Shown piece by piece: positions 1-64,000 of a stretch of DNA of 64,000 bases. The stretch is from sequence record NC_041906.1. One strand, written 5' to 3'. The notes under the pieces are model-generated. The model was not told the DNA's origin. It saw only the letters and a list, made by a program, of their open reading frames with translations, and made no database searches. The translations under genes and the position numbers were made by a program. The DNA comes from Escherichia phage EC1-UPM. Positions within the stretch are counted from its first letter, which is position 1, and every line of letters starts with the position of its first letter.

Positions 1-133
1 ATTTTTGCATATGAAAAGTAGCATAGTTATGTATGGCTATAGTGCTACACCTAGGGCTACACCCTTACACTCAACCATCCCCCCCGGTATGTTGACGGTG
101 TAGCCACTACCCTACCCCACCTTACACATTACA

Positions 134-146
134 CATGCTCCGCATG
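134..146 (+). promoter_or_regulatory. Hairpin promoter candidate (virion-RNAP early promoter type), copy 1
   Basis: CATGC-TCC-GCATG: 5-bp stem, 3-nt loop TCC, 44 nt upstream of ORF 190; same loop and architecture as copies at 753, 1025, 4540. Confidence 0.4.
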
Positions 147-189
147 TTATGGACATGTCGTCCTATCATCAACTATTGGAGCTATCATC

Positions 190-513
190 ATGACTACTAC
201 CGCTACTGTACGTATGACCGCAGGAACTTTACTTGGTACTGTTAACTCAGCTGCTACTACTGTTGCAGATACATTCAGCACAGCAACTAAAGCAGTAGGT
301 ATGCTTAATTCATATGTTAGTACGATGGCAGAGAAACAAGCCATTCGTACTAAATTAGAAATGCATACCTTTGTTAACAAATTAGCTGAAGAAACAGCTA
401 TGACTGAGACTCTGCGTAAGAAAAGCATCGAGGAATTCTGCAAGGATTCTGAGAACGCTCGTATCTATAACGCAGAATATTCCAAAGTCATTGACATCCT
501 GACTAAAGAATAA
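190..513 (+). CDS. hypothetical early protein (107 aa)
   Basis: ORF with GGAG RBS ~10 nt upstream; followed by intrinsic terminator. Confidence 0.5.
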   Translation: MTTTATVRMTAGTLLGTVNSAATTVADTFSTATKAVGMLNSYVSTMAEKQAIRTKLEMHTFVNKLAEETAMTETLRKKSIEEFCKDSENARIYNAEYSKVIDILTKE

Positions 514-521
514 ATCCTCAA

Positions 522-548
522 GGAGACTCTTCGGAGTCTCCTGTTTTG
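522..548 (+). terminator. rho-independent terminator
   Basis: GGAGACTC-TTCG-GAGTCTCC stem-loop followed by TGTTTTG. Confidence 0.6.
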
Positions 549-600
549 AACATTAGATAGTTCAACTATTCTGCATAAAAAGTTAAAAGAGATTCCTACT

Positions 601-747
601 ATGAGCAAACTAGAAAACGCATTTATCTTAACTGTTTGTGTACTTGCAGTTGTTGTGATGGTTTCCGTTCACATTGGAAAACCTCTGGTAAACACTGACT
701 ATGGTAATGGTCAGAAAGTAAAATCCATCTTGCTAATGGATAAGTAA
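601..747 (+). CDS. small hydrophobic protein (48 aa), below ORF-track cutoff
   Basis: ATG at 601, stop TAA 745-747; hydrophobic core ILTVCVLAVVVMVSV; my own translation. Confidence 0.3.
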   Translation: MSKLENAFILTVCVLAVVVMVSVHIGKPLVNTDYGNGQKVKSILLMDK

Positions 748-752
748 AAACA

Positions 753-769
753 AAGCTGTTCCACAGCTT
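753..769 (+). promoter_or_regulatory. Hairpin promoter candidate, copy 2
   Basis: AAGCTGT-TCC-ACAGCTT: 7-bp stem, 3-nt loop, 33 nt upstream of ORF 802. Confidence 0.4.
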
Positions 770-801
770 ACGGATACATTTCAACCAATTAAGGAGCATC
801 C

Positions 802-1017
802 ATGAACGTAGAGAATATCCGTATGATTGAGAATTGCTTTAGCAATAAACCTGTAGACCTCAGCAATGCAAGAAGGTCTACAGATAAAGAGTATGGAGAG
901 TTCCTCTCCTTACGCGATGAATACCGTATGCAAGGGCATGTTGAATTACATGCCTATCTGCATAACTCAGGCTTCTTCATGGATAAACTTGAAGCTGAAA
1001 CAGGTTGTCCATTCTGA
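802..1017 (+). CDS. hypothetical early protein (71 aa)
   Basis: ORF with AAGGAG RBS. Confidence 0.5.
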   Translation: MNVENIRMIENCFSNKPVDLSNARRSTDKEYGEFLSLRDEYRMQGHVELHAYLHNSGFFMDKLEAETGCPF

Positions 1018-1024
1018 AAACCAG

Positions 1025-1039
1025 GGCTGCTCCGCAGCC
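1025..1039 (+). promoter_or_regulatory. Hairpin promoter candidate, copy 3
   Basis: GGCTGC-TCC-GCAGCC: 6-bp stem, 3-nt loop, upstream of ORF 1145. Confidence 0.4.
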
Positions 1040-1144
1040 TTTGGATGATTTATGCATCCACTAATCATTGAACTTTTATCCTTTTGTTTGGGTGTTCTCA
1101 CCGACGAGTTCACCCGTAAATCACATAAATCTGGAGAGTACAAA

Positions 1145-1525
1145 ATGGCTATTCAAAAATTCACTTTCGGTCAATCTAACGCTGCTGCTTCTACTGCTAA
1201 AACTGACAAACCAAAAGCTCAGTTCTGGCTGAACATTGGTTATGTAGCTAATGAAGGCTCTGATGATGAGAAATTCATCTCACTGCCTACTGGTATCCCA
1301 CTGGATACTCAGGAGCCGCTGCCTACTAATAGCAGCAATGCTGACTTCCGTGCTATGCGTTGTGCACAGAACGACTTGCTGGAACAGTTAATCCAATATG
1401 CTCAGAACCTGGAACCAGGTGAGGAAGGTATCATTAACCTGCAAGTTCAGCTAAGACGCGTGAAAGCAGAGGCTGCTGACATCCCAGCAGACGAGAATAA
1501 ATATGCTCGTAAACTGACTTTCTAA
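1145..1525 (+). CDS. hypothetical early protein (126 aa; internal ATG of ORF 1052..1525)
   Basis: ATG at 1145 preceded by GGAGAG RBS; followed by terminator. Confidence 0.5.
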
Positions 1526-1534
1526 TCAACCACT

Positions 1535-1564
1535 AGACTCCCTTCGGGGAGTCTTTTATTTTTA
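1535..1564 (+). terminator. rho-independent terminator
   Basis: AGACTCCC-TTCG-GGGAGTCT followed by TTTATTTTTT. Confidence 0.65.
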
Positions 1565-1665
1565 ATTAGACGATAAGCTATTTCTACTTTTTGAGTATCT
1601 TTAGACGAAGGGTACTGAAACAGTAACCAGATAGATATAGATTTATATTAGAAGAGGAATTAACC

Positions 1666-1854
1666 ATGTTAGACTTCATCGCTTTCTGTGTAATATTCTA
1701 CTTTCTGGGTTGGAAGTTACGTCATAAATGGTTGCTTATTGCTAAGCTGCCATTCGTTACTATCGAGTGTCTCATTGCTAGTGTTAAACACAAGAAAGCA
1801 ATGACTCAGTACTACAAGCAACAAGCAGAAGAGTTTGCAAAGAGGAACCAGTGA
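1666..1854 (+). CDS. small membrane protein (62 aa)
   Basis: ORF with N-terminal hydrophobic segment FIAFCVIFYFLGW; AGAGGA RBS. Confidence 0.45.
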   Translation: MLDFIAFCVIFYFLGWKLRHKWLLIAKLPFVTIECLIASVKHKKAMTQYYKQQAEEFAKRNQ

Positions 1855-2039
1855 TATTCACTAACATAGAAGATGCTATTGAAGAATGTATCTTTCGTAG
1901 GTATCACACTGGTGTACAGAAACGACACTATGGTGTTGTACAGCTCAATGGTTATCAAATGGTTGTAAGAATTGTACGTAACAATAAACCTTTTAACTTT
2001 ATGTGGAGTACTAAATCATGCGTAAATCACTTATTTTAG
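1851..2039 (+). CDS. hypothetical protein (62 aa); alternative model 2017..2147 (43 aa) in another frame
   Basis: ORF overlapping previous stop; ambiguous with the short ORF that ends just before terminator at 2151. Confidence 0.3.
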   Translation: MIFTNIEDAIEECIFRRYHTGVQKRHYGVVQLNGYQMVVRIVRNNKPFNFMWSTKSCVNHLF

Positions 2040-2150
2040 GTAATAAATCTGACGTACAGAAGATGAAAGAGCGTCTGGCTGCTAAGAAACAGACATCTGA
2101 ACCAGTACGTAAGATTGTTACCTTCAACCACCCATGTATCAAATAACTAG

Positions 2151-2183
2151 GAGTCCTCCATTGGGGGGACTTCTATTTTTTAT
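2151..2183 (+). terminator. rho-independent terminator
   Basis: GAGTCC..GGACTT stem, loop ATTGG, followed by TCTATTTTTT. Confidence 0.55.
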
Positions 2184-2224
2184 TCTTGAATAGTTAGATA
2201 TGTATTTAAACAGGAGAAATAACC

Positions 2225-2542
2225 TTGAATGAAATTGTTTGTATACTTCCTCATTCAGCTAAGATAGCTGACAGGAACATACGTATCCACTTACCATTCC
2301 CATTAAGTAATCCATTTGCTCGTAATGAAAGAACCACAGTAGAAGATATAGAGGTAGCTTATGAGGCTTACCTTCGTAATCGTCTTATTAGTGGTGACAA
2401 GTTAATTACAGCAGAGATGGAAAGGATTGCATCCTTTGTAACAGATAGTACAGGTAAGCCTGTTGGCTTAATTGGTACTGAATCTGATGTGAATGTTATT
2501 CGTAAAATATTAATGGAGGCACTAAGTGAACAACCTCAGTGA
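2225..2542 (+). CDS. hypothetical protein (105 aa, TTG start)
   Basis: ORF with AGGAG RBS 9 nt upstream of TTG. Confidence 0.4.
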   Translation: MNEIVCILPHSAKIADRNIRIHLPFPLSNPFARNERTTVEDIEVAYEAYLRNRLISGDKLITAEMERIASFVTDSTGKPVGLIGTESDVNVIRKILMEALSEQPQ

Positions 2543-2759
2543 TGTAATTGTAGGTAATGAGATATTCGTTGACCAAAAAGGCTATGCCCGAATTAAACTA
2601 AAGGGTAATAACAGAACTATTGTTCGTAAGGTGTACTCTAAACCTTTTAGCAATTTCTCTATTGATGAAGTACGTATTAATAACAAGATGTACTTCATAG
2701 ATAGTAAAGTATCTGTATGCCATACAGATGGTAAAACCTCTCTTGAATATACTTACTAA
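2526..2759 (+). CDS. hypothetical protein (77 aa, GTG start)
   Basis: ORF with GGAGG RBS. Confidence 0.4.
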   Translation: MNNLSDVIVGNEIFVDQKGYARIKLKGNNRTIVRKVYSKPFSNFSIDEVRINNKMYFIDSKVSVCHTDGKTSLEYTY

Positions 2760-2771
2760 GGAGTAAGCAAA

Positions 2772-2993
2772 ATGCTGTTCAGCACTAATTATGGTATTTG
2801 CCCGATTTGCAATAAAGGAAGAGGAGTTGCCAATCATAAGAAGTGTAGTCGTATCCTACAGAAACGACGGAACCAGAAGGAATGGGATAAGATATTGGAA
2901 AACCAACACAAAGATGAGTTCAAGGAGACAGCTGTTAAAGCATCTACTCAGCTCATTCGTCGTACTAACTTCATAGAAGGTTATCAGAAATGA
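2772..2993 (+). CDS. hypothetical protein with CxxC pair (73 aa)
   Basis: CPIC...KKC cysteines; RBS GGAG. Confidence 0.4.
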   Translation: MLFSTNYGICPICNKGRGVANHKKCSRILQKRRNQKEWDKILENQHKDEFKETAVKASTQLIRRTNFIEGYQK

Positions 2994-3346
2994 AACTAAT
3001 AGTAGCTGGTGGCAGAGACTTCGTAAATACCCAAGTAATGATTACAGTATTAATGGATTTAGTGGAGAAGGGTAAGATTGACCCTAATCCAGAATTAGTA
3101 TGTGGTATGGCTCGTGGAGCAGATATGCTTGCATATAGCCTATGGGCTAATAACAAAATGCCTATTCATAATTTCCCAGCAAACTGGGATAAGTATGGAA
3201 AATCCGCTGGTTATAGACGTAATCAGGAAATGGGTGAATTTGCAGATGCTGCTGTATGTTTCTGGGATGGTAAATCCAAAGGAACCAAGCACATGATTGA
3301 TATCATGAATAGGCTTAATAAACCTGTATATGTTGTGAGGTACTAA
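2990..3346 (+). CDS. SLOG-family (DUF2493/YspA-like) protein
   Basis: KLIVAGGRDF ... GMARGADMLAYSLWA ... ANWDKYGKSAGYRRNQEM resembles recalled SLOG/DUF2493 signature. Confidence 0.5.
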   Translation: MKLIVAGGRDFVNTQVMITVLMDLVEKGKIDPNPELVCGMARGADMLAYSLWANNKMPIHNFPANWDKYGKSAGYRRNQEMGEFADAAVCFWDGKSKGTKHMIDIMNRLNKPVYVVRY

Positions 3347-3601
3347 ATGATTATTACGTATCCTACAGGCAAGAATGTGGAATATATGGGACATACCATC
3401 CAAGTGCCTCACTGGGTTAAGTATATAGCGTTATATACTCGTCAATATAAGAGTGCTAATACCTCGTTAATAGGATTCTCTAAGAAGCCTAAACTAACAG
3501 AAAACAATATCTGGGTATCCTCTGGGAGACAAGAAGAGATTGGTTTTTGTGATTTGAGTATTGTCGATAATAACATTTATGGGACATTGAGAAAGGTATG
3601 A
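3347..3601 (+). CDS. hypothetical protein (84 aa)
   Basis: ORF, GAGGT RBS. Confidence 0.4.
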   Translation: MIITYPTGKNVEYMGHTIQVPHWVKYIALYTRQYKSANTSLIGFSKKPKLTENNIWVSSGRQEEIGFCDLSIVDNNIYGTLRKV

Positions 3602-3918
3602 AAACTATTCTAGTAGTTCATGATTCTACATTTACTGATGTAGATAAGATGATGCGTAATATTGATTATGTATCTCAGACAAGCCAGGCATTCAATGAAG
3701 AGTTTACTCTGTACTGTAATGCTGAATCACCATTAGTTCCTATCCTTAAGGAATCAGGTCTGCCATTCTCTACAGAGAACTTCCCGGAAGAACCAGACTA
3801 TGTAATCTCATTTATCTATGACTTACATGATGGTTCTGAAACTAGTGAATTAGCTATGAACCAGTGGCGTAGTAAACGTCCTGTGTTCGCATTCCAGGTA
3901 CTTAAACCAAAGGATTAA
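3598..3918 (+). CDS. hypothetical protein (106 aa)
   Basis: ORF overlapping upstream stop. Confidence 0.45.
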   Translation: MKTILVVHDSTFTDVDKMMRNIDYVSQTSQAFNEEFTLYCNAESPLVPILKESGLPFSTENFPEEPDYVISFIYDLHDGSETSELAMNQWRSKRPVFAFQVLKPKD

Positions 3919-3920
3919 TC

Positions 3921-4271
3921 ATGAAAGAAATCTTAGTATTCACTACCAATGTACTTGGACAACATACTAATGCTGCTGCCAAGTTAGCTTATAAGAAGCA
4001 TGGTGCTCGCTGGGGTATGGCCTATGGTCATTATGGTAATAGCTTTGCCATTCCGGTAAGGGATGGTAGTGGTGACCGAATCAAAGAGGGTGCTATTTAT
4101 GGCTTCATTGAGGGTTTTATTGCTTATGCATCTGTTAATCCACAATGGGATTTCAAAGTAATGAGAATGGACTTTATGGACCCATACCTGTTCTTCAATG
4201 TTACGGGCAACGTACTGTTACCGGAAGCATGGCGTAAATACTTAGGAAATGCTTACAACTATTGGAGTTAA
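3921..4271 (+). CDS. hypothetical protein (116 aa)
   Basis: ORF, AAGGA RBS. Confidence 0.45.
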   Translation: MKEILVFTTNVLGQHTNAAAKLAYKKHGARWGMAYGHYGNSFAIPVRDGSGDRIKEGAIYGFIEGFIAYASVNPQWDFKVMRMDFMDPYLFFNVTGNVLLPEAWRKYLGNAYNYWS

Positions 4272-4273
4272 TA

Positions 4274-4534
4274 ATGACTTATGAAGAATTATGGTCTGCT
4301 CAAGTCAGAGCCAGAGCACTCACACGACACGATATCTATTGTGCATTACAGAATGAATTAAAGAGCCGTACTAAACTAGGTTACATATCCGGCTTAATTA
4401 AAATACCTATGACTAGCCTAGTCTGGCCTTATCAGAAGAAAAGTAATGAGTTTAATGGCAATGGTCTGCATGTACGTATCGACTACATCGGTAATGAAAA
4501 TAGTATTCGTATTACCTTTTGGACTAAGCGTTAG
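4274..4534 (+). CDS. hypothetical protein (86 aa; ATG inside ORF 4262..4534)
   Basis: ATG at 4274 with GGAG RBS 7 nt upstream. Confidence 0.45.
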   Translation: MTYEELWSAQVRARALTRHDIYCALQNELKSRTKLGYISGLIKIPMTSLVWPYQKKSNEFNGNGLHVRIDYIGNENSIRITFWTKR

Positions 4535-4539
4535 GTAAT

Positions 4540-4554
4540 AGCTGCTCCGCAGCT
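4540..4554 (+). promoter_or_regulatory. Hairpin promoter candidate, copy 4 (upstream of RNAP II genes)
   Basis: AGCTGC-TCC-GCAGCT followed by TTTGG, as in copy 3; 34 nt upstream of ORF 4588. Confidence 0.4.
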
Positions 4555-4587
4555 TTTGGTTATTAATCACATTTAGGAGAATAAGCG

Positions 4588-5406
4588 ATGTACTCATCTA
4601 TTGAACATCAGAAGCAACTCGAAAAACTATTCAATAAAAATCAGCTCTTGTCTCGCATGAGGAAGGAATTCGAGGACTCCGAAGAAATTGACTTTAAGGC
4701 ATTCGCTGCCTATTTGGAAATTGATTATAAGCTGCTCATTGATGCAATGGTGCAGATTGCCCTACATAAACGTGCTGACATTCAGACTATGATTGGCTCC
4801 CTCATGAGCCACTCAGATGATGCTCAGTACATCGCTGACTGTCTGTATAAGATGGCAGAGAATGACTGCTTCAACTATGACCCTACCATCGACAAGTTCG
4901 GTGTTATCTATGAGATTAGTGAAGATGTTCAAATGGAACTGGAAGCATTCCAATACCCATTGCCTATCGTAAGTGCTCCTAAGCCTGTTAAGTGTAACCG
5001 TGATACTGGCTACTACGAGAGCAGAGGAAGCATCATCCTCAAGAAGAACCATCATGAGATGGATGTCTGTCTTGACCACATCAACCGTATGAACAATCAA
5101 CGTCTCAGCATTAACTGGGACGTTGCTAACTATGTAAAAGACTCACGTCCTAACATGGATAAACCCAAAGAAGGTGAGACCCGTCAGGACTATGAGAAAC
5201 GTGTTAAAGCCTTTGAGAAGTACAGTCGTACTGCTAAGGAAGTAATGGAGTTAGTAACTAAAGAAGGTAATAACTTCTCACTGGCTCACAAATACGACAA
5301 ACGTGGGCGTACATATGCCTGTGGCTACCACATTCAATATCAGGGAACCAGCTACAACAAAGCTGTTGTAGAATTTGCTGATAAAGAATTAGTAAACGAA
5401 GATTAA
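4588..5406 (+). CDS. phage RNA polymerase II small subunit (N4 gp15-like)
   Basis: 272 aa ORF immediately upstream of the catalytic T7-like RNAP subunit; position matches N4 gp15/gp16 pair. Confidence 0.65.
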   Translation: MYSSIEHQKQLEKLFNKNQLLSRMRKEFEDSEEIDFKAFAAYLEIDYKLLIDAMVQIALHKRADIQTMIGSLMSHSDDAQYIADCLYKMAENDCFNYDPTIDKFGVIYEISEDVQMELEAFQYPLPIVSAPKPVKCNRDTGYYESRGSIILKKNHHEMDVCLDHINRMNNQRLSINWDVANYVKDSRPNMDKPKEGETRQDYEKRVKAFEKYSRTAKEVMELVTKEGNNFSLAHKYDKRGRTYACGYHIQYQGTSYNKAVVEFADKELVNED

Positions 5407-5462
5407 TCATACAATAAGCAGGCTCTCCATAGTGGGGAGCCAAGAAGCAAAAGGAACATAAA

Positions 5463-6680
5463 ATGCAACTTTTAACAGCAGCTCAGTACCTGAAAGTAGA
5501 TATCGCGAACTCATATGGCTTAGATAAAAAGACATGGGATGAACGTATTGCTTGGTTCGATGAGAACGAAGCTAACCTGCTTAATCTGGTAGATGAAGCT
5601 GAAGATTCTGCTCTGTTCTTTGCAGGTGTAAACGCATGGAAAGATATGAAAGCAGGTAAGCCTATTGGTTATGCTGTAGCATTGGATGCTACATCATCAG
5701 GCTTGCAGTTACTGGCCTGTCTGACTGGTGACCGTTCTGCTGCTGAACTGTGTAACGTAGTTAACTACATGGGTGAGAATGGTAAGCCATTACGTCGTGA
5801 TGCTTATACAGTTATCTATCACAAGATGCTGGACATCCTTGGTGAAGCATCACGTATTAAACGTAGTGACACTAAGCAGGCAGTTATGACTGCATTCTAC
5901 GGCTCAGAAGCCAAGCCTAAAGAAGTATTCGGTGAAGGTATTCGTCTCAAGACTTTTGAGAATGTAATGGAAACTGTTGCTAGTGGTCCTTGGGCACTTA
6001 ACAAGTTCTTACTGCAATGTGGTAATCCTGATGCCAACCGTTACATATGGGTACTTCCTGATAACTTCCACGCTGTCATTAAGGTCATGGTTCCTGAAGT
6101 ACAGACCATTAACTTCTTAGGTAAACCATTCGACATCACTCGTATGGTTCAAGGTACTGAAGAGAAGACCCGTATGCTCTCTGCTAACATCACCCACTCT
6201 ATTGATGGAATGGTGGTACGTGAGATGCTGCGTCGTTGTAACTTCAACAGTGACTTAGTGGAAGCTGTGCGAGAACTCTGCGATGAAGGTCCATCAGAAT
6301 ATGGGGAGATTGCAGGTAATCTGGAGAAGGTACAAGAGCTATGGAGCCATTATGAGAAATCTGGCTTCTTATCCGTATCAATCCTGGATTATCTTGACCC
6401 ATGTACTATTGCTTATGTAGACCGTCAGGTAATAGCAGATATGATTGACTCTATGCCTAAGAAGCCATTCCCTGTAATAACTGTACATGACTGCTTCCGT
6501 TGCCATCCTAACTACGGTAATGACCTGCGTCGTCAGTACAATCAGATTTTGTCTGACATTGCTAAGAGTGACCTGCTGGGATTCATCCTGTCTCAGGTGC
6601 TGGGACAAGAGTTCTCTGCTGGTAAACTGGATGACAGCCTCTGGCAGGACATTCTTGAAACAGACTATGCGTTGAGTTAA
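5463..6680 (+). CDS. phage RNA polymerase II catalytic subunit (T7-like single-subunit RNAP, N4 gp16-like)
   Basis: Motif A DATSSGLQ, motif B RSDTKQAVMTAFYGSE, motif C VHDCF, all T7-RNAP-like. Confidence 0.8.
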   Translation: MQLLTAAQYLKVDIANSYGLDKKTWDERIAWFDENEANLLNLVDEAEDSALFFAGVNAWKDMKAGKPIGYAVALDATSSGLQLLACLTGDRSAAELCNVVNYMGENGKPLRRDAYTVIYHKMLDILGEASRIKRSDTKQAVMTAFYGSEAKPKEVFGEGIRLKTFENVMETVASGPWALNKFLLQCGNPDANRYIWVLPDNFHAVIKVMVPEVQTINFLGKPFDITRMVQGTEEKTRMLSANITHSIDGMVVREMLRRCNFNSDLVEAVRELCDEGPSEYGEIAGNLEKVQELWSHYEKSGFLSVSILDYLDPCTIAYVDRQVIADMIDSMPKKPFPVITVHDCFRCHPNYGNDLRRQYNQILSDIAKSDLLGFILSQVLGQEFSAGKLDDSLWQDILETDYALS

Positions 6681-6686
6681 TAAACT

Positions 6687-6721
6687 AGCCTCATTCCTTC
6701 GGGAGTGAGGCTTTATTTTTT
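6687..6721 (+). terminator. rho-independent terminator
   Basis: AGCCTCATTCC-TTCG-GGAGTGAGGCT followed by TTTATTTTTT. Confidence 0.6.
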
Positions 6722-6738
6722 GCTTGGAGGTAACAACT

Positions 6739-6921
6739 ATGCTAATCCCTTTTGAAGTAATCTCTCAGCTAATACTGATAGTTTTATCTGTACTGGTTCT
6801 GTCTACAATCGTTCATGCCCATAAATCTAAGTTTGCTTGCTACTGTTATGGAGCATACTCACTAGGCTGCTTTGTAATAGCAGGATGGATAGCTTTTGCT
6901 ATCTACTGTGTAAACATCTAA
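6739..6921 (+). CDS. small membrane protein (60 aa)
   Basis: ATG with GGAGG RBS; two hydrophobic segments. Confidence 0.4.
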   Translation: MLIPFEVISQLILIVLSVLVLSTIVHAHKSKFACYCYGAYSLGCFVIAGWIAFAIYCVNI

Positions 6922-6948
6922 CCATCCTTTAGGAGGGTTTATTTTTTT
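6920..6948 (+). terminator. rho-independent terminator (imperfect stem)
   Basis: AACCATCC-TTTA-GGAGGGTT followed by TATTTTTTT. Confidence 0.45.
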
Positions 6949-6995
6949 GTCTGTCATGTATACTAATCCTGCTATTTACTTATGAGGAAATTGAT

Positions 6996-7829
6996 ATGCC
7001 AACTTTGAAAGTAGGTTTTAACAAAACCACTAATGTTGCAACTGTACTGGATGCAGGTGGTTCTATCCCAGGTGGTTCCGTAGAAGTAGGTACTTTTGTA
7101 CACCCAGATGCCACTTATCCGGATAGTTTGGTTATCTTCCATGGTGTTCGTGACCTGCTGTATAAACGTTCTGCTAAAGACCCATCTAAAGCAGGCTTCT
7201 GGCCTAACAACATCGTGGATATGCAGTCCATCTCTATTGATATGAAAGCTACTCCACGACTAACTATTGCTACCAAACTGCCTCGTGTAGCCTCTGCTAT
7301 CGAAGGTGAAGACATCAACTGGCACGTTGATGTAGCAGGTGGCAAAGCACCATTTACTTATAAATGGCAATTCAAAGCTAAAACCGCTGGTGCAGTATTC
7401 ACTGATATTGATTCAGGTGATAACGCATCTGCTATTACTGCAACATTGACCCTTAATGACGTAACGGCTGCTTCTGCTGGTACTTATAAAGTAATTGTTA
7501 CTGATGCTAATGGAACCACGGTAGAAGATGAGTCGTTGTTGGCTGTAGGCTACTATGAAGCAAGCTCACTGGTAGCTACCCCTGCTTCACTGGCTCTGTC
7601 TGTTGCTGCCGATACTACTGATGGTAAGAATGTAACAATTGCTGCTATGCCTGTTGGTTCTTCTTCTGGTGCTTTGTCTATCAAGACTGCTCCAGAATCT
7701 GGACGTGCTACGACTACCATTGCCGGTAACGTACTGACGGTTAAACCAGTAGCTGCTGGTGATGCTACTTCTGTAGTAGTTACCAACGGTAAGGTCGATG
7801 TAACCATCCCTGTTACTGTTGCAGAATAA
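6996..7829 (+). CDS. Ig-like domain protein, probable capsid decoration protein (N4 gp17-like)
   Basis: T/S/A/V-rich beta-strand repeats (YKVIVTDANGTTV, VTVKPVAAGDATSVVV) typical of Ig-like domains; sits just after RNAP II genes as gp17 does in N4. Confidence 0.55.
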   Translation: MPTLKVGFNKTTNVATVLDAGGSIPGGSVEVGTFVHPDATYPDSLVIFHGVRDLLYKRSAKDPSKAGFWPNNIVDMQSISIDMKATPRLTIATKLPRVASAIEGEDINWHVDVAGGKAPFTYKWQFKAKTAGAVFTDIDSGDNASAITATLTLNDVTAASAGTYKVIVTDANGTTVEDESLLAVGYYEASSLVATPASLALSVAADTTDGKNVTIAAMPVGSSSGALSIKTAPESGRATTTIAGNVLTVKPVAAGDATSVVVTNGKVDVTIPVTVAE

Positions 7830-7879
7830 GGGTATCCTTTGTTTGGGGTTATAAACCCTGAAATAAAACTCCCAAGTTT

Positions 7880-7909
7880 GACCTCCCTATTGAAGGGAGG
7901 TCTTTTTTT
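7880..7909 (+). terminator. rho-independent terminator
   Basis: GACCTCCC..GGGAGGTC stem followed by TTTTTTT then GGTTT. Confidence 0.65.
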
Positions 7910-7934
7910 GGTTTAAAACTTATGGAGCCAGGAA

Positions 7935-8123
7935 ATGTATAAAGAAATTGCATTCTTCTCATTCTTACTTGGTGGTTTATTAGGTGCAGGAATTGTAGCT
8001 ATTTCTAATACCTACTTTGGTTCTACTCCAAACTCTGTAACACAAACCCTCAAGCATGAATGTGAACTTAATATCCCTCGTAATCAAAACTGTGTAATGC
8101 AGTTCGTACCGGAGAAGAAATGA
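7935..8123 (+). CDS. small membrane protein (62 aa)
   Basis: N-terminal TM segment FFSFLLGGLLGAGIVAI; GGAG RBS. Confidence 0.4.
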   Translation: MYKEIAFFSFLLGGLLGAGIVAISNTYFGSTPNSVTQTLKHECELNIPRNQNCVMQFVPEKK

Positions 8124-8380
8124 ATATTCATAATCTACGTTTGGTTGAAAAATTGTATGAAGAGTACAACGACAGCCGACAGCAATTAGCTAGTTTAAAG
8201 AAGTCACCCCATATGGTGAGGGTATCTTTCAATGGTACGGATTTAGGACCGCAAGCCCGTACAAAAATACTTCCCGAACTACTGTCATTTTATCAAAAGA
8301 GGATTGCTATCTTAGAGAAACGCTTTGAGCATTTAGGTGTAAATTTATCGCCACTTCCCGATGAAGGAGAAGATGAATGA
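8120..8380 (+). CDS. hypothetical protein (86 aa)
   Basis: ORF, ATGA overlap with upstream gene. Confidence 0.4.
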   Translation: MNIHNLRLVEKLYEEYNDSRQQLASLKKSPHMVRVSFNGTDLGPQARTKILPELLSFYQKRIAILEKRFEHLGVNLSPLPDEGEDE

Positions 8381-8586
8381 AAGTAACAAATCGTTATGAA
8401 AACAATGAAGTAACTTTCGGTGATGTGGAACCCGCTAATGGTTTTATTTATAACCAGACAGTGTGTTTAAAGATTCACTTACCTGAAGGTAAACCTGCTG
8501 CTGTTGCTGTAGAAACTGGTAAATCATTCTATCTATCAGCAAATACATTTGTAACGCCAATAAACCTGGAAGGATATTACCTTTGA
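8377..8586 (+). CDS. hypothetical protein (69 aa)
   Basis: ORF, overlap-coupled. Confidence 0.4.
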   Translation: MKVTNRYENNEVTFGDVEPANGFIYNQTVCLKIHLPEGKPAAVAVETGKSFYLSANTFVTPINLEGYYL

Positions 8587-8768
8587 AATTAACTCAGTCC
8601 CAAGCAATCTTCCTTCGCATGGTTCAAGGTGGTTCTGCCACCAGCAACCGTAATAACAAAACCGCACAGTCTCTTAAGAAGCTGGGCTTAGTGCAGTTCA
8701 ATACTGGTCTTGGGTGGTCATTAACCCCTATCGGTGTACTTCAACTCAATGAAATGAAAGGTAACTGA
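8583..8768 (+). CDS. hypothetical protein (61 aa, TTG start)
   Basis: ORF overlap-coupled; non-ATG start. Confidence 0.3.
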   Translation: MKLTQSQAIFLRMVQGGSATSNRNNKTAQSLKKLGLVQFNTGLGWSLTPIGVLQLNEMKGN

Positions 8769-9098
8769 ATGAAAGCTTTACTTAAAAGTATTGCAGTAGC
8801 TGCACTGATAGCTTTGGTTCCAAATGCACAAGCAGTTAAACCAGAACCAATTCTGGAAGGTGCTCAGGCTTATCTGGATGACACCCGTGATGCGTTCGGA
8901 CAAGGATTCTTCATGGGTAGTATGATCTCTTACATCGAGAACACTAATAACTGTGTTCCAGATGGTATGAAGTATTCAGACATTCTACCTAAGATTGCCA
9001 AAGTAGTTATTTATGACTCTGCAATCCTCAAATTGAAGAATACATCCCAAATTGTTGTGTACTCAGTACACAAGGCATATCCCTGCACCAAATCTTAA
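8769..9098 (+). CDS. secreted/periplasmic small protein (109 aa)
   Basis: Signal-peptide-like N-terminus MKALLKSIAVAALIALVPNAQA; two Cys in mature part. Confidence 0.45.
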   Translation: MKALLKSIAVAALIALVPNAQAVKPEPILEGAQAYLDDTRDAFGQGFFMGSMISYIENTNNCVPDGMKYSDILPKIAKVVIYDSAILKLKNTSQIVVYSVHKAYPCTKS

Positions 9099-9132
9099 TT
9101 AGTAATTCCATTAACTTTAGGAGAGTAAGTAA

Positions 9133-10185
9133 ATGGCGAGCATTGACTCACTGACCGTATGTAATACACGTCAGGCCCGTAACTTTATTATTCGTGCCCT
9201 GCAAGCAGGTAACGTACCGTTTCTGACTTCATCACCAGGTATGGGTAAATCTGCAATTATTCGTTCTGTTGCAGAAGAATTTGGTATGAAGCTGATAGAC
9301 CATCGTCTGTCTACTTCTGCCCCGGAAGACTTATCCGGTTTACCATTCCGTAATGGTGACCGTGCAGAGTTTATTCCTTTCGCTGATTTATTCCCTATCG
9401 AGGGGGATGAGATACCAGAAGGATATAATGGCTGGCTCCTGTTCCTTGATGAGTTTCCATCTGCTCGCAAAGAAGTAATAGCTGCTGCATACAAGCTAAT
9501 TCTCGACCGTATGACTGGTCAGAAAAAACTTCATCCTAATGTGATGATTGTCTGTGCTGGTAACAAAGCTACTGACCGTGCCATTGTTAACCCATTAGGT
9601 ACTGCAATGCAGTCTCGTGTGGTTCACTTTGAGATGGAACTTAACTTCGATGTCTTTGTTGAAGACGTAATGATTCCTCAACAATGGGATGAACGTCTGG
9701 TTGCATTCTTACATGCTAACCCTGGTTATCTGCATGACTTCGACCCAGCTCATAAGAACAAAACGTTCTGTTGCCCACGTACCTGGGACTTTGTTAACAA
9801 AGACCTTAAGAACCAGCCAGAAGGTGCTCTGCCCGATGAAGATTCTCTTTACTACGCAGGACACGTTACTGCCGGTAAGGCTACAGAATTTGTTCAGTTT
9901 ACCCAGGTATACAATCGTATCATTACGATTGAGAAGGTAGTCAAAGACCCACTGGGCTGTGCACTACCAGAAGATAACAACCTGTGCTGGGCTACCGTTA
10001 ATCATCTGGCTAACAAGACTACTGAAGAGAACTTTGTTGATGTTCTTCAGTATATTGAACGTTTTAAAACGTTCACTCATAAGATTCTGTACTTCCGTAC
10101 AGTAGGCAAAGCATTACCAGAAATTCAGGCTACCCCTGAATGGCGTAAAGCTGCTGCTAATGTCTCTCGTTACATTCACGGATAA
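9133..10185 (+). CDS. AAA+ ATPase (MoxR-like; N4 gp24-like)
   Basis: Walker A SSPGMGKSAII, Walker B LLFLDEF. Confidence 0.65.
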   Translation: MASIDSLTVCNTRQARNFIIRALQAGNVPFLTSSPGMGKSAIIRSVAEEFGMKLIDHRLSTSAPEDLSGLPFRNGDRAEFIPFADLFPIEGDEIPEGYNGWLLFLDEFPSARKEVIAAAYKLILDRMTGQKKLHPNVMIVCAGNKATDRAIVNPLGTAMQSRVVHFEMELNFDVFVEDVMIPQQWDERLVAFLHANPGYLHDFDPAHKNKTFCCPRTWDFVNKDLKNQPEGALPDEDSLYYAGHVTAGKATEFVQFTQVYNRIITIEKVVKDPLGCALPEDNNLCWATVNHLANKTTEENFVDVLQYIERFKTFTHKILYFRTVGKALPEIQATPEWRKAAANVSRYIHG

Positions 10186-10191
10186 TCGCAA

Positions 10192-11368
10192 CATGAACCA
10201 ATTTCCTCAGCACACACTTAGTGATGAACAACTCATGCGTGAATATGACCGTATTCAGGCTAAGGCTTTCCTAGGACGCAGTGCTGCGTTCTTTGGTTCA
10301 TTGCTGTGTAGTCTTAAGTTCTCATGGAAACGTGAGGATTGCCCCACTGCATGTACTGATGGGATAGAACTCCATTTCAATCCTGATTTCTTTATCTGGA
10401 TGTGCCCAGATGCAAGAGAAACAGTATTAATGCATGAACTCTGGCATGTGGCTTATCTACACGACATCCGTCGTGGAAGCCGAGACCCAGAAGTCTGGAA
10501 CCAGGCTTGTGACCACTTCATTAACCTTCAGTTAGAAGAAGATGGTTACAAGTTCACTGGCATTGATGAAGGCATTTGCAAAGACCCTCAATATAAAGGA
10601 TGGGTCGAAGAAGACATCTACGATGACCTGATGAAGAACCCCCAGAAAAGGCAGAAGCCGTCAGGGGGTGCTGGAGCAGGTCTTGCTGGCGACATGAAAT
10701 CCCCCACTTCGGGGCAGTCCCAGGGTGCTGTCGTCAACAACGTAGTACGTGCAATGCAGAGCCAGAAAATGGCTGGTGGAACGATGCCTGGTAAGGGTGC
10801 TGGTCGTATGGAAGAGGTTATTACCCAATTCCTTAAACCAGTGGTTCCATGGCAAGAAGTCCTGATGAACTTCTTTACCGACATTGATGACACTCACTAT
10901 ACGTGGGCCAGACCTAACCGTCGTTACACTGATATTTATCTACCTTCACTGGAAGATGATGAAGGACGCTTACGACACTTAGCCTACTTTGAGGATGTAT
11001 CTGGTTCCATCAGTAGTACTGACTCTCTGCGTTTTAACTCAGAGGTTGCCTACGTTAAGAGCCAGTTCAATCCTAAGAAGATGACCCTAATCACCTTCGA
11101 CGATGTTATCCAAGAAGAGATAGACATCACTGAAGAAGATACTTTTGAGGAGATTAAGATTACTGGTCGTGGTGGTACAAACCTGGAACCAGTACGTGAT
11201 TGGATTATTAAGAATAAGCCAACCGCTGCAATCATATTCTCTGATATGTATGTTCGTCCAATGGAAGAACTACCATTTGATATCCCAATCATCTGGTGTG
11301 TTCTGAATAATCCTAATGCTACCGTACCTTTTGGGGAGGTAGTTCATATCCCTAAAGGAATGAAATGA
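10192..11368 (+). CDS. vWA-domain protein (partner of AAA ATPase; N4 gp25-like)
   Basis: MIDAS-like DVSGS motif; directly downstream of AAA ATPase. Confidence 0.5.
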
Positions 11369-11817
11369 TTATTAACCGCAGTCGTTTATTAGAACTGGCT
11401 CCTATAAAGAACATGGTGGACTCTAAGCAAACCTTTAATGGTTTTTCTTGGGGATTAACAGAATGCGGATACGATATTCGTATTAAGCAAGATGTGACCA
11501 TGTTTTTAGGTCGTCGTTTCGTGTTGGCTTCTGCCATAGAAGAATTCGATGTACCTCATAACCTAATGGGTCGTGTACTCAATAAGAGTACCTGGGCCAG
11601 AAAGGGCATTGACGCAAGCATGACTACCAATATCGAACCAGGGTGGGAAGGTTTCCTTACTCTTGAGCTTCGTTATTCGGGTGTTTTGCCTGTTAAAATA
11701 AAAGCTGGTACTGGCATAGCTCAGGTTATCTTCGAAGAGATAGCAGAACATTGTCATTATGAAGGTAAGTACCAGTGTCAACCAAACCAACCAGTAGCTG
11801 CTAGAAGCAGTAAATAA
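11365..11817 (+). CDS. dCTP deaminase-like protein (dUTPase superfamily)
   Basis: KSTWARKGIDAS...IEPGWEGFLTLEL...KAGTGIAQVIF matches Dcd/dUTPase core motifs. Confidence 0.55.
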   Translation: MIINRSRLLELAPIKNMVDSKQTFNGFSWGLTECGYDIRIKQDVTMFLGRRFVLASAIEEFDVPHNLMGRVLNKSTWARKGIDASMTTNIEPGWEGFLTLELRYSGVLPVKIKAGTGIAQVIFEEIAEHCHYEGKYQCQPNQPVAARSSK

Positions 11818-11826
11818 GGGGACAAC

Positions 11827-12036
11827 ATGTCAGTATTTCAAGTAACTCATGCAACCTCAGATGTACGCTTAACCATTAATGCTGCAAATGTAATTGCAGT
11901 AGAACAGATTCCACAGTCTGACCATGCACGCGTCATATTTGTAGATAATAACTATATAGAAACCAAAGAAACCTATCGTTCAGTACGCAATTACCTGAAG
12001 AAAGCTCTTACACCTGCAAGCAAAGACTCTGAGTAA
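11827..12036 (+). CDS. hypothetical protein (69 aa)
   Basis: ORF with AAGGGG RBS. Confidence 0.4.
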   Translation: MSVFQVTHATSDVRLTINAANVIAVEQIPQSDHARVIFVDNNYIETKETYRSVRNYLKKALTPASKDSE

Positions 12037-12109
12037 GTAGCTGCCTAAATAGCCCAGCATAGTTGGGCTATTTGTGAAGAAACTAACTCAACCCCACATA
12101 GGAACCATC

Positions 12110-12352
12110 ATGGAATCTTTAGCAGCAATTCTTGTTCTGTTATTTGTATTAGCGGTATACCTTATCCCTACTATCATTGCTTTTGCACGAGGCCATGCCT
12201 CTAAGTGGGGCATTGGTGTGCTTAATATCGTATTAGGCTGGTCACTGGTATTCTGGGTAGTAGCACTGATTTGGGCACTGTCTAATAAAGGTCAGAGCCA
12301 GGTTACAAATGTAACTGTTGTACAAACCAACGGTGGCAGTAAAGCAGAGTAA
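12110..12352 (+). CDS. superinfection-immunity-like membrane protein (Imm family)
   Basis: YLIPTIIAFARGH...LNIVLGWSLVFWVVALIWA matches recalled Imm family signature; two TM helices. Confidence 0.55.
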   Translation: MESLAAILVLLFVLAVYLIPTIIAFARGHASKWGIGVLNIVLGWSLVFWVVALIWALSNKGQSQVTNVTVVQTNGGSKAE

Positions 12353-12426
12353 CTAATCTAAGCATCATTACATAGTGGTGCTTGTGGAAGTTGCTTCCAG
12401 CTCATTGCTTATCCATCTCCTAACCC

Positions 12427-12455
12427 AAGCCCACCTAACCCGTGGGCTTTTTTAA
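12427..12455 (+). terminator. rho-independent terminator
   Basis: AAGCCCAC..GTGGGCTT stem followed by TTTTTT. Confidence 0.6.
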
Positions 12456-12469
12456 TTACAGGTACTCTT

Positions 12470-12850
12470 ATGACAAACAGACAAAATGGTAAGTCTATCT
12501 TGTATGGGCTGGACTTAAGTAAACTAGAACAAACTGCAATGCTTGCTTTGGGTAAAACTGTCCATGGCCAAGTGGAGAGTAAAATTGAATTAGATCTTTA
12601 TGCAACAATTCAGACTCTTATTCAGAAAAAATGGATTACTAGCAGACCTTTTCCTTCATACATTCCCCCAGAACCTCATCTGAAAGCTAAGGTAGACCGA
12701 ATCATAGATAAGTTCTGGCTTAATCCATGTAAGGATGACATGCAACTTTATCTGGCTCAAATACAAAAGAACCCCCGTACTAAGGATGTATTCAAAGGTA
12801 AGAGTACTACTCACCACTACCCCTGGTATAGAAGAGGTAGTAAATACTAA
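12470..12850 (+). CDS. hypothetical protein (126 aa)
   Basis: ORF. Confidence 0.4.
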   Translation: MTNRQNGKSILYGLDLSKLEQTAMLALGKTVHGQVESKIELDLYATIQTLIQKKWITSRPFPSYIPPEPHLKAKVDRIIDKFWLNPCKDDMQLYLAQIQKNPRTKDVFKGKSTTHHYPWYRRGSKY

Positions 12851-13293
12851 TGCGTATCCCATTCCTAAGAAAAAGGGAACGAAGCCATGTTCTTTATAAG
12901 AAGGACATAGAGAATGAGTATGAACTCAACCGTAAAGCCCGTTCCTACACAACAAAATTATTTATGGGGACTAAAAACCCTGATAGATTACTGGACTTTG
13001 TTTTTGAACAAGTCTTTATCATATACAGCTTAGCTATGTCTGCTGGTTCACAAGAAGTAAGTGATAAAGCAAGACATGCTCTCTGTATGCTCCGTAAAGA
13101 GTATGAAGCCCTCATGTATAGAGACTTGTACTCCTTTAAAGAAGAAACCGCTGTAGCGTGTTCTGTGGCTCTTACTGAAGGTGTAGCAGTATTACAGGAA
13201 CTACCTCGTAGTGAGTTTAAGCTGGTATACGTTCAGGTTAAGAGAATCACAGAGACGAGAAGTGGTATCACCAACTATCTAAGGTCATTCTAA
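12850..13293 (+). CDS. hypothetical protein (147 aa)
   Basis: ORF overlap-coupled. Confidence 0.45.
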   Translation: MRIPFLRKRERSHVLYKKDIENEYELNRKARSYTTKLFMGTKNPDRLLDFVFEQVFIIYSLAMSAGSQEVSDKARHALCMLRKEYEALMYRDLYSFKEETAVACSVALTEGVAVLQELPRSEFKLVYVQVKRITETRSGITNYLRSF

Positions 13294-14237
13294 TGATTAA
13301 GGCATCAGTAATTGCAGATTCCGTGCATCCAGAAACAGGAACTCGTATCACAACCTTTGAATTGGTTTATCCCCGATTCATTCACAGTGAGTTTATGACT
13401 CACCGTGTATTCAACCGCAATGCTTCAAGCAGTCGTGCTATTCCTACTTCTAAGCTTATCGAACAGGTTCGTAATGAACCAGTGATGCCAAGTCACTGGG
13501 GCAAGAACCAGAAAGGTATGCAAGCAGACGAAGAACTCACTCCTATGGAAATCGGGGATGCTAAGTTTATCTGGGATAACGCTGCATCTGCTGCTGCTGT
13601 GTATGCTGAACAGCTACGTCGTGGGCAAGTACATAAGCAGATTGTTAACCGTATTCTGGAACCCTTCACGCATATCCGTGTAGTGGTAACTTCAACAAGC
13701 TGGGCTAATTTCTATGGACTTCGTGACCACAAAGATGCACAACCAGAAATTCGTGAACTGGCTCAGGCAATGCGTAAGGCACACGAAGAAAGTGTTCCAT
13801 CTAAACTCATACAAGGACATTGGCATTTGCCGTATATCACTGCTAATGACCGTTTTGCTGCTTACGATTTCTGCAAACACAATCGAATTACACGCGATGA
13901 ACCAAGTGGTGCAGAAGTGTATGGCTTACTTCTCAAAGTAAGTGCTGCACGCTGTGCCCGTGCTTCCTATAACAACTTTGAAGGACGTCCCTCTACCATT
14001 GAAGAAGACCTTGGCTTATTTGCTAAGTTAGTGGAAAACCAACCTATTCACGCTTCGCCAACGGAGCATCAGGCTACACCTATGAACCTTGGTGAGAAAT
14101 ACGTGAATAACATGAACCCAGTTACATGGGAACAAGGTGTTACATCTATGGATAAAGAAGGGAATCTGTACTCAGGTAACCTGCTCCACTTTATCCAATT
14201 CCGTAAGTTAATCCCAGGTGAGACTATTACTGAATGA
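13293..14237 (+). CDS. thyX: flavin-dependent thymidylate synthase (ThyX-like)
   Basis: EFMTHRVFNRNASSSRAIP resembles ThyX RHR(x7)SxR signature. Confidence 0.65.
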   Translation: MIKASVIADSVHPETGTRITTFELVYPRFIHSEFMTHRVFNRNASSSRAIPTSKLIEQVRNEPVMPSHWGKNQKGMQADEELTPMEIGDAKFIWDNAASAAAVYAEQLRRGQVHKQIVNRILEPFTHIRVVVTSTSWANFYGLRDHKDAQPEIRELAQAMRKAHEESVPSKLIQGHWHLPYITANDRFAAYDFCKHNRITRDEPSGAEVYGLLLKVSAARCARASYNNFEGRPSTIEEDLGLFAKLVENQPIHASPTEHQATPMNLGEKYVNNMNPVTWEQGVTSMDKEGNLYSGNLLHFIQFRKLIPGETITE

Positions 14238-14473
14238 ATAAACTAGCTCTGTACGCAATGCTAATTAGTGCCTTACTCACACTGACCTACGCATACAAAG
14301 TCGCCTTTGTGGTAGAAACAGATATGCAGTTCATTCGAGCCAGTATTCTGTTCTTTGTAAGCGAAATTGGCTTATGGTGTGTCTACTACTTTGCTCGTGA
14401 CTACGAAGCCATTCGTGAGCAAGAAGAAATGAAAAAACAAATGATACGATTTGTAGAACAAAATCGTAAATAA
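14234..14473 (+). CDS. small membrane protein (79 aa)
   Basis: Hydrophobic segments; ATGA overlap with thyX. Confidence 0.45.
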   Translation: MNKLALYAMLISALLTLTYAYKVAFVVETDMQFIRASILFFVSEIGLWCVYYFARDYEAIREQEEMKKQMIRFVEQNRK

Positions 14474-14478
14474 ACCTA

Positions 14479-14505
14479 AGACCTCCTCCGGGAGGTCTTT
14501 TTTTG
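14479..14505 (+). terminator. rho-independent terminator
   Basis: AGACCTCC-TCCG-GGAGGTCT followed by TTTTTTT GGTTT; near-identical to terminator at 7880. Confidence 0.65.
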
Positions 14506-14738
14506 GTTTCAATTAACTCTTTCAGGAGGGCATATGCCTGCTAAATACCGTATCAAAGACACACCCATAATGTGTGAGGGTGAGAAGGGTGACATTGTAT
14601 ATGCCTGTATCTAGGATGATTTCAATGCTGCTCTTATGTTAACCCAAATGACCAATACACTGCATGTATCAGTAACACTGGACCCCACTGGTGACTATCC
14701 ATGCTTCCCTATTCCTGCCCATAACCTGGAGCAAATCC

Positions 14739-15068
14739 ATGATTAATCCTGAAGTAATTCATAGTAAAACAGGTAAGGCTGTCCCACTTAGTGAGATTGC
14801 AGTAACTGGTGATATTGCTGCTTGTCCAGCTAACATTGCCTCTCTATGTATGTGCATCGCTGCCCTAGCAGAGGAACGTAAGTTATGGTTGGAACCAAGC
14901 AAGGAAATGATTCAAGCCGGTCTGTCCGAAGTACAGCGTATGCTTGATGAATGGGATGACGAAGGTCACATTCAATTAGGGCACGGTAATGACCCAGTCA
15001 GTGATGACCAAGCAGCAGATTTGGCTGTATTTGTCCTTCAAGCAATGGCAGGTAAACGTAATGGCTAA
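14739..15068 (+). CDS. hypothetical protein (109 aa; internal ATG of ORF 14691..15068)
   Basis: ATG at 14739 with GGAG RBS 8 nt upstream. Confidence 0.35.
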   Translation: MINPEVIHSKTGKAVPLSEIAVTGDIAACPANIASLCMCIAALAEERKLWLEPSKEMIQAGLSEVQRMLDEWDDEGHIQLGHGNDPVSDDQAADLAVFVLQAMAGKRNG

Positions 15069-15252
15069 TGTAAATATCGCCTCAGAGAAAACGTATAGCA
15101 TTCAGATTAACGGCTTAACCGAATATCAGGTCTTATTCCTAATGAATGCTTTTCAGAATAGTCCTGTAGGTCACCATCCTAATGATGAACCACGGGAAGA
15201 AGCTGAACTTCGTAAAGCTATTTTTGATAAGTGTAAACAAGTTCTAATGTAA
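15061..15252 (+). CDS. hypothetical protein (63 aa)
   Basis: ATG overlapping upstream stop. Confidence 0.35.
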   Translation: MANVNIASEKTYSIQINGLTEYQVLFLMNAFQNSPVGHHPNDEPREEAELRKAIFDKCKQVLM

Positions 15253-15279
15253 GCAACATTTAATCTGGAGAGTAAATAA

Positions 15280-17847
15280 ATGTTAGTTGCAGATACCAAT
15301 GAAGTAGCTACCTCAGCGACACTGGGTGGCAAAGAAACAATTGCCTTTGGCATCTCTGATGACCCGGCATTCTTCCATGTATTAAGTACTTCCTTGTATA
15401 ACAATCCTACCTTAGCAGTAGTTCGTGAGACTATCTGTAACAGTTGGGATGCTCATATTGAAGCAGGTAAGACTGATACCCCTATTCGTATCACTATTGA
15501 TACAGACAATTTTATTACCTTCCGTGACTTCGGTAACGGTATACCAGATGAACTCATTGGTTCCGTTTATGGTGTCTATGGTGCATCTACTAAAAAAGCC
15601 AACAGTAGTGTTACTGGTGGTTTTGGTCTGGGATGTAAATCTCCATTCGCTTATACAGATAGCTTCCAGGTTACTTCATGGAACCAAGGAAAGATGTCGG
15701 TATACAACATAGCTAAGGCTGCGATTGAGAATGATGGTAAACCAGGCATTGTTCCTATTGTTACTGGTATTCCTACTGAGGAATCTGGTCTGGAAGTTAA
15801 ATTCCAATTAGGTAAGCATGATTTAAATACCTTTATTCATTACATTAGGTCAATTGTATTCAATGGTGAAATTAAGGCCGAGCTTAGTACTACCAAACTA
15901 ATTAAAACGGATACAGGTATTAGTATTCAACAGGGTGACTATACTCTACTGGATACACTGGGTATGTCATTTGAACCTGGTTCATATGATATGTCTGATA
16001 GGTGGTATCAGGGATATATGGGTAACAGTAACATATACGTTCGCTACGGTAATGTAATGTATCCAATAGTATCCAGCCCAGCTAGTGAAGAAGCTGTGGG
16101 TCTTATTCTCAACTTCATGAACATCATTGGTGCTGACAATTTAGTAGTACAGGCTGCACCAGATACTCTAGCTATTGCTCCTAGCCGAGAAACGCTGTCT
16201 AACCAGAAGTTAACCGACGATGGTATTACTACTCTGTGTGTAGATTTAGTAGACCGTATGGAGAAGGAGATTAAGACTAAAATTCCTGAAGCTATTAAGC
16301 AGATTGAGGAATATGCTTCTAAATCCTCTGCTCGCTTTTGGGAATATCCTTCTTTCCTACTTGCCGTTACAGACAGAACTGTTCAACGCTATATGTCCTC
16401 TAGTCTATGGGCTAAGCAACGTAAGCATCACATCAAGCACTGGCGTAACTTATCCAATAAGGCATTATTAGCTCGCCCAGAGTATGCGGGTCTTAAGAAA
16501 CTGTATGGTAAGGCTATGCGTGCTCTTAAGGATACTCGTGAAGAAAGTACATACTCCCCATTCCATGAATTAGTATATCGTCATCTGCACTTACCTCAGC
16601 TTGCTATTTTAAAGGCCACAGGTATTAAATGGTCAGGTTACATAGTGAAACAGGGTAACTATGTTGACCTAGTGAAAAGTAAGCTTACTGACTACTTTAA
16701 GATGTACCATAACTCCCACCAGAGTATCGGCATATTCACTACCAAGAACGTTGTAGTTACCCGACGTTTATCTGATTGTGCAGACTCTTTCTCATACTTC
16801 CCTGAGTACAACCGAGGTGACCTGGAGCGTACAGCTTTTGTTCACGTAGTTGGTCCTAAGAAAGGTGCAGCGGAAGAAGCTGTAGCTAAGTTCGCTACTA
16901 TGGGTTATCGGGTAATTGACCTTACTCAATATAATGAGTGGGACAAACCGACTAACTACCGTAGAGAACAAGCTAAGATAGCAGCTGAGAAACGGGCTAA
17001 GACAATAGCTGCCAATAAAACCAAAGCAGGAGGTAAAATTAATGCTCTGATTTCATTGAATGCAGTTCTTGGTGCTACCCAGGTACGGAATAAAAATGGG
17101 GATTGGGAACCCAAGCCGTATATTCAGAAAGAATTTGCTGACCCAAGCCGTCATGAGAAATATGGTTTCGTTGAGGTAGAACAGCCTAAGTACTATGTAC
17201 TGGCTAATCAGGTTGGTGCTGGTAGCCCTGTAACTGCCTGGATTGGAACCATGTGGAAATGGTATGAGTTATCCGATGAGATGAAAGCAGAGACTGTTGT
17301 CTGCCGCAATCAAATTGAGGCTAACAAGGCAAAACGACGTGGTGCTATCCACATTGATGATGTTCGCTTTAATGAGTTGATGTCTGTTATTACCAGTAAG
17401 GGATTTAAGAAATATGTTACTGAACATCGCATCGGTATTCTAGAATACGTAGGACTGGATGACAGAGAATATTGGGAAATCCTCGACACACTGGGCCTAA
17501 CCTTCAAACCATTACAGAATCTGATTTTTAAACCAGAGTATGAATGGGCATATGACTTTTTACGAAATCGACCACATGACAACAAAGAAAAACTTGTTGA
17601 AATGGGTTGTATTAAGTCAGTGAGTGACTTAGAGCCATATACAATGATGGTTAATCCACGTAATCATAAATACTTCGAAGTGCTTAATAGGTACAAAGAA
17701 CTATTTTGTTATAGCTGGGCTAAAAATGACATCCTACAGACACTAGACTTAGGTAGTCTGGTTAAACACCTCAAGAAGAATCCAGAGGATATTCCTGGGT
17801 TTAAGTCCCTCTACCGTAATCGTCTAAATAAACTGAAAGGTAACTAA
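15280..17847 (+). CDS. rIIA: rIIA-like protein with N-terminal GHKL ATPase domain
   Basis: GHKL boxes ETICNSWDAH, DFGNGIP, GGFGLGCKS; 855 aa; followed by rIIB-sized gene. Confidence 0.6.
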   Translation: MLVADTNEVATSATLGGKETIAFGISDDPAFFHVLSTSLYNNPTLAVVRETICNSWDAHIEAGKTDTPIRITIDTDNFITFRDFGNGIPDELIGSVYGVYGASTKKANSSVTGGFGLGCKSPFAYTDSFQVTSWNQGKMSVYNIAKAAIENDGKPGIVPIVTGIPTEESGLEVKFQLGKHDLNTFIHYIRSIVFNGEIKAELSTTKLIKTDTGISIQQGDYTLLDTLGMSFEPGSYDMSDRWYQGYMGNSNIYVRYGNVMYPIVSSPASEEAVGLILNFMNIIGADNLVVQAAPDTLAIAPSRETLSNQKLTDDGITTLCVDLVDRMEKEIKTKIPEAIKQIEEYASKSSARFWEYPSFLLAVTDRTVQRYMSSSLWAKQRKHHIKHWRNLSNKALLARPEYAGLKKLYGKAMRALKDTREESTYSPFHELVYRHLHLPQLAILKATGIKWSGYIVKQGNYVDLVKSKLTDYFKMYHNSHQSIGIFTTKNVVVTRRLSDCADSFSYFPEYNRGDLERTAFVHVVGPKKGAAEEAVAKFATMGYRVIDLTQYNEWDKPTNYRREQAKIAAEKRAKTIAANKTKAGGKINALISLNAVLGATQVRNKNGDWEPKPYIQKEFADPSRHEKYGFVEVEQPKYYVLANQVGAGSPVTAWIGTMWKWYELSDEMKAETVVCRNQIEANKAKRRGAIHIDDVRFNELMSVITSKGFKKYVTEHRIGILEYVGLDDREYWEILDTLGLTFKPLQNLIFKPEYEWAYDFLRNRPHDNKEKLVEMGCIKSVSDLEPYTMMVNPRNHKYFEVLNRYKELFCYSWAKNDILQTLDLGSLVKHLKKNPEDIPGFKSLYRNRLNKLKGN

Positions 17848-17851
17848 TCTG

Positions 17852-19909
17852 ATGAAAATCGAACTGATTTCTATCATCGCACTGGCAGTTGACAGTCGTA
17901 ACCTTACACTGTGGAAGCCTGATGGTTCCACAATTGTATATCCTCAGAGCGACCCACGGGTTGCTCGTATTGTATCTGAAGCACAAACCAAAGGTCTTGG
18001 AACTACCAAAGACCAGATAGAAGTAAACATTGCACCAGAAGTAAATCTGCGTACTGAATATCTGGAAGCAGAGAAGAACACTAACGGATTCGTCCGTTTC
18101 TTCAAGGTAGCTAAGGCTAAACTTAAAGAGTTCTTCCAGGATGGTACAGGTGTTCCTCCTGCTCGTATCGTTTCTGATATTAAGCTAGGCAACCCTACTA
18201 AGACACTGGTGTCTAAAACCATGGATACCTTCCTGGCTGTACAGGCTAATGAACCAGAAGTAACAGTATCAGACGGTTATTACGACAGACGTGATAACCT
18301 GATGTGGGTTACTGGCTGGGATAAGGACCATAACCATCCTGCACTGGTTCGTTTTATTAACGACGTACTGTGTTGGGGTCATGAACATACCAACCGTACT
18401 CTTGCACAAGAATGGCCTATTGCAATTCGTGCAGTATCCGATGATGAAATGGGTGAGTTTGCTAAACAAGCTAAACACATCAAAGGAGTACATATTGTAT
18501 TTACCAGTCGTGAGCAAACACCACTGCCTTACATTGAAGTAGCTAAAACTACGAACCAGGATAAGCTGGCTGCTGCTTCTGAGAAGTTAGCCGCATTGGG
18601 TGCTATTAGTACCGATGATGCTAACTTCCACACTGATGTTAAGGAAGATGAAGTGGTTGTTGCTGTTACCAACAATGGGGTTATCCCTGGAGTTGAGAAC
18701 CTACAACGTCACTTACGCCAGTCTGCCAAGCTAAAAGACTACAAGGGCTTTACTAAGTTCCTTGAGCGTCTGGCTCCGGTTATTAAAGACCGTCTGCACT
18801 CAGTAGAAGACCTGATGAAGTTCATGGAAACTGCTGAACTGCCTATTGCCGATGATGGTTCAATCCTGTTCCTCAAACGCCTTAAGTCTAGTGGTATAGA
18901 AAACGGTAAACGTGTATTCGTTGACTGTCACTCGGGTAACATTCGTCAATGGGTAGGCTGTAAAGTGCAGGTACGTGAAGACCTGGTAGACCCTGACCGT
19001 CGTCAGGATTGCTCTAACGGTCTGCACGTAGCATCCATGAGCTATCTACGTGGCTTCGGTGGTAACGTAACTGTCCTTGGTAAAGTAGCACCGGAAGACG
19101 TGTTTGCTGTTCCTCAGTACAGCACCAATAAGATGCGTGTATCTGCATATCATATTATTGCTGAACTGCCTGAAGAGGAACGTAATAACGTTAACAATGG
19201 TATCTACCTGTCTATGACAGAAGTAGGTAAGAAATTACTTAATGATGCCATCGTTGGGAACCATAGTTCACCTACCACACTTATTATGGTTGGTGGTCAT
19301 TATGGTACTAACCTCAAATACACTAATCTTACATCTGGTTCTGTAGAACAATTCCGTACAGTTGCTAGTAAAGAAGCACTGAACATGGAAGGGTCACTGA
19401 ATGAAGCTGTAGCTGCTGAACCAGTTAAGGCTACTGACCTTAAACCTGTTAATAAGAAGGCTCCTACTGTGAGAGAACAAATCCAGGAACTGGTAAAAGA
19501 GTTCCTTAATGCAACAACACCGGAAGATAAGTTAGCCGCTGCTGACCTTCTGGTAGAACTGCGTGGTAAAGCTCGTACGCCATGGGCTGTTTTTGGTGTT
19601 AGCTCAGATGTGGTTGATGCTATCGCTGTTTGCCGTGCTGCTGAAAGCAAACCAGCTAAAGCTGGACTAGAGAAGAAACTAAAAGCTGTTAGTAAAAGAG
19701 TTTCTGACTCAACAGTAAAAGTTAAATTCACATCAGGGAAACACGCTGACAATCTGCGTAGCATCCTGAATGATACGACGTACTCTGACTATCAGAAAGG
19801 CCATGCTCTGCAAGACTATAAGCGTCATGCTAAGAAGTCATTCACTGCAATGGGTCTGACTGAAGAAGAAGCTAAGTTAGCTACCAAGCTGGTCAAGGCT
19901 GCTAAGTAA
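17852..19909 (+). CDS. rIIB: rIIB-like protein
   Basis: 685 aa ORF immediately downstream of rIIA-like gene; assignment by synteny only. Confidence 0.5.
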   Translation: MKIELISIIALAVDSRNLTLWKPDGSTIVYPQSDPRVARIVSEAQTKGLGTTKDQIEVNIAPEVNLRTEYLEAEKNTNGFVRFFKVAKAKLKEFFQDGTGVPPARIVSDIKLGNPTKTLVSKTMDTFLAVQANEPEVTVSDGYYDRRDNLMWVTGWDKDHNHPALVRFINDVLCWGHEHTNRTLAQEWPIAIRAVSDDEMGEFAKQAKHIKGVHIVFTSREQTPLPYIEVAKTTNQDKLAAASEKLAALGAISTDDANFHTDVKEDEVVVAVTNNGVIPGVENLQRHLRQSAKLKDYKGFTKFLERLAPVIKDRLHSVEDLMKFMETAELPIADDGSILFLKRLKSSGIENGKRVFVDCHSGNIRQWVGCKVQVREDLVDPDRRQDCSNGLHVASMSYLRGFGGNVTVLGKVAPEDVFAVPQYSTNKMRVSAYHIIAELPEEERNNVNNGIYLSMTEVGKKLLNDAIVGNHSSPTTLIMVGGHYGTNLKYTNLTSGSVEQFRTVASKEALNMEGSLNEAVAAEPVKATDLKPVNKKAPTVREQIQELVKEFLNATTPEDKLAAADLLVELRGKARTPWAVFGVSSDVVDAIAVCRAAESKPAKAGLEKKLKAVSKRVSDSTVKVKFTSGKHADNLRSILNDTTYSDYQKGHALQDYKRHAKKSFTAMGLTEEEAKLATKLVKAAK

Positions 19910-19971
19910 TAGCCTGTTCAAATGCCCTCACTTGTAATAAAGTGAGGGTAATTTTGAGGAGGAAATGTACT

Positions 19972-20367
19972 ATGAGTAAAGTATTCAGAAGTAATCGCAA
20001 AGCAACTGATGAAGACATCATTCGTATGAATGCTGTTGGTCTGTCCCTCGCAACTATCGCTAAGACGTTGGGGGTTCACCCAACTACTGTTACTTTGCGA
20101 TTGCGTTCTCTAAACATTGAACCAGCCGACACACGTCGGACGTTCATGGAAAACGTATTACGTCCTTTACCAACCCATGTGGCTGATTGGCTGTCAGAAC
20201 AAGTTGGCCCTGCTTATGAGATTCGCTCATATGTAAGGGACTTGATTCTGGAGGCATATAACAATCGCCACCTTAACCAAGAGAGTGAGCATGACAAGTT
20301 CATCCGTTTGTACACTGGCAAATACGGAAGCCTGGTTCAGGAAAGCCGTACCGAATCCAACGAGTAA
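19972..20367 (+). CDS. HTH DNA-binding protein (131 aa)
   Basis: Helix-turn-helix-like LSLATIAKTLGVHPTTVTLRL; GGAGG RBS. Confidence 0.45.
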   Translation: MSKVFRSNRKATDEDIIRMNAVGLSLATIAKTLGVHPTTVTLRLRSLNIEPADTRRTFMENVLRPLPTHVADWLSEQVGPAYEIRSYVRDLILEAYNNRHLNQESEHDKFIRLYTGKYGSLVQESRTESNE

Positions 20368-20743
20368 GAATATTAGTACCCAGATTGGTTGTCATCTGGA
20401 AGAAGTGGCAGAAATGCTAAATGCTATTACCAGTAATAATCCAGAACGTGCCTCACAAATTGATGCATTACGGGCAGCAATTGACCATGTAGGCAATCTG
20501 CTTAAAAAGGATAACAAGATTGTTATCAAAGATTCAGTAGAACTGCTGGACTCACTGGCAGACCAGATTGTTACAGCAACTGGCGTCGGTACTTTCCTTG
20601 GGATGAATGTCCCTGGAGCATTGGCTGAGGTCAATCGCTCAAACTATTCTAAGTTTGAAGATGGAGAACCCGTCTTCAATGAGAATAAGAAAGTTATGAA
20701 AGGGAAAGACTACACTCCCCCGGATTTAACCCCTTACATCTAA
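20285..20743 (+). CDS. MazG-like nucleotide pyrophosphohydrolase candidate (start uncertain; overlaps upstream gene)
   Basis: HLEEVAEMLNA ... ELLDSLADQIV acidic motifs; alternative ATG at 20414. Confidence 0.35.
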   Translation: MSMTSSSVCTLANTEAWFRKAVPNPTSKNISTQIGCHLEEVAEMLNAITSNNPERASQIDALRAAIDHVGNLLKKDNKIVIKDSVELLDSLADQIVTATGVGTFLGMNVPGALAEVNRSNYSKFEDGEPVFNENKKVMKGKDYTPPDLTPYI

Positions 20744-20764
20744 CCCTCTACGGAGGGTTTTTTA
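20742..20764 (+). terminator. rho-independent terminator
   Basis: AACCCTC-TACG-GAGGGTT followed by TTTTT. Confidence 0.55.
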
Positions 20765-20776
20765 CTGGAGATTTTA

Positions 20777-22087
20777 ATGTTTTCCAAACCTACCAAAGCC
20801 CCGCTGAACAAGGGGCAAGAAGCGGTTGCGAAGGAGTTCTTCGACTTCCTGCTCAACCCTAATGCTACCGAATTCAATATTAGTGGCCCAGGGGGAACTG
20901 GCAAGACATTCCTGATGTCGCACCTCATTGATGACACTATGCCTGCATATATGGAAACTTGCTCTCTCATGGGAACCAAGCCTCTGTATAACGAGGTTGT
21001 TATGACTGCGACCACGAACAAAGCTGCTGAAGTTCTGGCTCAAGCTACTGGGCGTCCAACATCTACCTATCATTCCTTCCAGGGATTGATTGTTAAGAAT
21101 GATTTTAAGACTGGTGAGGCTAATGTCGTACCGTCTAAATCATTCAATATTAAGAAGAACAAAATCATCTTCGTAGATGAAGCATCCATGATAGACCGTC
21201 AGTTGCTTAAGTATGCCCGTGAAGGTACTCACCAGTGCAAACTGGTATTCGTAGGTGATGCTTCTCAGCTTCTGCCTGTTAAAGAGAATAAGTCTCCAGT
21301 GTATGCAGGTAATATCCCAACACACTATCTGACTGAACAGATGCGTACCGATGCACCGGAACTCAAAGCATTGCACCAGCAATTGCGTGATACGGTGGAA
21401 GGTAAGACAGGCTTCCTGCCTATTAAATGTATTCCAGGTATCATTGACTGGGTACAAGGGGAGGAGATGGAGAAACTGGTTCTCAGTCACTTCACTCAAC
21501 CTACCAATAGCCGTATTGTTGCCTACACGAATGACCAGGTTATTAATTACAATAACTACATTCGTGAAGCCAATGGTTACGTAGGTGAGTACTCCATTGG
21601 TGAGCAGCTAGTGTCTAACTCTGCTGTTCGCTTAGGGGTGGAAGACCGTCTGTCTATCGAGCAGGACGTAAAACTCATCGACCAGGATAGTAGTACTCGC
21701 ATGATTCCAGTTACGGGTGACCTGGAACTGGAAGTTCGTGATAGTACTCTGGACCTTGGTTATGGTGGTATTGTAAGTGAAGTTCCAGTACCTACTGACC
21801 CAGACTACTTCAACCGTTTGGTTAAGTGGTTAGGAAAGGAAAAGAACTGGGAACCTTACTTCCGTCTTAAAGAAACCATTCCAGACCTGCGTGCTACCCA
21901 TGCATGTACTGTCCATAAATCACAAGGCTCTACTTACGACACAATCTTCATTGATGCAGATGACCTCTCAAGCTGTCGCCAACCAGATATGGTTGCCCGT
22001 CTGCTTTACGTCGCTGTGTCCCGTGCACGTAAGCGAGTAGTGTTCTATGGCAATCTTGCCAGTAAGTATGGTGGTCTAACTTTCTAA
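20777..22087 (+). CDS. DNA helicase (SF1, RecD/Pif1-like; N4 gp37-like)
   Basis: Walker A GPGGTGKTF; motif VHKSQGSTYD. Confidence 0.75.
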   Translation: MFSKPTKAPLNKGQEAVAKEFFDFLLNPNATEFNISGPGGTGKTFLMSHLIDDTMPAYMETCSLMGTKPLYNEVVMTATTNKAAEVLAQATGRPTSTYHSFQGLIVKNDFKTGEANVVPSKSFNIKKNKIIFVDEASMIDRQLLKYAREGTHQCKLVFVGDASQLLPVKENKSPVYAGNIPTHYLTEQMRTDAPELKALHQQLRDTVEGKTGFLPIKCIPGIIDWVQGEEMEKLVLSHFTQPTNSRIVAYTNDQVINYNNYIREANGYVGEYSIGEQLVSNSAVRLGVEDRLSIEQDVKLIDQDSSTRMIPVTGDLELEVRDSTLDLGYGGIVSEVPVPTDPDYFNRLVKWLGKEKNWEPYFRLKETIPDLRATHACTVHKSQGSTYDTIFIDADDLSSCRQPDMVARLLYVAVSRARKRVVFYGNLASKYGGLTF

Positions 22088-22097
22088 GGGAGGATAT

Positions 22098-22628
22098 ATG
22101 CCTCAGATTGGTTCAGCGACTATTGGTCAAGTTGCCAATAGCAGTGAGATAGTCAAACACCTGTTCTTAGCAGAACTGGTTCGTCTTGATAGTGTGTTAA
22201 ACGGTATCATTGATAAGAATGACCGTATCAATGGTATTGATGTATCGGCTGGATTCCTTTACCAAGGGGAGTTCTATCAGCGTTCTAATGCTACCAGACC
22301 TCCAACCTACGGTGAACGATTAACGCTTAATCCAGAACTATGGCCTGCAATGGACAAGTATCTGAAAGCCTCCAGTCGTCTGATTATGGAAGTACACCTT
22401 GTGAACCAGACTGTATATCGCCTGGTTCGTGGTTGTATGTCCTATCAGGATGTACGTGATGCTTTGCCTGAGTGCCTGGTAGCTCAAGACCAGACCGGTA
22501 AATACAAAGAACTACCACGTACTCGTGAAGCAGCCTGGACACTTGCTGGTGATGCTATGGCAATAAAACAGTATGAGAAGATTCTGCCTTCTATTGAGTA
22601 CTATGCAGCTTCCCATCTGATTTTCTAA
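22098..22628 (+). CDS. hypothetical protein (176 aa)
   Basis: ORF with GGGAGG RBS between helicase and DNA polymerase. Confidence 0.5.
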   Translation: MPQIGSATIGQVANSSEIVKHLFLAELVRLDSVLNGIIDKNDRINGIDVSAGFLYQGEFYQRSNATRPPTYGERLTLNPELWPAMDKYLKASSRLIMEVHLVNQTVYRLVRGCMSYQDVRDALPECLVAQDQTGKYKELPRTREAAWTLAGDAMAIKQYEKILPSIEYYAASHLIF

Positions 22629-22637
22629 GGTAAAGCT

Positions 22638-25217
22638 ATGCGTTACATCACCTCTCAGGATACTGGTAAGTATCCTATTGCTATCCTCGGTCATCAAATC
22701 CGAAGGGAGGAGATGATTAAAACCTACCTGCTGCCTAATGACCTAAGCATGGAAGATTTCATCTTCATTGAGCTTCATTCTGCTCCAGGCAAGAAGAAGA
22801 CTCCTGCAAGGGAGATTAAGGAGTTTATTCAGCAGGAATTGCAACAGGTACTGGATGATGCAGAGACTCAGTACATCATTTGTACTGATTCTGATTACTT
22901 CAAAATACTGACTAAAGAAGCTAAAGCAGAGGCTAACCTCGGCTATGTTTGTGACTCAGTATGGGGTAAGCAGAAGGTTATCTATACACCTAGCTACAGG
23001 CAGGTCTTTTATGACCCTCCTGTAGTGAAAGCTAAGATTGCTCAGGGTATGGATGCATTACTTAACCACATTCGTGGGCAGTATGCTGAACCAGGTCATG
23101 GAATCATTGAGTTTGAAGCCTATCCGGATACTCCAGAGAAGATTAAAGCCTGGCTAGACCAGTTGCTTGAGATGGATAAGCCACTGGCTATAGACATCGA
23201 AGCATTCGGTTTAAAGCACTATAACGCCGGTATAGGAACAATTACGTTCTGTTGGAGTAAGACACAGGGCATAGCCTTTAATGTGGACTACGAGCCAATT
23301 CCAGGAGCTACTGAAGCACCATACGGGCGTATCAACAGAAATGATATTGTTCGTAATCTTCTACGTGAGTTCTTCATTAAGTACACCCAACGGCAGATGT
23401 ATCACAACATTAGCTATGACGTGTATGTGCTTATCTATCAGTTATTCATGGATAACCTGATTGATACAGAAGGCTTACTGCATGGCATGGAAATCATGCT
23501 ACGTAATTGGGATTGCACTAAGTTAATCACCTATCTGGCTACTAACAGTTGTGCTGGTAATCACCTTAGTCTGAAAGACCAGGCCCAGGAGTATGCCGGT
23601 AACTATGCTCAGGATGATATTAAAGACATTCGCCTTATTCCTAATGAGCAGCTGTTACGTTACAACCTCATTGACGGTTTGTGTACGTGGTACACCTACG
23701 AAAAGCACTGGGATACTCTCATTGCTGATGACCAGCTAGATGTTTACAACAGCATCTTTAAGCCAGCTTGTGAAGACATCATTCAGATGCAGTTAACAGG
23801 TATGCCCATGAATATGGATACCGTTAACCAAGTGGCTAAGGAGATGGAAACTGACAGGAACCTGGCTCTGAAAACTATTCGTGAGTCCAAGCTCATGAAG
23901 AACTTCACCCTGATGCTTCGTCAGGAATGGGTAGACGATAAGAATGCTAAGCTCAAGAAGAAACAAGTAACACTTGCTGACTGTGACATCGAGTTTAACC
24001 CTAACTCCGGTCCACAACTACAAAAACTGTTATTTGATTATATTGGCTTACCGGTTCTTGGTCTTACTAAGAGCAAGCAGCCTGCTACTGATGGTGACAC
24101 TATTAAAGCACTGCGTACTCATACGCAGAGCGAAGATGTTAAGGAACTGCTCAATGCACTTATCGATTATAAGCTTGTGGATAAGATTATCACTAGCTTC
24201 ATCCCGGCCTTTAGAAATGCCCAACCTGGGCCGGATGGATGGCACTACCTATTCGGCAACCTCAATCTGGGGGGAACGGTTTCTGGTAGATTATCTGCCT
24301 CTGAACCAAACCTGCAAACCATTCCGTCTGGTTCCAAATACGCCAAGAAGATTAAGAAATGCTTCGAAGCACCACCAGGTTGGGTCTTTTGTGGATTGGA
24401 CTTTGCAAGCCTTGAAGACCGTATCTCTGCATTAACTACTAAAGACCCTCAGAAGCTTAAGGTATATACCGATGGCTATGATGGGCATAGTCTCCGTGCA
24501 TATGCTTACTTTGGTGAGCAGATGCCAGACATAGAAGACACGGTAGAATCCATTAACTCCATTCAGCATAAGTACAAATCATTACGTAGTGACTCGAAGG
24601 CTCCAACCTTCCTGCTTACCTATGGTGGTACGTATATGGGCTTAATGAAAAACTGTGGCTTCTCTGAAGAGAAGGCTAAGACTACAGAGAAACGTTATCA
24701 CGATCTCTATGTAGTTAGTGACAGATGGGTTCAGGCTAAGCTAGACGAAGCTGCCAAAACTGGTTATGTTACTGCCGCATTCGGTTTGAGAGTGCGTACT
24801 CCTTTACTGGCTCAGGTTTTACGTGGGACATGTAAGACTCCGTATGAGGCAGAAGCAGAAGGCAGAACTGCTGGTAATGCTTTAGGGCAAAGCTGGTGTC
24901 TACTGAATAACCGTGCTGGTTCAGAATTTATGCGTAAAGTCAGAGCCAGTGAGTTCAGGTTAGATATACGTCCTAGTATTCATATTCATGATGCTCAGTA
25001 CTTCATGATTCGTGACAACATGGATACCTTGCAGTTCACAAACAAGCACTTGGTTGAAGCCGTTAACTGGCAAGACCATCCTGATATTGCTCATCCAGAA
25101 GTTGGTTTGGGTGGGGAACTATCCTTGTTCTACCCAACGTGGGCTAACGAGATTGAGATTCCAAATCACGCTACCCCAGAAGAAGTTCATCAAATAATTC
25201 AAAAGGCATTCGCATGA
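22638..25217 (+). CDS. family A DNA polymerase with 3'-5' exonuclease domain (N4 gp39-like)
   Basis: Exo motif LAIDIEAFG; pol motif A DFASLEDRI, motif B RSDSKAPTFLLTYGG, motif C HIHDAQ. Confidence 0.85.
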   Translation: MRYITSQDTGKYPIAILGHQIRREEMIKTYLLPNDLSMEDFIFIELHSAPGKKKTPAREIKEFIQQELQQVLDDAETQYIICTDSDYFKILTKEAKAEANLGYVCDSVWGKQKVIYTPSYRQVFYDPPVVKAKIAQGMDALLNHIRGQYAEPGHGIIEFEAYPDTPEKIKAWLDQLLEMDKPLAIDIEAFGLKHYNAGIGTITFCWSKTQGIAFNVDYEPIPGATEAPYGRINRNDIVRNLLREFFIKYTQRQMYHNISYDVYVLIYQLFMDNLIDTEGLLHGMEIMLRNWDCTKLITYLATNSCAGNHLSLKDQAQEYAGNYAQDDIKDIRLIPNEQLLRYNLIDGLCTWYTYEKHWDTLIADDQLDVYNSIFKPACEDIIQMQLTGMPMNMDTVNQVAKEMETDRNLALKTIRESKLMKNFTLMLRQEWVDDKNAKLKKKQVTLADCDIEFNPNSGPQLQKLLFDYIGLPVLGLTKSKQPATDGDTIKALRTHTQSEDVKELLNALIDYKLVDKIITSFIPAFRNAQPGPDGWHYLFGNLNLGGTVSGRLSASEPNLQTIPSGSKYAKKIKKCFEAPPGWVFCGLDFASLEDRISALTTKDPQKLKVYTDGYDGHSLRAYAYFGEQMPDIEDTVESINSIQHKYKSLRSDSKAPTFLLTYGGTYMGLMKNCGFSEEKAKTTEKRYHDLYVVSDRWVQAKLDEAAKTGYVTAAFGLRVRTPLLAQVLRGTCKTPYEAEAEGRTAGNALGQSWCLLNNRAGSEFMRKVRASEFRLDIRPSIHIHDAQYFMIRDNMDTLQFTNKHLVEAVNWQDHPDIAHPEVGLGGELSLFYPTWANEIEIPNHATPEEVHQIIQKAFA

Positions 25218-25519
25218 CCAAAAGTACTAAAGAAACTGTAGTCAGAAAATATCATTGGATGGTAGCAGCACAAGTAGTCTTCCAGCTTCCTAAAGTGGAT
25301 GATGGTTCCCTGCTTACCATGAACACAATGTTGCTCACCGATGAACCTTATGTGACCTATAAAGATTTGGCCCGTGCCAATCATTCCCTGAAGATTAGTC
25401 TGGACCAACGTTTCGACACTTCAGTTGACCTGAAAGACATTGTTTATCTGTCTCTTAGCAACCTGGGTCTGATGTCTGAACCAGAGTTCCAGGCAAACAT
25501 GATTCCTAAGGATAAATAA
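25214..25519 (+). CDS. hypothetical protein (101 aa)
   Basis: ORF, ATGA overlap with polymerase gene. Confidence 0.45.
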   Translation: MTKSTKETVVRKYHWMVAAQVVFQLPKVDDGSLLTMNTMLLTDEPYVTYKDLARANHSLKISLDQRFDTSVDLKDIVYLSLSNLGLMSEPEFQANMIPKDK

Positions 25520-25995
25520 TGGCTAAGCTCTCCGGTGGATTGAATAACTGGTATGTAGTGCCAGTTAAGCACCCTCAACGGAAAGAGCAAGAGCCATATC
25601 AAGCAGAGTGTGAGGATATTATCCAAGCACTGGGCATGACCTTCGATGAAGGTTGTGCCTTTAAAGCTCTGTGGCGAAATGCTGCTGCCCGTATGGGTAA
25701 TGGTAAACCTGGTAATACTGCTGCTTACGATGCAGAGAAGCTGGTTCATTATGCTAATCGTATTCTTGCTAAGGAGAAGTTAGCTAGTGAGTTATTTCCG
25801 GATCCTGCTACGAATGTAAATACCGTTGGTAGTTATTGGCACCATACACGCAATGGTAAACCTCACTTCACTAAAGAATTTTCATTCATTGAGATTGTTT
25901 ATAAAGATGAACGAGATGAAATTTACTCGTATAACTTCAATCAGCTAAGTGAAATTAAGTGGAACTGGGTTCACAGATACAGGATTACTTACTAA
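25519..25995 (+). CDS. hypothetical protein (158 aa)
   Basis: ORF with AGGA RBS. Confidence 0.45.
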   Translation: MAKLSGGLNNWYVVPVKHPQRKEQEPYQAECEDIIQALGMTFDEGCAFKALWRNAAARMGNGKPGNTAAYDAEKLVHYANRILAKEKLASELFPDPATNVNTVGSYWHHTRNGKPHFTKEFSFIEIVYKDERDEIYSYNFNQLSEIKWNWVHRYRITY

Positions 25996-26057
25996 TGAAG
26001 ATAACCAACAATCATGATGTCTCACTGGCTCTGGCTGTATGGCTATTGCATGGGTAA
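25995..26057 (+). pseudogene. 20-codon remnant duplicating the N-terminus of the nuclease gene at 26558
   Basis: Encodes MKITNNHDVSLALAVWLLHG*; 16/17 residues identical to start of ORF 26558 but 12/17 codons differ synonymously. Confidence 0.5.
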
Positions 26058-26063
26058 CTAGTT

Positions 26064-26561
26064 ATGAAACATAGAATTGCCCATGACAGGCTTTTACAGC
26101 TTGTATATTACGACCCTATTTCCGGGATTTTTACTCGTAGGAATACTGGAAAGGTATCCGGTTATCTAATGAAGAGTGGCTACATTCAACTCCGTGTGGA
26201 TAGCGTGTTGTACTATGGGCATATTCTTGCATGGTTCTATGTACATGGCGTATGGCCTACAGATAGGATTGACCATAAGGACAATATTCGCCATCACAAC
26301 TGGATAGATAACCTCAGAGAAGCAACCCACATGCAGAATAACCAGAGTGCTGTTCTATCTAAAGCGAACACATCTGGTTTCAAGGGAGTATCCTTTTCAA
26401 AGAAATTAGGTAAATACAGAGCAACTATTTGGGTTAATAGCAAACCGATCTCATTAGGTTTCACGGATAACCCAAGAGAAGCTGCTCTTCTTTATGATGA
26501 GGCTGCTGTAATTCATTATGGTGAATTTGCCAAAACCAATAAACAATTAGGTCTGCTATGA
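26064..26561 (+). mobile_element. HNH homing endonuclease with AP2-like DNA-binding domain (copy 1)
   Basis: IDHKDNIRHHNWIDNLREAT HNH motif; C-terminal GFKGVS...W AP2-like; inserted between gene-start remnant and intact nuclease gene. Confidence 0.7.
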
Positions 26562-27535
26562 AACTTACTAACAATCACGACGTTAGTCTCGCACTTGCCG
26601 TATGGCTTGTAACAGATGATTATGATTACGTAGACAATCCTAAGTATCTGTCTGTTACTACATTGCTTAAGCCCATTAAGCAAATCGTCATGAAGCATCG
26701 TGTAGACCTCAGTGACCAGTCTATTGATGTTATGGATTTCGTCTCTACATCAATGGGTACTGGCTTACATGATTCTATCGAGAAAGCCTGGAAGCTGGGG
26801 CATAAGACTGCATTGAAGAAGCTAGGATATCCTCAGCGTGTAATTGATGCAGTAGTCATTAACCCAACCAAAGCAGACTTTGATGCTAACCCTGACCTTA
26901 TCCCTATCTACATTGAGCAACGTGGAACCAGGGTGGTTAAGGGTTGGACTATCGGTGGTAAGTTCGACATCGTAACAGAAGGTCTGTTGCAGGACTTTAA
27001 GTCTACCTCAACCTATTCCTGGGTTGCTGGTTCCCGTGATGATGAACACAAGATGCAAGGTAGCTTGTATCGTTGGATTCACAACGACATCATTACTGAG
27101 GATGTAATTCGTATTAACTACATCTTCACTGACTTCATGAAACACATGGCTAATAGCAATCCGAACTATCCTGCTAATCGTATTATGCATAAGGATATTC
27201 CGTTGCTATCTGTCGAGAAGACTGAACGTTGGGTGGAAGAGAAGATTCACCTCATTGAGAAGTACTGGAATGCACCTGAAGAGGAAATTCCTGAATGTAC
27301 TGACGAGGAGTTGTGGCGAACAGAGCCACAGTTCAAATACTTCTCTGATGCTTCTAAGGTAGATGTACCTGGAGCCAGAAGTACCAAAAACTTTGACGAT
27401 ATGGCATCTGCCCGTATCTTCATGGCTGAAAAAGGTGGCAAGGGTGCTATCAAGGTCGTGGAGGGGCAGGTTAAGCGTTGTCTGTATTGCCCTGTCGCGT
27501 CCATTTGTGAACAGAGGAAACGATATTACCCATGA
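26558..27535 (+). CDS. PD-(D/E)XK-family nuclease with C-terminal Cys cluster (Cas4/RecB-like exonuclease)
   Basis: C-terminal CTDEE...C-x2-C-x5-C Fe-S-like cysteines; replication-module position. Confidence 0.5.
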   Translation: MKLTNNHDVSLALAVWLVTDDYDYVDNPKYLSVTTLLKPIKQIVMKHRVDLSDQSIDVMDFVSTSMGTGLHDSIEKAWKLGHKTALKKLGYPQRVIDAVVINPTKADFDANPDLIPIYIEQRGTRVVKGWTIGGKFDIVTEGLLQDFKSTSTYSWVAGSRDDEHKMQGSLYRWIHNDIITEDVIRINYIFTDFMKHMANSNPNYPANRIMHKDIPLLSVEKTERWVEEKIHLIEKYWNAPEEEIPECTDEELWRTEPQFKYFSDASKVDVPGARSTKNFDDMASARIFMAEKGGKGAIKVVEGQVKRCLYCPVASICEQRKRYYP

Positions 27536-28020
27536 AATTAATACCAATCGAGGTGTACCAACAAGCAGCTCTTGAGTTGTCTTACGACCCAGCCTCCCGT
27601 AGTTGTATACGGAAAAATGGTAAGGAAGTTGGAACCCTCGATGGTAGTGGTTACTGGTTAGTACGAGTAGGTAAGGGCAAAGGGACCTTACTAAAATGCC
27701 ACCGAGTAGTATGGTTCTTACATCATGGAACCATGCCACCCCTCATAGAACACAAAGACAGAAATCCGTCGAATAACCTTATTACTAATTTAAGGGAAGC
27801 GACTGAATCGCAGAACAGATGTAATACATCTAAGCATTGTGATAATACGTCTGGTGCTAAAGGTGTTTTCTGGTGCAAGTCCACCTCTAAGTGGATGGTT
27901 AAAGTCTGCGTTAACTATAAAACTTATTGGGGAGGCCGACACGCCGACCTGGAAACTGCAATCGCAGTAGCAACCGAATTACGAAATAAACTTCACGGAG
28001 AGTATGTAAACCATGATTGA
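27532..28020 (+). mobile_element. HNH homing endonuclease with AP2-like domain (copy 2, paralog of 26064)
   Basis: IEHKDRNPSNNLITNLREAT HNH motif; SGAKGVFW AP2-like; same architecture as copy 1. Confidence 0.7.
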
Positions 28021-38600: not shown

Positions 38601-41600
38601 GCGACCTTGAGCATCAAACTCAATGTTGTTAGCACCCATAATGGTATCGAACTTCTGCTGTGCATAATAACGGTCAGCAGGGTTAGTACTATCTGGGTCA
38701 GCCATGAATGCTTCGACGGTCAGGTTCTTAGTAACGTGTGTATAGTATTCCTGTGCACGAGCCATGGCAGCAGGATTAATAGCAGCCTCGGTAGCGAGTG
38801 CAGCAACAATGTTAGTGAAGAGACGTTGTTCCTGCATGTTCATGGTGAAGCCATGAGCCTGAACATCACGAGTTACTTTGGTTGCATTCACTACTGCATC
38901 AGAGAACTTACCTTTACGAATTACTTGCTGTACTGGTTCCGAACCAATGTAGTCAGTAATCAGTTTATCAAAGGTTTTCCCTAACTCTTCCAGACGAGTA
39001 TTGTTACCGTATGCTTTGTTATGGAACAGAGTAGTGTCTTTAGCTACAGCAGCAGTAGGAGCTTGTCCACGCATTACTACAGCAGAGTTAAACAGTAAAC
39101 CTGAGAACATATCATCTGCATTAGCAGGAGCTTTCTTACGACCAAATACCAGACGTTTGATTGCCTCATATACAGCCTGAACCATAGCCTTAAGTGCAGT
39201 GGTTTTCTTCTGCTTACTAATCAATTCTCGGTTGGTTAAACCCCAGGCCATGTACTCGTTCAATGCAGCAGCTTTAGCCATTGCTGGTTCAATGAAGCCA
39301 TTAGACAAGTGACCATTAATGGTATTAAGTGCATCAGCATATGCTTCACGTACTGCCGGAGATTCATCCTTAACATCCAGAGTACGGAACTGGTTCATCA
39401 GGTCTTCAATGTTCTGGACTGCTTCATTAGGAGTACCCTCGTAGTGAGCCAGTACAGATTCAAAAGTAGAAGCATGTACCAATTCATGAACCAGAGTCTC
39501 TAAGGAAGGGGTAACTAAGTAGATGGTTTTATCTTCAAAGTTAGTCCAGCCATATGCATTACCAGCTTCAGCAGCTTCAATATCTTCCGGTGCTGGGCGA
39601 GTAATATTCTTCTCAATGGCGTAGGCATCCAGTTGAGCAGGTGTACCGTAAACAACTTTATAGTCTTTAGCAGCAAGGGATTTCTGTATTTCTTTCAATA
39701 CTGCTTGCTGTTCAGGAGACATCTCTTTAGCCAGTTTAGTAATGGCAGTATTAGACAGTAGACGTACACCAGATTTCAGTACACGACCAACCATCTCCAT
39801 AGCAGGTACTTCAACCACTGGCACTTCCTTCACTGGTTCTACCTTCGTTGGTTCCGCTTTAGTAGCACGTACTGCTTCACGACGCTTGTTTAGTTCAGCA
39901 TCAAACAGTTCGTTCAGCTTAGCTACTTGCTGGTCTACAGTAAGACCTTCCAAAGAAATTTTACCGTTGTTCACATAAGGAGCGCCTACAGCAGCCATCT
40001 GGTCAACAGTGACCTGTACCTGGTCCATTACCTTGTGACGAATATCTACACCCAAAGCAATGTTACGCAGATTACGCTCAATCAATGCAATACCAGAATC
40101 TCTAATCATAGAAATTTTATAATCTCTATCACCATCTACTCTGGCAATATGAGCACGTTGCTCAAAGTCTAAAGCAGACTTCGCAATAGCATCTATTGCT
40201 GCATCGGATAACTTATTTAAATCAACATTCTTAGCAAACTTAGAGAAAGACTCATATACATTCTTGATAGGGTTACCCTGCCAGGAAATATATACAGCCT
40301 CATTAGCTTTACGGCTTGCATCAGTAATGTCATTGATACCAATGTTCATACCATCAAAGATTTTCAGGGTATTCTTCGGAGCACCTTTCATAGTAGAAAG
40401 GGTCTGCATCATCATGCCATCACCAGTACCGATGGTCATAAATGGAATACCTGCTACACCTGCCTGCGAAGGAGCATAGATGCTCATTGGCACACGCATA
40501 CGGTCATCTAAGTTGGTAGCCAGTACCTGGTTAGCAACATCAGTGTTTTCACTGCCAGCAATGTAGAAAGTCTGTGAGCCAGTCTTAATCATTGGAGCCA
40601 GAGGAGCTAAGCTATTCTGAATTTCATTCAGTTCTTTCTGTGTTAAGAAATCACCCTTCTTCCATGTTGGGTCTTTTTCTTTTTCTGCCAGCTTAGCCTG
40701 TACTGCTTGTTGGAACATATCCTGCAATACCAGAGATTGAATCTGAGTAGCCTTCTGCAAATTCTCAGTAGAGTGCATCAACCCCTCACCAACAGTGAAC
40801 CGGATACCTTGTCTCATTGGCTCAACAAAGAAGTGCAGCATATTCTCTTGTAAGTTCTTCAGAGAATCCCCGGATACGGTAAACCCCTGGGGATTTAACT
40901 CACCAGTCAGAACACCATCTACTTCCTTAATAAATAACCTACCTTTGCGTTTGGCTGGAATTTTGCCAGTCAATGCTTCCATAGAAGTAAGGAAGGTATC
41001 CAGCATAGCCTGAGCATCAGCCTCAGACGCAGCCTCCTTACCAAACATCGCCATAGCCGGAGAAATGCTAGGGTCAGCAGCACGTGCTTTCAGAACATCG
41101 CTTAGGCGTTCATAAATGGAATCAGTAATTGCACTTACCATTTTGCCAGCAATACCACGAGCACCAGAACCATAGATGGTAATGGTCAGTGGGTTTTTGG
41201 CGATACCACGTTTCAGGTCCAGAGTACCATCTTCATTCAAGTTAAAATCTTTGATGAACAAATCCATTAACTTCTGGAGATGGTCTATCTGGTTTATAAC
41301 AGAAATATCCTTACTATAAGCATTGCGTAATTCATTTAGATAGAATTGCAGACTATTAGTAGATGCTTCATACAGGTCAACATCGTCTTCCTGAGTATGA
41401 TGCTCATTCATAGTCTTACCAGCTTTACCAAAGAACAAACCACCTTTAGCAGTATTCTTAATCCAGTTTGAAGTGAACTTACCTCCAGTCATTAATACCA
41501 TTGCGTTGATTGGACCGTTGGTTACACCATCAGCTTCAACGTACAAAGGAGTATTAAAGTTGGCACGGTCATCACTGTTCAGGTAACGGGCATATTCCAT

Positions 41601-44600
41601 AAGAGCCATGAGAGCTACAAAGGATTTATCATTACCAAGAGATGTTCTCAGGATATCCACTGCATCAGTTGGTAAGTATCCAGACTTATCAAACTCAACC
41701 ATCATATCTACAGCAGGCTTCAGCTTACCTTCCAGAGCTTTGGTAAGTTCTTCTGACATAGTTTCACGGGTCATTTTATGAACTTTGATACCCAATGCCT
41801 GAGCCAGTCCAAGCTGGAAGCCTGAAAAATCTTCGTTGTTCTGGTTCGATAAATCCAGGGTAGCTTTGGTAGGTAAGATAGCCTCACGAACCAGCTTAGC
41901 TGATTGGGGGGTATATTTACCTAACATCTGCATACGACCAACACGGGTCATATTGTAAGCATAGTGGATAGGTACAGAAGAAATGTCTTTACTCTGTGCT
42001 CTTACCTGTTCAATAACAGAGAACAATTGGTTATAAGAGTCTTCTACTGAACGGTTCTTACCTTCCAGCGATTTAGCGTGGTTCTCGTTAAGTAATTCTT
42101 TATTCAGAGTACCAGCACCCATCAGTTCGAGGATACGGTCTTTACCTAATGCCTCATAGAACTGAACCATTGGGGTATGTACAAAGAACTCTGTATCCTG
42201 TTCTGCTTTAAGAGCAGCTTTCTGTTCTGGAGTATTACGAACAGCAGGGTTACGTAACTGTGTATGAGCCACGGAAGGAATATCATCACCCAGATACAAT
42301 TTCTCTGCTGGTTCTAAGAGTACAGCCTCCTCGATAGCAGTAGGATAATTATTAATTGCATCATTATCTTCTAACTTATCAATGGTATACAGACCAATCG
42401 TCTTATTGGATTCTGGGTCAATCTCAGACACATCCAGCATAGACTCTTTAACTTCACCCATCTCAATGAAAGAAGACAGAATCTCTGTAGCCATTGCCAC
42501 TGGGATACCCTTGGTATAACCAAGTGGTGCATCGGCATTACGGTTAAGCCCCCAGTAAGACTCAATCTTTTGAGCCAGTGAGTTAGTAGCTTCAACCAGG
42601 GTCTGAGCATTCTCGAAGTCAGCCAGAATACCTTCTGGTAACAAAGACTCATTTACACCAGTAATAGCAGCTACGTCTTTCATGTCTTTAATGGCAGCAT
42701 TCTGTGTAGCAGTAAGTCGCCATTGCAGACCAGCAAGTACAGCAGTCTCTAACAACTGGTCATTGAACTTAAAGGTATCACCATCTTTTTCTACGATGTT
42801 AAGTAACTTACCACCCACCCAACGGTTAGCCTCAGTCCCTTCTGCAAAACGTTTACCAACGTTCTTGTTAGCAAGGAACTTAGCCAGACGGTCAGACAGG
42901 GTAGTCTTCAGAGTTTCACCGAAATCAAATAAGTCCTGATAACGCTTAATCACATCACTTGTGAGAGCGTTATTTTCTTTTTGAGTGAATGCTTCAAAGC
43001 GAGCAACGGAAGACAATGCTTTCTTAACATCAGTCAAAGGAGACTCGGAACCAATGGTACGAGACTTAGGTTCTTCTGGTAGAGAAAATGCTTTAAGGAA
43101 CTGGTTCGGTGTCTTGTCATTGTTATAGACAGGGAACACTGTTTCCATTTGAGATAGAGGTTTACCACCAACGGTATAGTCTGCTTTCAGTTGAGCCAGA
43201 GATACTTCTTCCTTCTCAACGTTATTAGTGTTACGCCCAGACGTATCTACACCAACCTGAATCAGTGCATTGTTTGCTTCTACAAATGATTGAACAGTAT
43301 TAAATTGTTCAGGAGTTAGTTTCTGATTATCAAATAGTTGTAAAGATACAAATGGTTGTTCACTGCCTTTGTAGAAGGTAGAGCGAATAGCACCAGTATC
43401 TAGTGACATATCTCGATAACCATCGTGTCCAAATACATCAGACAGACTGATGTGGTCGCCATTGGAACCAACAACAGTACCATCAGCAAATAACCATGGA
43501 CTCTCCCTACGATCACCATACTTATTAAGAGTATCTTGAGAAATGGTATTCTCTTTTACATAAGCATCCTGTTCAGATTCAGTAGGTTGCTCGATGGTAT
43601 CCTCATTAGTGAGGGTAGCATCCTGTTTTTCAGACTGATTCTCAGGTTCTTTTACAGGCTGTGGTTTAGACTCTTTAGTAGTGGGTTCTGTTTTAACAGC
43701 TTCACTAACAGAGGGTTTAGTCTGTACAGTAGGGGTAACTGGTTCCTGTTTTGTAACAGGAGTTTCATCAACCTGATTCACTGGTTCACTAGTCTGTTGG
43801 GATTGAGCAGCATCAAGATTGCCCTGACGGAACTCTTTAACTACCTGGGCAGCAGGCTTGTCTAGACGTGAATCCAATGGGGTAACTTTAACATGAGAAA
43901 CATTAAGCTCCGGGTAAGCCGTAGCAAGTGCGTTAGCAATATCAGCTACGGTCTTGGCTTCCAGTCCTACTTGCTGGGCAAACTTAACCGACTTGGTATC
44001 ATACGGATTGACACCGAGGCCAGTACGACTACGTACCCATTCACGCGAAGGAGTAAGAGCCTGATAATGGACAGACTTATTCTTATCCGCATTCCCAGAA
44101 ATCAGATGCTCATTCAACGCTCCGACCTTATTCTGCATGTGCTGGGCGAACTTCATAAAGTCGTCGAGATAAGCGGAAGCCAAATCGAAGTTACCAGAGT
44201 TGTACGCAGAACGAATGCGTTTAGCATGTTGCAACGCAGAGTACTGGCCTTCATTAGAACGAGACTCGTCGGTTTTAATTTGTTTACTAACAATGTCCTG
44301 AGGACGTAAGCCTAGTTCTTCTGCTTTAGCGTCAAATTCTCGTGCTCCTTGCAATAGAGCAGCAGCAGATTGCAGGGCAGCACGCTGACGATTCCCTAGC
44401 GTAATCTTACCTTCACTTGCATGTTTCAGAACCATGTTCACTGAGTCTGCATCCAGTACTTCTGGAGACATATCAGCAGCCATAGCAATGTTGTTTGCCT
44501 GGGCTTGGTTAGCTTCTTCAGTAGCCTTCAGTTTACCTGCTTCAGCCTGTTCCTGAATCATGGAATGAATAGCACGGAATGCACGGAGTACCTTCGGTGT

Positions 44601-46523
44601 ATTCTGAACGTTAGCCATCAGGCCAGAGAACTGGTCTACGATTGCAGCAGCAGGAGAACCTTGTTCCAGATTAGCCAGAGCACCTGGGTCACGGTTAATG
44701 AAGCTATCCATAGACATGATGTTGTCATACATCTGGATTGCAGCTTCCATTTGAACGTTAGGGTCTTCAGCAGTATTAACCAGGTCAGCCATTTTCTGAA
44801 TAGCTTCAACACGGTTAGTGGAACCAGAAACAGCTTCACGGATTGCAGGACTAGCTTGTTCTAGTTCTACTGGGTCAAACTTCATTGCCTGAGTTAAGTC
44901 AGCAGCATACTGAGTAGCAGCAGCTTTCTCTTCAGGAGAAATATCCATTGCATCTACTGCTTCCTGAACAGTTGCTTGTGCTTGTTCTGCCTGAGCAGTA
45001 GCTTCTTGTGCAGCAGCGTTAACTGTAGCGTCTGATACGGGAGATGCTTGTTCATTACGCTTAGCTACTTCTTCCCCACGTTGAACCAGAATGTTAGTAA
45101 TAGGAGAAGCTACTTTTGCTAGTGCCTTACCAGCCAGAGAAGCACCAGCCAGGGTAGTACGTACAGCAGGACCAACGGCAGCACCAGCAGCCTTAACAGT
45201 TGCACCAGGAGCTTGAGCAACTCCAGCAGAACCAAAGCCATACAACGCACCAAGACCAGTTTGTTCACCCACACCTTTAAGCAATTCACGATTAGCATCT
45301 ACATTACCTTGAATTGCTTTGTTCTGTGCAAACTGACTTGTACCAGACTGGATACCTTCTTCCACAGTTTCACGGAGCATGTTAGAACCAGCACCGGCCA
45401 GTGAACCTACCTTGAGTGGGTTAAGTTCAAACTTAGATACCAGTGGACCAGTAATAGCAGCAACCGGAGCAGTTAAGCCAGCAGCAGTGATACCTGTTTC
45501 AGATGCAGTCTGACGTCGTGCCTCTTCAGGAGTTAAGCCGTCTTTAATATGCTGTTGGTATACTGGGGATTTAGCAGCCAGTTCACTGAATGGCATTTCC
45601 ATAATTTCATTGGCAGTCTGTTGGTATGCACCACCAGCTTCCATACCACCAATTGCTATAGCAGGTGCAGCAACACGACCAGTAGCTAATGCAGTACGTG
45701 CAGGACGTGAACCTAATTCAGCAGCTAAGGTAATACCCTTAACAGCTTTATCTCCACCTACCATTACTTTACCTAGTGCAGATACACCACGAATTAATGG
45801 GCCACCGGTAAAGAGAGAACCAACACCCTCAGCCAGACCATCTGTAGCAGCCATGCCATTAGATAAGGTGTTAGCAACAGAATCATAAGCATCACGACCG
45901 ATACGAGACAGGGAAGCAACGAGTTCACTTTCTCCTTTATCAATATCCTGCTTATAGAGTTTCTCATTTTCCTGTGCAGATATTACGTTCTGGTTCTGTA
46001 CTACATTACGACGAGCATTCAATGCATCAGACTGTAGGTTGTGTACACCTTTATTCAACCAGTCAAGACCGGAAGCAATGGATGCCCCGGCATTATCATT
46101 GACCAAGCCTGTGCCAAGAGCAGCAATGCCCCCGAGGGTATTAGCAACACCAAGACCAACACCAGAAAGGGTATCACCAAGTGCTTCACCATATGTACGA
46201 CTCTTAGTTAAATCACGACGAACAGCATTAGCTGCATTGACACGAGCATTGAGAATATCCATTCCTTGCTCATTGCCATATTTATTTATGATTTCGAGAG
46301 GAGAGGCATTAGTAAAATCTGCCTGAATAGAACCTGGGTCAAATGCACCAGCACCTAAGTTACCAGCACGACCTGCCTGTAATTGGTAAGCGTTCTGTGG
46401 AGTTAATTGGAAAGGGTTTTGCCCTTGTTCAGCTTGTTTCCGAGAGGTTGCAGTAGAGACATCGACTTGCTTAGCAGTAGTGATGCTGTCTGCGAAACCT
46501 GCCAGACGGTCAAATGTTGACAT
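35685..46523 (-). CDS. giant virion-encapsidated RNA polymerase (vRNAP, N4 gp50-like)
   Basis: ~3600 aa ORF, hallmark of N4-like phages; ATG at 46523 with AGGA RBS (track start 46541 is TTG). Confidence 0.9.
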   Translation of the reverse strand: MSTFDRLAGFADSITTAKQVDVSTATSRKQAEQGQNPFQLTPQNAYQLQAGRAGNLGAGAFDPGSIQADFTNASPLEIINKYGNEQGMDILNARVNAANAVRRDLTKSRTYGEALGDTLSGVGLGVANTLGGIAALGTGLVNDNAGASIASGLDWLNKGVHNLQSDALNARRNVVQNQNVISAQENEKLYKQDIDKGESELVASLSRIGRDAYDSVANTLSNGMAATDGLAEGVGSLFTGGPLIRGVSALGKVMVGGDKAVKGITLAAELGSRPARTALATGRVAAPAIAIGGMEAGGAYQQTANEIMEMPFSELAAKSPVYQQHIKDGLTPEEARRQTASETGITAAGLTAPVAAITGPLVSKFELNPLKVGSLAGAGSNMLRETVEEGIQSGTSQFAQNKAIQGNVDANRELLKGVGEQTGLGALYGFGSAGVAQAPGATVKAAGAAVGPAVRTTLAGASLAGKALAKVASPITNILVQRGEEVAKRNEQASPVSDATVNAAAQEATAQAEQAQATVQEAVDAMDISPEEKAAATQYAADLTQAMKFDPVELEQASPAIREAVSGSTNRVEAIQKMADLVNTAEDPNVQMEAAIQMYDNIMSMDSFINRDPGALANLEQGSPAAAIVDQFSGLMANVQNTPKVLRAFRAIHSMIQEQAEAGKLKATEEANQAQANNIAMAADMSPEVLDADSVNMVLKHASEGKITLGNRQRAALQSAAALLQGAREFDAKAEELGLRPQDIVSKQIKTDESRSNEGQYSALQHAKRIRSAYNSGNFDLASAYLDDFMKFAQHMQNKVGALNEHLISGNADKNKSVHYQALTPSREWVRSRTGLGVNPYDTKSVKFAQQVGLEAKTVADIANALATAYPELNVSHVKVTPLDSRLDKPAAQVVKEFRQGNLDAAQSQQTSEPVNQVDETPVTKQEPVTPTVQTKPSVSEAVKTEPTTKESKPQPVKEPENQSEKQDATLTNEDTIEQPTESEQDAYVKENTISQDTLNKYGDRRESPWLFADGTVVGSNGDHISLSDVFGHDGYRDMSLDTGAIRSTFYKGSEQPFVSLQLFDNQKLTPEQFNTVQSFVEANNALIQVGVDTSGRNTNNVEKEEVSLAQLKADYTVGGKPLSQMETVFPVYNNDKTPNQFLKAFSLPEEPKSRTIGSESPLTDVKKALSSVARFEAFTQKENNALTSDVIKRYQDLFDFGETLKTTLSDRLAKFLANKNVGKRFAEGTEANRWVGGKLLNIVEKDGDTFKFNDQLLETAVLAGLQWRLTATQNAAIKDMKDVAAITGVNESLLPEGILADFENAQTLVEATNSLAQKIESYWGLNRNADAPLGYTKGIPVAMATEILSSFIEMGEVKESMLDVSEIDPESNKTIGLYTIDKLEDNDAINNYPTAIEEAVLLEPAEKLYLGDDIPSVAHTQLRNPAVRNTPEQKAALKAEQDTEFFVHTPMVQFYEALGKDRILELMGAGTLNKELLNENHAKSLEGKNRSVEDSYNQLFSVIEQVRAQSKDISSVPIHYAYNMTRVGRMQMLGKYTPQSAKLVREAILPTKATLDLSNQNNEDFSGFQLGLAQALGIKVHKMTRETMSEELTKALEGKLKPAVDMMVEFDKSGYLPTDAVDILRTSLGNDKSFVALMALMEYARYLNSDDRANFNTPLYVEADGVTNGPINAMVLMTGGKFTSNWIKNTAKGGLFFGKAGKTMNEHHTQEDDVDLYEASTNSLQFYLNELRNAYSKDISVINQIDHLQKLMDLFIKDFNLNEDGTLDLKRGIAKNPLTITIYGSGARGIAGKMVSAITDSIYERLSDVLKARAADPSISPAMAMFGKEAASEADAQAMLDTFLTSMEALTGKIPAKRKGRLFIKEVDGVLTGELNPQGFTVSGDSLKNLQENMLHFFVEPMRQGIRFTVGEGLMHSTENLQKATQIQSLVLQDMFQQAVQAKLAEKEKDPTWKKGDFLTQKELNEIQNSLAPLAPMIKTGSQTFYIAGSENTDVANQVLATNLDDRMRVPMSIYAPSQAGVAGIPFMTIGTGDGMMMQTLSTMKGAPKNTLKIFDGMNIGINDITDASRKANEAVYISWQGNPIKNVYESFSKFAKNVDLNKLSDAAIDAIAKSALDFEQRAHIARVDGDRDYKISMIRDSGIALIERNLRNIALGVDIRHKVMDQVQVTVDQMAAVGAPYVNNGKISLEGLTVDQQVAKLNELFDAELNKRREAVRATKAEPTKVEPVKEVPVVEVPAMEMVGRVLKSGVRLLSNTAITKLAKEMSPEQQAVLKEIQKSLAAKDYKVVYGTPAQLDAYAIEKNITRPAPEDIEAAEAGNAYGWTNFEDKTIYLVTPSLETLVHELVHASTFESVLAHYEGTPNEAVQNIEDLMNQFRTLDVKDESPAVREAYADALNTINGHLSNGFIEPAMAKAAALNEYMAWGLTNRELISKQKKTTALKAMVQAVYEAIKRLVFGRKKAPANADDMFSGLLFNSAVVMRGQAPTAAVAKDTTLFHNKAYGNNTRLEELGKTFDKLITDYIGSEPVQQVIRKGKFSDAVVNATKVTRDVQAHGFTMNMQEQRLFTNIVAALATEAAINPAAMARAQEYYTHVTKNLTVEAFMADPDSTNPADRYYAQQKFDTIMGANNIEFDAQGRSSLLPTFVGLAMVSEEVRKVLADIPVMKADKKSGNTVDAMLTNIGTAAMASLNARVAGDTKASNVQEGMDALAQTIMQTSLNAQSFYDSVATPTGNAIDRANQYLVDSIDVLSTRALGGAREVAANTKNPLVKGAAHAAQLVAAIATEKNGAIVAEGVMAAMNQGKVWQPFHDLVNDIIGRTKSNASVYDLIKAVRAQVQADRQQFREHLPTTIASKFSRKLTNDEWKAMHTGMGKTDLAVLRDTMPLDEIRDLLTDQKIVDREVNKLEADLQKQAGRNWPLISRKSKQLAQYMINGTVGNNLLRNATAISRLLGERKTTSSIVDVAQLDKLITLYALEAMNKTDREMLSSLAQTEIEGMDFATSYLVGQRKDEMAKAKSDSRATLNQYKGYIPSENKQGVNLIVAEDSQFADLIEKSYVRLGTYQGSSANRGSARSYYFAPVQAQAPFSQGILQNVRNTAGGADLGTGFTMGTMVAGRITDKPSVDRITKALARGERGNEPLLPVYDANGNVVAYEQSIDPNMLKHIEGDNHLARAIGVWRGRQVEEAKAQRFNDMLIENLHSMYENDLKMSASNKFQYVNLFDSKLDPVTADALKLMNSETRRKAESLFGPGELWVRRDMLNDALGYRAASVGDAWSGNSRWSPETLDTFKKAMLGVFGNRAYKYVMGGENLVQNLVKEAKTLIVVKSVVVPAVNFLANLYQMVARGVPVKNIAKSIPQKTAEINQYLKSRLRQVDAEAELRAATNPNQIRKLKAEIQSITDSHKRLSIWPLLEAGEFSSIADAGIGRDDILITEGKLHEYMDKLADKLPKSVRNAGRYALITKDTALFQGIQKTVEYSDFIAKAIIYDELTQRKGKTREEALGRVTEEFINYDRLPGRFRGYMESVGLMWFYNFKIRSAKVAVSMIRNNPVHAAMAMLAPTPTMFGNVGLPIQDNIFSIAAQGNLGYSFGFGQGLRAHNLNPWLNLTN

Positions 46524-46590
46524 AGCATGATTCCTGTTCAAACTTATATCGTATAAGAAGATTCACTGTACAGTAAGTGAATGTAAGAGA

Positions 46591-46610
46591 AAAGCCCCGG
46601 ATGGGGCTTT
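46591..46610 (-). terminator. intrinsic terminator-like hairpin after gp51-like gene
   Basis: AAAGCCCC-GGAT-GGGGCTTT between stop at 46627 and vRNAP start. Confidence 0.4.
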
Positions 46611-46626
46611 ATTAGTATGTAAGATT

Positions 46627-48573
46627 TTATCGAGGTTGCATATAGGGAGGTAAACCCTCTGCTAATTTTCGATAACGTTTAGCTCGTTCTTCATCTTCAC
46701 GACTGCGTTCACGCTCTACGGAAGCATTAGAACGGAAGTTCTGTGGAACCAGGTTCCCTTGATTAGCTACCACAGTATTAACAGCAGCATCCAGTGCAGC
46801 CCGTGCTCTTACTAACTCAGCTTCACGAGCAGGAATAGTAGCAGCAAGTCCGCTTTGACCAGCAGCCACACGACGACGAGTATCAGCAAGTAAGGTTTCT
46901 GCTTGATCTACCTGGTTCTGGGCATTAGCAATATTACCCTGTACCTGAGTAAGAACATTATCACGAGCAGTAGCTTCAATGCCTTCCCCACGTCGCACTG
47001 AACGTGCTAGTTCTCTGGCAACGGTATCGTCAATACGAATACCATTACCACCTTCCGGTGATTTCCCTGGTGTAAGCGCATCCCAGGTACGACCAAGAAT
47101 ACCCTCTGGTACGTTTGTAATAGATTGCTTAAGAATCTCAGCAGCTACAGCAGGAGACTGCCCCGATTCCTGCATAACTTTATTCAGTCGAGCTACCATC
47201 CATCCTTTCTCAGAACCTTTAAAAGCATCCTTGAGAAGACGGTCTGCTACTTCACCAATGGTGGAGTTGTCACGTAATGCACGAGCATAGTTAGCAGTAA
47301 TGGTTCCAGTATTATCTTCAGACTGGCGTGCAGCAACTGTATTGCCTGCCATGTTTGAAACTACTTGCTGGGTCTGTAGCTGGTCAAGAGGTGCACCTAC
47401 TTCTGCCTGTGCAATTAACTGACGTGCTTCACTCCACGGCATATCCTTATAACCACCTACACCCAAGTCAGGCAATGCAGCCCAAGTCTTGGAAAGGTTA
47501 CCACTCTTACGGTCATTAAAGATTGCTTCAGCTATTTTGTCCTGTACTTCAGGAGTCATTTGCTGATTACGCCAGTCTGAACCAAGTACCTTAGGTGCAT
47601 AGTCTTCCAGGGTAGCTTTATTAATCTGGAATGCTCCTACAGGGGAATGACCTTGTGACGGGTTATTAATCATAGTTTGCTGATGATTAGTAACCTCACC
47701 CAGTGTCATTTCAGTAATAGGCTTATCAGTAGCAGCAAAGGTATAGGTTGCATCATAAGGGGAACCAGAACGAGTACCAGCAGTTCCAGGAGCAGAGCCA
47801 GAAGGGGATGTAGCATAAGTACCAGGGAATCTCTCGTTCACACCCCGCATGATTGCAGAACGTACACCTGGGGAAGCATTCTGCATAGCAGACTCTGCCA
47901 GTGTAAGAGCATCCATAGGAGTGGAAGCACTACGGAAGATGTCAGTCAATATACCGGATGCAGCTTGTGAATCAGCATCATTACGTTGACGTACATTAAG
48001 GTCAAAGCGACTACTTGCCTGATTAATAGCAGCACCACCTTGCCCCTGAAGACGGCTCAACATATCCAGTTGTTGGTCAGCAGGAAGTGCAGATAATGCA
48101 TCACGGGTTTGACCTAATGCAGTATTAATACGGTTCTGGTCACCTGACTGATAAGCCTCAGACAGCAAACGAATAGCCGGTGAAGCATTATCTAGGGCAG
48201 AGTCAGTATTCTGTAAACGACCGAAACGATAAGCATTGTAGTCATTGGTTCCTTGCTGACCTTGCTGAGTCAGAAGAGTACCTGCTCGCTCATCCAGATT
48301 CTGAAGAGTACGCTGACTTACTAATGAAGGGTCAACCCCCTGGAACAATGCACCTGATGCTAAAGCATTACGATACTCAGTAGGGTCTTGGTATCGCATA
48401 GCATTCATCATGACGGCATTGCCAGCCTCCTGCTTGGCAGCGTTCTGGAAATTACCCAGTGCATCACTTAAGCCGGAGGTAGCGTTACCAATCATGTTTC
48501 CAAATGTGCGAATGCTGTCACCTACTCCAGAGAAGTTAGGTGCATCAACATTTCTCCATGTTATCTGGCTCAT
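46627..48573 (-). CDS. internal virion protein (N4 gp51-like) with possible lysozyme-like segment
   Basis: 648 aa, Q/N/G/A-rich; segment EMTLGEV...GAFQINKATLEDY resembles transglycosylase core. Confidence 0.5.
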   Translation of the reverse strand: MSQITWRNVDAPNFSGVGDSIRTFGNMIGNATSGLSDALGNFQNAAKQEAGNAVMMNAMRYQDPTEYRNALASGALFQGVDPSLVSQRTLQNLDERAGTLLTQQGQQGTNDYNAYRFGRLQNTDSALDNASPAIRLLSEAYQSGDQNRINTALGQTRDALSALPADQQLDMLSRLQGQGGAAINQASSRFDLNVRQRNDADSQAASGILTDIFRSASTPMDALTLAESAMQNASPGVRSAIMRGVNERFPGTYATSPSGSAPGTAGTRSGSPYDATYTFAATDKPITEMTLGEVTNHQQTMINNPSQGHSPVGAFQINKATLEDYAPKVLGSDWRNQQMTPEVQDKIAEAIFNDRKSGNLSKTWAALPDLGVGGYKDMPWSEARQLIAQAEVGAPLDQLQTQQVVSNMAGNTVAARQSEDNTGTITANYARALRDNSTIGEVADRLLKDAFKGSEKGWMVARLNKVMQESGQSPAVAAEILKQSITNVPEGILGRTWDALTPGKSPEGGNGIRIDDTVARELARSVRRGEGIEATARDNVLTQVQGNIANAQNQVDQAETLLADTRRRVAAGQSGLAATIPAREAELVRARAALDAAVNTVVANQGNLVPQNFRSNASVERERSREDEERAKRYRKLAEGLPPYMQPR

Positions 48574-48585
48574 GATGGTTTCCTA

Positions 48586-49035
48586 TTAACGAGTTAGCTT
48601 GTTAGCTGCAATGTAAGCATCAGCTGAAGACTGGTCACGGTTTTCTGCCGTAGCACGACTACGAGCACGGTCTTCAAGTGCAGTGTTATAAGACTTAATC
48701 TGGTTATTCAGGTTAGTGTTAGTAACACTCTTAGCAAAGTTCAGCTGGTCTTTGGCTAACTTATTAGCCTGAAAACCACTATAGATATTTGCTAACGAAC
48801 CAAGAGCACCCAGTCCTAGTTGGAAGGTAGGTATGTTCATACCAAGCTGGTCAGCTGAGCCATTACCCGAACCAAACAGTGAGTTATCTAGGTTTCCATT
48901 TAAAAAATCCATACCAACTACCTGTCCTGGCTGATAATTCATAGCTGGGGTATTAAAGTTCTGATTGTTATTAGACATCCAAGACATAGCAGCTGGCTGT
49001 GGGGTTTGGTTGCCTGTAAAGAATGACAAATCCAT
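48586..49035 (-). CDS. virion protein (N4 gp52-like)
   Basis: ATG at 49035 with AGGAGA RBS (track start 49056 is TTG). Confidence 0.5.
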   Translation of the reverse strand: MDLSFFTGNQTPQPAAMSWMSNNNQNFNTPAMNYQPGQVVGMDFLNGNLDNSLFGSGNGSADQLGMNIPTFQLGLGALGSLANIYSGFQANKLAKDQLNFAKSVTNTNLNNQIKSYNTALEDRARSRATAENRDQSSADAYIAANKLTR

Positions 49036-49048
49036 GGGGATTCTCCTG

Positions 49049-51703
49049 TTAAACAAGGTCAGTATTAAGAGTCATGTCAGAGTAGTTACCTATCATATCT
49101 AGAGACAAGTCAGCTATATCTGAACCAGTCATGAGCGTACGTGATAAGAATGAATCCAGCGACTCTATTGACACGAATTGCATTGGGTCAATTACACCCT
49201 GTCCAGCAGTACCAAACATTTCTTCATACTGCTTATTGATTGCCATCATATCAGTATTGTACTGCTGCATTACTTTCTCTGCTTTCTGAATAGTAGCAGC
49301 CGTAGATGCATTAATATACTGGCTGATACCATTACCCACTGAACTGGTAAGCTGCATGATATTTTGGGCATTCATCATCTCACTCGCCAGAGTAGATAGA
49401 GATGTACCGGTAGACAAAGCAGTACCAACATTCATAGCTACCATTGAAGCGATAGCAGCAATGATAAAGCCCAGCTTGTCCCCGAACAGTGCGGCAGATA
49501 CTTTAGTGATAATAGATACAAGAATCATTCCAGCAATAGCATTTGCTACAGCACCCACTATCACAGCAGCTAATCCAACAAAGCCAAGTGATGCACCAAC
49601 TGCACCATACGCTCCAAGTATACCTGCTCCACCAGCACCAGCTGTAAATACAGAGATAACCACAGCAACTACAACAACCAAAATCTTAAAAGCAGAGGAA
49701 TGATACCATTTCTTCTTAACCTTCTTATATGAGTTCATCACTAAGTAGGAACAGGCAGTAGATAACTGAGTACTTCGAACCAGTGACATGGAACGGTATA
49801 TGTTAGTGTGTAGTGGAATAATGAATCCACTTTCTTCTGCATCACCCATTGCCCCAGCAACATCAATGTGTACTGATTTATTCTTATATACCCTGTTATA
49901 GTGATTTAGACCCAGTACTCTTAGTTTACGGTAAGTGTTATTACCATCCTGCCAAAGTAACTCGTATTCCTGCATAGTGTAAAATGTAGGAGTAACCTCC
50001 AATTCCTTAACTGAACCGGAGTTACGAGAGGTACGCATATTCTTGCGAGTAAGGGTTATATCCCCTGCATACCTGGCTCGAAGCTGACCCTGTTTAGCAC
50101 CAGGCCATGCTTTACCGGAGTGAGTAGTTTCAAATACATAGTTCCAGCCAATAGTCATGTCATACTTGTAATGTTTACTGCTATGTACCCTAAACTCTCG
50201 CTTAGGTATGACAGGGTATTCCGGCAGTGGAGGGGGTGTTCCAACAATATGACCTTCATGCCTGTTCCACCATTCTACATATGTATCAACCGCATCATTG
50301 GCTGCCTGATAACCTGCAATTACTGCTTCCAGAGTAGGGTAGGTTGGGTCAGGCGGAAATGCTTCAGTAGCCATCTGAAAGAAACGGTAGATGTATTCCT
50401 TAGCAGTATCCTCTGGGGTATTAAGAGATACACCGAATGTGCCATAAATGTATTGGATATCGCCTATGTCCTTATTCTTCTTAAGCTCAGTTATTACATT
50501 ATTGAGTTTACCACCAGTAGCTTTATAAAGAGCTTTCTTACAGTGAGGGTAGATTGGGTCATTCTCTACCCATTGTTTATCATTCCTGATCGGAATGAAT
50601 GGGTAGAATCGGTTGTCAGTAGCTTCAGTCTCAAACAGTGAATCCAGTACAACGTTACCAGAGTTCTGTTTATAGATAAGCATCTTAGGTGTACCAACAG
50701 CAGTCATCTCAGTATCAGTACGAGTAGTCTGCGATGAATACTTACGAACCAGTGTCTCTGTGGTTGTAGTAATTGTATCAGTACGAGTAACACCACCACC
50801 TATATCAACTACATTAGTAGTTACAGAAGTACTGGATTGAACCTCACCAAACTTTTTATGAGTCATTACCCTGTCAGATACAACCACAGTTACATCATTA
50901 GGTTTCTCAGTAAATCCTCTACGGTAAACCTTAACGTAGGAGTTCCAGTTATCCACACTTGGTTCAGTGACGGTACTGTCTTCATCCGGTCTACCGTCAG
51001 AGTAAACAGAATGAGTATGTATAGTCTTAGTAAGGTTAGTTGTATTAGCCGTCGTATCACTTGAGACAGTAGTCCATAACAAAGTGGAGGGTAAATCATC
51101 CTCATTATCATAGACAGTAGTTGGTCCCTCTACCGGTGGATTGGTAGATGGGGACTTATAGAATGAGTAATCAGCATAGAGATACAAAGCACCTGGTTCA
51201 AAGTTAGTGGGTGTGAATTTAATAGTAGAACCTCCATCCAGGGAGGTCATAGTAATTTCATTAGTATCTTCATCAATATCTATGTCGAATCGTTCCATGA
51301 TTCGACTTGGAGCATTCTCATAAAGATACTGGTCACACCATTGTTCAAAGTCAGCAAAGCCAATCTCTGCTGCCTGAACATAAACAGACTCTCCAGCAGG
51401 TGGTGTAATTTGACCCTCTATTACAGTAGGGTCAATCTTAGCCAGTACACCTAATGAAGAACCAGCCATACCAACTTCTGAATCATAGTGGTTCTTACTC
51501 CAGCTGGAGAACAGTCGCATACGAATACCAGGTCCATTCATATAACTATCAGAGATAGTGTCTGCCATAGTGAATCCTGTATTGGAAACAATGTTACCAA
51601 TGACTACAGTCTTCATATAGTTAGGACGTTTGTGTATATCCCCTGCCATGTTATAGACAGAGGATGCTACGTATACTTTGGTCTTCCCACTGAATAAACC
51701 CAT
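49049..51703 (-). CDS. large internal virion protein (N4 gp53-like) with Gly/Ala-rich membrane-spanning segment
   Basis: 884 aa; hydrophobic VVVAVVISVFTAGAGGAGILGAYGAVGASLGFVGLAAVIVGAV; TAATATG coupling with upstream gene. Confidence 0.55.
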   Translation of the reverse strand: MGLFSGKTKVYVASSVYNMAGDIHKRPNYMKTVVIGNIVSNTGFTMADTISDSYMNGPGIRMRLFSSWSKNHYDSEVGMAGSSLGVLAKIDPTVIEGQITPPAGESVYVQAAEIGFADFEQWCDQYLYENAPSRIMERFDIDIDEDTNEITMTSLDGGSTIKFTPTNFEPGALYLYADYSFYKSPSTNPPVEGPTTVYDNEDDLPSTLLWTTVSSDTTANTTNLTKTIHTHSVYSDGRPDEDSTVTEPSVDNWNSYVKVYRRGFTEKPNDVTVVVSDRVMTHKKFGEVQSSTSVTTNVVDIGGGVTRTDTITTTTETLVRKYSSQTTRTDTEMTAVGTPKMLIYKQNSGNVVLDSLFETEATDNRFYPFIPIRNDKQWVENDPIYPHCKKALYKATGGKLNNVITELKKNKDIGDIQYIYGTFGVSLNTPEDTAKEYIYRFFQMATEAFPPDPTYPTLEAVIAGYQAANDAVDTYVEWWNRHEGHIVGTPPPLPEYPVIPKREFRVHSSKHYKYDMTIGWNYVFETTHSGKAWPGAKQGQLRARYAGDITLTRKNMRTSRNSGSVKELEVTPTFYTMQEYELLWQDGNNTYRKLRVLGLNHYNRVYKNKSVHIDVAGAMGDAEESGFIIPLHTNIYRSMSLVRSTQLSTACSYLVMNSYKKVKKKWYHSSAFKILVVVVAVVISVFTAGAGGAGILGAYGAVGASLGFVGLAAVIVGAVANAIAGMILVSIITKVSAALFGDKLGFIIAAIASMVAMNVGTALSTGTSLSTLASEMMNAQNIMQLTSSVGNGISQYINASTAATIQKAEKVMQQYNTDMMAINKQYEEMFGTAGQGVIDPMQFVSIESLDSFLSRTLMTGSDIADLSLDMIGNYSDMTLNTDLV

Positions 51704-51704
51704 A

Positions 51705-52541
51705 TTAGTTCAGCCCGTTGTTAGACTTCAGCTTGGTCAGAATGGTATCAATACTTGCGTTAGTGAAACCATTAGGTGGATTCAAGCCTTCATCAATAGT
51801 CTTCTGAGTAATCCATGCATCAGTAAACAGCTTGGATGCTTTAACTTCTGCATCACGTTGGTAAGAGGTAATCTGTTGGGTATACAGATCTTTCTGTTTA
51901 CCAACAGAACCTTTAACTACTGCACCATCTGTACGAGTGTCCAGAGTCTGTGCACGTTGTGCTTCGGTCTGCTCGGTAAGCAACTTAAGCTGCTGAGGTA
52001 ACATCTGCCCGACATTAAACAATGCAGCACAGTACGTTTCAGACTCAGTAGCAATCTTCATCTTAGTAAGGGCATACTCACTCTTAGCAGACAGTGCCTG
52101 AAGCTTAGCTAGTACAAACTGAGCTTTAGAGGTAGCCAACGTAACACGAGCAGTAACTGCCTGAATCTGTGCCAATGCAGCAGCCCAGTATGCCTGGTCA
52201 CGACCAAGTAAGAACTGAACAGCATTACTCATGCACGATTCCATCATAGCAATGTATGCTTTGGTGTATTCACCACCTGTAATACGGTTAGCCTTAAACT
52301 CAGCCTTAAGGTGATTGTGTGCAGATTCCATTAATGCATCAAACGTACCACTACCACCTACTTCACGAGTAGTAAGAGATTCATTGGTTATTTTGGTAAT
52401 AGCACCAAAGATTGGAGAACCATCCCCACCTGGGATATCCCACTCAGGACCGGACATATCAATATCAGGAAGGGTAAAATCATCACCCTTAGTCAACTCC
52501 TCAAGGAGTCGGTTAGCTTCTACCTCAGCAGAACAAGACAT
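51705..52541 (-). CDS. virion structural protein (N4 gp54-like)
   Basis: 278 aa ORF in conserved late-module position; AAGAGGA RBS. Confidence 0.5.
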
Positions 52542-52617
52542 AATCATTCCTCTTGGTTCAAAAAGAAACGGCCCACGGAGTTACCCCAGTGAGCCGTGTT
52601 GAACTGTAGCTTATACG

Positions 52618-53250
52618 TTAATCGTTAAGGCTACCAGCAGCAATCTGTGCTTGAGCCAGTTGAGCTAATTCAGCTTCAGTCAACGGAGGCAGTACTTCAA
52701 TGGAGAACTCGCGTGCTTCTGTTGCACGGATGTCCGGTAAGCCATTCTTACCTTTACGGGTAGTAATGTTAATGAACTTACGCTCTTTAAGGAACTCGTA
52801 GATACAGTACGGGATGTGATAACCATTGTCGGTTACTTCACCGAACGGAACAAACTTACGTACAGTACCCATATATTCGTTAGCTACGGTGATAATCTCA
52901 CCCGGCAGATCTTTCTTCTTAGGGTCAAGGTTCTGGATACGTACACGAATCAGTCGAGTCTGTTCTGCACGAATCTTCTGACCCAGGGTCATCTTCTTAA
53001 CACCAGCTTCTTGATTAGCACCCAATGGGTTAACAGTAGCTTCTACTACTGGTTCATCTTTTACTTGTGCAGCTTCAATCTTCTCACGAAGCTTCTCAAC
53101 GGAAATGTTGTTAGAGAACTTGATATTCATCAACGTTGCACGTTGCTTAAGAACTTCAAGTTCGCTAGGCATTGCAATATCGTTAACGGTATCTTCGTTG
53201 CCCTGTACGTTCACTTCTACGTCAGTGGTCGGTTTATCGTTAATGCTCAT
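52618..53250 (-). CDS. hypothetical structural protein (N4 gp55-like)
   Basis: ORF downstream of MCP gene on - strand. Confidence 0.45.
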   Translation of the reverse strand: MSINDKPTTDVEVNVQGNEDTVNDIAMPSELEVLKQRATLMNIKFSNNISVEKLREKIEAAQVKDEPVVEATVNPLGANQEAGVKKMTLGQKIRAEQTRLIRVRIQNLDPKKKDLPGEIITVANEYMGTVRKFVPFGEVTDNGYHIPYCIYEFLKERKFINITTRKGKNGLPDIRATEAREFSIEVLPPLTEAELAQLAQAQIAAGSLND

Positions 53251-53285
53251 GTTCATATTTCCTGTGGTTCGTTTAGTTTTATTAA

Positions 53286-53305
53286 GAGGGGGACTTATGT
53301 CCCCC
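53286..53305 (-). terminator. stable hairpin downstream of MCP gene (terminator or RNA stabiliser)
   Basis: AGGGGGAC-TTAT-GTCCCCCT; strong T-tract on + side, weaker on - side. Confidence 0.4.
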
Positions 53306-53323
53306 TTGTTTTATTTCGGACTA

Positions 53324-54526
53324 TTACAGAGGAGCAACAGTCTTAATCAGAGCCAGACGTTCTGGGCGTTTAACCAGAATACCATAGTACCACTTGATAG
53401 AACTGAAGCCAGTTTCACCATACGGGTCGTTACGGTCAGCAGTTTCTTTACCAGGCATCTTAGTCATGATGGTGAACTTAACAGACTTACCATCAGTCTG
53501 GAAGCCAATGGTAGAGAAGGAGTCATCACCAACTACCAGCATCGGGAATACGTCGTAGTGCTCCTGACCAGATACCATAGAGGTACGGTAGCCTGGGTTA
53601 GTAGTAACCTGTGCACCAGCACCTGCCCAATGCAGCATCTCAGGAACCTGGATAATACGGAACTTATCAATACAACCGATTTCACCATTCATCAGAGTAC
53701 CAGCGTCAGCATAGTGCTGAATTTCAATGAATGCTTTGTTACCGAACAGGTCTTTCATCGCTTTCAGTTCTGGAACCAGTTCAGAACCTACGTACATTAC
53801 ACGAGTACCACCAAGTACTTTGGTATCTGTCAGTTTAGAACCAGTGATGATAGTAGTCTGGGTCGGAGTACGGTTCTCAGTAAGAATCTGGTCAAGACGC
53901 ATCAAGTTCTTATAAGAAACTACAGACGGGGTAGCACCTTCACCGGTGATGGTAGCATCAGAGACAGCAGCACCTGCATACAGTACAGTACCGGCAGCAG
54001 CCAACAGGTCTTTCTGAAGAACAGCCTCAGTCAACTGTACAGCACCATTCATCAGTTCACGGGACAGGTGTTCTTTCAGTTGGTCATCAGAATCAAAGTC
54101 CAGAGACTCTTGGGTAAATTCGTAGAAGAAGCCGAACTTATGAATAGAGCCTTCACGAGCAAGACGAGTGAAGCCTACACGGTTAACACGACCACCGTTC
54201 TCTGACAACAGGGGCAGTTTAGAGGTGATGTTACCAACGTCTTTAGAAGAACCATACAGGTTACCGTTAACGATGGTAGCACCATTAGCATCAATACCCT
54301 GGTCGTTAATGTTCTTATCGTCGAGCAGAGGAACGTACTCATACACCTTAACAGTCTTACCGTAGTTCTTCGGCATGTTAACGGTGTTAGCTAGAGGCAT
54401 GAAATACTGGTCTTTACGGGACTGAATAATAGCCTTCTTCAGCCAGTAATAGGTATTCATCTGGTCGGAACCAGCACCATCAATGCTAGATTTCTGACCG
54501 TCAATTGGAGCGTTATAGTTTAACAT
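53324..54526 (-). CDS. major capsid protein (N4 gp56-like)
   Basis: 400 aa; position between scaffold-like and gp55-like genes; followed by strong hairpin; size matches N4 MCP. Confidence 0.65.
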
Positions 54527-54542
54527 ATCATCTCATTCCTGT

Positions 54543-55763
54543 TTAAAGACTACCCGGTACTGGGAGTTTAGCGAAATCTTCATCACTCATAGCGAGTGGG
54601 TTTACAATAGGCGTTGCTTTACGTGTAGCAGCCCGATTAAGGGAAGCTGCTTTAGCTTGCTCATTATTAGCCAGAGTCTGCTTAGGTCGTGCTACACGCA
54701 CTACCGGCTGAACAGCTGGTTTAACTGCTTGTACTGGTTCAGGCTTAGCCACTTGGTTAAATGCTCCTTGTTGTGCAAGAAGGTTACCAACGTGGTTATA
54801 AGCCTGAATAAACGGAGTACCTACCGGAATCTGGCCTAACATCTGAAGACGATTCACTTCGTTAGCAATGGTGTCATAAATACCATTCTCACGTTGTTCG
54901 TGAATGGTGTGAAGTAAGCCACGGTTCTGATAAAGAGCATCTTTACTGGCAGCATCCCATGTCGAGCTAATAACACCTAATGTAGCTTGTCCTTCTTGAG
55001 TAGACTTTAAGTCGTCAATTTCGGTTGCAAAATCTGCTTCGGTGTCTGTAACACGGTAATTGCCACCCTGGTAGTTAATTTCCTCATCAGGATTAAAGTC
55101 CAGAGGATCTGTACCAGAGTCTTTCAACAACTTTTTAATGGCTTCAGGATTCTTCTTATCCAGGTCAATCAGGAAAGAAAGTTTTTCCTCATCCATTAAA
55201 CCGTTGTTCTGTAGCATCAGCATTACCTTACGGTACGGCTGAAGTTCTTGCATCTTACGAGTATAGTTAGCACCCATCTGCATCAGGCTAATGGCCTCCT
55301 CCGGAGAACGGGGAGTAATCATTTTGCCGTTGGCTTTAAAAGGAGCCATCAACTTCTCATAACCTTCCTTATAGTTGAAGTCAGCAGGCAGACCTTCAGA
55401 CTGTTTGCCTTCTTCTTTCTGTTCCTGGCCTGGTTCAGCAGTAGAAGGTTCAGCTTTAGTAATCGGCTTACCGTTACTATCAACTTCTGTGTCAACAACT
55501 TTATCATCAACTTTATCAGAAGTTAAAGAATTTGCTGAATCATCTTCATCTGGGTCAGGTTCAGTGGAGGTTTCTTCGGTTGGTAGGTCTTCAACAGCAG
55601 GGGGGTCAACTTCTTCTTCAGGAGTCTGTACGCCGTTGGTTTCTGGGTTGTTCTGAGTGGAAGTAACTTCCTCAGCAATAATAGCTGGGACTTCCATATT
55701 CAGAATCTCATCATCCGACATTGCGAGAATGTCGGAAGCTGTGGTTGCAGCTTCCGTAGTCAT
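54543..55763 (-). CDS. scaffolding-like protein (acidic N-terminus; N4 gp57-like)
   Basis: 406 aa, D/E-rich N-terminal third; located between portal and MCP genes. Confidence 0.5.
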   Translation of the reverse strand: MTTEAATTASDILAMSDDEILNMEVPAIIAEEVTSTQNNPETNGVQTPEEEVDPPAVEDLPTEETSTEPDPDEDDSANSLTSDKVDDKVVDTEVDSNGKPITKAEPSTAEPGQEQKEEGKQSEGLPADFNYKEGYEKLMAPFKANGKMITPRSPEEAISLMQMGANYTRKMQELQPYRKVMLMLQNNGLMDEEKLSFLIDLDKKNPEAIKKLLKDSGTDPLDFNPDEEINYQGGNYRVTDTEADFATEIDDLKSTQEGQATLGVISSTWDAASKDALYQNRGLLHTIHEQRENGIYDTIANEVNRLQMLGQIPVGTPFIQAYNHVGNLLAQQGAFNQVAKPEPVQAVKPAVQPVVRVARPKQTLANNEQAKAASLNRAATRKATPIVNPLAMSDEDFAKLPVPGSL

Positions 55764-55782
55764 AGGAAATATCTCCGGTTAA

Positions 55783-56127
55783 TTATTCGTCTTCAGGTTC
55801 AGCACGAACTGCGTCGAGTTCTTCTTCTACCTGTAGAATAACGTCAGCTTCGTTTTCACCCATACGAATGGCGAGGTCGAGCCAACGACGTAAGTGACCA
55901 GCAGCTTGAGCCATGTTCAGTGCATCTGCACGGTTATTTGGTTCAAGCAGTGGGTCACCAGACTCCTGCACGTAACGTGCACAATCTTCCACACAGAATT
56001 GGCGAAGAATTACTTTACGGAACAGTGGATTCTCCAGAAGTTTACGTACATCTTCTGCATGTGCAACTGCACCTTTAGCAGCTTCCAGTCGATGTTCCAG
56101 TCCTGCGATTGTTGATTCTTTACTCAT
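55783..56127 (-). CDS. hypothetical protein (N4 gp58-like)
   Basis: 114 aa ORF between portal and scaffold-like genes. Confidence 0.45.
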   Translation of the reverse strand: MSKESTIAGLEHRLEAAKGAVAHAEDVRKLLENPLFRKVILRQFCVEDCARYVQESGDPLLEPNNRADALNMAQAAGHLRRWLDLAIRMGENEADVILQVEEELDAVRAEPEDE

Positions 56128-56140
56128 GTGAAGGTCTGCC

Positions 56141-58411
56141 TTATAGGTTCATACCAAGAGCCGATGCTGGGTCTTGGCTAGGGTCATAATACTGGGAACT
56201 GAGTGAATAAGTCGGATCTTGCTGTGCAGCTAAGTCACGTTCCTGTAAAGAGTTCCCGTTAGTCAAAGCGTTATATCCGACAGCAGCAGATATGTTGGGG
56301 GTAGTTTCACCTTCTTTAGTAGGTGTTGTCAACGCCTTAGTTATTTGAAGGTTCTGGTTTCCTTGAGATTGTGCTTTTTGTTTTTCCATATCACGAGCAT
56401 GTTTAGTACCAGATTCCTGTTCCAGATAATCAAGGTCTTTAAGGTCACCGCTAGAAGCAGCTTCTTTAGCTTTAGCATTATTAAGTGCAATCTTACTTTG
56501 CAGCTCTTCGTTCTCAAGCTGTGCTTTCTGAATTGCTAATTGCTTAAGCTGTTCCTCCATAGGGTCTGGTTGTGGTTTCCAGGTACGTAATTCATGAGCA
56601 AGGTCTGGCATACGTTTAAGTTCTGCAATCTTAGCTACAAGGGATAATGTAATAGTCTGGTCAACTGTATTACCTAATGTTTGAACCATGAAGCTCAGGT
56701 CTTGAGATTTCTGGTTATCAATCTCAGCAGTATTAATATCAACTTCAATGTCGAAGTTACCTTTAAGGTCTTCACGGTTAATTTCTACATACTGTTCATT
56801 AGTAATACGTACTACTTCCTTCTCAGATAAGAACACAGCATTCATTGCACAAATCTTAGTACCAATGTCTGCCATACCCTTAGCTAATCGACGAAGAATT
56901 GCCATTTCACGTTTAGATGCTGCATCAAGTGCACCACGAATACCAGCAGCTACATCTCCATAGGCTGCACCAGTTACACCACCAGAGAATGCTTTAACAC
57001 CTGTTAGTGCTTCTGCTTCCTGGTTCTGCATCTGAGTCATTACTATTGCCGACTGAGGTAACTCTGGGAACTTATGCTCCATAATAGACTGACTAGGGTT
57101 ACCCTGCATTGGGTTATATTCATAGTCTTGCCCATCGTCATACCGACGTCGGTTAAGAGTATCTAACATCCCTTTAGGATAACCACGTTGCCCGTTTGCA
57201 CTTCGACCTAATAGGTCAATCATCCCACGCATGGTTGCACCAAGAATTGCTTGGTTATCCCCTAACAGTTCAGCATCAGCTTCACCATAGAGTTCACGTT
57301 TACGGGGCATATATGGAACAACTACCAAAGGTAATTTACCATCCGGGAATGGGTTCTTCTCCATACGAATAAGAGTAGAACCAATCCAGGTAGCAACAAT
57401 AGGTTCAAGTGAACCATCATCATTGATGTCATAGAATCCCCAGTATTCATAAGCAATGACTTTCTTACGAAGTGCATCCTTAAACTGGAAATCACCAGGA
57501 GTTTTACTTTCATGGTCCGGGTCAGTCATAGGACTAGAACTTTCCCAGTCAATCTTATCCAGGTTGTGATAACGGTCTTTGTTTTTCATGAGGTCTGCTT
57601 TGCACGTCTCAAAGGAGATAACTGCATAAAGAGCCTTATCCAAATCACCATTACAGCTTGGGTCAATAACTACGTTATTAGGGTTAAGCATTTCAACAGT
57701 AGGTCTGTTAACCAGTGCTTTCTCTACCTCTACCTCAGTAACACCAGTCTGGATTGCATACGTAGCTTCCCCAGTTTCATTGAAGTAGTTAACAGCTTCC
57801 TTAATATCTTCCGGCATTGTTTCATCATACTCACGGGGATTTTCTGCCTGAAGCTGTAGAGCCTGCTGAAGAATATCTGCTTGTTCTTGGTTCTCAATTG
57901 GATACAACTGGAAGACTGGTGTTTCTGTTTTAATCTTAACAGTCTTACGTTCCCAACCAATACGAGCAATACCAGTGCCATCATCTACGACACTGTGTAC
58001 GTAATCATCTACCAGTTTTACTTTATTAAGCTGAGTACGGAATTGGTAGTTAAGAACTAGTTCATTCTGACGTGCAGCTAACTCATCTTCAAAAGTAACA
58101 GGGGTTACCTTAAAGAGTTTATTAGATGAAAGGAATGGTTCGGACAATGGTGCATAACGCCACTCTGCCTGACGGCGAACCAGTCTAGGTTGGACTTGTG
58201 AGCGTCCTTTAACCTTTGGGGGTTTAGCCTTGCCCTTAACTTCCATCAAGTCATTCCACTCACGAATCTGAGCCATGATTGCATCGTGAGCAGGTTTAGC
58301 TGATTCCAAATCACCTTTCAGTAATTGGATACTTGGTTCCTTCTTCCAGTCCGTTAACTTCTCTGATTGAGCCGGGTCTGGTAAAGGCTTAAAAGTGTCT
58401 TGGTGTTCCAT
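56141..58411 (-). CDS. portal protein (N4 gp59-like)
   Basis: 756 aa; upstream of scaffold/MCP genes in transcription order; size matches N4 portal. Confidence 0.65.
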
Positions 58412-58413
58412 AG

Positions 58414-58920
58414 TTATTCCTGTTCAAAAAGTTTACGGTCAGCCTGAATCTGTTTACCCAACTCAATTAGTTGGCTGTCACGGAGTCTAACAGTTGCTCT
58501 GAGTTCTTCAACCAAACGTCTGCCTTCTTCAAGATTGTTGTCGAGTCTGGATGCATGGCTTGCAAGACTTCTGCACTCAAAGGTTCCGGCTTCGGCTTGA
58601 CGTTTATATACCGATGCTCGTCTTTCAGACTGTTGCATCCGGCTGTCGTAATCACTGCTAACGCGAGCAAGCTCGCTTGCGTAATTACTCTCAGCCGTCT
58701 GCAACCGGGAAGTGAGTAACCCAACTTCATAACTATGGTTTCTTTGGAGAGCATTGTATTTGTCCTGTAATTTTTGCGTTGCCTTTTGGTCTTCAACCTT
58801 TTGGGCATCCCACTTCTTTTGAACAGTAGACTGCCCATTGGAATTACCCCAAAAGTAAATGGTGGCCCCTAGGACCACCACCAGAAGATAAGGCCAACCT
58901 TTAGAGATTAGCATCTTCAT
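58414..58920 (-). CDS. i-spanin (Rz-like)
   Basis: N-terminal [18 protein letters not shown] then coiled-coil-rich periplasmic domain; directly after endolysin gene. Confidence 0.55.
58467..58730 (-). CDS. o-spanin (Rz1-like lipoprotein) embedded in +1 frame of i-spanin gene
   Basis: [32 protein letters not shown] signal peptide with lipobox-like TAGC, then Pro-rich PKPEP; wholly inside Rz ORF. Confidence 0.45.
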   Translation of the reverse strand: MKLGYSLPGCRRLRVITQASLLALAVITTAGCNSLKDEHRYINVKPKPEPLSAEVLQAMHPDSTTILKKADVWLKNSEQLLDSVTAN

Positions 58921-59536
58921 TACATGCCTCCAGTGGCACATTGCCTATTCGGTTAGCTACCCAACCATACGTAAAGTCTGGCATGTTTAATGAGGTGTAG
59001 TGGTTCAGTTGTTTGGCATCAAGTAACTTAATCATTACCTGACATGCTGCAACTTTGCCTCGTTTTTTCTGTAATGCTTTATATGCATTAACAGTACTTG
59101 TACCGACTTTACCATCAACCTGTATTTTAGGGTAGTCTTTGCCATCACGGGACATTTCGTTAAGAGATAACTGCAACCACTTAGCAGGACGGGTTACACC
59201 AGTGTTAACACCAGCATCAACCAGTTTGTGTGTTACAGCAGGAGATATATCAGCGAAAGCTACGAAGTTAGGCTTAAGTACGTAATCATCAATGTATATC
59301 TCAGCAGCCATCTCTTTAGATAAACCTTTCATAGAACCATCCCAACCATATTCAGTAGCCAGAACTTCTTTATGAGTCTTAGCTACAGATTGGGTAATAC
59401 CATGATTGGTTTCCCCACCTGGGTCACGAGGATTGTTTACATATCCTCCTTCCATATAGAACACTGCCCCCAGAATAGCAGCGATAACTCCTCCCACTGC
59501 ACCACCTTTCGCAGCAAGTTTCTGTTTAGCTTTCAT
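58901..59536 (-). CDS. endolysin, GH108 N-acetylmuramidase with C-terminal peptidoglycan-binding domain (N4 gp61-like)
   Basis: EGGYVNNPRDPGGETNHGIT is the GH108 signature. Confidence 0.75.
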   Translation of the reverse strand: MKAKQKLAAKGGAVGGVIAAILGAVFYMEGGYVNNPRDPGGETNHGITQSVAKTHKEVLATEYGWDGSMKGLSKEMAAEIYIDDYVLKPNFVAFADISPAVTHKLVDAGVNTGVTRPAKWLQLSLNEMSRDGKDYPKIQVDGKVGTSTVNAYKALQKKRGKVAACQVMIKLLDAKQLNHYTSLNMPDFTYGWVANRIGNVPLEACNEDANL

Positions 59537-59786
59537 GTGAATTTTCCTTTGGACGGAATCGTATCAATCTACCAACGATGTTTAAGGCAAACAATGCGAT
59601 TGCAATATTGGAACCATGGGGAATATCTTCCAGGATGTGACGGGGTAATCCTGTCAGCATTGGTTGAATGATATCTATGGCAGAAAACATAATTAGCCCA
59701 AGTGTACTAATCTGAATGGATGCCCATTTCCAGCATCTTTTCCAATTAGGTACTAACTCTACCTTTCTTTTTAGCCTGCGAACCAT
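59526..59786 (-). CDS. holin candidate (two TM helices)
   Basis: TM1 ASIQISTLGLIMFSAIDII, TM2 IAIALFALNIVGRLI; overlaps endolysin start; start codon uncertain (59852 or 59786). Confidence 0.4.
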   Translation of the reverse strand: MVRRLKRKVELVPNWKRCWKWASIQISTLGLIMFSAIDIIQPMLTGLPRHILEDIPHGSNIAIALFALNIVGRLIRFRPKENSHES

Positions 59787-60100
59787 GCGAATATCTCCCG
59801 TCTTGTAGCAGCTAATACACCAATAATTGCACCTGCCCCAGCCCATACCCACTTACCAAAAATTCCAGCACCAACCACTTTATGTTTAATAGTAATGAAC
59901 TCTTCGATAGTAGGTTCGTTCTTAGCTAAACTATCCTCCACGTTCTTTAGTCTGTTGCCTATGTCATTGATTGAATCCCGTAGTTCTACCAGAGTTTCCT
60001 CTAGTTTCTCACGGTCCTGTCTGTCTCTTGCCTGGTTATCAAACAAAGTCTTCAATCGTTCCTCCAGTCTGACTAGGAGCAGTTCACCCGATTCATTCAT
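59771..60100 (-). CDS. tail-anchored coiled-coil membrane protein (lysis regulator candidate)
   Basis: Charged coiled-coil N-terminus, single C-terminal TM VVGAGIFGKWVWAGAGAIIGVLAA. Confidence 0.4.
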   Translation of the reverse strand: MNESGELLLVRLEERLKTLFDNQARDRQDREKLEETLVELRDSINDIGNRLKNVEDSLAKNEPTIEEFITIKHKVVGAGIFGKWVWAGAGAIIGVLAATRREIFAWFAG

Positions 60101-60300
60101 AATATTACCGTAGTTGTGTAGTTAGTATTCCCGATAGGGCCATATCATAAGATGACTCTTAGATAATACTTAGTATGATGGGATACATCCAGACATAGTG
60201 GATGGTATTCAACTGTGTATGTTTAACATATCCGGGCAAGTAATCACCCTAACAGCAGTATCGGTTAGGGTAATGCAAACAATAAACTCTATATAAGAAA

Positions 60301-60317
60301 AGGCCCAAACTGGGCCT
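60301..60317 (-). terminator. intrinsic terminator after tailspike gene
   Basis: AGGCCC-AAACT-GGGCCT; on - strand followed by TTTCTTATAT. Confidence 0.5.
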
Positions 60318-60326
60318 TAGTTTTAA

Positions 60327-62441
60327 TTAAATCAATCCGTAAACTACATTATGTATTACGACACCGCCAACAACAGAGGAAACATTAAAATTAATTTCAG
60401 CTTTGTAGGCTCCTTGTGGAACGCAATCAACCAAAGCATAAAAGTTGAACGTGTTTACCACTGGGATGATATATCCTATGGAATCCGCAACAGCATTTCC
60501 TTGCTGGTCCAGGAATCTAATTGACGCCAGGGTGGTTGTTGTATTTTTAGCCCAAAAGCCAAGCTGAAAATAACGACCCGGCTCACAATCAATGATTGTT
60601 TGAGTGAAGTTAGCTGCTGCATCTGCTGATGGTACAGATAAAACAAAAGAAGTTGTAAACATTAAATCATTAGGAACATCGTTTGCTGTAGTAGCAGTGA
60701 CAGCACCTGTTCCAGTTTGCGAGAGTGTCCAGTTAGATGTATTTACAAACTGTCCTGAGCCATTACTAATACTATTAATATATGGGCTTACAATGCTCCC
60801 TAGACTCCAGTTAGTTGTAATAAATCCTGCACGAGGGAAGCACCCCCTGGACATTACTTTTTTACTTGCACCGCCTATCAACTGTCTTGTGGCAAATCCA
60901 GTAGCAATCGTTGTGTTACCGTAGAGAGGTAATGAGCAGTTATTTAAACTAACTACCCCGTCACCATTACTAACAATAGGCACTGTACTGTAGCCTTCCG
61001 GAAGCAAAATTGTAGAATCTTTAATACTGAGGCGTGAGCTTCCGCTTACAGTAAAGCCTACAAAGCTCTGCCCAGGTTGATACTCAATATTACCGTTAGC
61101 AAATACTAGGGTAGCATTATCACTTAATGCCACTACTGGATCAAAGTAGCCTGCCTTTTTACCTGCTGGTAATGAGCATGAATCAAAGATGAACTGCCCA
61201 TTCTCAAAAGTAAATGGACCCCCATTATCAACCATCCAGCAGTGATTGAATTTTATAACCTCACCAGCATTAGCCGGGGAATTAAAGATTACAGAGTTAG
61301 TAAAACTGCGAGAAATAGTGCACTTATCAAACAGGATACGGTATGCATTATCTTTAAACTCAATACCAGCGGTAGATATAAACCCACAGTTAGCTATACG
61401 TAATTCTGCTATCCCCCCTCCAGTACTACTGCCCAAACACATCTTTCGGGTACCTTTACCTACAAAGGAAATACCTGTTAATAGGGCAGTAGCATTAATG
61501 GCATCACGAGCTGTGTAATCCGTGTTAGAGTTGATTACGGTTAAGTAATACTCTCCTGTTACACCTTCCACTTCCGTAAGGGTACACTTATTGGCTCCTA
61601 CTAAAGCCCCCTTAGCTACATCCAGTAAGATAGGTGTACTAATAGTCCCTGATGTAGGTACAAGACAATCGTAACCGGCAGAGTTTACTTTGTTAATGAA
61701 CGGAGCAATGTCTCCCGTACCAGTATAACCTGCATCATATACCGTAGCAGTGCCATCAAAGAACTTACGCTTCCAGACCACACCTGCACCGGTGAAAGTT
61801 ACAACTTCATCTACAGGAGTAGTATTAGGAACCGCAATCATAATACCCCCACCAACGGAAGAGCCTGAGTATGAATCTAGCATTACACTAGACCCTACTG
61901 TTGCTCCGATAGAGGCCAGGGCAGTTACGTCAGGTACACTACCAATCAAGGTCATACCATCCTGAGATGCCAACTGAGCACGCAAAATAGGACCCGTTTG
62001 AGACTTCCAGTCCGTGTTGCCAACAGGGTTGGTCCCTTCAACAATAGTTACAGGTAGAGAACCTAAGTAGGTATAACCAATACCATTATGCATCAAAAGC
62101 TCATTTCGAGTATTTACTACTAAGCCCGTAGTAAATGATTCAGATAAGCATACAAACTCCCTACGTGCAGCAGCCAGTTCACCTAAATCAACTGTACCTG
62201 CTGAATGAACCAGGACTGCCTGCTCACTGAGACTTACAGCAATGGTTCCTACTGGAAGTACAGGCAATGAGTAAGCACGTTGAGTAGCCTTATCATAAAT
62301 TACTTTGTATCCACCTAAATCTACTCCTACAGAAAAGTAGACTACTTCATTCTGCTTAACACCAAACTTACGGGCAATGGCTTGTTTATTGGTAAGAATA
62401 CCAGTGGAGCCTTTACCACCTTGAGAGAACATTTCGTTCAT
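60327..62441 (-). CDS. tail spike / receptor-binding protein with beta-helix-like repeats
   Basis: 704 aa; G/S/T/N-rich short-period repeats (CGFISTAGIEF, CTISRSFTNSVIFNS, CWMVDNGG) suggest right-handed beta-helix. Confidence 0.5.
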   Translation of the reverse strand: MNEMFSQGGKGSTGILTNKQAIARKFGVKQNEVVYFSVGVDLGGYKVIYDKATQRAYSLPVLPVGTIAVSLSEQAVLVHSAGTVDLGELAAARREFVCLSESFTTGLVVNTRNELLMHNGIGYTYLGSLPVTIVEGTNPVGNTDWKSQTGPILRAQLASQDGMTLIGSVPDVTALASIGATVGSSVMLDSYSGSSVGGGIMIAVPNTTPVDEVVTFTGAGVVWKRKFFDGTATVYDAGYTGTGDIAPFINKVNSAGYDCLVPTSGTISTPILLDVAKGALVGANKCTLTEVEGVTGEYYLTVINSNTDYTARDAINATALLTGISFVGKGTRKMCLGSSTGGGIAELRIANCGFISTAGIEFKDNAYRILFDKCTISRSFTNSVIFNSPANAGEVIKFNHCWMVDNGGPFTFENGQFIFDSCSLPAGKKAGYFDPVVALSDNATLVFANGNIEYQPGQSFVGFTVSGSSRLSIKDSTILLPEGYSTVPIVSNGDGVVSLNNCSLPLYGNTTIATGFATRQLIGGASKKVMSRGCFPRAGFITTNWSLGSIVSPYINSISNGSGQFVNTSNWTLSQTGTGAVTATTANDVPNDLMFTTSFVLSVPSADAAANFTQTIIDCEPGRYFQLGFWAKNTTTTLASIRFLDQQGNAVADSIGYIIPVVNTFNFYALVDCVPQGAYKAEINFNVSSVVGGVVIHNVVYGLI

Positions 62442-62465
62442 AAGTACCTCTTTGTTTTTCTAGAA

Positions 62466-62485
62466 AACCCCGCCGAAGCGGGGTT
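62466..62485 (-). terminator. intrinsic terminator between tail genes
   Basis: AACCCCGC-CGAA-GCGGGGTT hairpin ~25 nt upstream of 704-aa gene start. Confidence 0.45.
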
Positions 62486-62724
62486 TTACTGTTGTTGTTG
62501 TTATACTGTTCCAGCAACATCAGGAGGAGTTTGCCTACTAGCGTAAACTGTTGTGTTTCCTGTTGGCGTTGCTTTTCCTGATCCATCTGTATACCAGCAG
62601 TATATCCTCACAACCAGACCAATTCTAACCTGCGTAAAGAATTTGGTTCTATCGTTAACTGGTTCTAAAGTAACAGTTACTTGCTTATTACCTCGAAACG
62701 GAAACTGCTAAACAGGCCTGTTAC

Positions 62725-63972
62725 TTAGATCTCTTTAACAATCAAAACCAATTCCGCAGCTGTTATACCAGCGGCGCCAGTATTGCCTAAAGTAGCCATG
62801 ATGTTAACAGTGTTACCTGATACAGAGCTAGTTAACGTACATGTCCCTGCATTGGTGCTAGTTCCCGCATCACCCGCCACTGAACTCTCTGAATATTCCA
62901 GTATGTTAACACGCGCCGCTCCAGAAGTTTTAGCTGCTAGAACGCTGGCCCTCTTCATTAGTAGACCTGCACCGTTGCCCGTTTTATTTTTGCAAACCAA
63001 CTGCATATCGTATGCAGCCTGTGAATAATTGGGGATTGTAAAACTGAATATCGTGGTAGCAACTCCGACCGAAAGGTTAGTGATCGAGCGCCTGCCTGTA
63101 TCGTTAACTTCCACTGCTGACGGTACACCCGCACCAAGTGTTAAACTCAGAGACTGAATTTCCGTAGCGGTACCAACTTTGCCGTCAAATATGATTTCAA
63201 TCACATCACCGGCATCAGCTTTGAAGGTGGTCGTACTAAACCCACTATGTTCAATGAGGTCATATGTCCTGCCTCCTCCTTTTGTTGTATTAGCTATTGC
63301 TGTAGATTCCAGGCCAGCCCCTGTTTCCTTTAAGTTTGCAGAAATTGTCCACTCACCACTACAAGGCAACGGTAAAGAGAGAATTCTTATGATCTCTTCG
63401 CCAGCAACTGTCCGTTTAAATCTTGGAAGGTAACTAAGTGAGCCAGCTGGAATGTACCGACTATTCTTTATGCCGCCAGACTGCATTCCGATATTTGCAG
63501 TTGGTGTCGTGTAAGGTCGAGCATCTCTTGCAGGAACCCTTGCCCCTACAACGTCAAACGTAGTTACTTCGTTGGAGCCATCAGCAAACCATTTAGAGCC
63601 GGAATCAATAAAGCCACCAACCCAAACGACAGCCCACGTGATATGAGGGTCTACTACCTTAAAGACAGCAGTATAACTGGCGTCACATCCAATAAAGGTG
63701 GTTCCTGAGAAAACAGCTTTGTGATTTGGCGTCTCGTAGAAATAAAAAATTGCTTCATCCGTATCTAAGCGCCTGCGCAACTCACAACTGTCGAACACGT
63801 TGCTATTAAAGTTGGCGCTGTCAATGTCAGTTTTTGCATACATGCCCGCGAAGCGGCATTCGTTAAATTTGTTCCAGTAAATGGAGTAAGTTGCCCGCCC
63901 TAATTCTTCCCAGCGTCCAAACCTTGTGGCACCGAAATCAATATCTGAAAACGTGCAGTTCCGCACATCCAT
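62725..63972 (-). CDS. tail fiber/appendage-like structural protein (possibly partial; frame stays open to window edge)
   Basis: 415 aa from first ATG; no in-frame stop between 63973 and 64000. Confidence 0.45.
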   Translation of the reverse strand: MDVRNCTFSDIDFGATRFGRWEELGRATYSIYWNKFNECRFAGMYAKTDIDSANFNSNVFDSCELRRRLDTDEAIFYFYETPNHKAVFSGTTFIGCDASYTAVFKVVDPHITWAVVWVGGFIDSGSKWFADGSNEVTTFDVVGARVPARDARPYTTPTANIGMQSGGIKNSRYIPAGSLSYLPRFKRTVAGEEIIRILSLPLPCSGEWTISANLKETGAGLESTAIANTTKGGGRTYDLIEHSGFSTTTFKADAGDVIEIIFDGKVGTATEIQSLSLTLGAGVPSAVEVNDTGRRSITNLSVGVATTIFSFTIPNYSQAAYDMQLVCKNKTGNGAGLLMKRASVLAAKTSGAARVNILEYSESSVAGDAGTSTNAGTCTLTSSVSGNTVNIMATLGNTGAAGITAAELVLIVKEI

Positions 63973-64000
63973 AAGCGTTACATATTCACTTACAGAGAAT

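Follow-up and report, generated by a model that had tools for sequence, protein, structure and literature searches.

A conserved terminator, stem-loop and AT-rich box upstream of the virion RNA polymerase gene in an N4-like coliphage

The short spacer in front of the virion RNA polymerase (vRNAP) gene of Escherichia phage EC1-UPM carries an intrinsic terminator, a stem-loop and an AT-rich box, an arrangement that its relatives share. We observe directly the anatomy of this spacer and its conservation, compensating changes in the stem, no canonical promoter, and a related box upstream of gp69. We propose, with confidence evenly divided, that the spacer is an attenuator and mRNA leader inside the gp52–gp51–gp50 ejection operon and that it acts mainly at the RNA level. 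The two palindromes for which a first-pass annotation had singled out the region appear, from comparison with relatives, to be chance, lineage-specific details inside a conserved spacer. vRNAP, the product of a 10.8-kb gene, is the hallmark protein of the Schitoviridae, and only about four copies of it are packaged. Few non-coding segments of the late region are as well conserved as this spacer, whose conservation spans five genus-level lineages.

Layout of the locus

Coordinates refer to the whole stretch of DNA analysed, 64,000 nucleotides of record NC_041906.1, which we call the window. The window belongs to a Gamaleyavirus (Schitoviridae, Enquatrovirinae), an N4-like coliphage of the ECBP1/pSb-1 type. 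Its nucleotide identity in the spacer region is 96–98% to HK2, ZQ2, pSb-1, St11Ph5 and ECBP1, and about 85% to G7C-type phages. The gene layout is N4-like, with early and middle genes running rightward to ~33 kb and late genes running leftward from 64 kb to vRNAP. The features of the locus are as follows.

46627–48573, minus strand: upstream gene, homologue of N4 gp51 (66 kDa virion/ejection protein), 648 aa, stop codon TAA at 46629–46627
46585–46610, minus strand: intrinsic terminator, AAAGCCCC (46610–46603), loop ATCC, GGGGCTTT (46598–46591), then TCTCTT; from inverted repeat and minimum free energy (MFE) fold
46561–46582, minus strand: conserved stem-loop, ATTCACT (46582–46576), loop TACTGTAC (46575–46568), AGTGAAT (46567–46561); from inverted repeat and MFE
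46565–46574, no strand assigned: perfect 10-bp palindrome ACTGTACAGT, spanning, within the conserved stem-loop, the loop and three pairs at the start of the 3' arm
46543–46557, no strand assigned: 6-bp repeat with 3-nt loop, CTTATA-CGA-TATAAG; from inverted repeat search
46531–46550, minus strand: AT-rich box and ribosome-binding site GATATAAGTTTGAACAGGAA, holding TATAAG (46548–46543) and the Shine-Dalgarno sequence AGGA (46535–46532)
35685–46523, minus strand: vRNAP gene, homologue of N4 gp50, start codon ATG at 46523–46521, 3612 aa

The product of the upstream gene is assigned to phrog_6126, virion structural protein (E = 1.5e-302), and the annotations of relatives name it as the homologue of the N4 66 kDa protein. 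The vRNAP matches phrog_2206, virion RNA polymerase, with 4097 bits, and its N terminus, MSTFDRLAGF, is common to annotated vRNAPs. Together gp52, gp51 and vRNAP are the three ejection proteins. The vRNAP frame is open for six codons upstream of the ATG, back to TTG 46541, in all lineages examined (46524–46541), which is why ORF calling starts the gene at that TTG; we take ATG 46523 as the start because TTG 46541 has no preceding Shine-Dalgarno sequence.

From stop codon to ATG the spacer measures 103 bases on the minus strand. Read in that direction, the stop codon (46629–46627) is followed by the terminator (46610–46585), the stem-loop (46582–46561), CTTATA-CGA-TATAAG (46557–46543), AGGA (46535–46532) and the ATG (46523), with TTTGAAC between TATAAG and AGGA. 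Terminator, stem-loop, box, Shine-Dalgarno sequence and ATG folded together give an MFE z-score of −4.4.

Two further observations concern the genome as a whole. A metagenome contig, ERZ1034973 NODE-48 (73,011 bp), is identical to the window across the 120 bases compared, which include the gp51–vRNAP spacer, and may therefore belong to this phage itself or to one very near it. The ~2.7 kb that separate the rightward from the leftward genes (32982–35684) contain only short ORFs; ARAGORN found no tRNA gene in 32982–35684, and the counterpart region of PhAPEC5 has an annotated tRNA-Ile.

Conservation of the spacer among relatives

The spacer was first aligned in 14 Gamaleyaviruses and the alignment then extended to Jgk1, Moo19, the Klebsiella phages KP8 and phi1_146050, and N4. 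The final set comprised 30 distinct spacer variants, metagenomic contigs among them, and folding and covariation of the stem-loop were computed on 23 aligned variants. The order of terminator, inverted repeat, AT-rich box, Shine-Dalgarno sequence and ATG is kept in all 30. Conserved features are the terminator after the gp51-like gene, a stem-loop of 6–9 bp and the box GATATAAGTTTGnAnAGGAA, a layout common to five genus-level lineages of the Enquatrovirinae, namely the N4, KP8, Moo19, G7C and ECBP1 types.

Pollock, a more distant coliphage (Humphriesvirinae), has a terminator before vRNAP but neither stem-loop nor box. On this comparison the cassette of stem-loop and box appears confined to the Enquatrovirinae, because Pollock retains the terminator only.

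The terminator

The stem of the terminator is 8 bp long and 100% complementary, with five G:C pairs, and closes a 4-nt loop; the T-run that follows, counted from the GGGGC arm, is TTTTCTCTT. The site thus combines a GC-rich stem, a short loop and a T-run directly 3', as an intrinsic (rho-independent) terminator should. The homologous site in PhAPEC5 is annotated as a terminator (ARNold), and the GCCC/GGGC core and the T-run are invariant in the 23 variants. A simple terminator scan did not list the site at 46585–46610, probably because an A–T extension of the stem uses up the T-run.

Other late intergenic regions, at ~62.5, 53.3 and 52.6 kb of the window and also in N4, consist of a terminator followed directly by a ribosome site. 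Because they are built in this way, the late region looks like a cascade of attenuating terminators.

Hairpins with 8-bp stems and 4-nt loops number 13 in the whole window, compared with 1.2 in dinucleotide shuffles, and this class probably consists mostly of terminators. Separately, a 226-nt late intergenic region at 60101–60326 (minus strand) has a terminator stem at 60302–60316, after which come a hairpin at 60247–60270 (7 bp with a 10-nt loop, CCCTAAC...GTTAGGG) and a stretch of GGATATGTTAAAC; its PhAPEC5 counterpart shows no sequence relationship to it.

The conserved stem-loop

A hairpin of 6–9 bp folds at the stem-loop site in 23/23 aligned variants, and the sequences of its arms differ. 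By variant the arms are ATTCACT/AGTGAAT, ACTCACT/AGTGAGT, CTCACT/AGTGAG and CACACT/AGTGTG, with TTACACTA/TAGTGTGA in N4 and GGCTTACT/AGTAAGCT in G7C types. In the G7C types the register is shifted by four bases, leaving a 4-nt loop, and across the set the conserved triplets ACT and AGT stand 8, 6 or 4 nt apart. When the alignment of the 23 variants is held fixed, pairing is preserved in 83.9% of cells and two of the seven pairs are changed on both sides (CG/UA and UA/AU). The covariation score is 0.107, compared with 0.065±0.008 in shuffles (reached in 0/500) and at most 0.065 in slid controls. We conclude with moderate confidence that this is a selected stem held by compensating changes, with three to four lineages as independent events.

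The strand on which the stem would function can be approached through its non-Watson–Crick pairs, all of which are G–T when the mRNA-sense strand is read. Folding of the sense strand gives −5.5 kcal/mol or a stronger value throughout, and the antisense fold goes down to −3.3 to −4.9 kcal/mol in the N4, G7C and Moonfish types; in the ECBP1, Jgk1 and Moo19 types, however, the antisense fold is stronger than the sense fold, which makes the argument from G–T pairs a mixed one. This evidence, suggestive but mixed, leans towards a function of the stem-loop in read-through RNA. An Rfam covariance-model search of the spacer identified no family; its sole match, to CRISPR-DR46 in the terminator (E = 7; 16.5 bits, where the gathering score is 50), is a chance match. 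Hairpins with 7-bp stems and 8-nt loops occur 14 times in the whole window, compared with 4.6 in dinucleotide shuffles.

The invariant box and a possible internal promoter

The box pattern GATATAAGTTTGnAnAGGAA is identical from N4 to G7C in the relatives derived from BLAST and tblastn, bar one A-to-T change in phi1_146050. Some of the added loci were retrieved with the box itself as search pattern, and the invariance of the box there, being partly by construction, is not counted. No variant has an indel between the box and the ATG, and indels do occur upstream of the box.

The first-pass annotation described this region as a promoter with operator. What survives of that description is a conserved control region before vRNAP with TATAAG inside an invariant box; the promoter scan fails and an operator is unlikely. 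A scan for sigma-70-type promoters across 46000–47200 returned 0 sites. The −35-like TGTACA that the annotation saw overlapping the palindrome is indeed present, at 46572–46567, 18 nt upstream of TATAAG, and TGTACA-N18-TATAAG scores 9/12 in the window. It matches the −35 at 4/6 positions with a spacer of 18 in this lineage only; elsewhere the same columns match at 2–3/6 (TGTAGA in G7C, TATATA in KP8 and GGTATA in N4 types). A −10 element should have A at position 2 and T at position 6, and the latter position (−7) is G in the window and in every relative, phi1_146050 reading TATATG. As judged from sequence, there is no canonical sigma-70 promoter in the spacer.

A weak internal late promoter of another kind is the leading alternative, one that we consider possible but rather unlikely. 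Host sigma-70 RNA polymerase, activated by the phage SSB (the N4SSB homologue), would use TATAAG as a −10 element, with no functional −35, and make a separate vRNAP transcript that starts near 46537–46535 and has a leader of ~13 nt; the stem-loop would then be a promoter-proximal element or a mere separator of terminator and promoter. In its favour, the TATAAG box is kept unchanged all the way from N4 to G7C types, follows directly on a strong terminator and resembles a −10 element 6–8 nt upstream of a purine, but the G at hexamer position 6 is present in all variants, without a TG extension. The unconserved TGTACA and the empty scan also count against it, although N4 late promoters are described as only weakly sigma-70-like (PMC9163698; PMC4496689), so that a failed consensus scan is not decisive. 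A literature search for N4 late promoter sequences, transcription start sites or RNA-seq (N4, G7C-type phages, Gamaleyaviruses) yielded general statements only.

Considerations of dosage and distribution are similarly divided. vRNAP lies downstream of five serial terminators, and read-through alone might be too low; the stoichiometry of the virion, on the other hand, calls for less vRNAP, not more, and in phage DEV vRNAP is co-transcribed with the genes upstream of it. Further copies of the box were sought across the window and the late regions of N4 and PhAPEC5, and the only sites found are those upstream of gp50 and of gp69. The box is not over-represented, and it is absent from the other late intergenic regions, a point against the internal promoter; its recurrence before gp69 is a point in favour.

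A related box upstream of gp69

The leftward late operon begins with gp69, and the neighbouring gp70 points the other way; the region upstream of gp69 must therefore hold a late promoter, and it is here that the related box (AATAGACATAACTTTGTAG / TAGATAATTTGTAGG) is situated. In pSb-1, which represents the lineage of the window itself, the gp69-upstream box is AAGAATCTTCTTTAATAGACATAACTTTGTAG, compared with GTGAATCTTCTT-ATACGATATAAGTTTGAAC in the window, and the similarity extends to GAATCTTCTT. The core AATAGACATAACTTT is present in PhAPEC5, Jgk1 and JZBo1, followed by GTAG in PhAPEC5 and Jgk1 or by ATAG in JZBo1, and N4 has the shortened form TAGATAATTTGTAGG. Two further points favour a promoter: no canonical promoter was found on the gp69 strand, and in the Klebsiella phage JZBo1 the box is 10 nt further from the ATG than its Gamaleyavirus counterparts, which means that its place is not fixed by the ribosome site. 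N4 itself points the other way. Its gp69 hexamer, GATAAT, ends 13 nt before the ATG, which makes it too near for a −10 element because an RNA starting 7 nt downstream would begin inside the Shine-Dalgarno sequence.

Also before gp69 is an invariant hexamer, AAGAAT, which has A at position 2 and T at position 6; the box region starts 7 nt downstream of it, and TTCAAG or TGCAAG is found 17–19 nt further upstream. The main late promoter may be TTCAAG-N17-19-AAGAAT, whose spacer contains a hairpin. Such an arrangement would make the gp69 box part of the 5' leader of the late message, more plausibly than part of a promoter.

The block TTCAAG-(GGGGT-loop-ACCCC)-AAGAAAAGAAT is conserved upstream of the gp69 homologue and is followed by the box AATAGACATAACTTTGTAG; it is located at ~230–300 of the pSb-1 locus, at 35680–35760 (minus strand) in PhAPEC5 and at 36896–36960 (minus strand) in N4. 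Conserved blocks further upstream were rejected as the gp69 late promoter, since in both N4 and JZBo1 they fit TTTAGA-N16-TACAAT, a canonical promoter that reads towards gp70 on the other strand. The Achromobacter and Erwinia relatives have another gene directly upstream of gp69 and are uninformative on the promoter block.

The similarity of the boxes before gp69 and vRNAP is the best argument for a promoter, and it can be read in two ways. In the first, which we think improbable, the shared box (AATAGAyATAAsTTTG...), each copy preceded by a hairpin, would be the core of an N4SSB-dependent late promoter, one with a −10 only that tolerates a non-T at −7 beside a structure-selected hairpin. If this were true, N4-like coliphages would use hairpin-associated promoters at all three transcription stages, vRNAP would have a late promoter of its own and a long-standing gap in the N4 transcription scheme would be filled. 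If the box is instead a leader, the locus would be an ordinary case of terminator-graded operon expression.

Predicted pairing around the start codon

RNAalifold pairs GAUAU with AUGUC, which contains the start codon, and GUUU with AAAC. In the resulting fold the Shine-Dalgarno sequence is in a loop and the AUG in a stem, and all variation falls in unpaired columns. Control of translation would be one way to read this: a phage protein, possibly vRNAP itself, could bind the stem-loop, the box or both and limit translation of vRNAP and gp69, or the box could mask the start codon. We give this only a slim chance. The GAUAU/AUGUC pairing is proposed exactly, with variation in unpaired columns only, but the paired columns are invariant and hence provide no covariation evidence, the helix is short and AU-rich, and a freely varying spacer between Shine-Dalgarno sequence and AUG would be expected anyway. 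The fixed distance from box to ATG, the related box before gp69 and the fact that both gene products, vRNAP and gp69, are needed in few copies would suit an operator of this type; against this, it comes with no candidate binding protein.

The two palindromes

The structures that the first-pass annotation reported on the minus strand upstream of the vRNAP ATG (46523) are all in place. The perfect palindrome ACTGTACAGT is found at 46565–46574, where the repeat search lists it as ACTGTA/TACAGT, and it sits, as described, inside a longer inverted repeat, the 7-bp ATTCACT/AGTGAAT of 46561–46582, whose loop holds the palindrome in the window. The repeat with a 6-bp stem and 3-nt loop, given as CTTATA-TCG-TATAAG, was recovered by the repeat search at 46543–46557, reading CTTATA-CGA-TATAAG on the minus strand, with the TATAAG hexamer inside the hairpin at 46548–46543.

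Within the window, neither palindrome rises above chance, and statistical weight comes only through relatives. Perfect 10-bp palindromes are slightly depleted in the whole window (50 observed, 63±6 in dinucleotide shuffles); ACTGTACAGT with at most one mismatch has 6 matches where 3.5 are expected, and the CTTATANNNTATAAG pattern with at most two mismatches has 2 where 4.6 are expected. Hairpins with 6-bp stems and 3-nt loops are enriched as a class (42 in the whole window, 19 expected from dinucleotide shuffles), and one of them in a 100-nt spacer is unremarkable. As DNA hairpins the two structures are weak, at −3.7 and −1.9 kcal/mol, the latter value being that of CTTATA-CGA-TATAAG.

Conservation of the palindrome in N4-like genomes was a check that the first-pass annotation itself had named, with lack of conservation as one of two findings that would speak against it. 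The perfect 10-mer occurs in 4/30 spacer variants, those of ECBP1/HK2 and Jgk1 types, and so in the ECBP1/Jgk1-type subclade only; G7C types have ACTGTAGAGT at this position, and the loops of KP8 and N4 types bear no relation to it. CTTATA/TATAAG is a perfect repeat in 3/30 variants. Compensating changes were looked for in its alignment, and no pair is altered on both sides; its columns are mostly complementary only owing to the invariant right arm, and a 2-nt loop and an A–A mismatch would result in N4 and KP8 types. What the comparison supports is thus the longer repeat together with the TATAAG box; the perfect palindromes gain no support from it. The 10-mer would be a by-product, peculiar to this lineage, of the conserved stem-loop (its loop and top), and CTTATA/TATAAG a by-product of the invariant box and a partly complementary upstream neighbour.

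The operator proposed by the first-pass annotation, in which a dimeric phage or host protein would bind ACTGTACAGT or the longer repeat and control TGTACA-N18-TATAAG, is largely refuted by the comparison with relatives, and we consider it highly unlikely. There is dyad symmetry in the window, and some inverted repeat occurs at this place in all relatives. A dyad operator, however, should have half-sites and spacing that are conserved among relatives, whereas here the arms differ by lineage yet remain complementary and the distance between ACT and AGT varies, which one protein family reading a fixed dyad could not accommodate and which is typical of a strand folded on itself; few variants have the perfect palindrome, and its class is at chance frequency.

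N4 vRNAP promoters require a 5'-G(A/G)A-3' loop with a central purine on the template strand, a G:C closing pair, −8G and +1C (PMC4496689). An early, vRNAP-type DNA-hairpin promoter or other cruciform signal formed by CTTATA-CGA-TATAAG has next to no chance of being correct, since a 6-bp stem with a 3-nt loop is within the published geometry of 5–7 bp and 3 nt (PMC4496689) but its CGA/TCG loop and A:T closing pair break the loop and closing-pair rules, the weak DNA hairpin is not conserved and lies in the late half of the genome, and the early promoters of the window itself are clear and different. A middle (RNAPII) promoter was likewise rejected: RNAPII sites have been mapped to the left genome half only, where nothing related to the box occurs.

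The early hairpins of the window form a family, NNNNGC-TCC-GCNNNN followed by TT(A/T)(C/T)GG(A/T), on the plus strand at 133–147, 754–768, 1025–1039 and 4540–4554, with a possible fifth copy at 895–909, also on the plus strand. These four or five copies at the left end are mostly intergenic. In sequence the family is a clear match to the GC-GGA-GC template loop expected for N4-type vRNAP early promoters.

Discussion

The reading that we prefer, an attenuator followed by an mRNA leader, is one in which we have middling confidence, co-transcription being known only in the distant relative DEV. Host RNA polymerase arriving from the upstream late genes would meet the strong terminator (46610–46585), where most transcripts would end. 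The fraction that reads through, the presumed source of vRNAP mRNA, would carry the short stem-loop (46582–46561) and then an unstructured AU-rich stretch with the Shine-Dalgarno sequence (46550–46531). The stem-loop may insulate or stabilise between the terminator hairpin and the ribosome-loading region, and translation of the vRNAP message would be initiated in the AU-rich box. As a result, vRNAP would be made at a low level and in a fixed ratio to gp51 and gp52. N4 virions contain 12 copies of gp51, 12 of gp52 and 4±1 of vRNAP (PMC13434306), and a 3:1 drop to vRNAP is what one leaky terminator would give without any promoter. The separate regulation of vRNAP suggested by the first-pass annotation is weakened by phage DEV, in which the three homologous genes are co-transcribed as determined by RT-PCR (PMC11445570).

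Comparison with known systems

The DEV genes gp73-gp72-gp71 (PMC11445570) have the same order on one strand as those analysed here: a small membrane protein, a tunnel protein of ~650 aa and the giant vRNAP. Co-transcription is shown in DEV and is putative in this phage and in N4. Like the intrinsic terminators that act as attenuators inside phage late operons, the locus has a GC-rich hairpin and a T-run between the last two genes, and the step in the virion of the Schitoviridae ejection proteins is 12:12:4; the additional stem-loop and the invariant box, in contrast, do not figure in the cited papers.

N4 late promoters depend on the E. coli sigma-70 holoenzyme and N4SSB (Cho, Choi and Rothman-Denes 1995, as cited in PMC4496689), and they reportedly resemble the sigma-70 consensus only weakly (PMC9163698; PMC4496689). 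The spacer is like them in its position in the leftward late region, in an AT-rich, −10-like hexamer without a good −35 and in the related box upstream of gp69, a likeness judged through the gp69 region only. It differs in that its hexamer is without the T at −7 and that the N4 gp69 copy is too near the ATG. The early hairpins of N4 vRNAP share with 46543–46557 a 6-bp stem and 3-nt loop, but the latter has the wrong loop and closing pair, is missing the downstream motif, is in the wrong half of the genome and is not conserved.

Stem-loops in 5' leaders can stabilise or insulate mRNAs of bacteria and phages, as in the ompA leader, and hairpins can act as translational operators, as in T4 gene 43. 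The spacer, likened to these from its sequence and with no Rfam match, resembles them in having a short stem-loop 20–40 nt upstream of the Shine-Dalgarno sequence and then a single-stranded AU-rich stretch. As in those systems, it is the structure that appears to be kept, by compensating changes, and not the sequence.

Follow-up and report, generated by a model that had tools for sequence, protein, structure and literature searches.

A predicted lysozyme-superfamily domain related to lambda lysozyme in the gp51-like ejection protein of Escherichia phage EC1-UPM

Podoviruses need a wide protein tube through the murein, and N4-like phages also have to pass a 380-kDa RNA polymerase. T7 crosses the murein with a transglycosylase located on gp16. 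For N4, the ejection study of 2026 (PMC13434306) considered peptidoglycan hydrolysis as required and left it unassigned; it described gp51 as devoid of an intramolecular core and saw no apparent peptidoglycan hydrolase among the ejection proteins. The question whether an N4-type ejection protein carries a cell-wall tool of its own is raised by the gp51-like ORF of Escherichia phage EC1-UPM (NC_041906.1), which was analysed within a window of 64,000 nucleotides (table 1). The original prediction had seen in its product an internal, ejected virion protein with a lysozyme/transglycosylase-like segment at the C-terminus.

The first part of this prediction was borne out. The protein matches N4 deltaC-gp51 (PDB 11MN) with a phmmer E-value of 7e-117 over aa 1-358 and phrog_6126 (PHROG 6126) with an E-value of 1.5e-302 over positions 1-648. 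Its global identity to N4 gp51 is 47%, and the ORF is 92% identical in nucleotides to Escherichia phage nithesis. The four genes of the ejection cassette lie on the minus strand in the order gp53-gp52-gp51-vRNAP, an order also found in St11Ph5 and N4. On these matches and the synteny, the ORF encodes a gp51-type (T7-gp15-like, IVP-C analogue) periplasmic tunnel ejection protein of an N4/G7C-like phage. In N4 deltaC-gp51, the resolved part is limited to residues 52-255, which build a decameric channel whose fold resembles that of T7 gp15 (PMC13434306). The N-terminal leg fold, the gene order and the sequence are shared between the two orthologues, and by orthology the EC1-UPM protein would, as is known for N4 gp51 (PMC13434306), be packaged in the virion, ejected and assembled into an oligomeric trans-periplasmic channel. 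The Pfam search for muralytic domains found none in the vRNAP, where only N4 RNAP domains were recognized, and none in the gp52-, gp53- and gp54-like proteins.

Table 1. Features of the gp51-like ORF and its neighbors, with their positions in the window
Feature	Position	Strand	Description
gp53-like ORF	49049-51703	-	Member of the ejection cassette
gp52-like ORF	48586..49056	-	156 aa; upstream partner; outer-membrane-complex ejection protein (role from the N4 ejection study, PMC13434306); phrog_2646, E 1.6e-50; synteny
gp51-like ORF	46627..48573	-	648 aa, 0 Cys; periplasmic-tunnel ejection protein of Gamaleyavirus (G7C/N4-like phage)
vRNAP (gp50-like) ORF	35685..46541	-	Downstream partner of the gp51-like ORF
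Tunnel-forming helical "leg-fold" region	47809..48420	-	aa 52-255; alignment to 11MN; portion resolved in the N4 deltaC-gp51 decamer
Linker	47770..47832	-	aa 248-268; G/S/T/P/A-rich, low complexity (low entropy); runs into the domain
Predicted lysozyme-superfamily domain	47383..47799	-	aa 259-397; compact, lambda-lysozyme/GH104-like, without helix alpha1; most conserved block of the protein
Core of the domain	47449..47775	-	aa 267-375; profile-profile alignment with lambda R residues 27-134/135
Peptide of the original prediction	47581..47712	-	aa 288-331; covers helix aa 291-303 together with the G-x-[FY]-Q...T motif
GAFQINKAT	47611..47637	-	aa 313-321; counterpart of lambda lysozyme GRYQ and SLT/RPF GLMQxxxxT (glycan-binding motif)
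Last helix of the domain (W..MR..IA..E)	47398..47436	-	aa 380-392; terminates in E391 (codon 47401-47403)
C-terminal part	46630..47382	-	aa 398-648; divergent, mostly helical; 32% identity to N4

The peptide on which the transglycosylase claim was based is located in the center of the protein and not at its C-terminus. It belongs to a domain that is more strongly conserved than any other block of the protein, the rest of which evolves fast, and the sequences indicate very strong purifying selection on all of it. The linker that precedes this domain is disordered in AF2 model 1 and contains a conserved PGTAGT motif, where the catalytic "SEGT" of GH104 would align. The C-terminal part was proposed in the N4 model to extend towards the inner membrane (PMC13434306). 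The N4 authors saw no hydrolase, yet their construct (residues 1-359, PDB 11MN) ends inside the lysozyme-fold domain and thus cuts it, and it is disordered beyond residue 255 (PMC13434306).

The AF2 model of the domain (pLDDT 95, pTM 0.89) can be superposed on lambda lysozyme R (GH104, PDB 1AM7), which places it within the lysozyme-like fold. The hhalign comparison of the domain with GH104 improved as the GH104 alignment was diversified, with the probability rising from 92 to 97.2 and 98.0% and the P-value falling from 6.5e-7 to 2.9e-11 and 2.5e-13. The final comparison included 11 GH104-type sequences and 91 columns, and shuffled and reversed controls remained at P≥0.03, with 18.3 as the maximum score of the shuffled ones. 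Homologue searches with lambda R returned only sequences of ≥85% or ≥99% identity, and the diverse GH104 set was gathered instead by tblastn and from nine annotated regions. The core of the domain also matched lambda R in BLASTP (E 0.005). The motifs YD, GRYQ, SP..QD and WASLP are common to the domain and GH104, and in their general form they read YD-x-x-x-G, G-x-Y-Q, [ST]P..QD and W-A-x-L-P. Both in structure and in profile, the best match is GH104 and not GH23. Judged from profiles and the predicted model, the central domain of gp51 is a member of the lysozyme superfamily related to lambda lysozyme. The lysozyme/transglycosylase claim stands to this extent, and the nearest solved relative is itself a lytic transglycosylase, but the reading of the peptide as a catalytic core is not supported.

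The domain profile is matched by 711 clusters at 50% identity. Sequence searches of Pfam, NCBIfam and PDB with the protein, the domain and profiles of 16 and 46 sequences found nothing above threshold except N4 gp51 itself; these null results are uninformative, because lambda lysozyme itself matches no Pfam model. A word-index homologue search with a 150-aa fragment found nothing, whereas the full-length query did find homologues. Among 138 phage GenBank records, none is annotated as lysin, and within the literature library that was searched, no earlier paper was found to describe a lysozyme-like domain for N4 gp51 or zymograms of N4 virions.

Several differences separate the domain from lambda R. 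It has no N-terminal helix alpha1 and no counterpart of Glu19, it contains an additional helix (aa 291-303) in place of strands of lambda R, and it carries Thr at Q+5 like the SLT/RPF enzymes. Its C-terminal helix is longer and includes the invariant E391, whereas lambda E148 is variable in GH104. Moreover, lambda R is a free endolysin, whereas the gp51 domain is embedded in a virion protein of 648 aa.

The loss of the canonical catalytic Glu is a general characteristic of the family. At the position of lambda E19, gp51 relatives have A, P, G or S. The aligned residue is P262 in the greedy hhalign alignment, or A265 when the "KEGT" of the phiM7 hub is placed against A265-G266-T267. Columns 259-272 show no acidic consensus in 151 clusters, the pattern E[GSTA][TS] is present within 20 aa upstream in only ~3-5 of 150 relatives, and the canonical helix with its Glu is missing in ~97% of the family. 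In eight of 150 relatives the protein has the YD motif among its first 25 residues, which indicates that no N-terminal helix is supplied and that the domain is autonomous. The upstream helix MDALTLAE227SAM (N4 "MLAEGT") was examined as a displaced alpha1 and rejected: its acidic position is E40/N19/D18/gap in 140 relatives, and the helix is absent in relatives which start directly at the domain.

According to the original prediction, the peptide would be a canonical SLT core with its catalytic Glu in "EMTLGEV" (E288 or E293), upstream of GAFQ. At the motif level SPVGAFQINKAT does resemble the GLMQxxxxT of SLT enzymes, with G313-A-F-Q316-I-N-K-A-T321 following the G-L-M-Q-x-x-x-x-T pattern, and a few relatives have sub-threshold matches to Pfam SLT or to the RPF/Transglycosylase-like family PF06737. 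The latter were found in six of 46 relatives, all below threshold (best E 0.0072, 17.4 bits against 27) and restricted to the G.YQ...T region, outside the catalytic "CESGG" helix that precedes GGLQ in PF06737. Pfam SLT (PF01464) did not match the gp51-like protein, and in its relatives it never reached the threshold (best E-value 0.013; the one bit score listed is 13.9, with the cutoff at 21.3). These weak SLT matches, too, fall on aa 313-321. Both proposed Glu residues were rejected by their conservation, as across 151 clusters the position of E288 is Q45/S43/T20/E18 (Q, S or T in most) and that of E293 is E88/D37/Q17/G5. In addition, E293 stands at the beginning of its helix, on the N-terminal side, and not at the C-terminal end. 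The catalytic E-S of SLT enzymes was not found before the GLMQ-like motif; helix aa 291-303 ends non-acidic, and upstream of Q316, at the distance expected for SLT enzymes, the residues are [F/Y/H][G/Q]. Together with the better match to GH104 than to GH23, this largely refutes the canonical SLT reading, which we regard as very improbable.

Conservation, counted over the 151 clusters, points to a different residue. No or almost no variation (≥149/151) is seen at G313 (151/151), Q316 (150/151), T321 (149/151), Q344, W364 and E391. E391, which corresponds to E392 in N4, is the sole invariant acidic residue (151/151). In the last helix, W380 is W in 136 clusters and F in 15, and I387 is conserved in 138/151, whereas the conserved basic residues are K356 (93% K/R) and R384 (95% R/K). 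E391 closes its helix at the C-terminal end, and a small residue and Gly come next. The catalytic Glu of lysozymes is found in the same setting, at a helix C-terminal end and before a small residue and Gly. E391 is a candidate for a relocated catalytic Glu. When the profile of the last helix was compared with alpha1 of GH104, with E391 opposite E19, the score was 10.7, against 6.1 for the C-terminal region of GH104; 10.7 was attained by 2% of 200 shuffles (P ~0.01-0.02, 15 columns), and the alpha1-like signal is weak. Alpha1 is favored only in this isolated-helix comparison. In the colinear alignment the E391 helix lies opposite lambda's own C-terminal helix, and with a tandem-duplicated GH104 template, used as a test for circular permutation, hhalign remained colinear with low confidence.

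These results also bear on the possibility that the domain is a catalytically dead relic of a tail lysozyme which lost its catalytic helix, serving only for peptidoglycan binding (to anchor or register the tunnel in the murein mesh) or as a protein-protein or gating element of the ejectosome, with cleavage occurring in trans or being unnecessary. The loss of alpha1 and Glu19 is classically the mark of a pseudo-enzyme, and the glycan-binding G-x-[FY]-Q is retained. The colinear alignments set E391 against a GH104 position which is neither catalytic nor conserved, and in them the end of its helix would, as we reason, point away from the cleft. An invariant Glu can also be structural, and its possible basic partners K356 and R384 are conserved. 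The transglycosylase of T7 gp16 is dispensable under standard conditions, so a loss of catalysis seems tolerable; defects of its mutants show at 20 C and on stationary-phase cells. The N4 authors, for their part, place the hydrolytic activity "presumably" in trans (PMC13434306). On the other hand, a single Glu strictly invariant at a helix C-terminus in 151 clusters, the very strong purifying selection that seems to act on the whole domain and the presence of bona fide SLT domains in the same slot of two unrelated virion proteins do not fit a dead module well. We consider it rather unlikely.

The slot in question is occupied by canonical SLT domains in two independent places. In Pseudomonas phage ZC03 (Schitoviridae), the gene flanked by those of the gp52-like protein and the vRNAP encodes ZC03_016 (gp016), the positional equivalent of gp51, which has a central Pfam SLT domain (aa 336-443, E 2.5e-18) and belongs to the virion proteins (PMC11619397). 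The second place is that of PRD1 P7, an SLT transglycosylase of 265 aa which likewise ends in a TM helix at the C-terminus: contigs of PRD1-like tectiviruses have in this position a protein of 261 aa that consists of a gp51-type domain and a C-terminal TM helix, and the two proteins agree in their size, their TM anchor and the position of their genes. P7 itself was rejected as a member of the gp51-domain family, being a canonical SLT. T7 gp16 with its N-terminal SLT, ZC03 gp016 and PRD1 P7 all carry a muralytic module on an ejected or membrane-associated DNA-delivery protein, but in these GH23 domains the E-S, GLMQ and AYNxG motifs are present and the Pfam SLT threshold is passed, which is not so for the gp51 domain. 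The sharing of the slot favors a muralytic role, and the comparative context points to the cell wall, although the slot-swap argument remains one of analogy.

Relatives of the domain occur in baseplate hub or gp5-like "tail lysozyme" proteins and in proteins annotated as M15/M23 peptidases. For instance, the hubs of Sinorhizobium phages phiM7/phiM12 (gp98) and of Anabaena phage A-1(L) are virion penetration proteins with a GH104-type domain. phiM7 gp98 matches the gp51 domain in a single-target hmmsearch (E 4e-20) and in Foldseek (E 3e-4), and it has the gp51-specific helix (MTVGQVKELQRNML) and SSALGRYQITRQTL. In the hub versions, by contrast, alpha1 and its catalytic Glu are preserved (MLDYIGQKEGT) and the W..MR..IA..E.G helix is missing from the end; these versions seem to represent the canonical state from which the family started.

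This distribution is relevant to a further alternative, in which the domain has no cell-wall role and is a globular plug or spacer, binding for example the N-terminal domain of the vRNAP or the portal crown in the capsid, with its lysozyme ancestry irrelevant. In the N4 virion, the density assigned to gp51 adjoins the portal wing, and in the N4 model the gp50 NTD associates with gp51 (PMC13434306), which speaks for such a role. However, the domain recurs in penetration proteins which share no partners of gp51 (the tectivirus membrane protein, the myovirus hubs and the M15/M23-annotated proteins), and its glycan-binding motif is retained. A plug or spacer is improbable in our estimation.

The explanation that we prefer is that the gp51 domain engages the murein and most likely cleaves it for the passage, with E391 as the acid, and we hold the chances of this to be somewhat better than even. 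An autonomous domain of ~130 residues (aa ~259-397) is inserted between the tunnel leg (aa ~52-255) and the C-terminal part, and would descend from tail lysozymes of the lambda-lysozyme (GH104-like) type. It keeps the glycan-binding G-x-[FY]-Q...T and the motifs of the C-terminal lobe (SP..QD, W..LP), whereas the N-terminal helix that carried the canonical catalytic Glu has been lost and an extended C-terminal helix ending in E391 has been gained. After ejection, gp51 would build the trans-periplasmic tube with the domain roughly as high up as the murein layer, where it would engage peptidoglycan and probably cleaves glycan strands locally, so that tube, vRNAP and DNA can pass. The E391 helix would replace the lost alpha1, which amounts to an effective circular permutation, and E391 would act as the catalytic acid. 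Of this explanation, the analysis shows the homology and fold, the missing canonical Glu, the invariant E391 and the slot shared with SLT domains, whereas the cleavage of peptidoglycan, the task of E391 and the placement at the murein are inferred. In its widest form this reading is tentative, and we lean against it: the more than 700 clusters would be an unannotated family of virion-associated muralytic enzymes with a permuted lambda-lysozyme fold and E391 as the acid, which provide the missing peptidoglycan cleavage of the N4-type ejectosome and replace P7 in PRD1-like tectiviruses.

The lysozyme-fold domain of gp51 is located exactly in the region which was truncated and disordered in the 2026 N4 study, and it may be the cell-wall-opening tool which that study did not find. 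Residues for mutation can now be named, that is, E392 and Q317 of N4. If the domain is inactive, it would clearly exemplify how a pseudo-lysozyme can be recruited for docking to the murein. If it is active, it would represent a lineage of lysozymes whose catalytic residue has been relocated and which neither Pfam nor NCBIfam nor current GenBank annotation reveals, and would add a candidate family to the virion-associated lysins.

The gp51-like protein holds an autonomous domain of the lysozyme superfamily (aa 259-397), and its closest kin are the lambda-type lysozymes (GH104). By BLASTP, it is colinear with the phage lambda lysozyme (lambda R) across lambda residues 44-156 (E 0.005, single comparison). 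Profile-profile comparison by hhalign, with 151 family sequences on the gp51-domain side, gave Prob 92% and P 6.5e-7 against close lambda R relatives, Prob 97.2% and P 2.9e-11 against ten diverse lambda-type lysozymes from GenBank phages, and Prob 98.0% and P 2.5e-13 once the baseplate-hub domain of Sinorhizobium phage phiM7 was added. The match thus strengthens with growing diversity on the GH104 side, whose alignment comprises 11 sequences only. The aligned core pairs aa 267-375 with lambda R 27-134/135 at a score of 80.8, against 18.3 (P 0.031) for the best of forty column-shuffled templates and 13.5 for a reversed template. No Pfam match was found for the protein or the domain; this is not counter-evidence to homology, because no Pfam-A model hits lambda R itself, the founding GH104 enzyme, at E ≤ 1. 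Annotation pipelines that rely on Pfam therefore miss this lysozyme lineage.

When 25 homologues (at least 52% identity) are aligned, aa ~260-395 form the best-conserved block, which shares 61% identity with N4 versus 32% for the C-terminal third. Among representatives of clusters made at 50% identity, the block profile matches 711 (374 of them at E ≤ 1e-10), mostly gp51-like proteins of 550-800 aa with the domain at ~250-420; other architectures include proteins of 133-261 aa. AlphaFold2 with 46 diverse family members predicts aa 259-397 as a confident compact domain (pLDDT 95.0, pTM 0.89), the pLDDT being only 70.7 with a shallower alignment. A tblastn search of GenBank phages located the domain in 138 records, every one a 70-76-kb member of the Schitoviridae, and a lysin annotation is absent from all 138. 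One gp51-like protein of 872 aa (P0236) carries, besides the lysozyme-like domain (aa ~431-558), a C-terminal staphylococcal-nuclease domain (aa 754-857, Pfam E 2.1e-20) and would be a nuclease-bearing ejection protein.

The window belongs to a G7C/N4-like podophage (Gamaleyavirus, Schitoviridae). The gp51-like ORF, which starts at ATG and whose coordinates the original prediction gave exactly, shows DNA identities of 92% with Escherichia phage nithesis and about 91% with ECBP1 and St11Ph5. It lies between the gp52-like and vRNAP genes, and the order of the cassette is identical in St11Ph5, N4 and the window. PHROG 6126 covers the ORF end to end (E 1.5e-302), the sole solved relative is PDB 11MN (N4 'deltaC-gp51', E 7e-117), and the global identity with N4 gp51 is 47%. 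The product, devoid of cysteines, is the gp51 tunnel protein. As for its neighbors, the vRNAP ORF begins at TTG (MNRNHAMSTFDR...) with a possible true start at an ATG six codons further downstream (MSTFDR...); because the St11Ph5 gp50 CDS is shorter (10,788 nt, 3,595 codons), the true start may sit further downstream. The N-terminal ~60 residues of the gp52-like protein are N/Q/G/S-rich (MSWMSNNNQNFNTPAMNYQPGQ...GNGSADQ) and probably unstructured, in agreement with the N4 gp52 N-terminus, previously remarked as the one internal-protein segment without helical prediction.

Coordinates of the gp51-like ORF, its neighbors and the related proteins of other phages
Feature	Sequence	Coordinates	Strand	Size	Remark
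gp53-like ORF	window			884 aa	first in cassette order
gp52-like gene	window	48586-49056	minus	156 aa	second in cassette order
Start of gp52-like overlapping end of gp53-like ORF	window	49049-49056			
gp51-like ORF	window	46627-48573	minus	648 aa	third in cassette order
Peptide of the original prediction	window	47581-47712			aa 288-331
vRNAP ORF, start	window	46523-46541	minus	3618 aa	mechanical call; fourth in cassette order
ZC03 gp51-position protein	Pseudomonas phage ZC03, KU356690 (L092)	24492-26987	minus	831 aa	between gp52-like gene and vRNAP
P0179	metagenomic PRD1-like tectivirus contigs (L093/L094)	6001-6786		261 aa	
Hub gp98	Sinorhizobium phage phiM7 (L097)	247-1860			
Hub	Anabaena phage A-1(L) (L091)				
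GH104 lysozyme	Klebsiella phage cp20 (L087)	61-534			Schitoviridae
Lambda R	phage lambda (L002)	394-867			

In N4, packaged gp51 surrounds the portal and is gone after ejection (Bellis et al., Nat Commun 2026, PMC13434306). Its fragment 1-359 assembles into a decameric channel whose 'leg fold' is T7-gp15-like, order is confined to residues 52-255, and the protein is portrayed as slender and helical without an intramolecular core (PMC13434306); Hardies et al. had earlier assigned it as the analogue of T7 IVP-C (gp15). Among the papers searched, none reports a lysozyme-like domain in gp51. The N4 construct stops at the equivalent of G358, within this domain, and the truncation accounts both for the disorder past residue 255 and for the domain having gone unnoticed.

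The original prediction of a lytic-transglycosylase-like segment holds at the level of the superfamily, but SLT matches (GH23-type), like those to PF06737, are weak, sub-threshold and restricted to some relatives, where they fall on the G-x-Y-Q...T region. The peptide on which it was based is located in the protein centre and not C-terminally. The N-terminal half is only slightly Q/N/G-rich (25.6% vs 21%); its N4 counterpart is the ordered, helical part of the tunnel. Genuine low complexity is seen in a short linker of G/S/T/P/A residues (aa about 248-272). Among the 151 cluster representatives, the proposed catalytic E288 is mostly Q, S or T, and E293 is variable (E88/D37/Q17/G5) and sits at the start of a helix instead of its end. 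An SLT core with its Glu in EMTLGEV is thus essentially excluded.

In GH104, the catalytic Glu19 belongs to helix alpha1, which precedes the aligned core; the gp51 counterpart of this region is the G/S/P linker. A greedy alignment places P262 opposite lambda E19, and the Glu of the phiM7 hub pairs with A265. An E-G-T-like motif occurs in the alpha1 region of no more than about 3-5 of 150 relatives, and 8 of 150 have the YD motif of the domain among the first 25 residues of the protein. The upstream helix LAE227S (MLAEGT in N4) was rejected as alpha1, which it resembles, since it is not conserved. Loss of the canonical catalytic helix, together with a colinear alignment that puts E391 away from the classical position, speaks for a murein-binding pseudo-lysozyme, a reading that we regard as rather unlikely.

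Invariant or near-invariant residues in the 151 representatives are G308, G313, Q316, T321, G331, W334, Q344, L360, W364, L367, W380, I387 and E391. E391 is the only invariant acidic residue (151/151) and stands at the C-terminal end of the last helix (W..MR..IA..E-[SV]-G), whereas the matching residue of lambda R (E148 region) is variable in GH104. When the last-helix profile alone was compared with GH104 alpha1, E391 fell on E19 (score 10.7, P 0.009), a score attained by just 2% of 200 shuffles; the GH104 C-terminal region scored 6.1. These comparisons give a weak but consistent indication that the last helix may substitute for alpha1. T4 lysozyme tolerates relocation of its N-terminal helix to the C-terminus.

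Foldseek against viral models recovered the fold also in baseplate-hub/gp5-like proteins, as well as in others with M15/M23 peptidase annotations. For instance, the C-terminal lambda-type lysozyme domain of phiM7 gp98 has a canonical catalytic alpha1 (MLDYIGQKEGT, including KEGT) in addition to the gp51-specific helix and motifs and is plausibly an evolutionary intermediate. The A-1(L) hub likewise bears a GH104-like domain. Some Schitoviridae, such as phage cp20, have a complete GH104 lysozyme that bears the catalytic SEGT and presumably serves as endolysin; N4 and the window phage instead have a gp61-type muramidase, which in the window phage is the endolysin homologue of the lysis cassette. 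The virus family that harbors the alpha1-less gp51 domain thus also has canonical GH104 genes in circulation.

P0179, a protein encoded in PRD1-like tectivirus contigs, consists of a gp51-type domain beginning at the YD motif and a C-terminal TM helix; its gene precedes a 122-aa ORF and then an M15 peptidase. In position, size and architecture it matches PRD1 P7, a canonical SLT transglycosylase of 265 aa that likewise has its TM helix at the C-terminus and is followed by the holin. In ZC03, also of the Schitoviridae, the gp51-position protein, reported in the virion proteome (PMC11619397), bears in its centre a canonical SLT domain (aa 336-443, E 2.5e-18) with ES, GLMQ and AYNxG motifs. The gp51-type domain and a bona fide transglycosylase thus share a slot in two unrelated DNA-delivery proteins. 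In the window phage, no other muralytic Pfam domain was detectable in vRNAP or the gp52-, gp53- and gp54-like proteins.

Because of this slot swap, the autonomy of the domain, its one strictly invariant helix-terminal Glu and the functional need, we lean towards an active, non-canonical murein-cleaving enzyme. Judging solely from its place after the ~200-residue leg, the domain would come to lie level with the murein layer. The N-terminus of the ZC03 protein (MANRLEWQQISA...) resembles that of gp51 (MSQITWRNVDAP...) and, joined there to a canonical SLT domain, suggests that the tunnel protein seems to be a scaffold receiving different inserted muralytic modules.

Follow-up and report, generated by a model that had tools for sequence, protein, structure and literature searches.

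The window, by which we mean the whole stretch of 64,000 nucleotides of Escherichia phage EC1-UPM (NC_041906.1), matches known Gamaleyavirus (G7C-like) phages at about 96% identity. The spanin features found in it are all situated on its minus strand (Table 1), and N4 and G7C show the same succession of genes: portal, Rz/Rz1, GH108 endolysin, gp62, gp63.

Table 1. Predicted features of the spanin locus and of the adjoining lysis genes, in window coordinates.
Feature	Coordinates	Strand	Basis
i-spanin gene, Rz-like, N4 gp60 homologue	58414..58920	-	168 aa; PHROG 6197, GGAGG 6 nt before ATG 58920, hydropathy, AF2
o-spanin gene, Rz1-like, N4 gp60a / G7C gp60' / St11Ph5 gp60.1 homologue	58467..58754	-	sequence, start/Shine-Dalgarno survey, annotated equivalents in St11Ph5, Mimir124, G7C, AlfredRasser
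o-spanin signal peptide	58638..58754	-	basic n-region, hydrophobic core, lipobox T-A-G directly before Cys
mature o-spanin, 56 aa	58470..58637	-	Cys codon 58635-58637, stop codon 58467-58469; 73% identity to mature N4 gp60a, 33-phage consensus
endolysin, N4 gp61 homologue	58901..59536	-	Pfam PF05838 (Glyco_hydro_108) E 7e-20, PF09374 (PG_binding_3) E 1.5e-7
N4 gp62 homologue, 86 aa, two hydrophobic segments	59526..59786	-	PHROG 1356, Pfam DUF7940; 65% identity to N4 gp62
N4 gp63 homologue, 109 aa	59771..60100	-	PHROG 5211 E 9e-50; 68% identity to N4 gp63

The longest form of the Rz-like ORF spans 58414-58941(-) and codes for 175 aa. Its match to PHROG 6197 (Rz-like spanin; E 7.6e-77) covered residues 8-173 of this ORF and positions 1-166 of the 167 in the profile; matches to other Rz-like families were weak (E from 3e-5 to 2e-3). 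The ATG at 58941 was rejected as the gene start because it lies upstream of the GGAGG Shine-Dalgarno sequence that serves ATG 58920. The latter is the most likely start, and its equivalent is the start given for the Rz of ECBP1 in SpaninDB (2018 table) and likewise for that of St11Ph5. With this start, the first 20 nt of the i-spanin gene overlap the 3' end of the endolysin gene. A tblastn comparison with N4 gp60 gave an E-value of 3e-37; the identity to this protein is 56%. Neither spanin protein matched a Pfam family at E <= 0.01 or an NCBIfam model.

Hydropathy of the i-spanin places an N-terminal membrane anchor at about residues 9-25, inside a hydrophobic segment within residues 3-27 (the KD17 windows exceeding 1.4 begin at residues 3-11). 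The AF2 model (mean pLDDT 77) has two helices, 9-110 and 116-167, separated at 111-115 by a short AGTFE break, after which Cys116 opens the second helix. A single N-terminal transmembrane segment and a mostly helical periplasmic domain point to a type II inner-membrane topology; for the G7C i-spanin, the tables of the 2018 spanin census give 93.6% helix in the periplasmic domain. In the same census, a periplasmic Cys for a homotypic disulfide was present in 507 of 528 systems. At our locus such a residue is supplied by Cys116, the single periplasmic Cys of the i-spanin, and the mature o-spanin has no Cys usable for a disulfide. Seven relatives within the same spanin family have no periplasmic Cys.

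The o-spanin ORF, 58467-58754, lies wholly within 58414-58920 in a different frame, +1 relative to Rz, beginning on the second base of an Rz codon. Its precursor would have 95 aa if translated from ATG 58754 and 87 aa from ATG 58730. The hydrophobic core of the signal peptide reaches a KD17 maximum of 1.72 and leads to the motif ITTAGC, with predicted cleavage between TTAG and C, so that the mature part opens with CNSL. The motif and the residues before it conform to the PROSITE-type lipoprotein pattern {DERK}(6)-[LIVMFWSTAG](2)-[LIVMFYSTAGCQ]-[AGS]-C, which accepts the Thr at -3; this Thr is outside the lipobox consensus [LVI][ASTVI][GAS]C (PMC6139136). Position +2 is occupied by Asn and not by Asp. 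Together with the signal peptide and the lipobox Cys, this gives the product the features of a small lipoprotein, as judged by the PROSITE-type pattern. The mature part is co-encoded with Rz residues about 95-151. The census tables describe the C-terminal half of the o-spanin as partly helical; AF2 without an alignment gave a weak hint of a C-terminal helix (residues 71-94) in a precursor model that is unusable because its mean pLDDT is 42.

Downstream of the gp63 and gp62 genes, the endolysin is an N-acetylmuramidase of the GH108 type that also has a PG_binding_3 domain; its N-terminus is Gly/Ala-rich and SAR-type, and the protein is 70% identical to N4 gp61. A 2025 preprint (PMC12642591) presents N4 gp61 as a demonstrated SAR endolysin, gp63 as the N4 pinholin, and gp62, called "holin" in databases, as a non-essential lysis regulator. 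In the gp63 homologue, the N-terminal part is helical and the membrane segment is C-terminal.

Much of this layout had been proposed in the initial annotation. Its Rz-like ORF with an N-terminal transmembrane segment and a coiled-coil periplasmic domain agrees with the PHROG 6197 match, the hydropathy and the AF2 helices, and its ORF with a lipoprotein signal and ITTAGC inside Rz in the +1 frame is borne out by the position of the ORF and the pattern match. The lysis cassette was also correctly recognized: the spanin genes are linked to the endolysin (Pfam) and, upstream of it, to the holin candidates, of which the gp63 homologue would be the true holin and the gp62 homologue a regulator, as in N4. 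Concerning the coordinates, the embedding and the end at 58467 stand; the strand is minus, and the starts move from 58941 to 58920 for Rz and from 58730 to 58754 for Rz1. The description of the mature region as "Pro-rich" was overstated, with 4 Pro in 56 residues, clustered in KPKPEP.

Translation start of the embedded gene

The o-spanin start is probably ATG 58754. This codon is preceded by AGGA with an 8-nt spacer and is present in 13 out of 13 Gamaleyavirus-like sequences. The majority of the distant relatives have a Shine-Dalgarno sequence such as AGGAG, GGAG or GAGG, with a spacer of 7-9 nt, before the embedded start; the nearest ordinary start found in distant relatives, 15-24 codons before the Cys, is missing from Gamaleyavirus. 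The signal peptide also differs from that of N4, in which a further ATG, lacking in Gamaleyavirus, precedes the Cys by 15 codons.

The PROSITE lipoprotein rule expects the Cys within residues 15-35. The signal peptide read from ATG 58754 has 39 aa, which puts the Cys beyond residue 35. Translation from ATG 58730 instead of ATG 58754 would produce an 87-aa precursor with a canonical signal peptide of 31 aa, a Lys at residue 2 and the Cys at residue 32, inside that range. SpaninDB lists 87 aa for G7C and PhAPEC5/7, and the o-spanin of AlfredRasser (N4) is annotated from the equivalent ATG. Conversely, no Shine-Dalgarno match was found before ATG 58730, and its equivalent is missing in ECBP1 (where the codon is ACG), in locus L033 and in Klebsiella phage VLCpiP4b, all three of which keep the ATG at -39. 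The 95-aa form is the one used for ECBP1/KBNP21 in SpaninDB and for gp60.1 of St11Ph5. We therefore consider initiation at 58730 possible but rather doubtful. Both ATGs yield the same mature protein, and its function is thus independent of the choice of start.

A use of both in-frame starts in Gamaleyavirus, 58754 (39-aa signal) along with 58730 (31-aa signal), appears improbable. If it were true, the rate of lipoprotein export, and with it the supply of spanin at lysis, might be adjusted by the long basic n-region or by the proportion of the two precursors, and the dual start would be an analogue of lambda S107/S105 acting on the spanin.

The longest embedded ORF (123 aa), annotated as gp60' in G7C, begins at ATG 58838. 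We rejected this codon as a conserved start: farther upstream the +1 frame is interrupted in PhAPEC5, L028, L031, L032 and L033, with an open run of 99-105 codons, and before the Rz1 start the divergence by codon position resembles that of ordinary single-frame coding.

Selection on two overlapping frames

The comparison set consisted of 33 non-identical Schitoviridae relatives from about ten host genera, their hosts being Escherichia, Shigella, Klebsiella, Pseudomonas, Achromobacter, Burkholderia, Erwinia, Stenotrophomonas, Xanthomonas, Alcaligenes and Delftia. Searches by tblastn with either frame reached 157 phage records. A scan of IMG/VR with the Rz protein gave 9 loci, at least one of which (L027) was identical to a GenBank phage already in the set.

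We observed that the +1 frame was open in all 33 relatives, at Rz identities down to 26%. In every one of them a hydrophobic stretch is followed by [GA]C and by a conserved mature domain of 54-63 aa, in which the +2 residue is N, S, G, A or E and never D. The divergence at third positions of Rz codons was 0.256 inside the overlap with mature Rz1 compared to 0.589 outside (MWU p = 2.6e-14), and third positions changed 0.95 times as much as the average of the first two inside compared to 1.40 times outside, so that the customary surplus of third-position change disappears in the overlap. Both frames are under purifying selection across Schitoviridae, and the double constraint peaks at the overlap of the mature o-spanin with the distal helix of the i-spanin. 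The initial annotation had named two observations that would speak against it, an embedded frame not conserved in related phages and synonymous sites of Rz free of constraint; the frame turned out to be conserved in 33 of 33 and the synonymous sites to be constrained over the mature Rz1.

The single-sequence evidence is modest, with p about 0.02-0.03. When the codons of Rz were permuted synonymously, the +1 frame stayed open for 133 codons or more in 3.3% of the trials, and a lipoprotein-like +1 ORF arose in 1.7%; the mean length of the +1 frame was 79 codons, and it reached at least 87 codons in 28%. Such statistics are too weak alone because a fixed Rz protein fixes two thirds of the +1 frame. 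They leave room for a reading in which the +1 ORF results from the Rz amino acid sequence without being expressed, with Rz acting alone or with an unlinked partner, and this reading would also agree with the lack of PHROG, Pfam and NCBIfam matches for the embedded protein. The relatives make it very unlikely. All 33 phages, down to the low Rz identities given above, retain the open frame, the lipobox Cys and the mature sequence, and in several distant phages the embedded protein is better conserved than the Rz segment co-encoded with it (80% versus 68% identity in inbricus, 59% versus 50% in RG-2014). Furthermore, it is only over the mature o-spanin that third positions of Rz codons are no longer free to vary, and the majority of the distant relatives have the Shine-Dalgarno sequences described above before the embedded start. 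Finally, an N4 fragment carrying gp60 and gp60a complements a lambda RzamRz1am (double amber) lysogen, i.e., supplies both spanin functions (PMC12642591). The evidence from the relatives is decisive against a chance open frame.

A constraint at the level of nucleic acid (an RNA structure or a regulatory site) in place of a second protein would fit the lowered divergence at all three codon positions of 58470-58637, which any overlapping constraint could produce, and the "terminator" annotated in or near the Rz-like gene in the PhAPEC7 and SP5M records, but we give it next to no credence since the constraint depends on the frame (within the overlap, Rz position 1, where the +1 frame has its wobble base, is the least constrained), only +1 is free of stops (the +2 frame is open for just 18-64 codons), and the lipobox Cys after the hydrophobic run is invariant though the signal-peptide sequence diverges freely.

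An antisense ORF on the plus strand, 58471-58719 (82 aa, TTG start), was attributed to chance; its frame is open for only 52 codons in N4, 44 in Ea9-2 and 42 in QDWS595.

Relation to known spanins and proposed role in lysis

With the embedded ORF read as a gene, 58414-58920 almost certainly encodes a two-component spanin of embedded architecture, belonging to a Gamaleyavirus, an N4-like podophage of the G7C type. No substantive observation speaks against this reading. The embedded two-gene spanin of N4-like phages, including the Gamaleyavirus gene, is already catalogued. In G7C, gp60' is annotated as "embedded within ORF60", and gp60.1 of St11Ph5 and gp60a of N4 are the same embedded gene. The o-spanin is also annotated in Mimir124, AlfredRasser, Piffle, Philippe and Ebordelon, and SpaninDB (the 2018 spanin census) lists N4, G7C, ECBP1, PhAPEC5/7 and JWAlpha as "emb".

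N4 shares with the window the +1 embedding, the gene order and a mature o-spanin of 56 aa; the i-spanins of the two are 56% identical and the mature o-spanins 73%. For G7C and St11Ph5, the respective identities are 97-98% and 93%. In N4/G7C-type spanins, as in the window, the single periplasmic Cys is at the junction of helix 1 and helix 2 of the i-spanin. The window allele is distinguished by His for the conserved Gln in AMQPDST and by Glu for Gly in NSGQLL.

Lambda Rz/Rz1 has the same architecture, the whole o-spanin gene being nested in the +1 frame of the i-spanin gene, and the same topology, a type II inner-membrane protein with two helical domains paired with a small outer-membrane lipoprotein. 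The functions are interchangeable, as shown for the N4 pair in lambda (PMC12642591). There is, on the other hand, no detectable sequence similarity, and the window pair did not match the Pfam families of the lambda proteins. These families are Phage_lysis PF03245 for Rz and PF06085 for Rz1. The entry pfam03245 is quoted for Rz in PMC5418858. Lambda Rz1 has 41 periplasmic residues (2018 census tables) compared to the 56 aa of the mature o-spanin in the window, and its penta-proline stretch (PMC6139136) is absent from the window protein, where KPKPEP contains no run of prolines. Lambda Rz1 has Cys29 and lambda Rz has two Cys, whereas the only Cys of the window o-spanin is the one predicted to be lipidated. 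The C-terminal half of the window o-spanin is partly helical (census tables and, weakly, AF2), unlike lambda Rz1.

The T4 pair PseT.3/PseT.2 and T1 gp11 perform the same last step of lysis, the disruption of the outer membrane, and are unrelated in sequence to the window pair. The T4 o-spanin, too, has a helical C-terminal segment and lacks a proline-rich region (PMC6139136). The T4 genes are separate, not embedded. T1 gp11 is unimolecular, a single lipoprotein with a C-terminal membrane anchor.

By analogy with lambda Rz/Rz1 and the N4 orthologues, we infer a role in outer-membrane disruption for the window pair, and the steps of the mechanism follow the same models. Sec would export the o-spanin precursor, signal peptidase II would cleave it after lipidation of the Cys, and Lol would carry the lipoprotein to the outer membrane, a destination expected because the +2 residue is Asn, not Asp. 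The mature o-spanin, especially its C-terminal half (QAMQPDST..LKKAD.WLKNS.QLLDSV), would bind the C-terminal helix of the i-spanin, and the complex would traverse the periplasm through the peptidoglycan mesh. After the gp63-like pinholin depolarises the membrane, the GH108 SAR endolysin would degrade the murein, and the freed spanin complexes may then collapse and fuse the inner and outer membranes as the last step of lysis.

The locus is a clean textbook case of dual-frame purifying selection, of little significance beyond correct annotation. Many GenBank records of N4-like phages name only the Rz-like gene over this stretch, and in most N4-like genomes the embedded o-spanin still escapes automatic gene calling and PHROG-based annotation. 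A profile made from the 33-sequence alignment could mend the missing o-spanin annotation.

Dual coding in the lysis region

The whole gene set of the lysis region was found on the minus strand. A GGAGG Shine-Dalgarno sequence is positioned, on base-by-base reading, 6 nt 5' of the Rz ATG at 58920 (MKMLISKG...). The ATG at 58941 was rejected as the Rz start, since it lies upstream of this sequence; the Rz gene therefore most likely begins at 58920, and in this form overlaps the 3' end of the endolysin gene by 20 nt. Kongari et al. (2018), in their supplementary tables, list an identical Rz start with an identical Shine-Dalgarno sequence.

Features of the lysis region and their coordinates
Feature	Coordinates	Strand	Remarks
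N4 gp63 homologue, 109 aa	59771-60100	-	first in 5'-to-3' order
N4 gp62 homologue, 86 aa	59526-59786	-	longest ORF, with GTG start, 108 aa
Endolysin, 211 aa	58901-59536	-	Pfam Glyco_hydro_108 and PG_binding_3 matches
Rz-like ORF, 175 aa	58414-58941	-	PHROG 6197 'Rz-like spanin', E 7.6e-77
Rz gene from ATG 58920, 168 aa	58414-58920	-	most likely extent
Portal gene	56141-58411	-	match to SU10/N4 portal family
Antisense ORF, 82 aa	58471-58719	+	TTG start; rejected as a gene

The +1 frame of Rz (whose codons begin at base 2 of the Rz codons) has 133 open codons and a stop at 58467-58469. The initial annotation had placed an ORF with a lipobox-like ITTAGC in this frame at 58467-58730; frame and coordinates proved correct base by base, and the lipobox is present in a sequence that fits the PROSITE-type lipoprotein pattern. 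Of 20,000 trials in which the Rz protein was held constant and synonymous codons were permuted, 3.3% gave a +1 frame open for at least 133 codons and 1.7% a lipoprotein-like ORF. By itself, the window sequence gives modest evidence against chance; the decisive evidence that the frame is more than a chance one comes from its relatives. The antisense ORF opposite the dual-coded region was considered a chance ORF, because its frame is closed in N4, Ea9-2 and QDWS595.

Conservation of the embedded frame

The window DNA was ~96% identical to Gamaleyavirus phages (vB_EcoP-ZQ2, St11Ph5, pSb-1, ECBP1, Bp4 and others). In tblastn searches, the Rz protein and the embedded protein both detected 157 phage records, and the counts per organism and per host did not differ between them. 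No database phage had an identical embedded protein (best match 95.4%). For comparison we used 24 GenBank loci picked to span the family, 9 IMG/VR loci and the window; removal of one exact duplicate left 33 non-identical Rz genes, with hosts from about ten genera.

Frame conservation and constraint at synonymous sites of Rz, whose absence the initial annotation had named as able to refute its claim, were both observed, in support of the claim. The +1 frame was open for 77-146 codons in 33 out of 33 genes, compared to just 18-64 codons for the +2 frame. All 33 also had [GA]-Cys at the end of a hydrophobic run and a mature o-spanin of 54-63 residues, with a consensus that begins C.s.k.e..yiNVkPk. 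and ends ..Lkkad.WlknSgqLLDSVt.n; Asp at o-spanin residue +2 was found in none of them. In the codon alignment, the mean pairwise divergence at Rz position 3 was 0.256 in the overlap with mature Rz1 (56 codons), compared to 0.589 outside it (Mann-Whitney p = 2.6e-14). Divided by the mean for positions 1 and 2, the position-3 value was 0.95 inside and 1.40 outside. The normal third-position excess was absent within the overlap, where Rz position 1, at which the +1 frame has its wobble base, varied most. The effect was weak over the signal-peptide codons, as expected, since this segment is constrained mainly in composition.

Start codon and protein features

The ATG at 58754, 39 codons 5' of the Cys, is preceded by AGGA at a spacing of 8 nt. 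All 13 Gamaleyavirus-like sequences, and Klebsiella phage VLCpiP4b too, have an ATG here with AGGA or AAGG in front of it. The ATG at 58730 (31 codons 5' of the Cys), the start in the initial annotation, does exist, but no Shine-Dalgarno match was found before it; the equivalent codon is ACG in ECBP1, and the ATG is also missing in VLCpiP4b and in the relative's locus L033. A third candidate, ATG 58838, chosen by the G7C annotators for gp60' (123 aa), was rejected, as a +1-frame stop cuts it off in five close relatives. In published tables the o-spanin has 95 aa in ECBP1/KBNP21 and 87 aa in G7C/PhAPEC5/7. We favour 58754, perhaps with 58730 used as well; both yield one and the same mature protein. 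The long signal peptide and the start choice in the genus are the only residual curiosity of the window.

The i-spanin has a hydrophobic N-terminus. Its AlphaFold2 model, made without an alignment (mean pLDDT 77), has helices at 9-110 and 116-167 and a break at 111-115 (AGTFE); Cys116, at the break, is the sole periplasmic Cys. The mature o-spanin (56 aa) has no Cys besides the lipidated one. It was initially described as Pro-rich, an overstatement given its four Pro (7%), three within KPKPEP. Its model, of low confidence (pLDDT 42), contains only a suggestion of a C-terminal helix; in the 2018 census, the secondary-structure tables likewise count 21 of 56 residues of the G7C o-spanin as helical. 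The DNA for mature Rz1 also encodes Rz residues ~95-151, which comprise the last part of helix 1, the linker and the greater part of helix 2; in this region both proteins are at their most conserved.

In mature Rz1, the window codon at 58553-58555 (-) specifies His; the residue is Gln (AMQPDST) in at least 90% of the 33 relatives. This His is unique to the window among the 33 (ZC08 has Leu), and the same nucleotide change turns an Rz Ala into Ser. The codon at 58505-58507 (-) specifies Glu in the window and Gly (NSGQLL) in most relatives; this substitution is silent in Rz.

Lysis cassette and variation in the family

The gp62 homologue, with two hydrophobic segments, matches PHROG 1356 'holin' and DUF7940 and is labelled 'holin' by databases and PHROG, while the helical gp63 homologue, with a C-terminal membrane segment, is called hypothetical or 'antiholin'. 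These labels are probably swapped, since in N4 gp63 (68% identical to its window homologue) is the pinholin and gp62 (65% identical) is a non-essential lysis regulator (PMC12642591). The N4 gp63 'Receiver' residues T65/T71 fall in a conserved PTIEEFITIKHK motif, identical in the window. In the N-terminal ~30 codons of the GH108 endolysin, a basic stretch precedes a Gly/Ala-rich, weakly hydrophobic segment, GGAVGGVIAAILGAVF, which is the signature of a predicted SAR (signal-anchor-release) domain. PMC12642591 also reports an experimentally shown SAR domain for N4 gp61, the SAR endolysin, and complementation of a lambda RzamRz1am lysogen by N4 gp60 with embedded gp60a. Identity to N4 was 56% for gp60, 73% for mature gp60a and 70% for gp61.

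The analysis established dual coding, the lipoprotein features of the embedded product, its conservation and its setting in a lysis cassette; together with the N4 orthologues, these support the two-gene spanin interpretation. The embedded spanin is confirmed as a feature already known: Kongari et al. (2018) listed N4, G7C, ECBP1, PhAPEC5/7, EC1-UPM and JWAlpha as 'emb', and GenBank annotates the embedded gene in G7C (gp60', 'embedded within ORF60'), St11Ph5 (gp60.1), Mimir124, AlfredRasser, Piffle, Philippe and Ebordelon. Lambda Rz/Rz1 has the same mode of action and architecture; however, no sequence relationship to it is detectable for the window pair, which has no Pfam matches, lacks the penta-proline stretch and differs in its Cys pattern.

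From the Rz/Rz1 paradigm (PMC6139136 and PMC12642591) and the experiments on N4 orthologues, we infer that the o-spanin would be exported and lipidated, and would bind the membrane-anchored i-spanin at its distal helix, bridging the periplasm. The gp63-type pinholin would release the SAR endolysin, leading to murein degradation, and with the murein gone the spanin complexes would fuse the two membranes.

As annotated, the gene directly upstream of the spanin pair codes not for an endolysin but for adenylosuccinate synthetase in Pseudomonas phage Arace01 and for an endonuclease in Alcaligenes phage QDWS595; therefore, the cassette is not contiguous throughout the family. In Burkholderia phage vB_BpP_HN01 (L013), where GenBank annotates the embedded ORF alone, Rz lacks a stop codon at the homologous site; its frame stays open for 255 codons and enters the portal gene (locus ~301-1053). 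Either an error of sequencing or assembly or a genuine C-terminal extension could account for this.

Seven family members (Axy12, JWAlpha, CRC2, Philippe, Ebordelon, Arace01 and QDWS595) have no periplasmic Cys in either spanin subunit. S6 and RG-2014 have lost the i-spanin Cys and have one at position 14 of the mature o-spanin instead. The 'at least one disulfide' rule for spanins has ~4% exceptions; the family spans both the rule and its exceptions, and thus makes a natural test set for the need of a covalent link.
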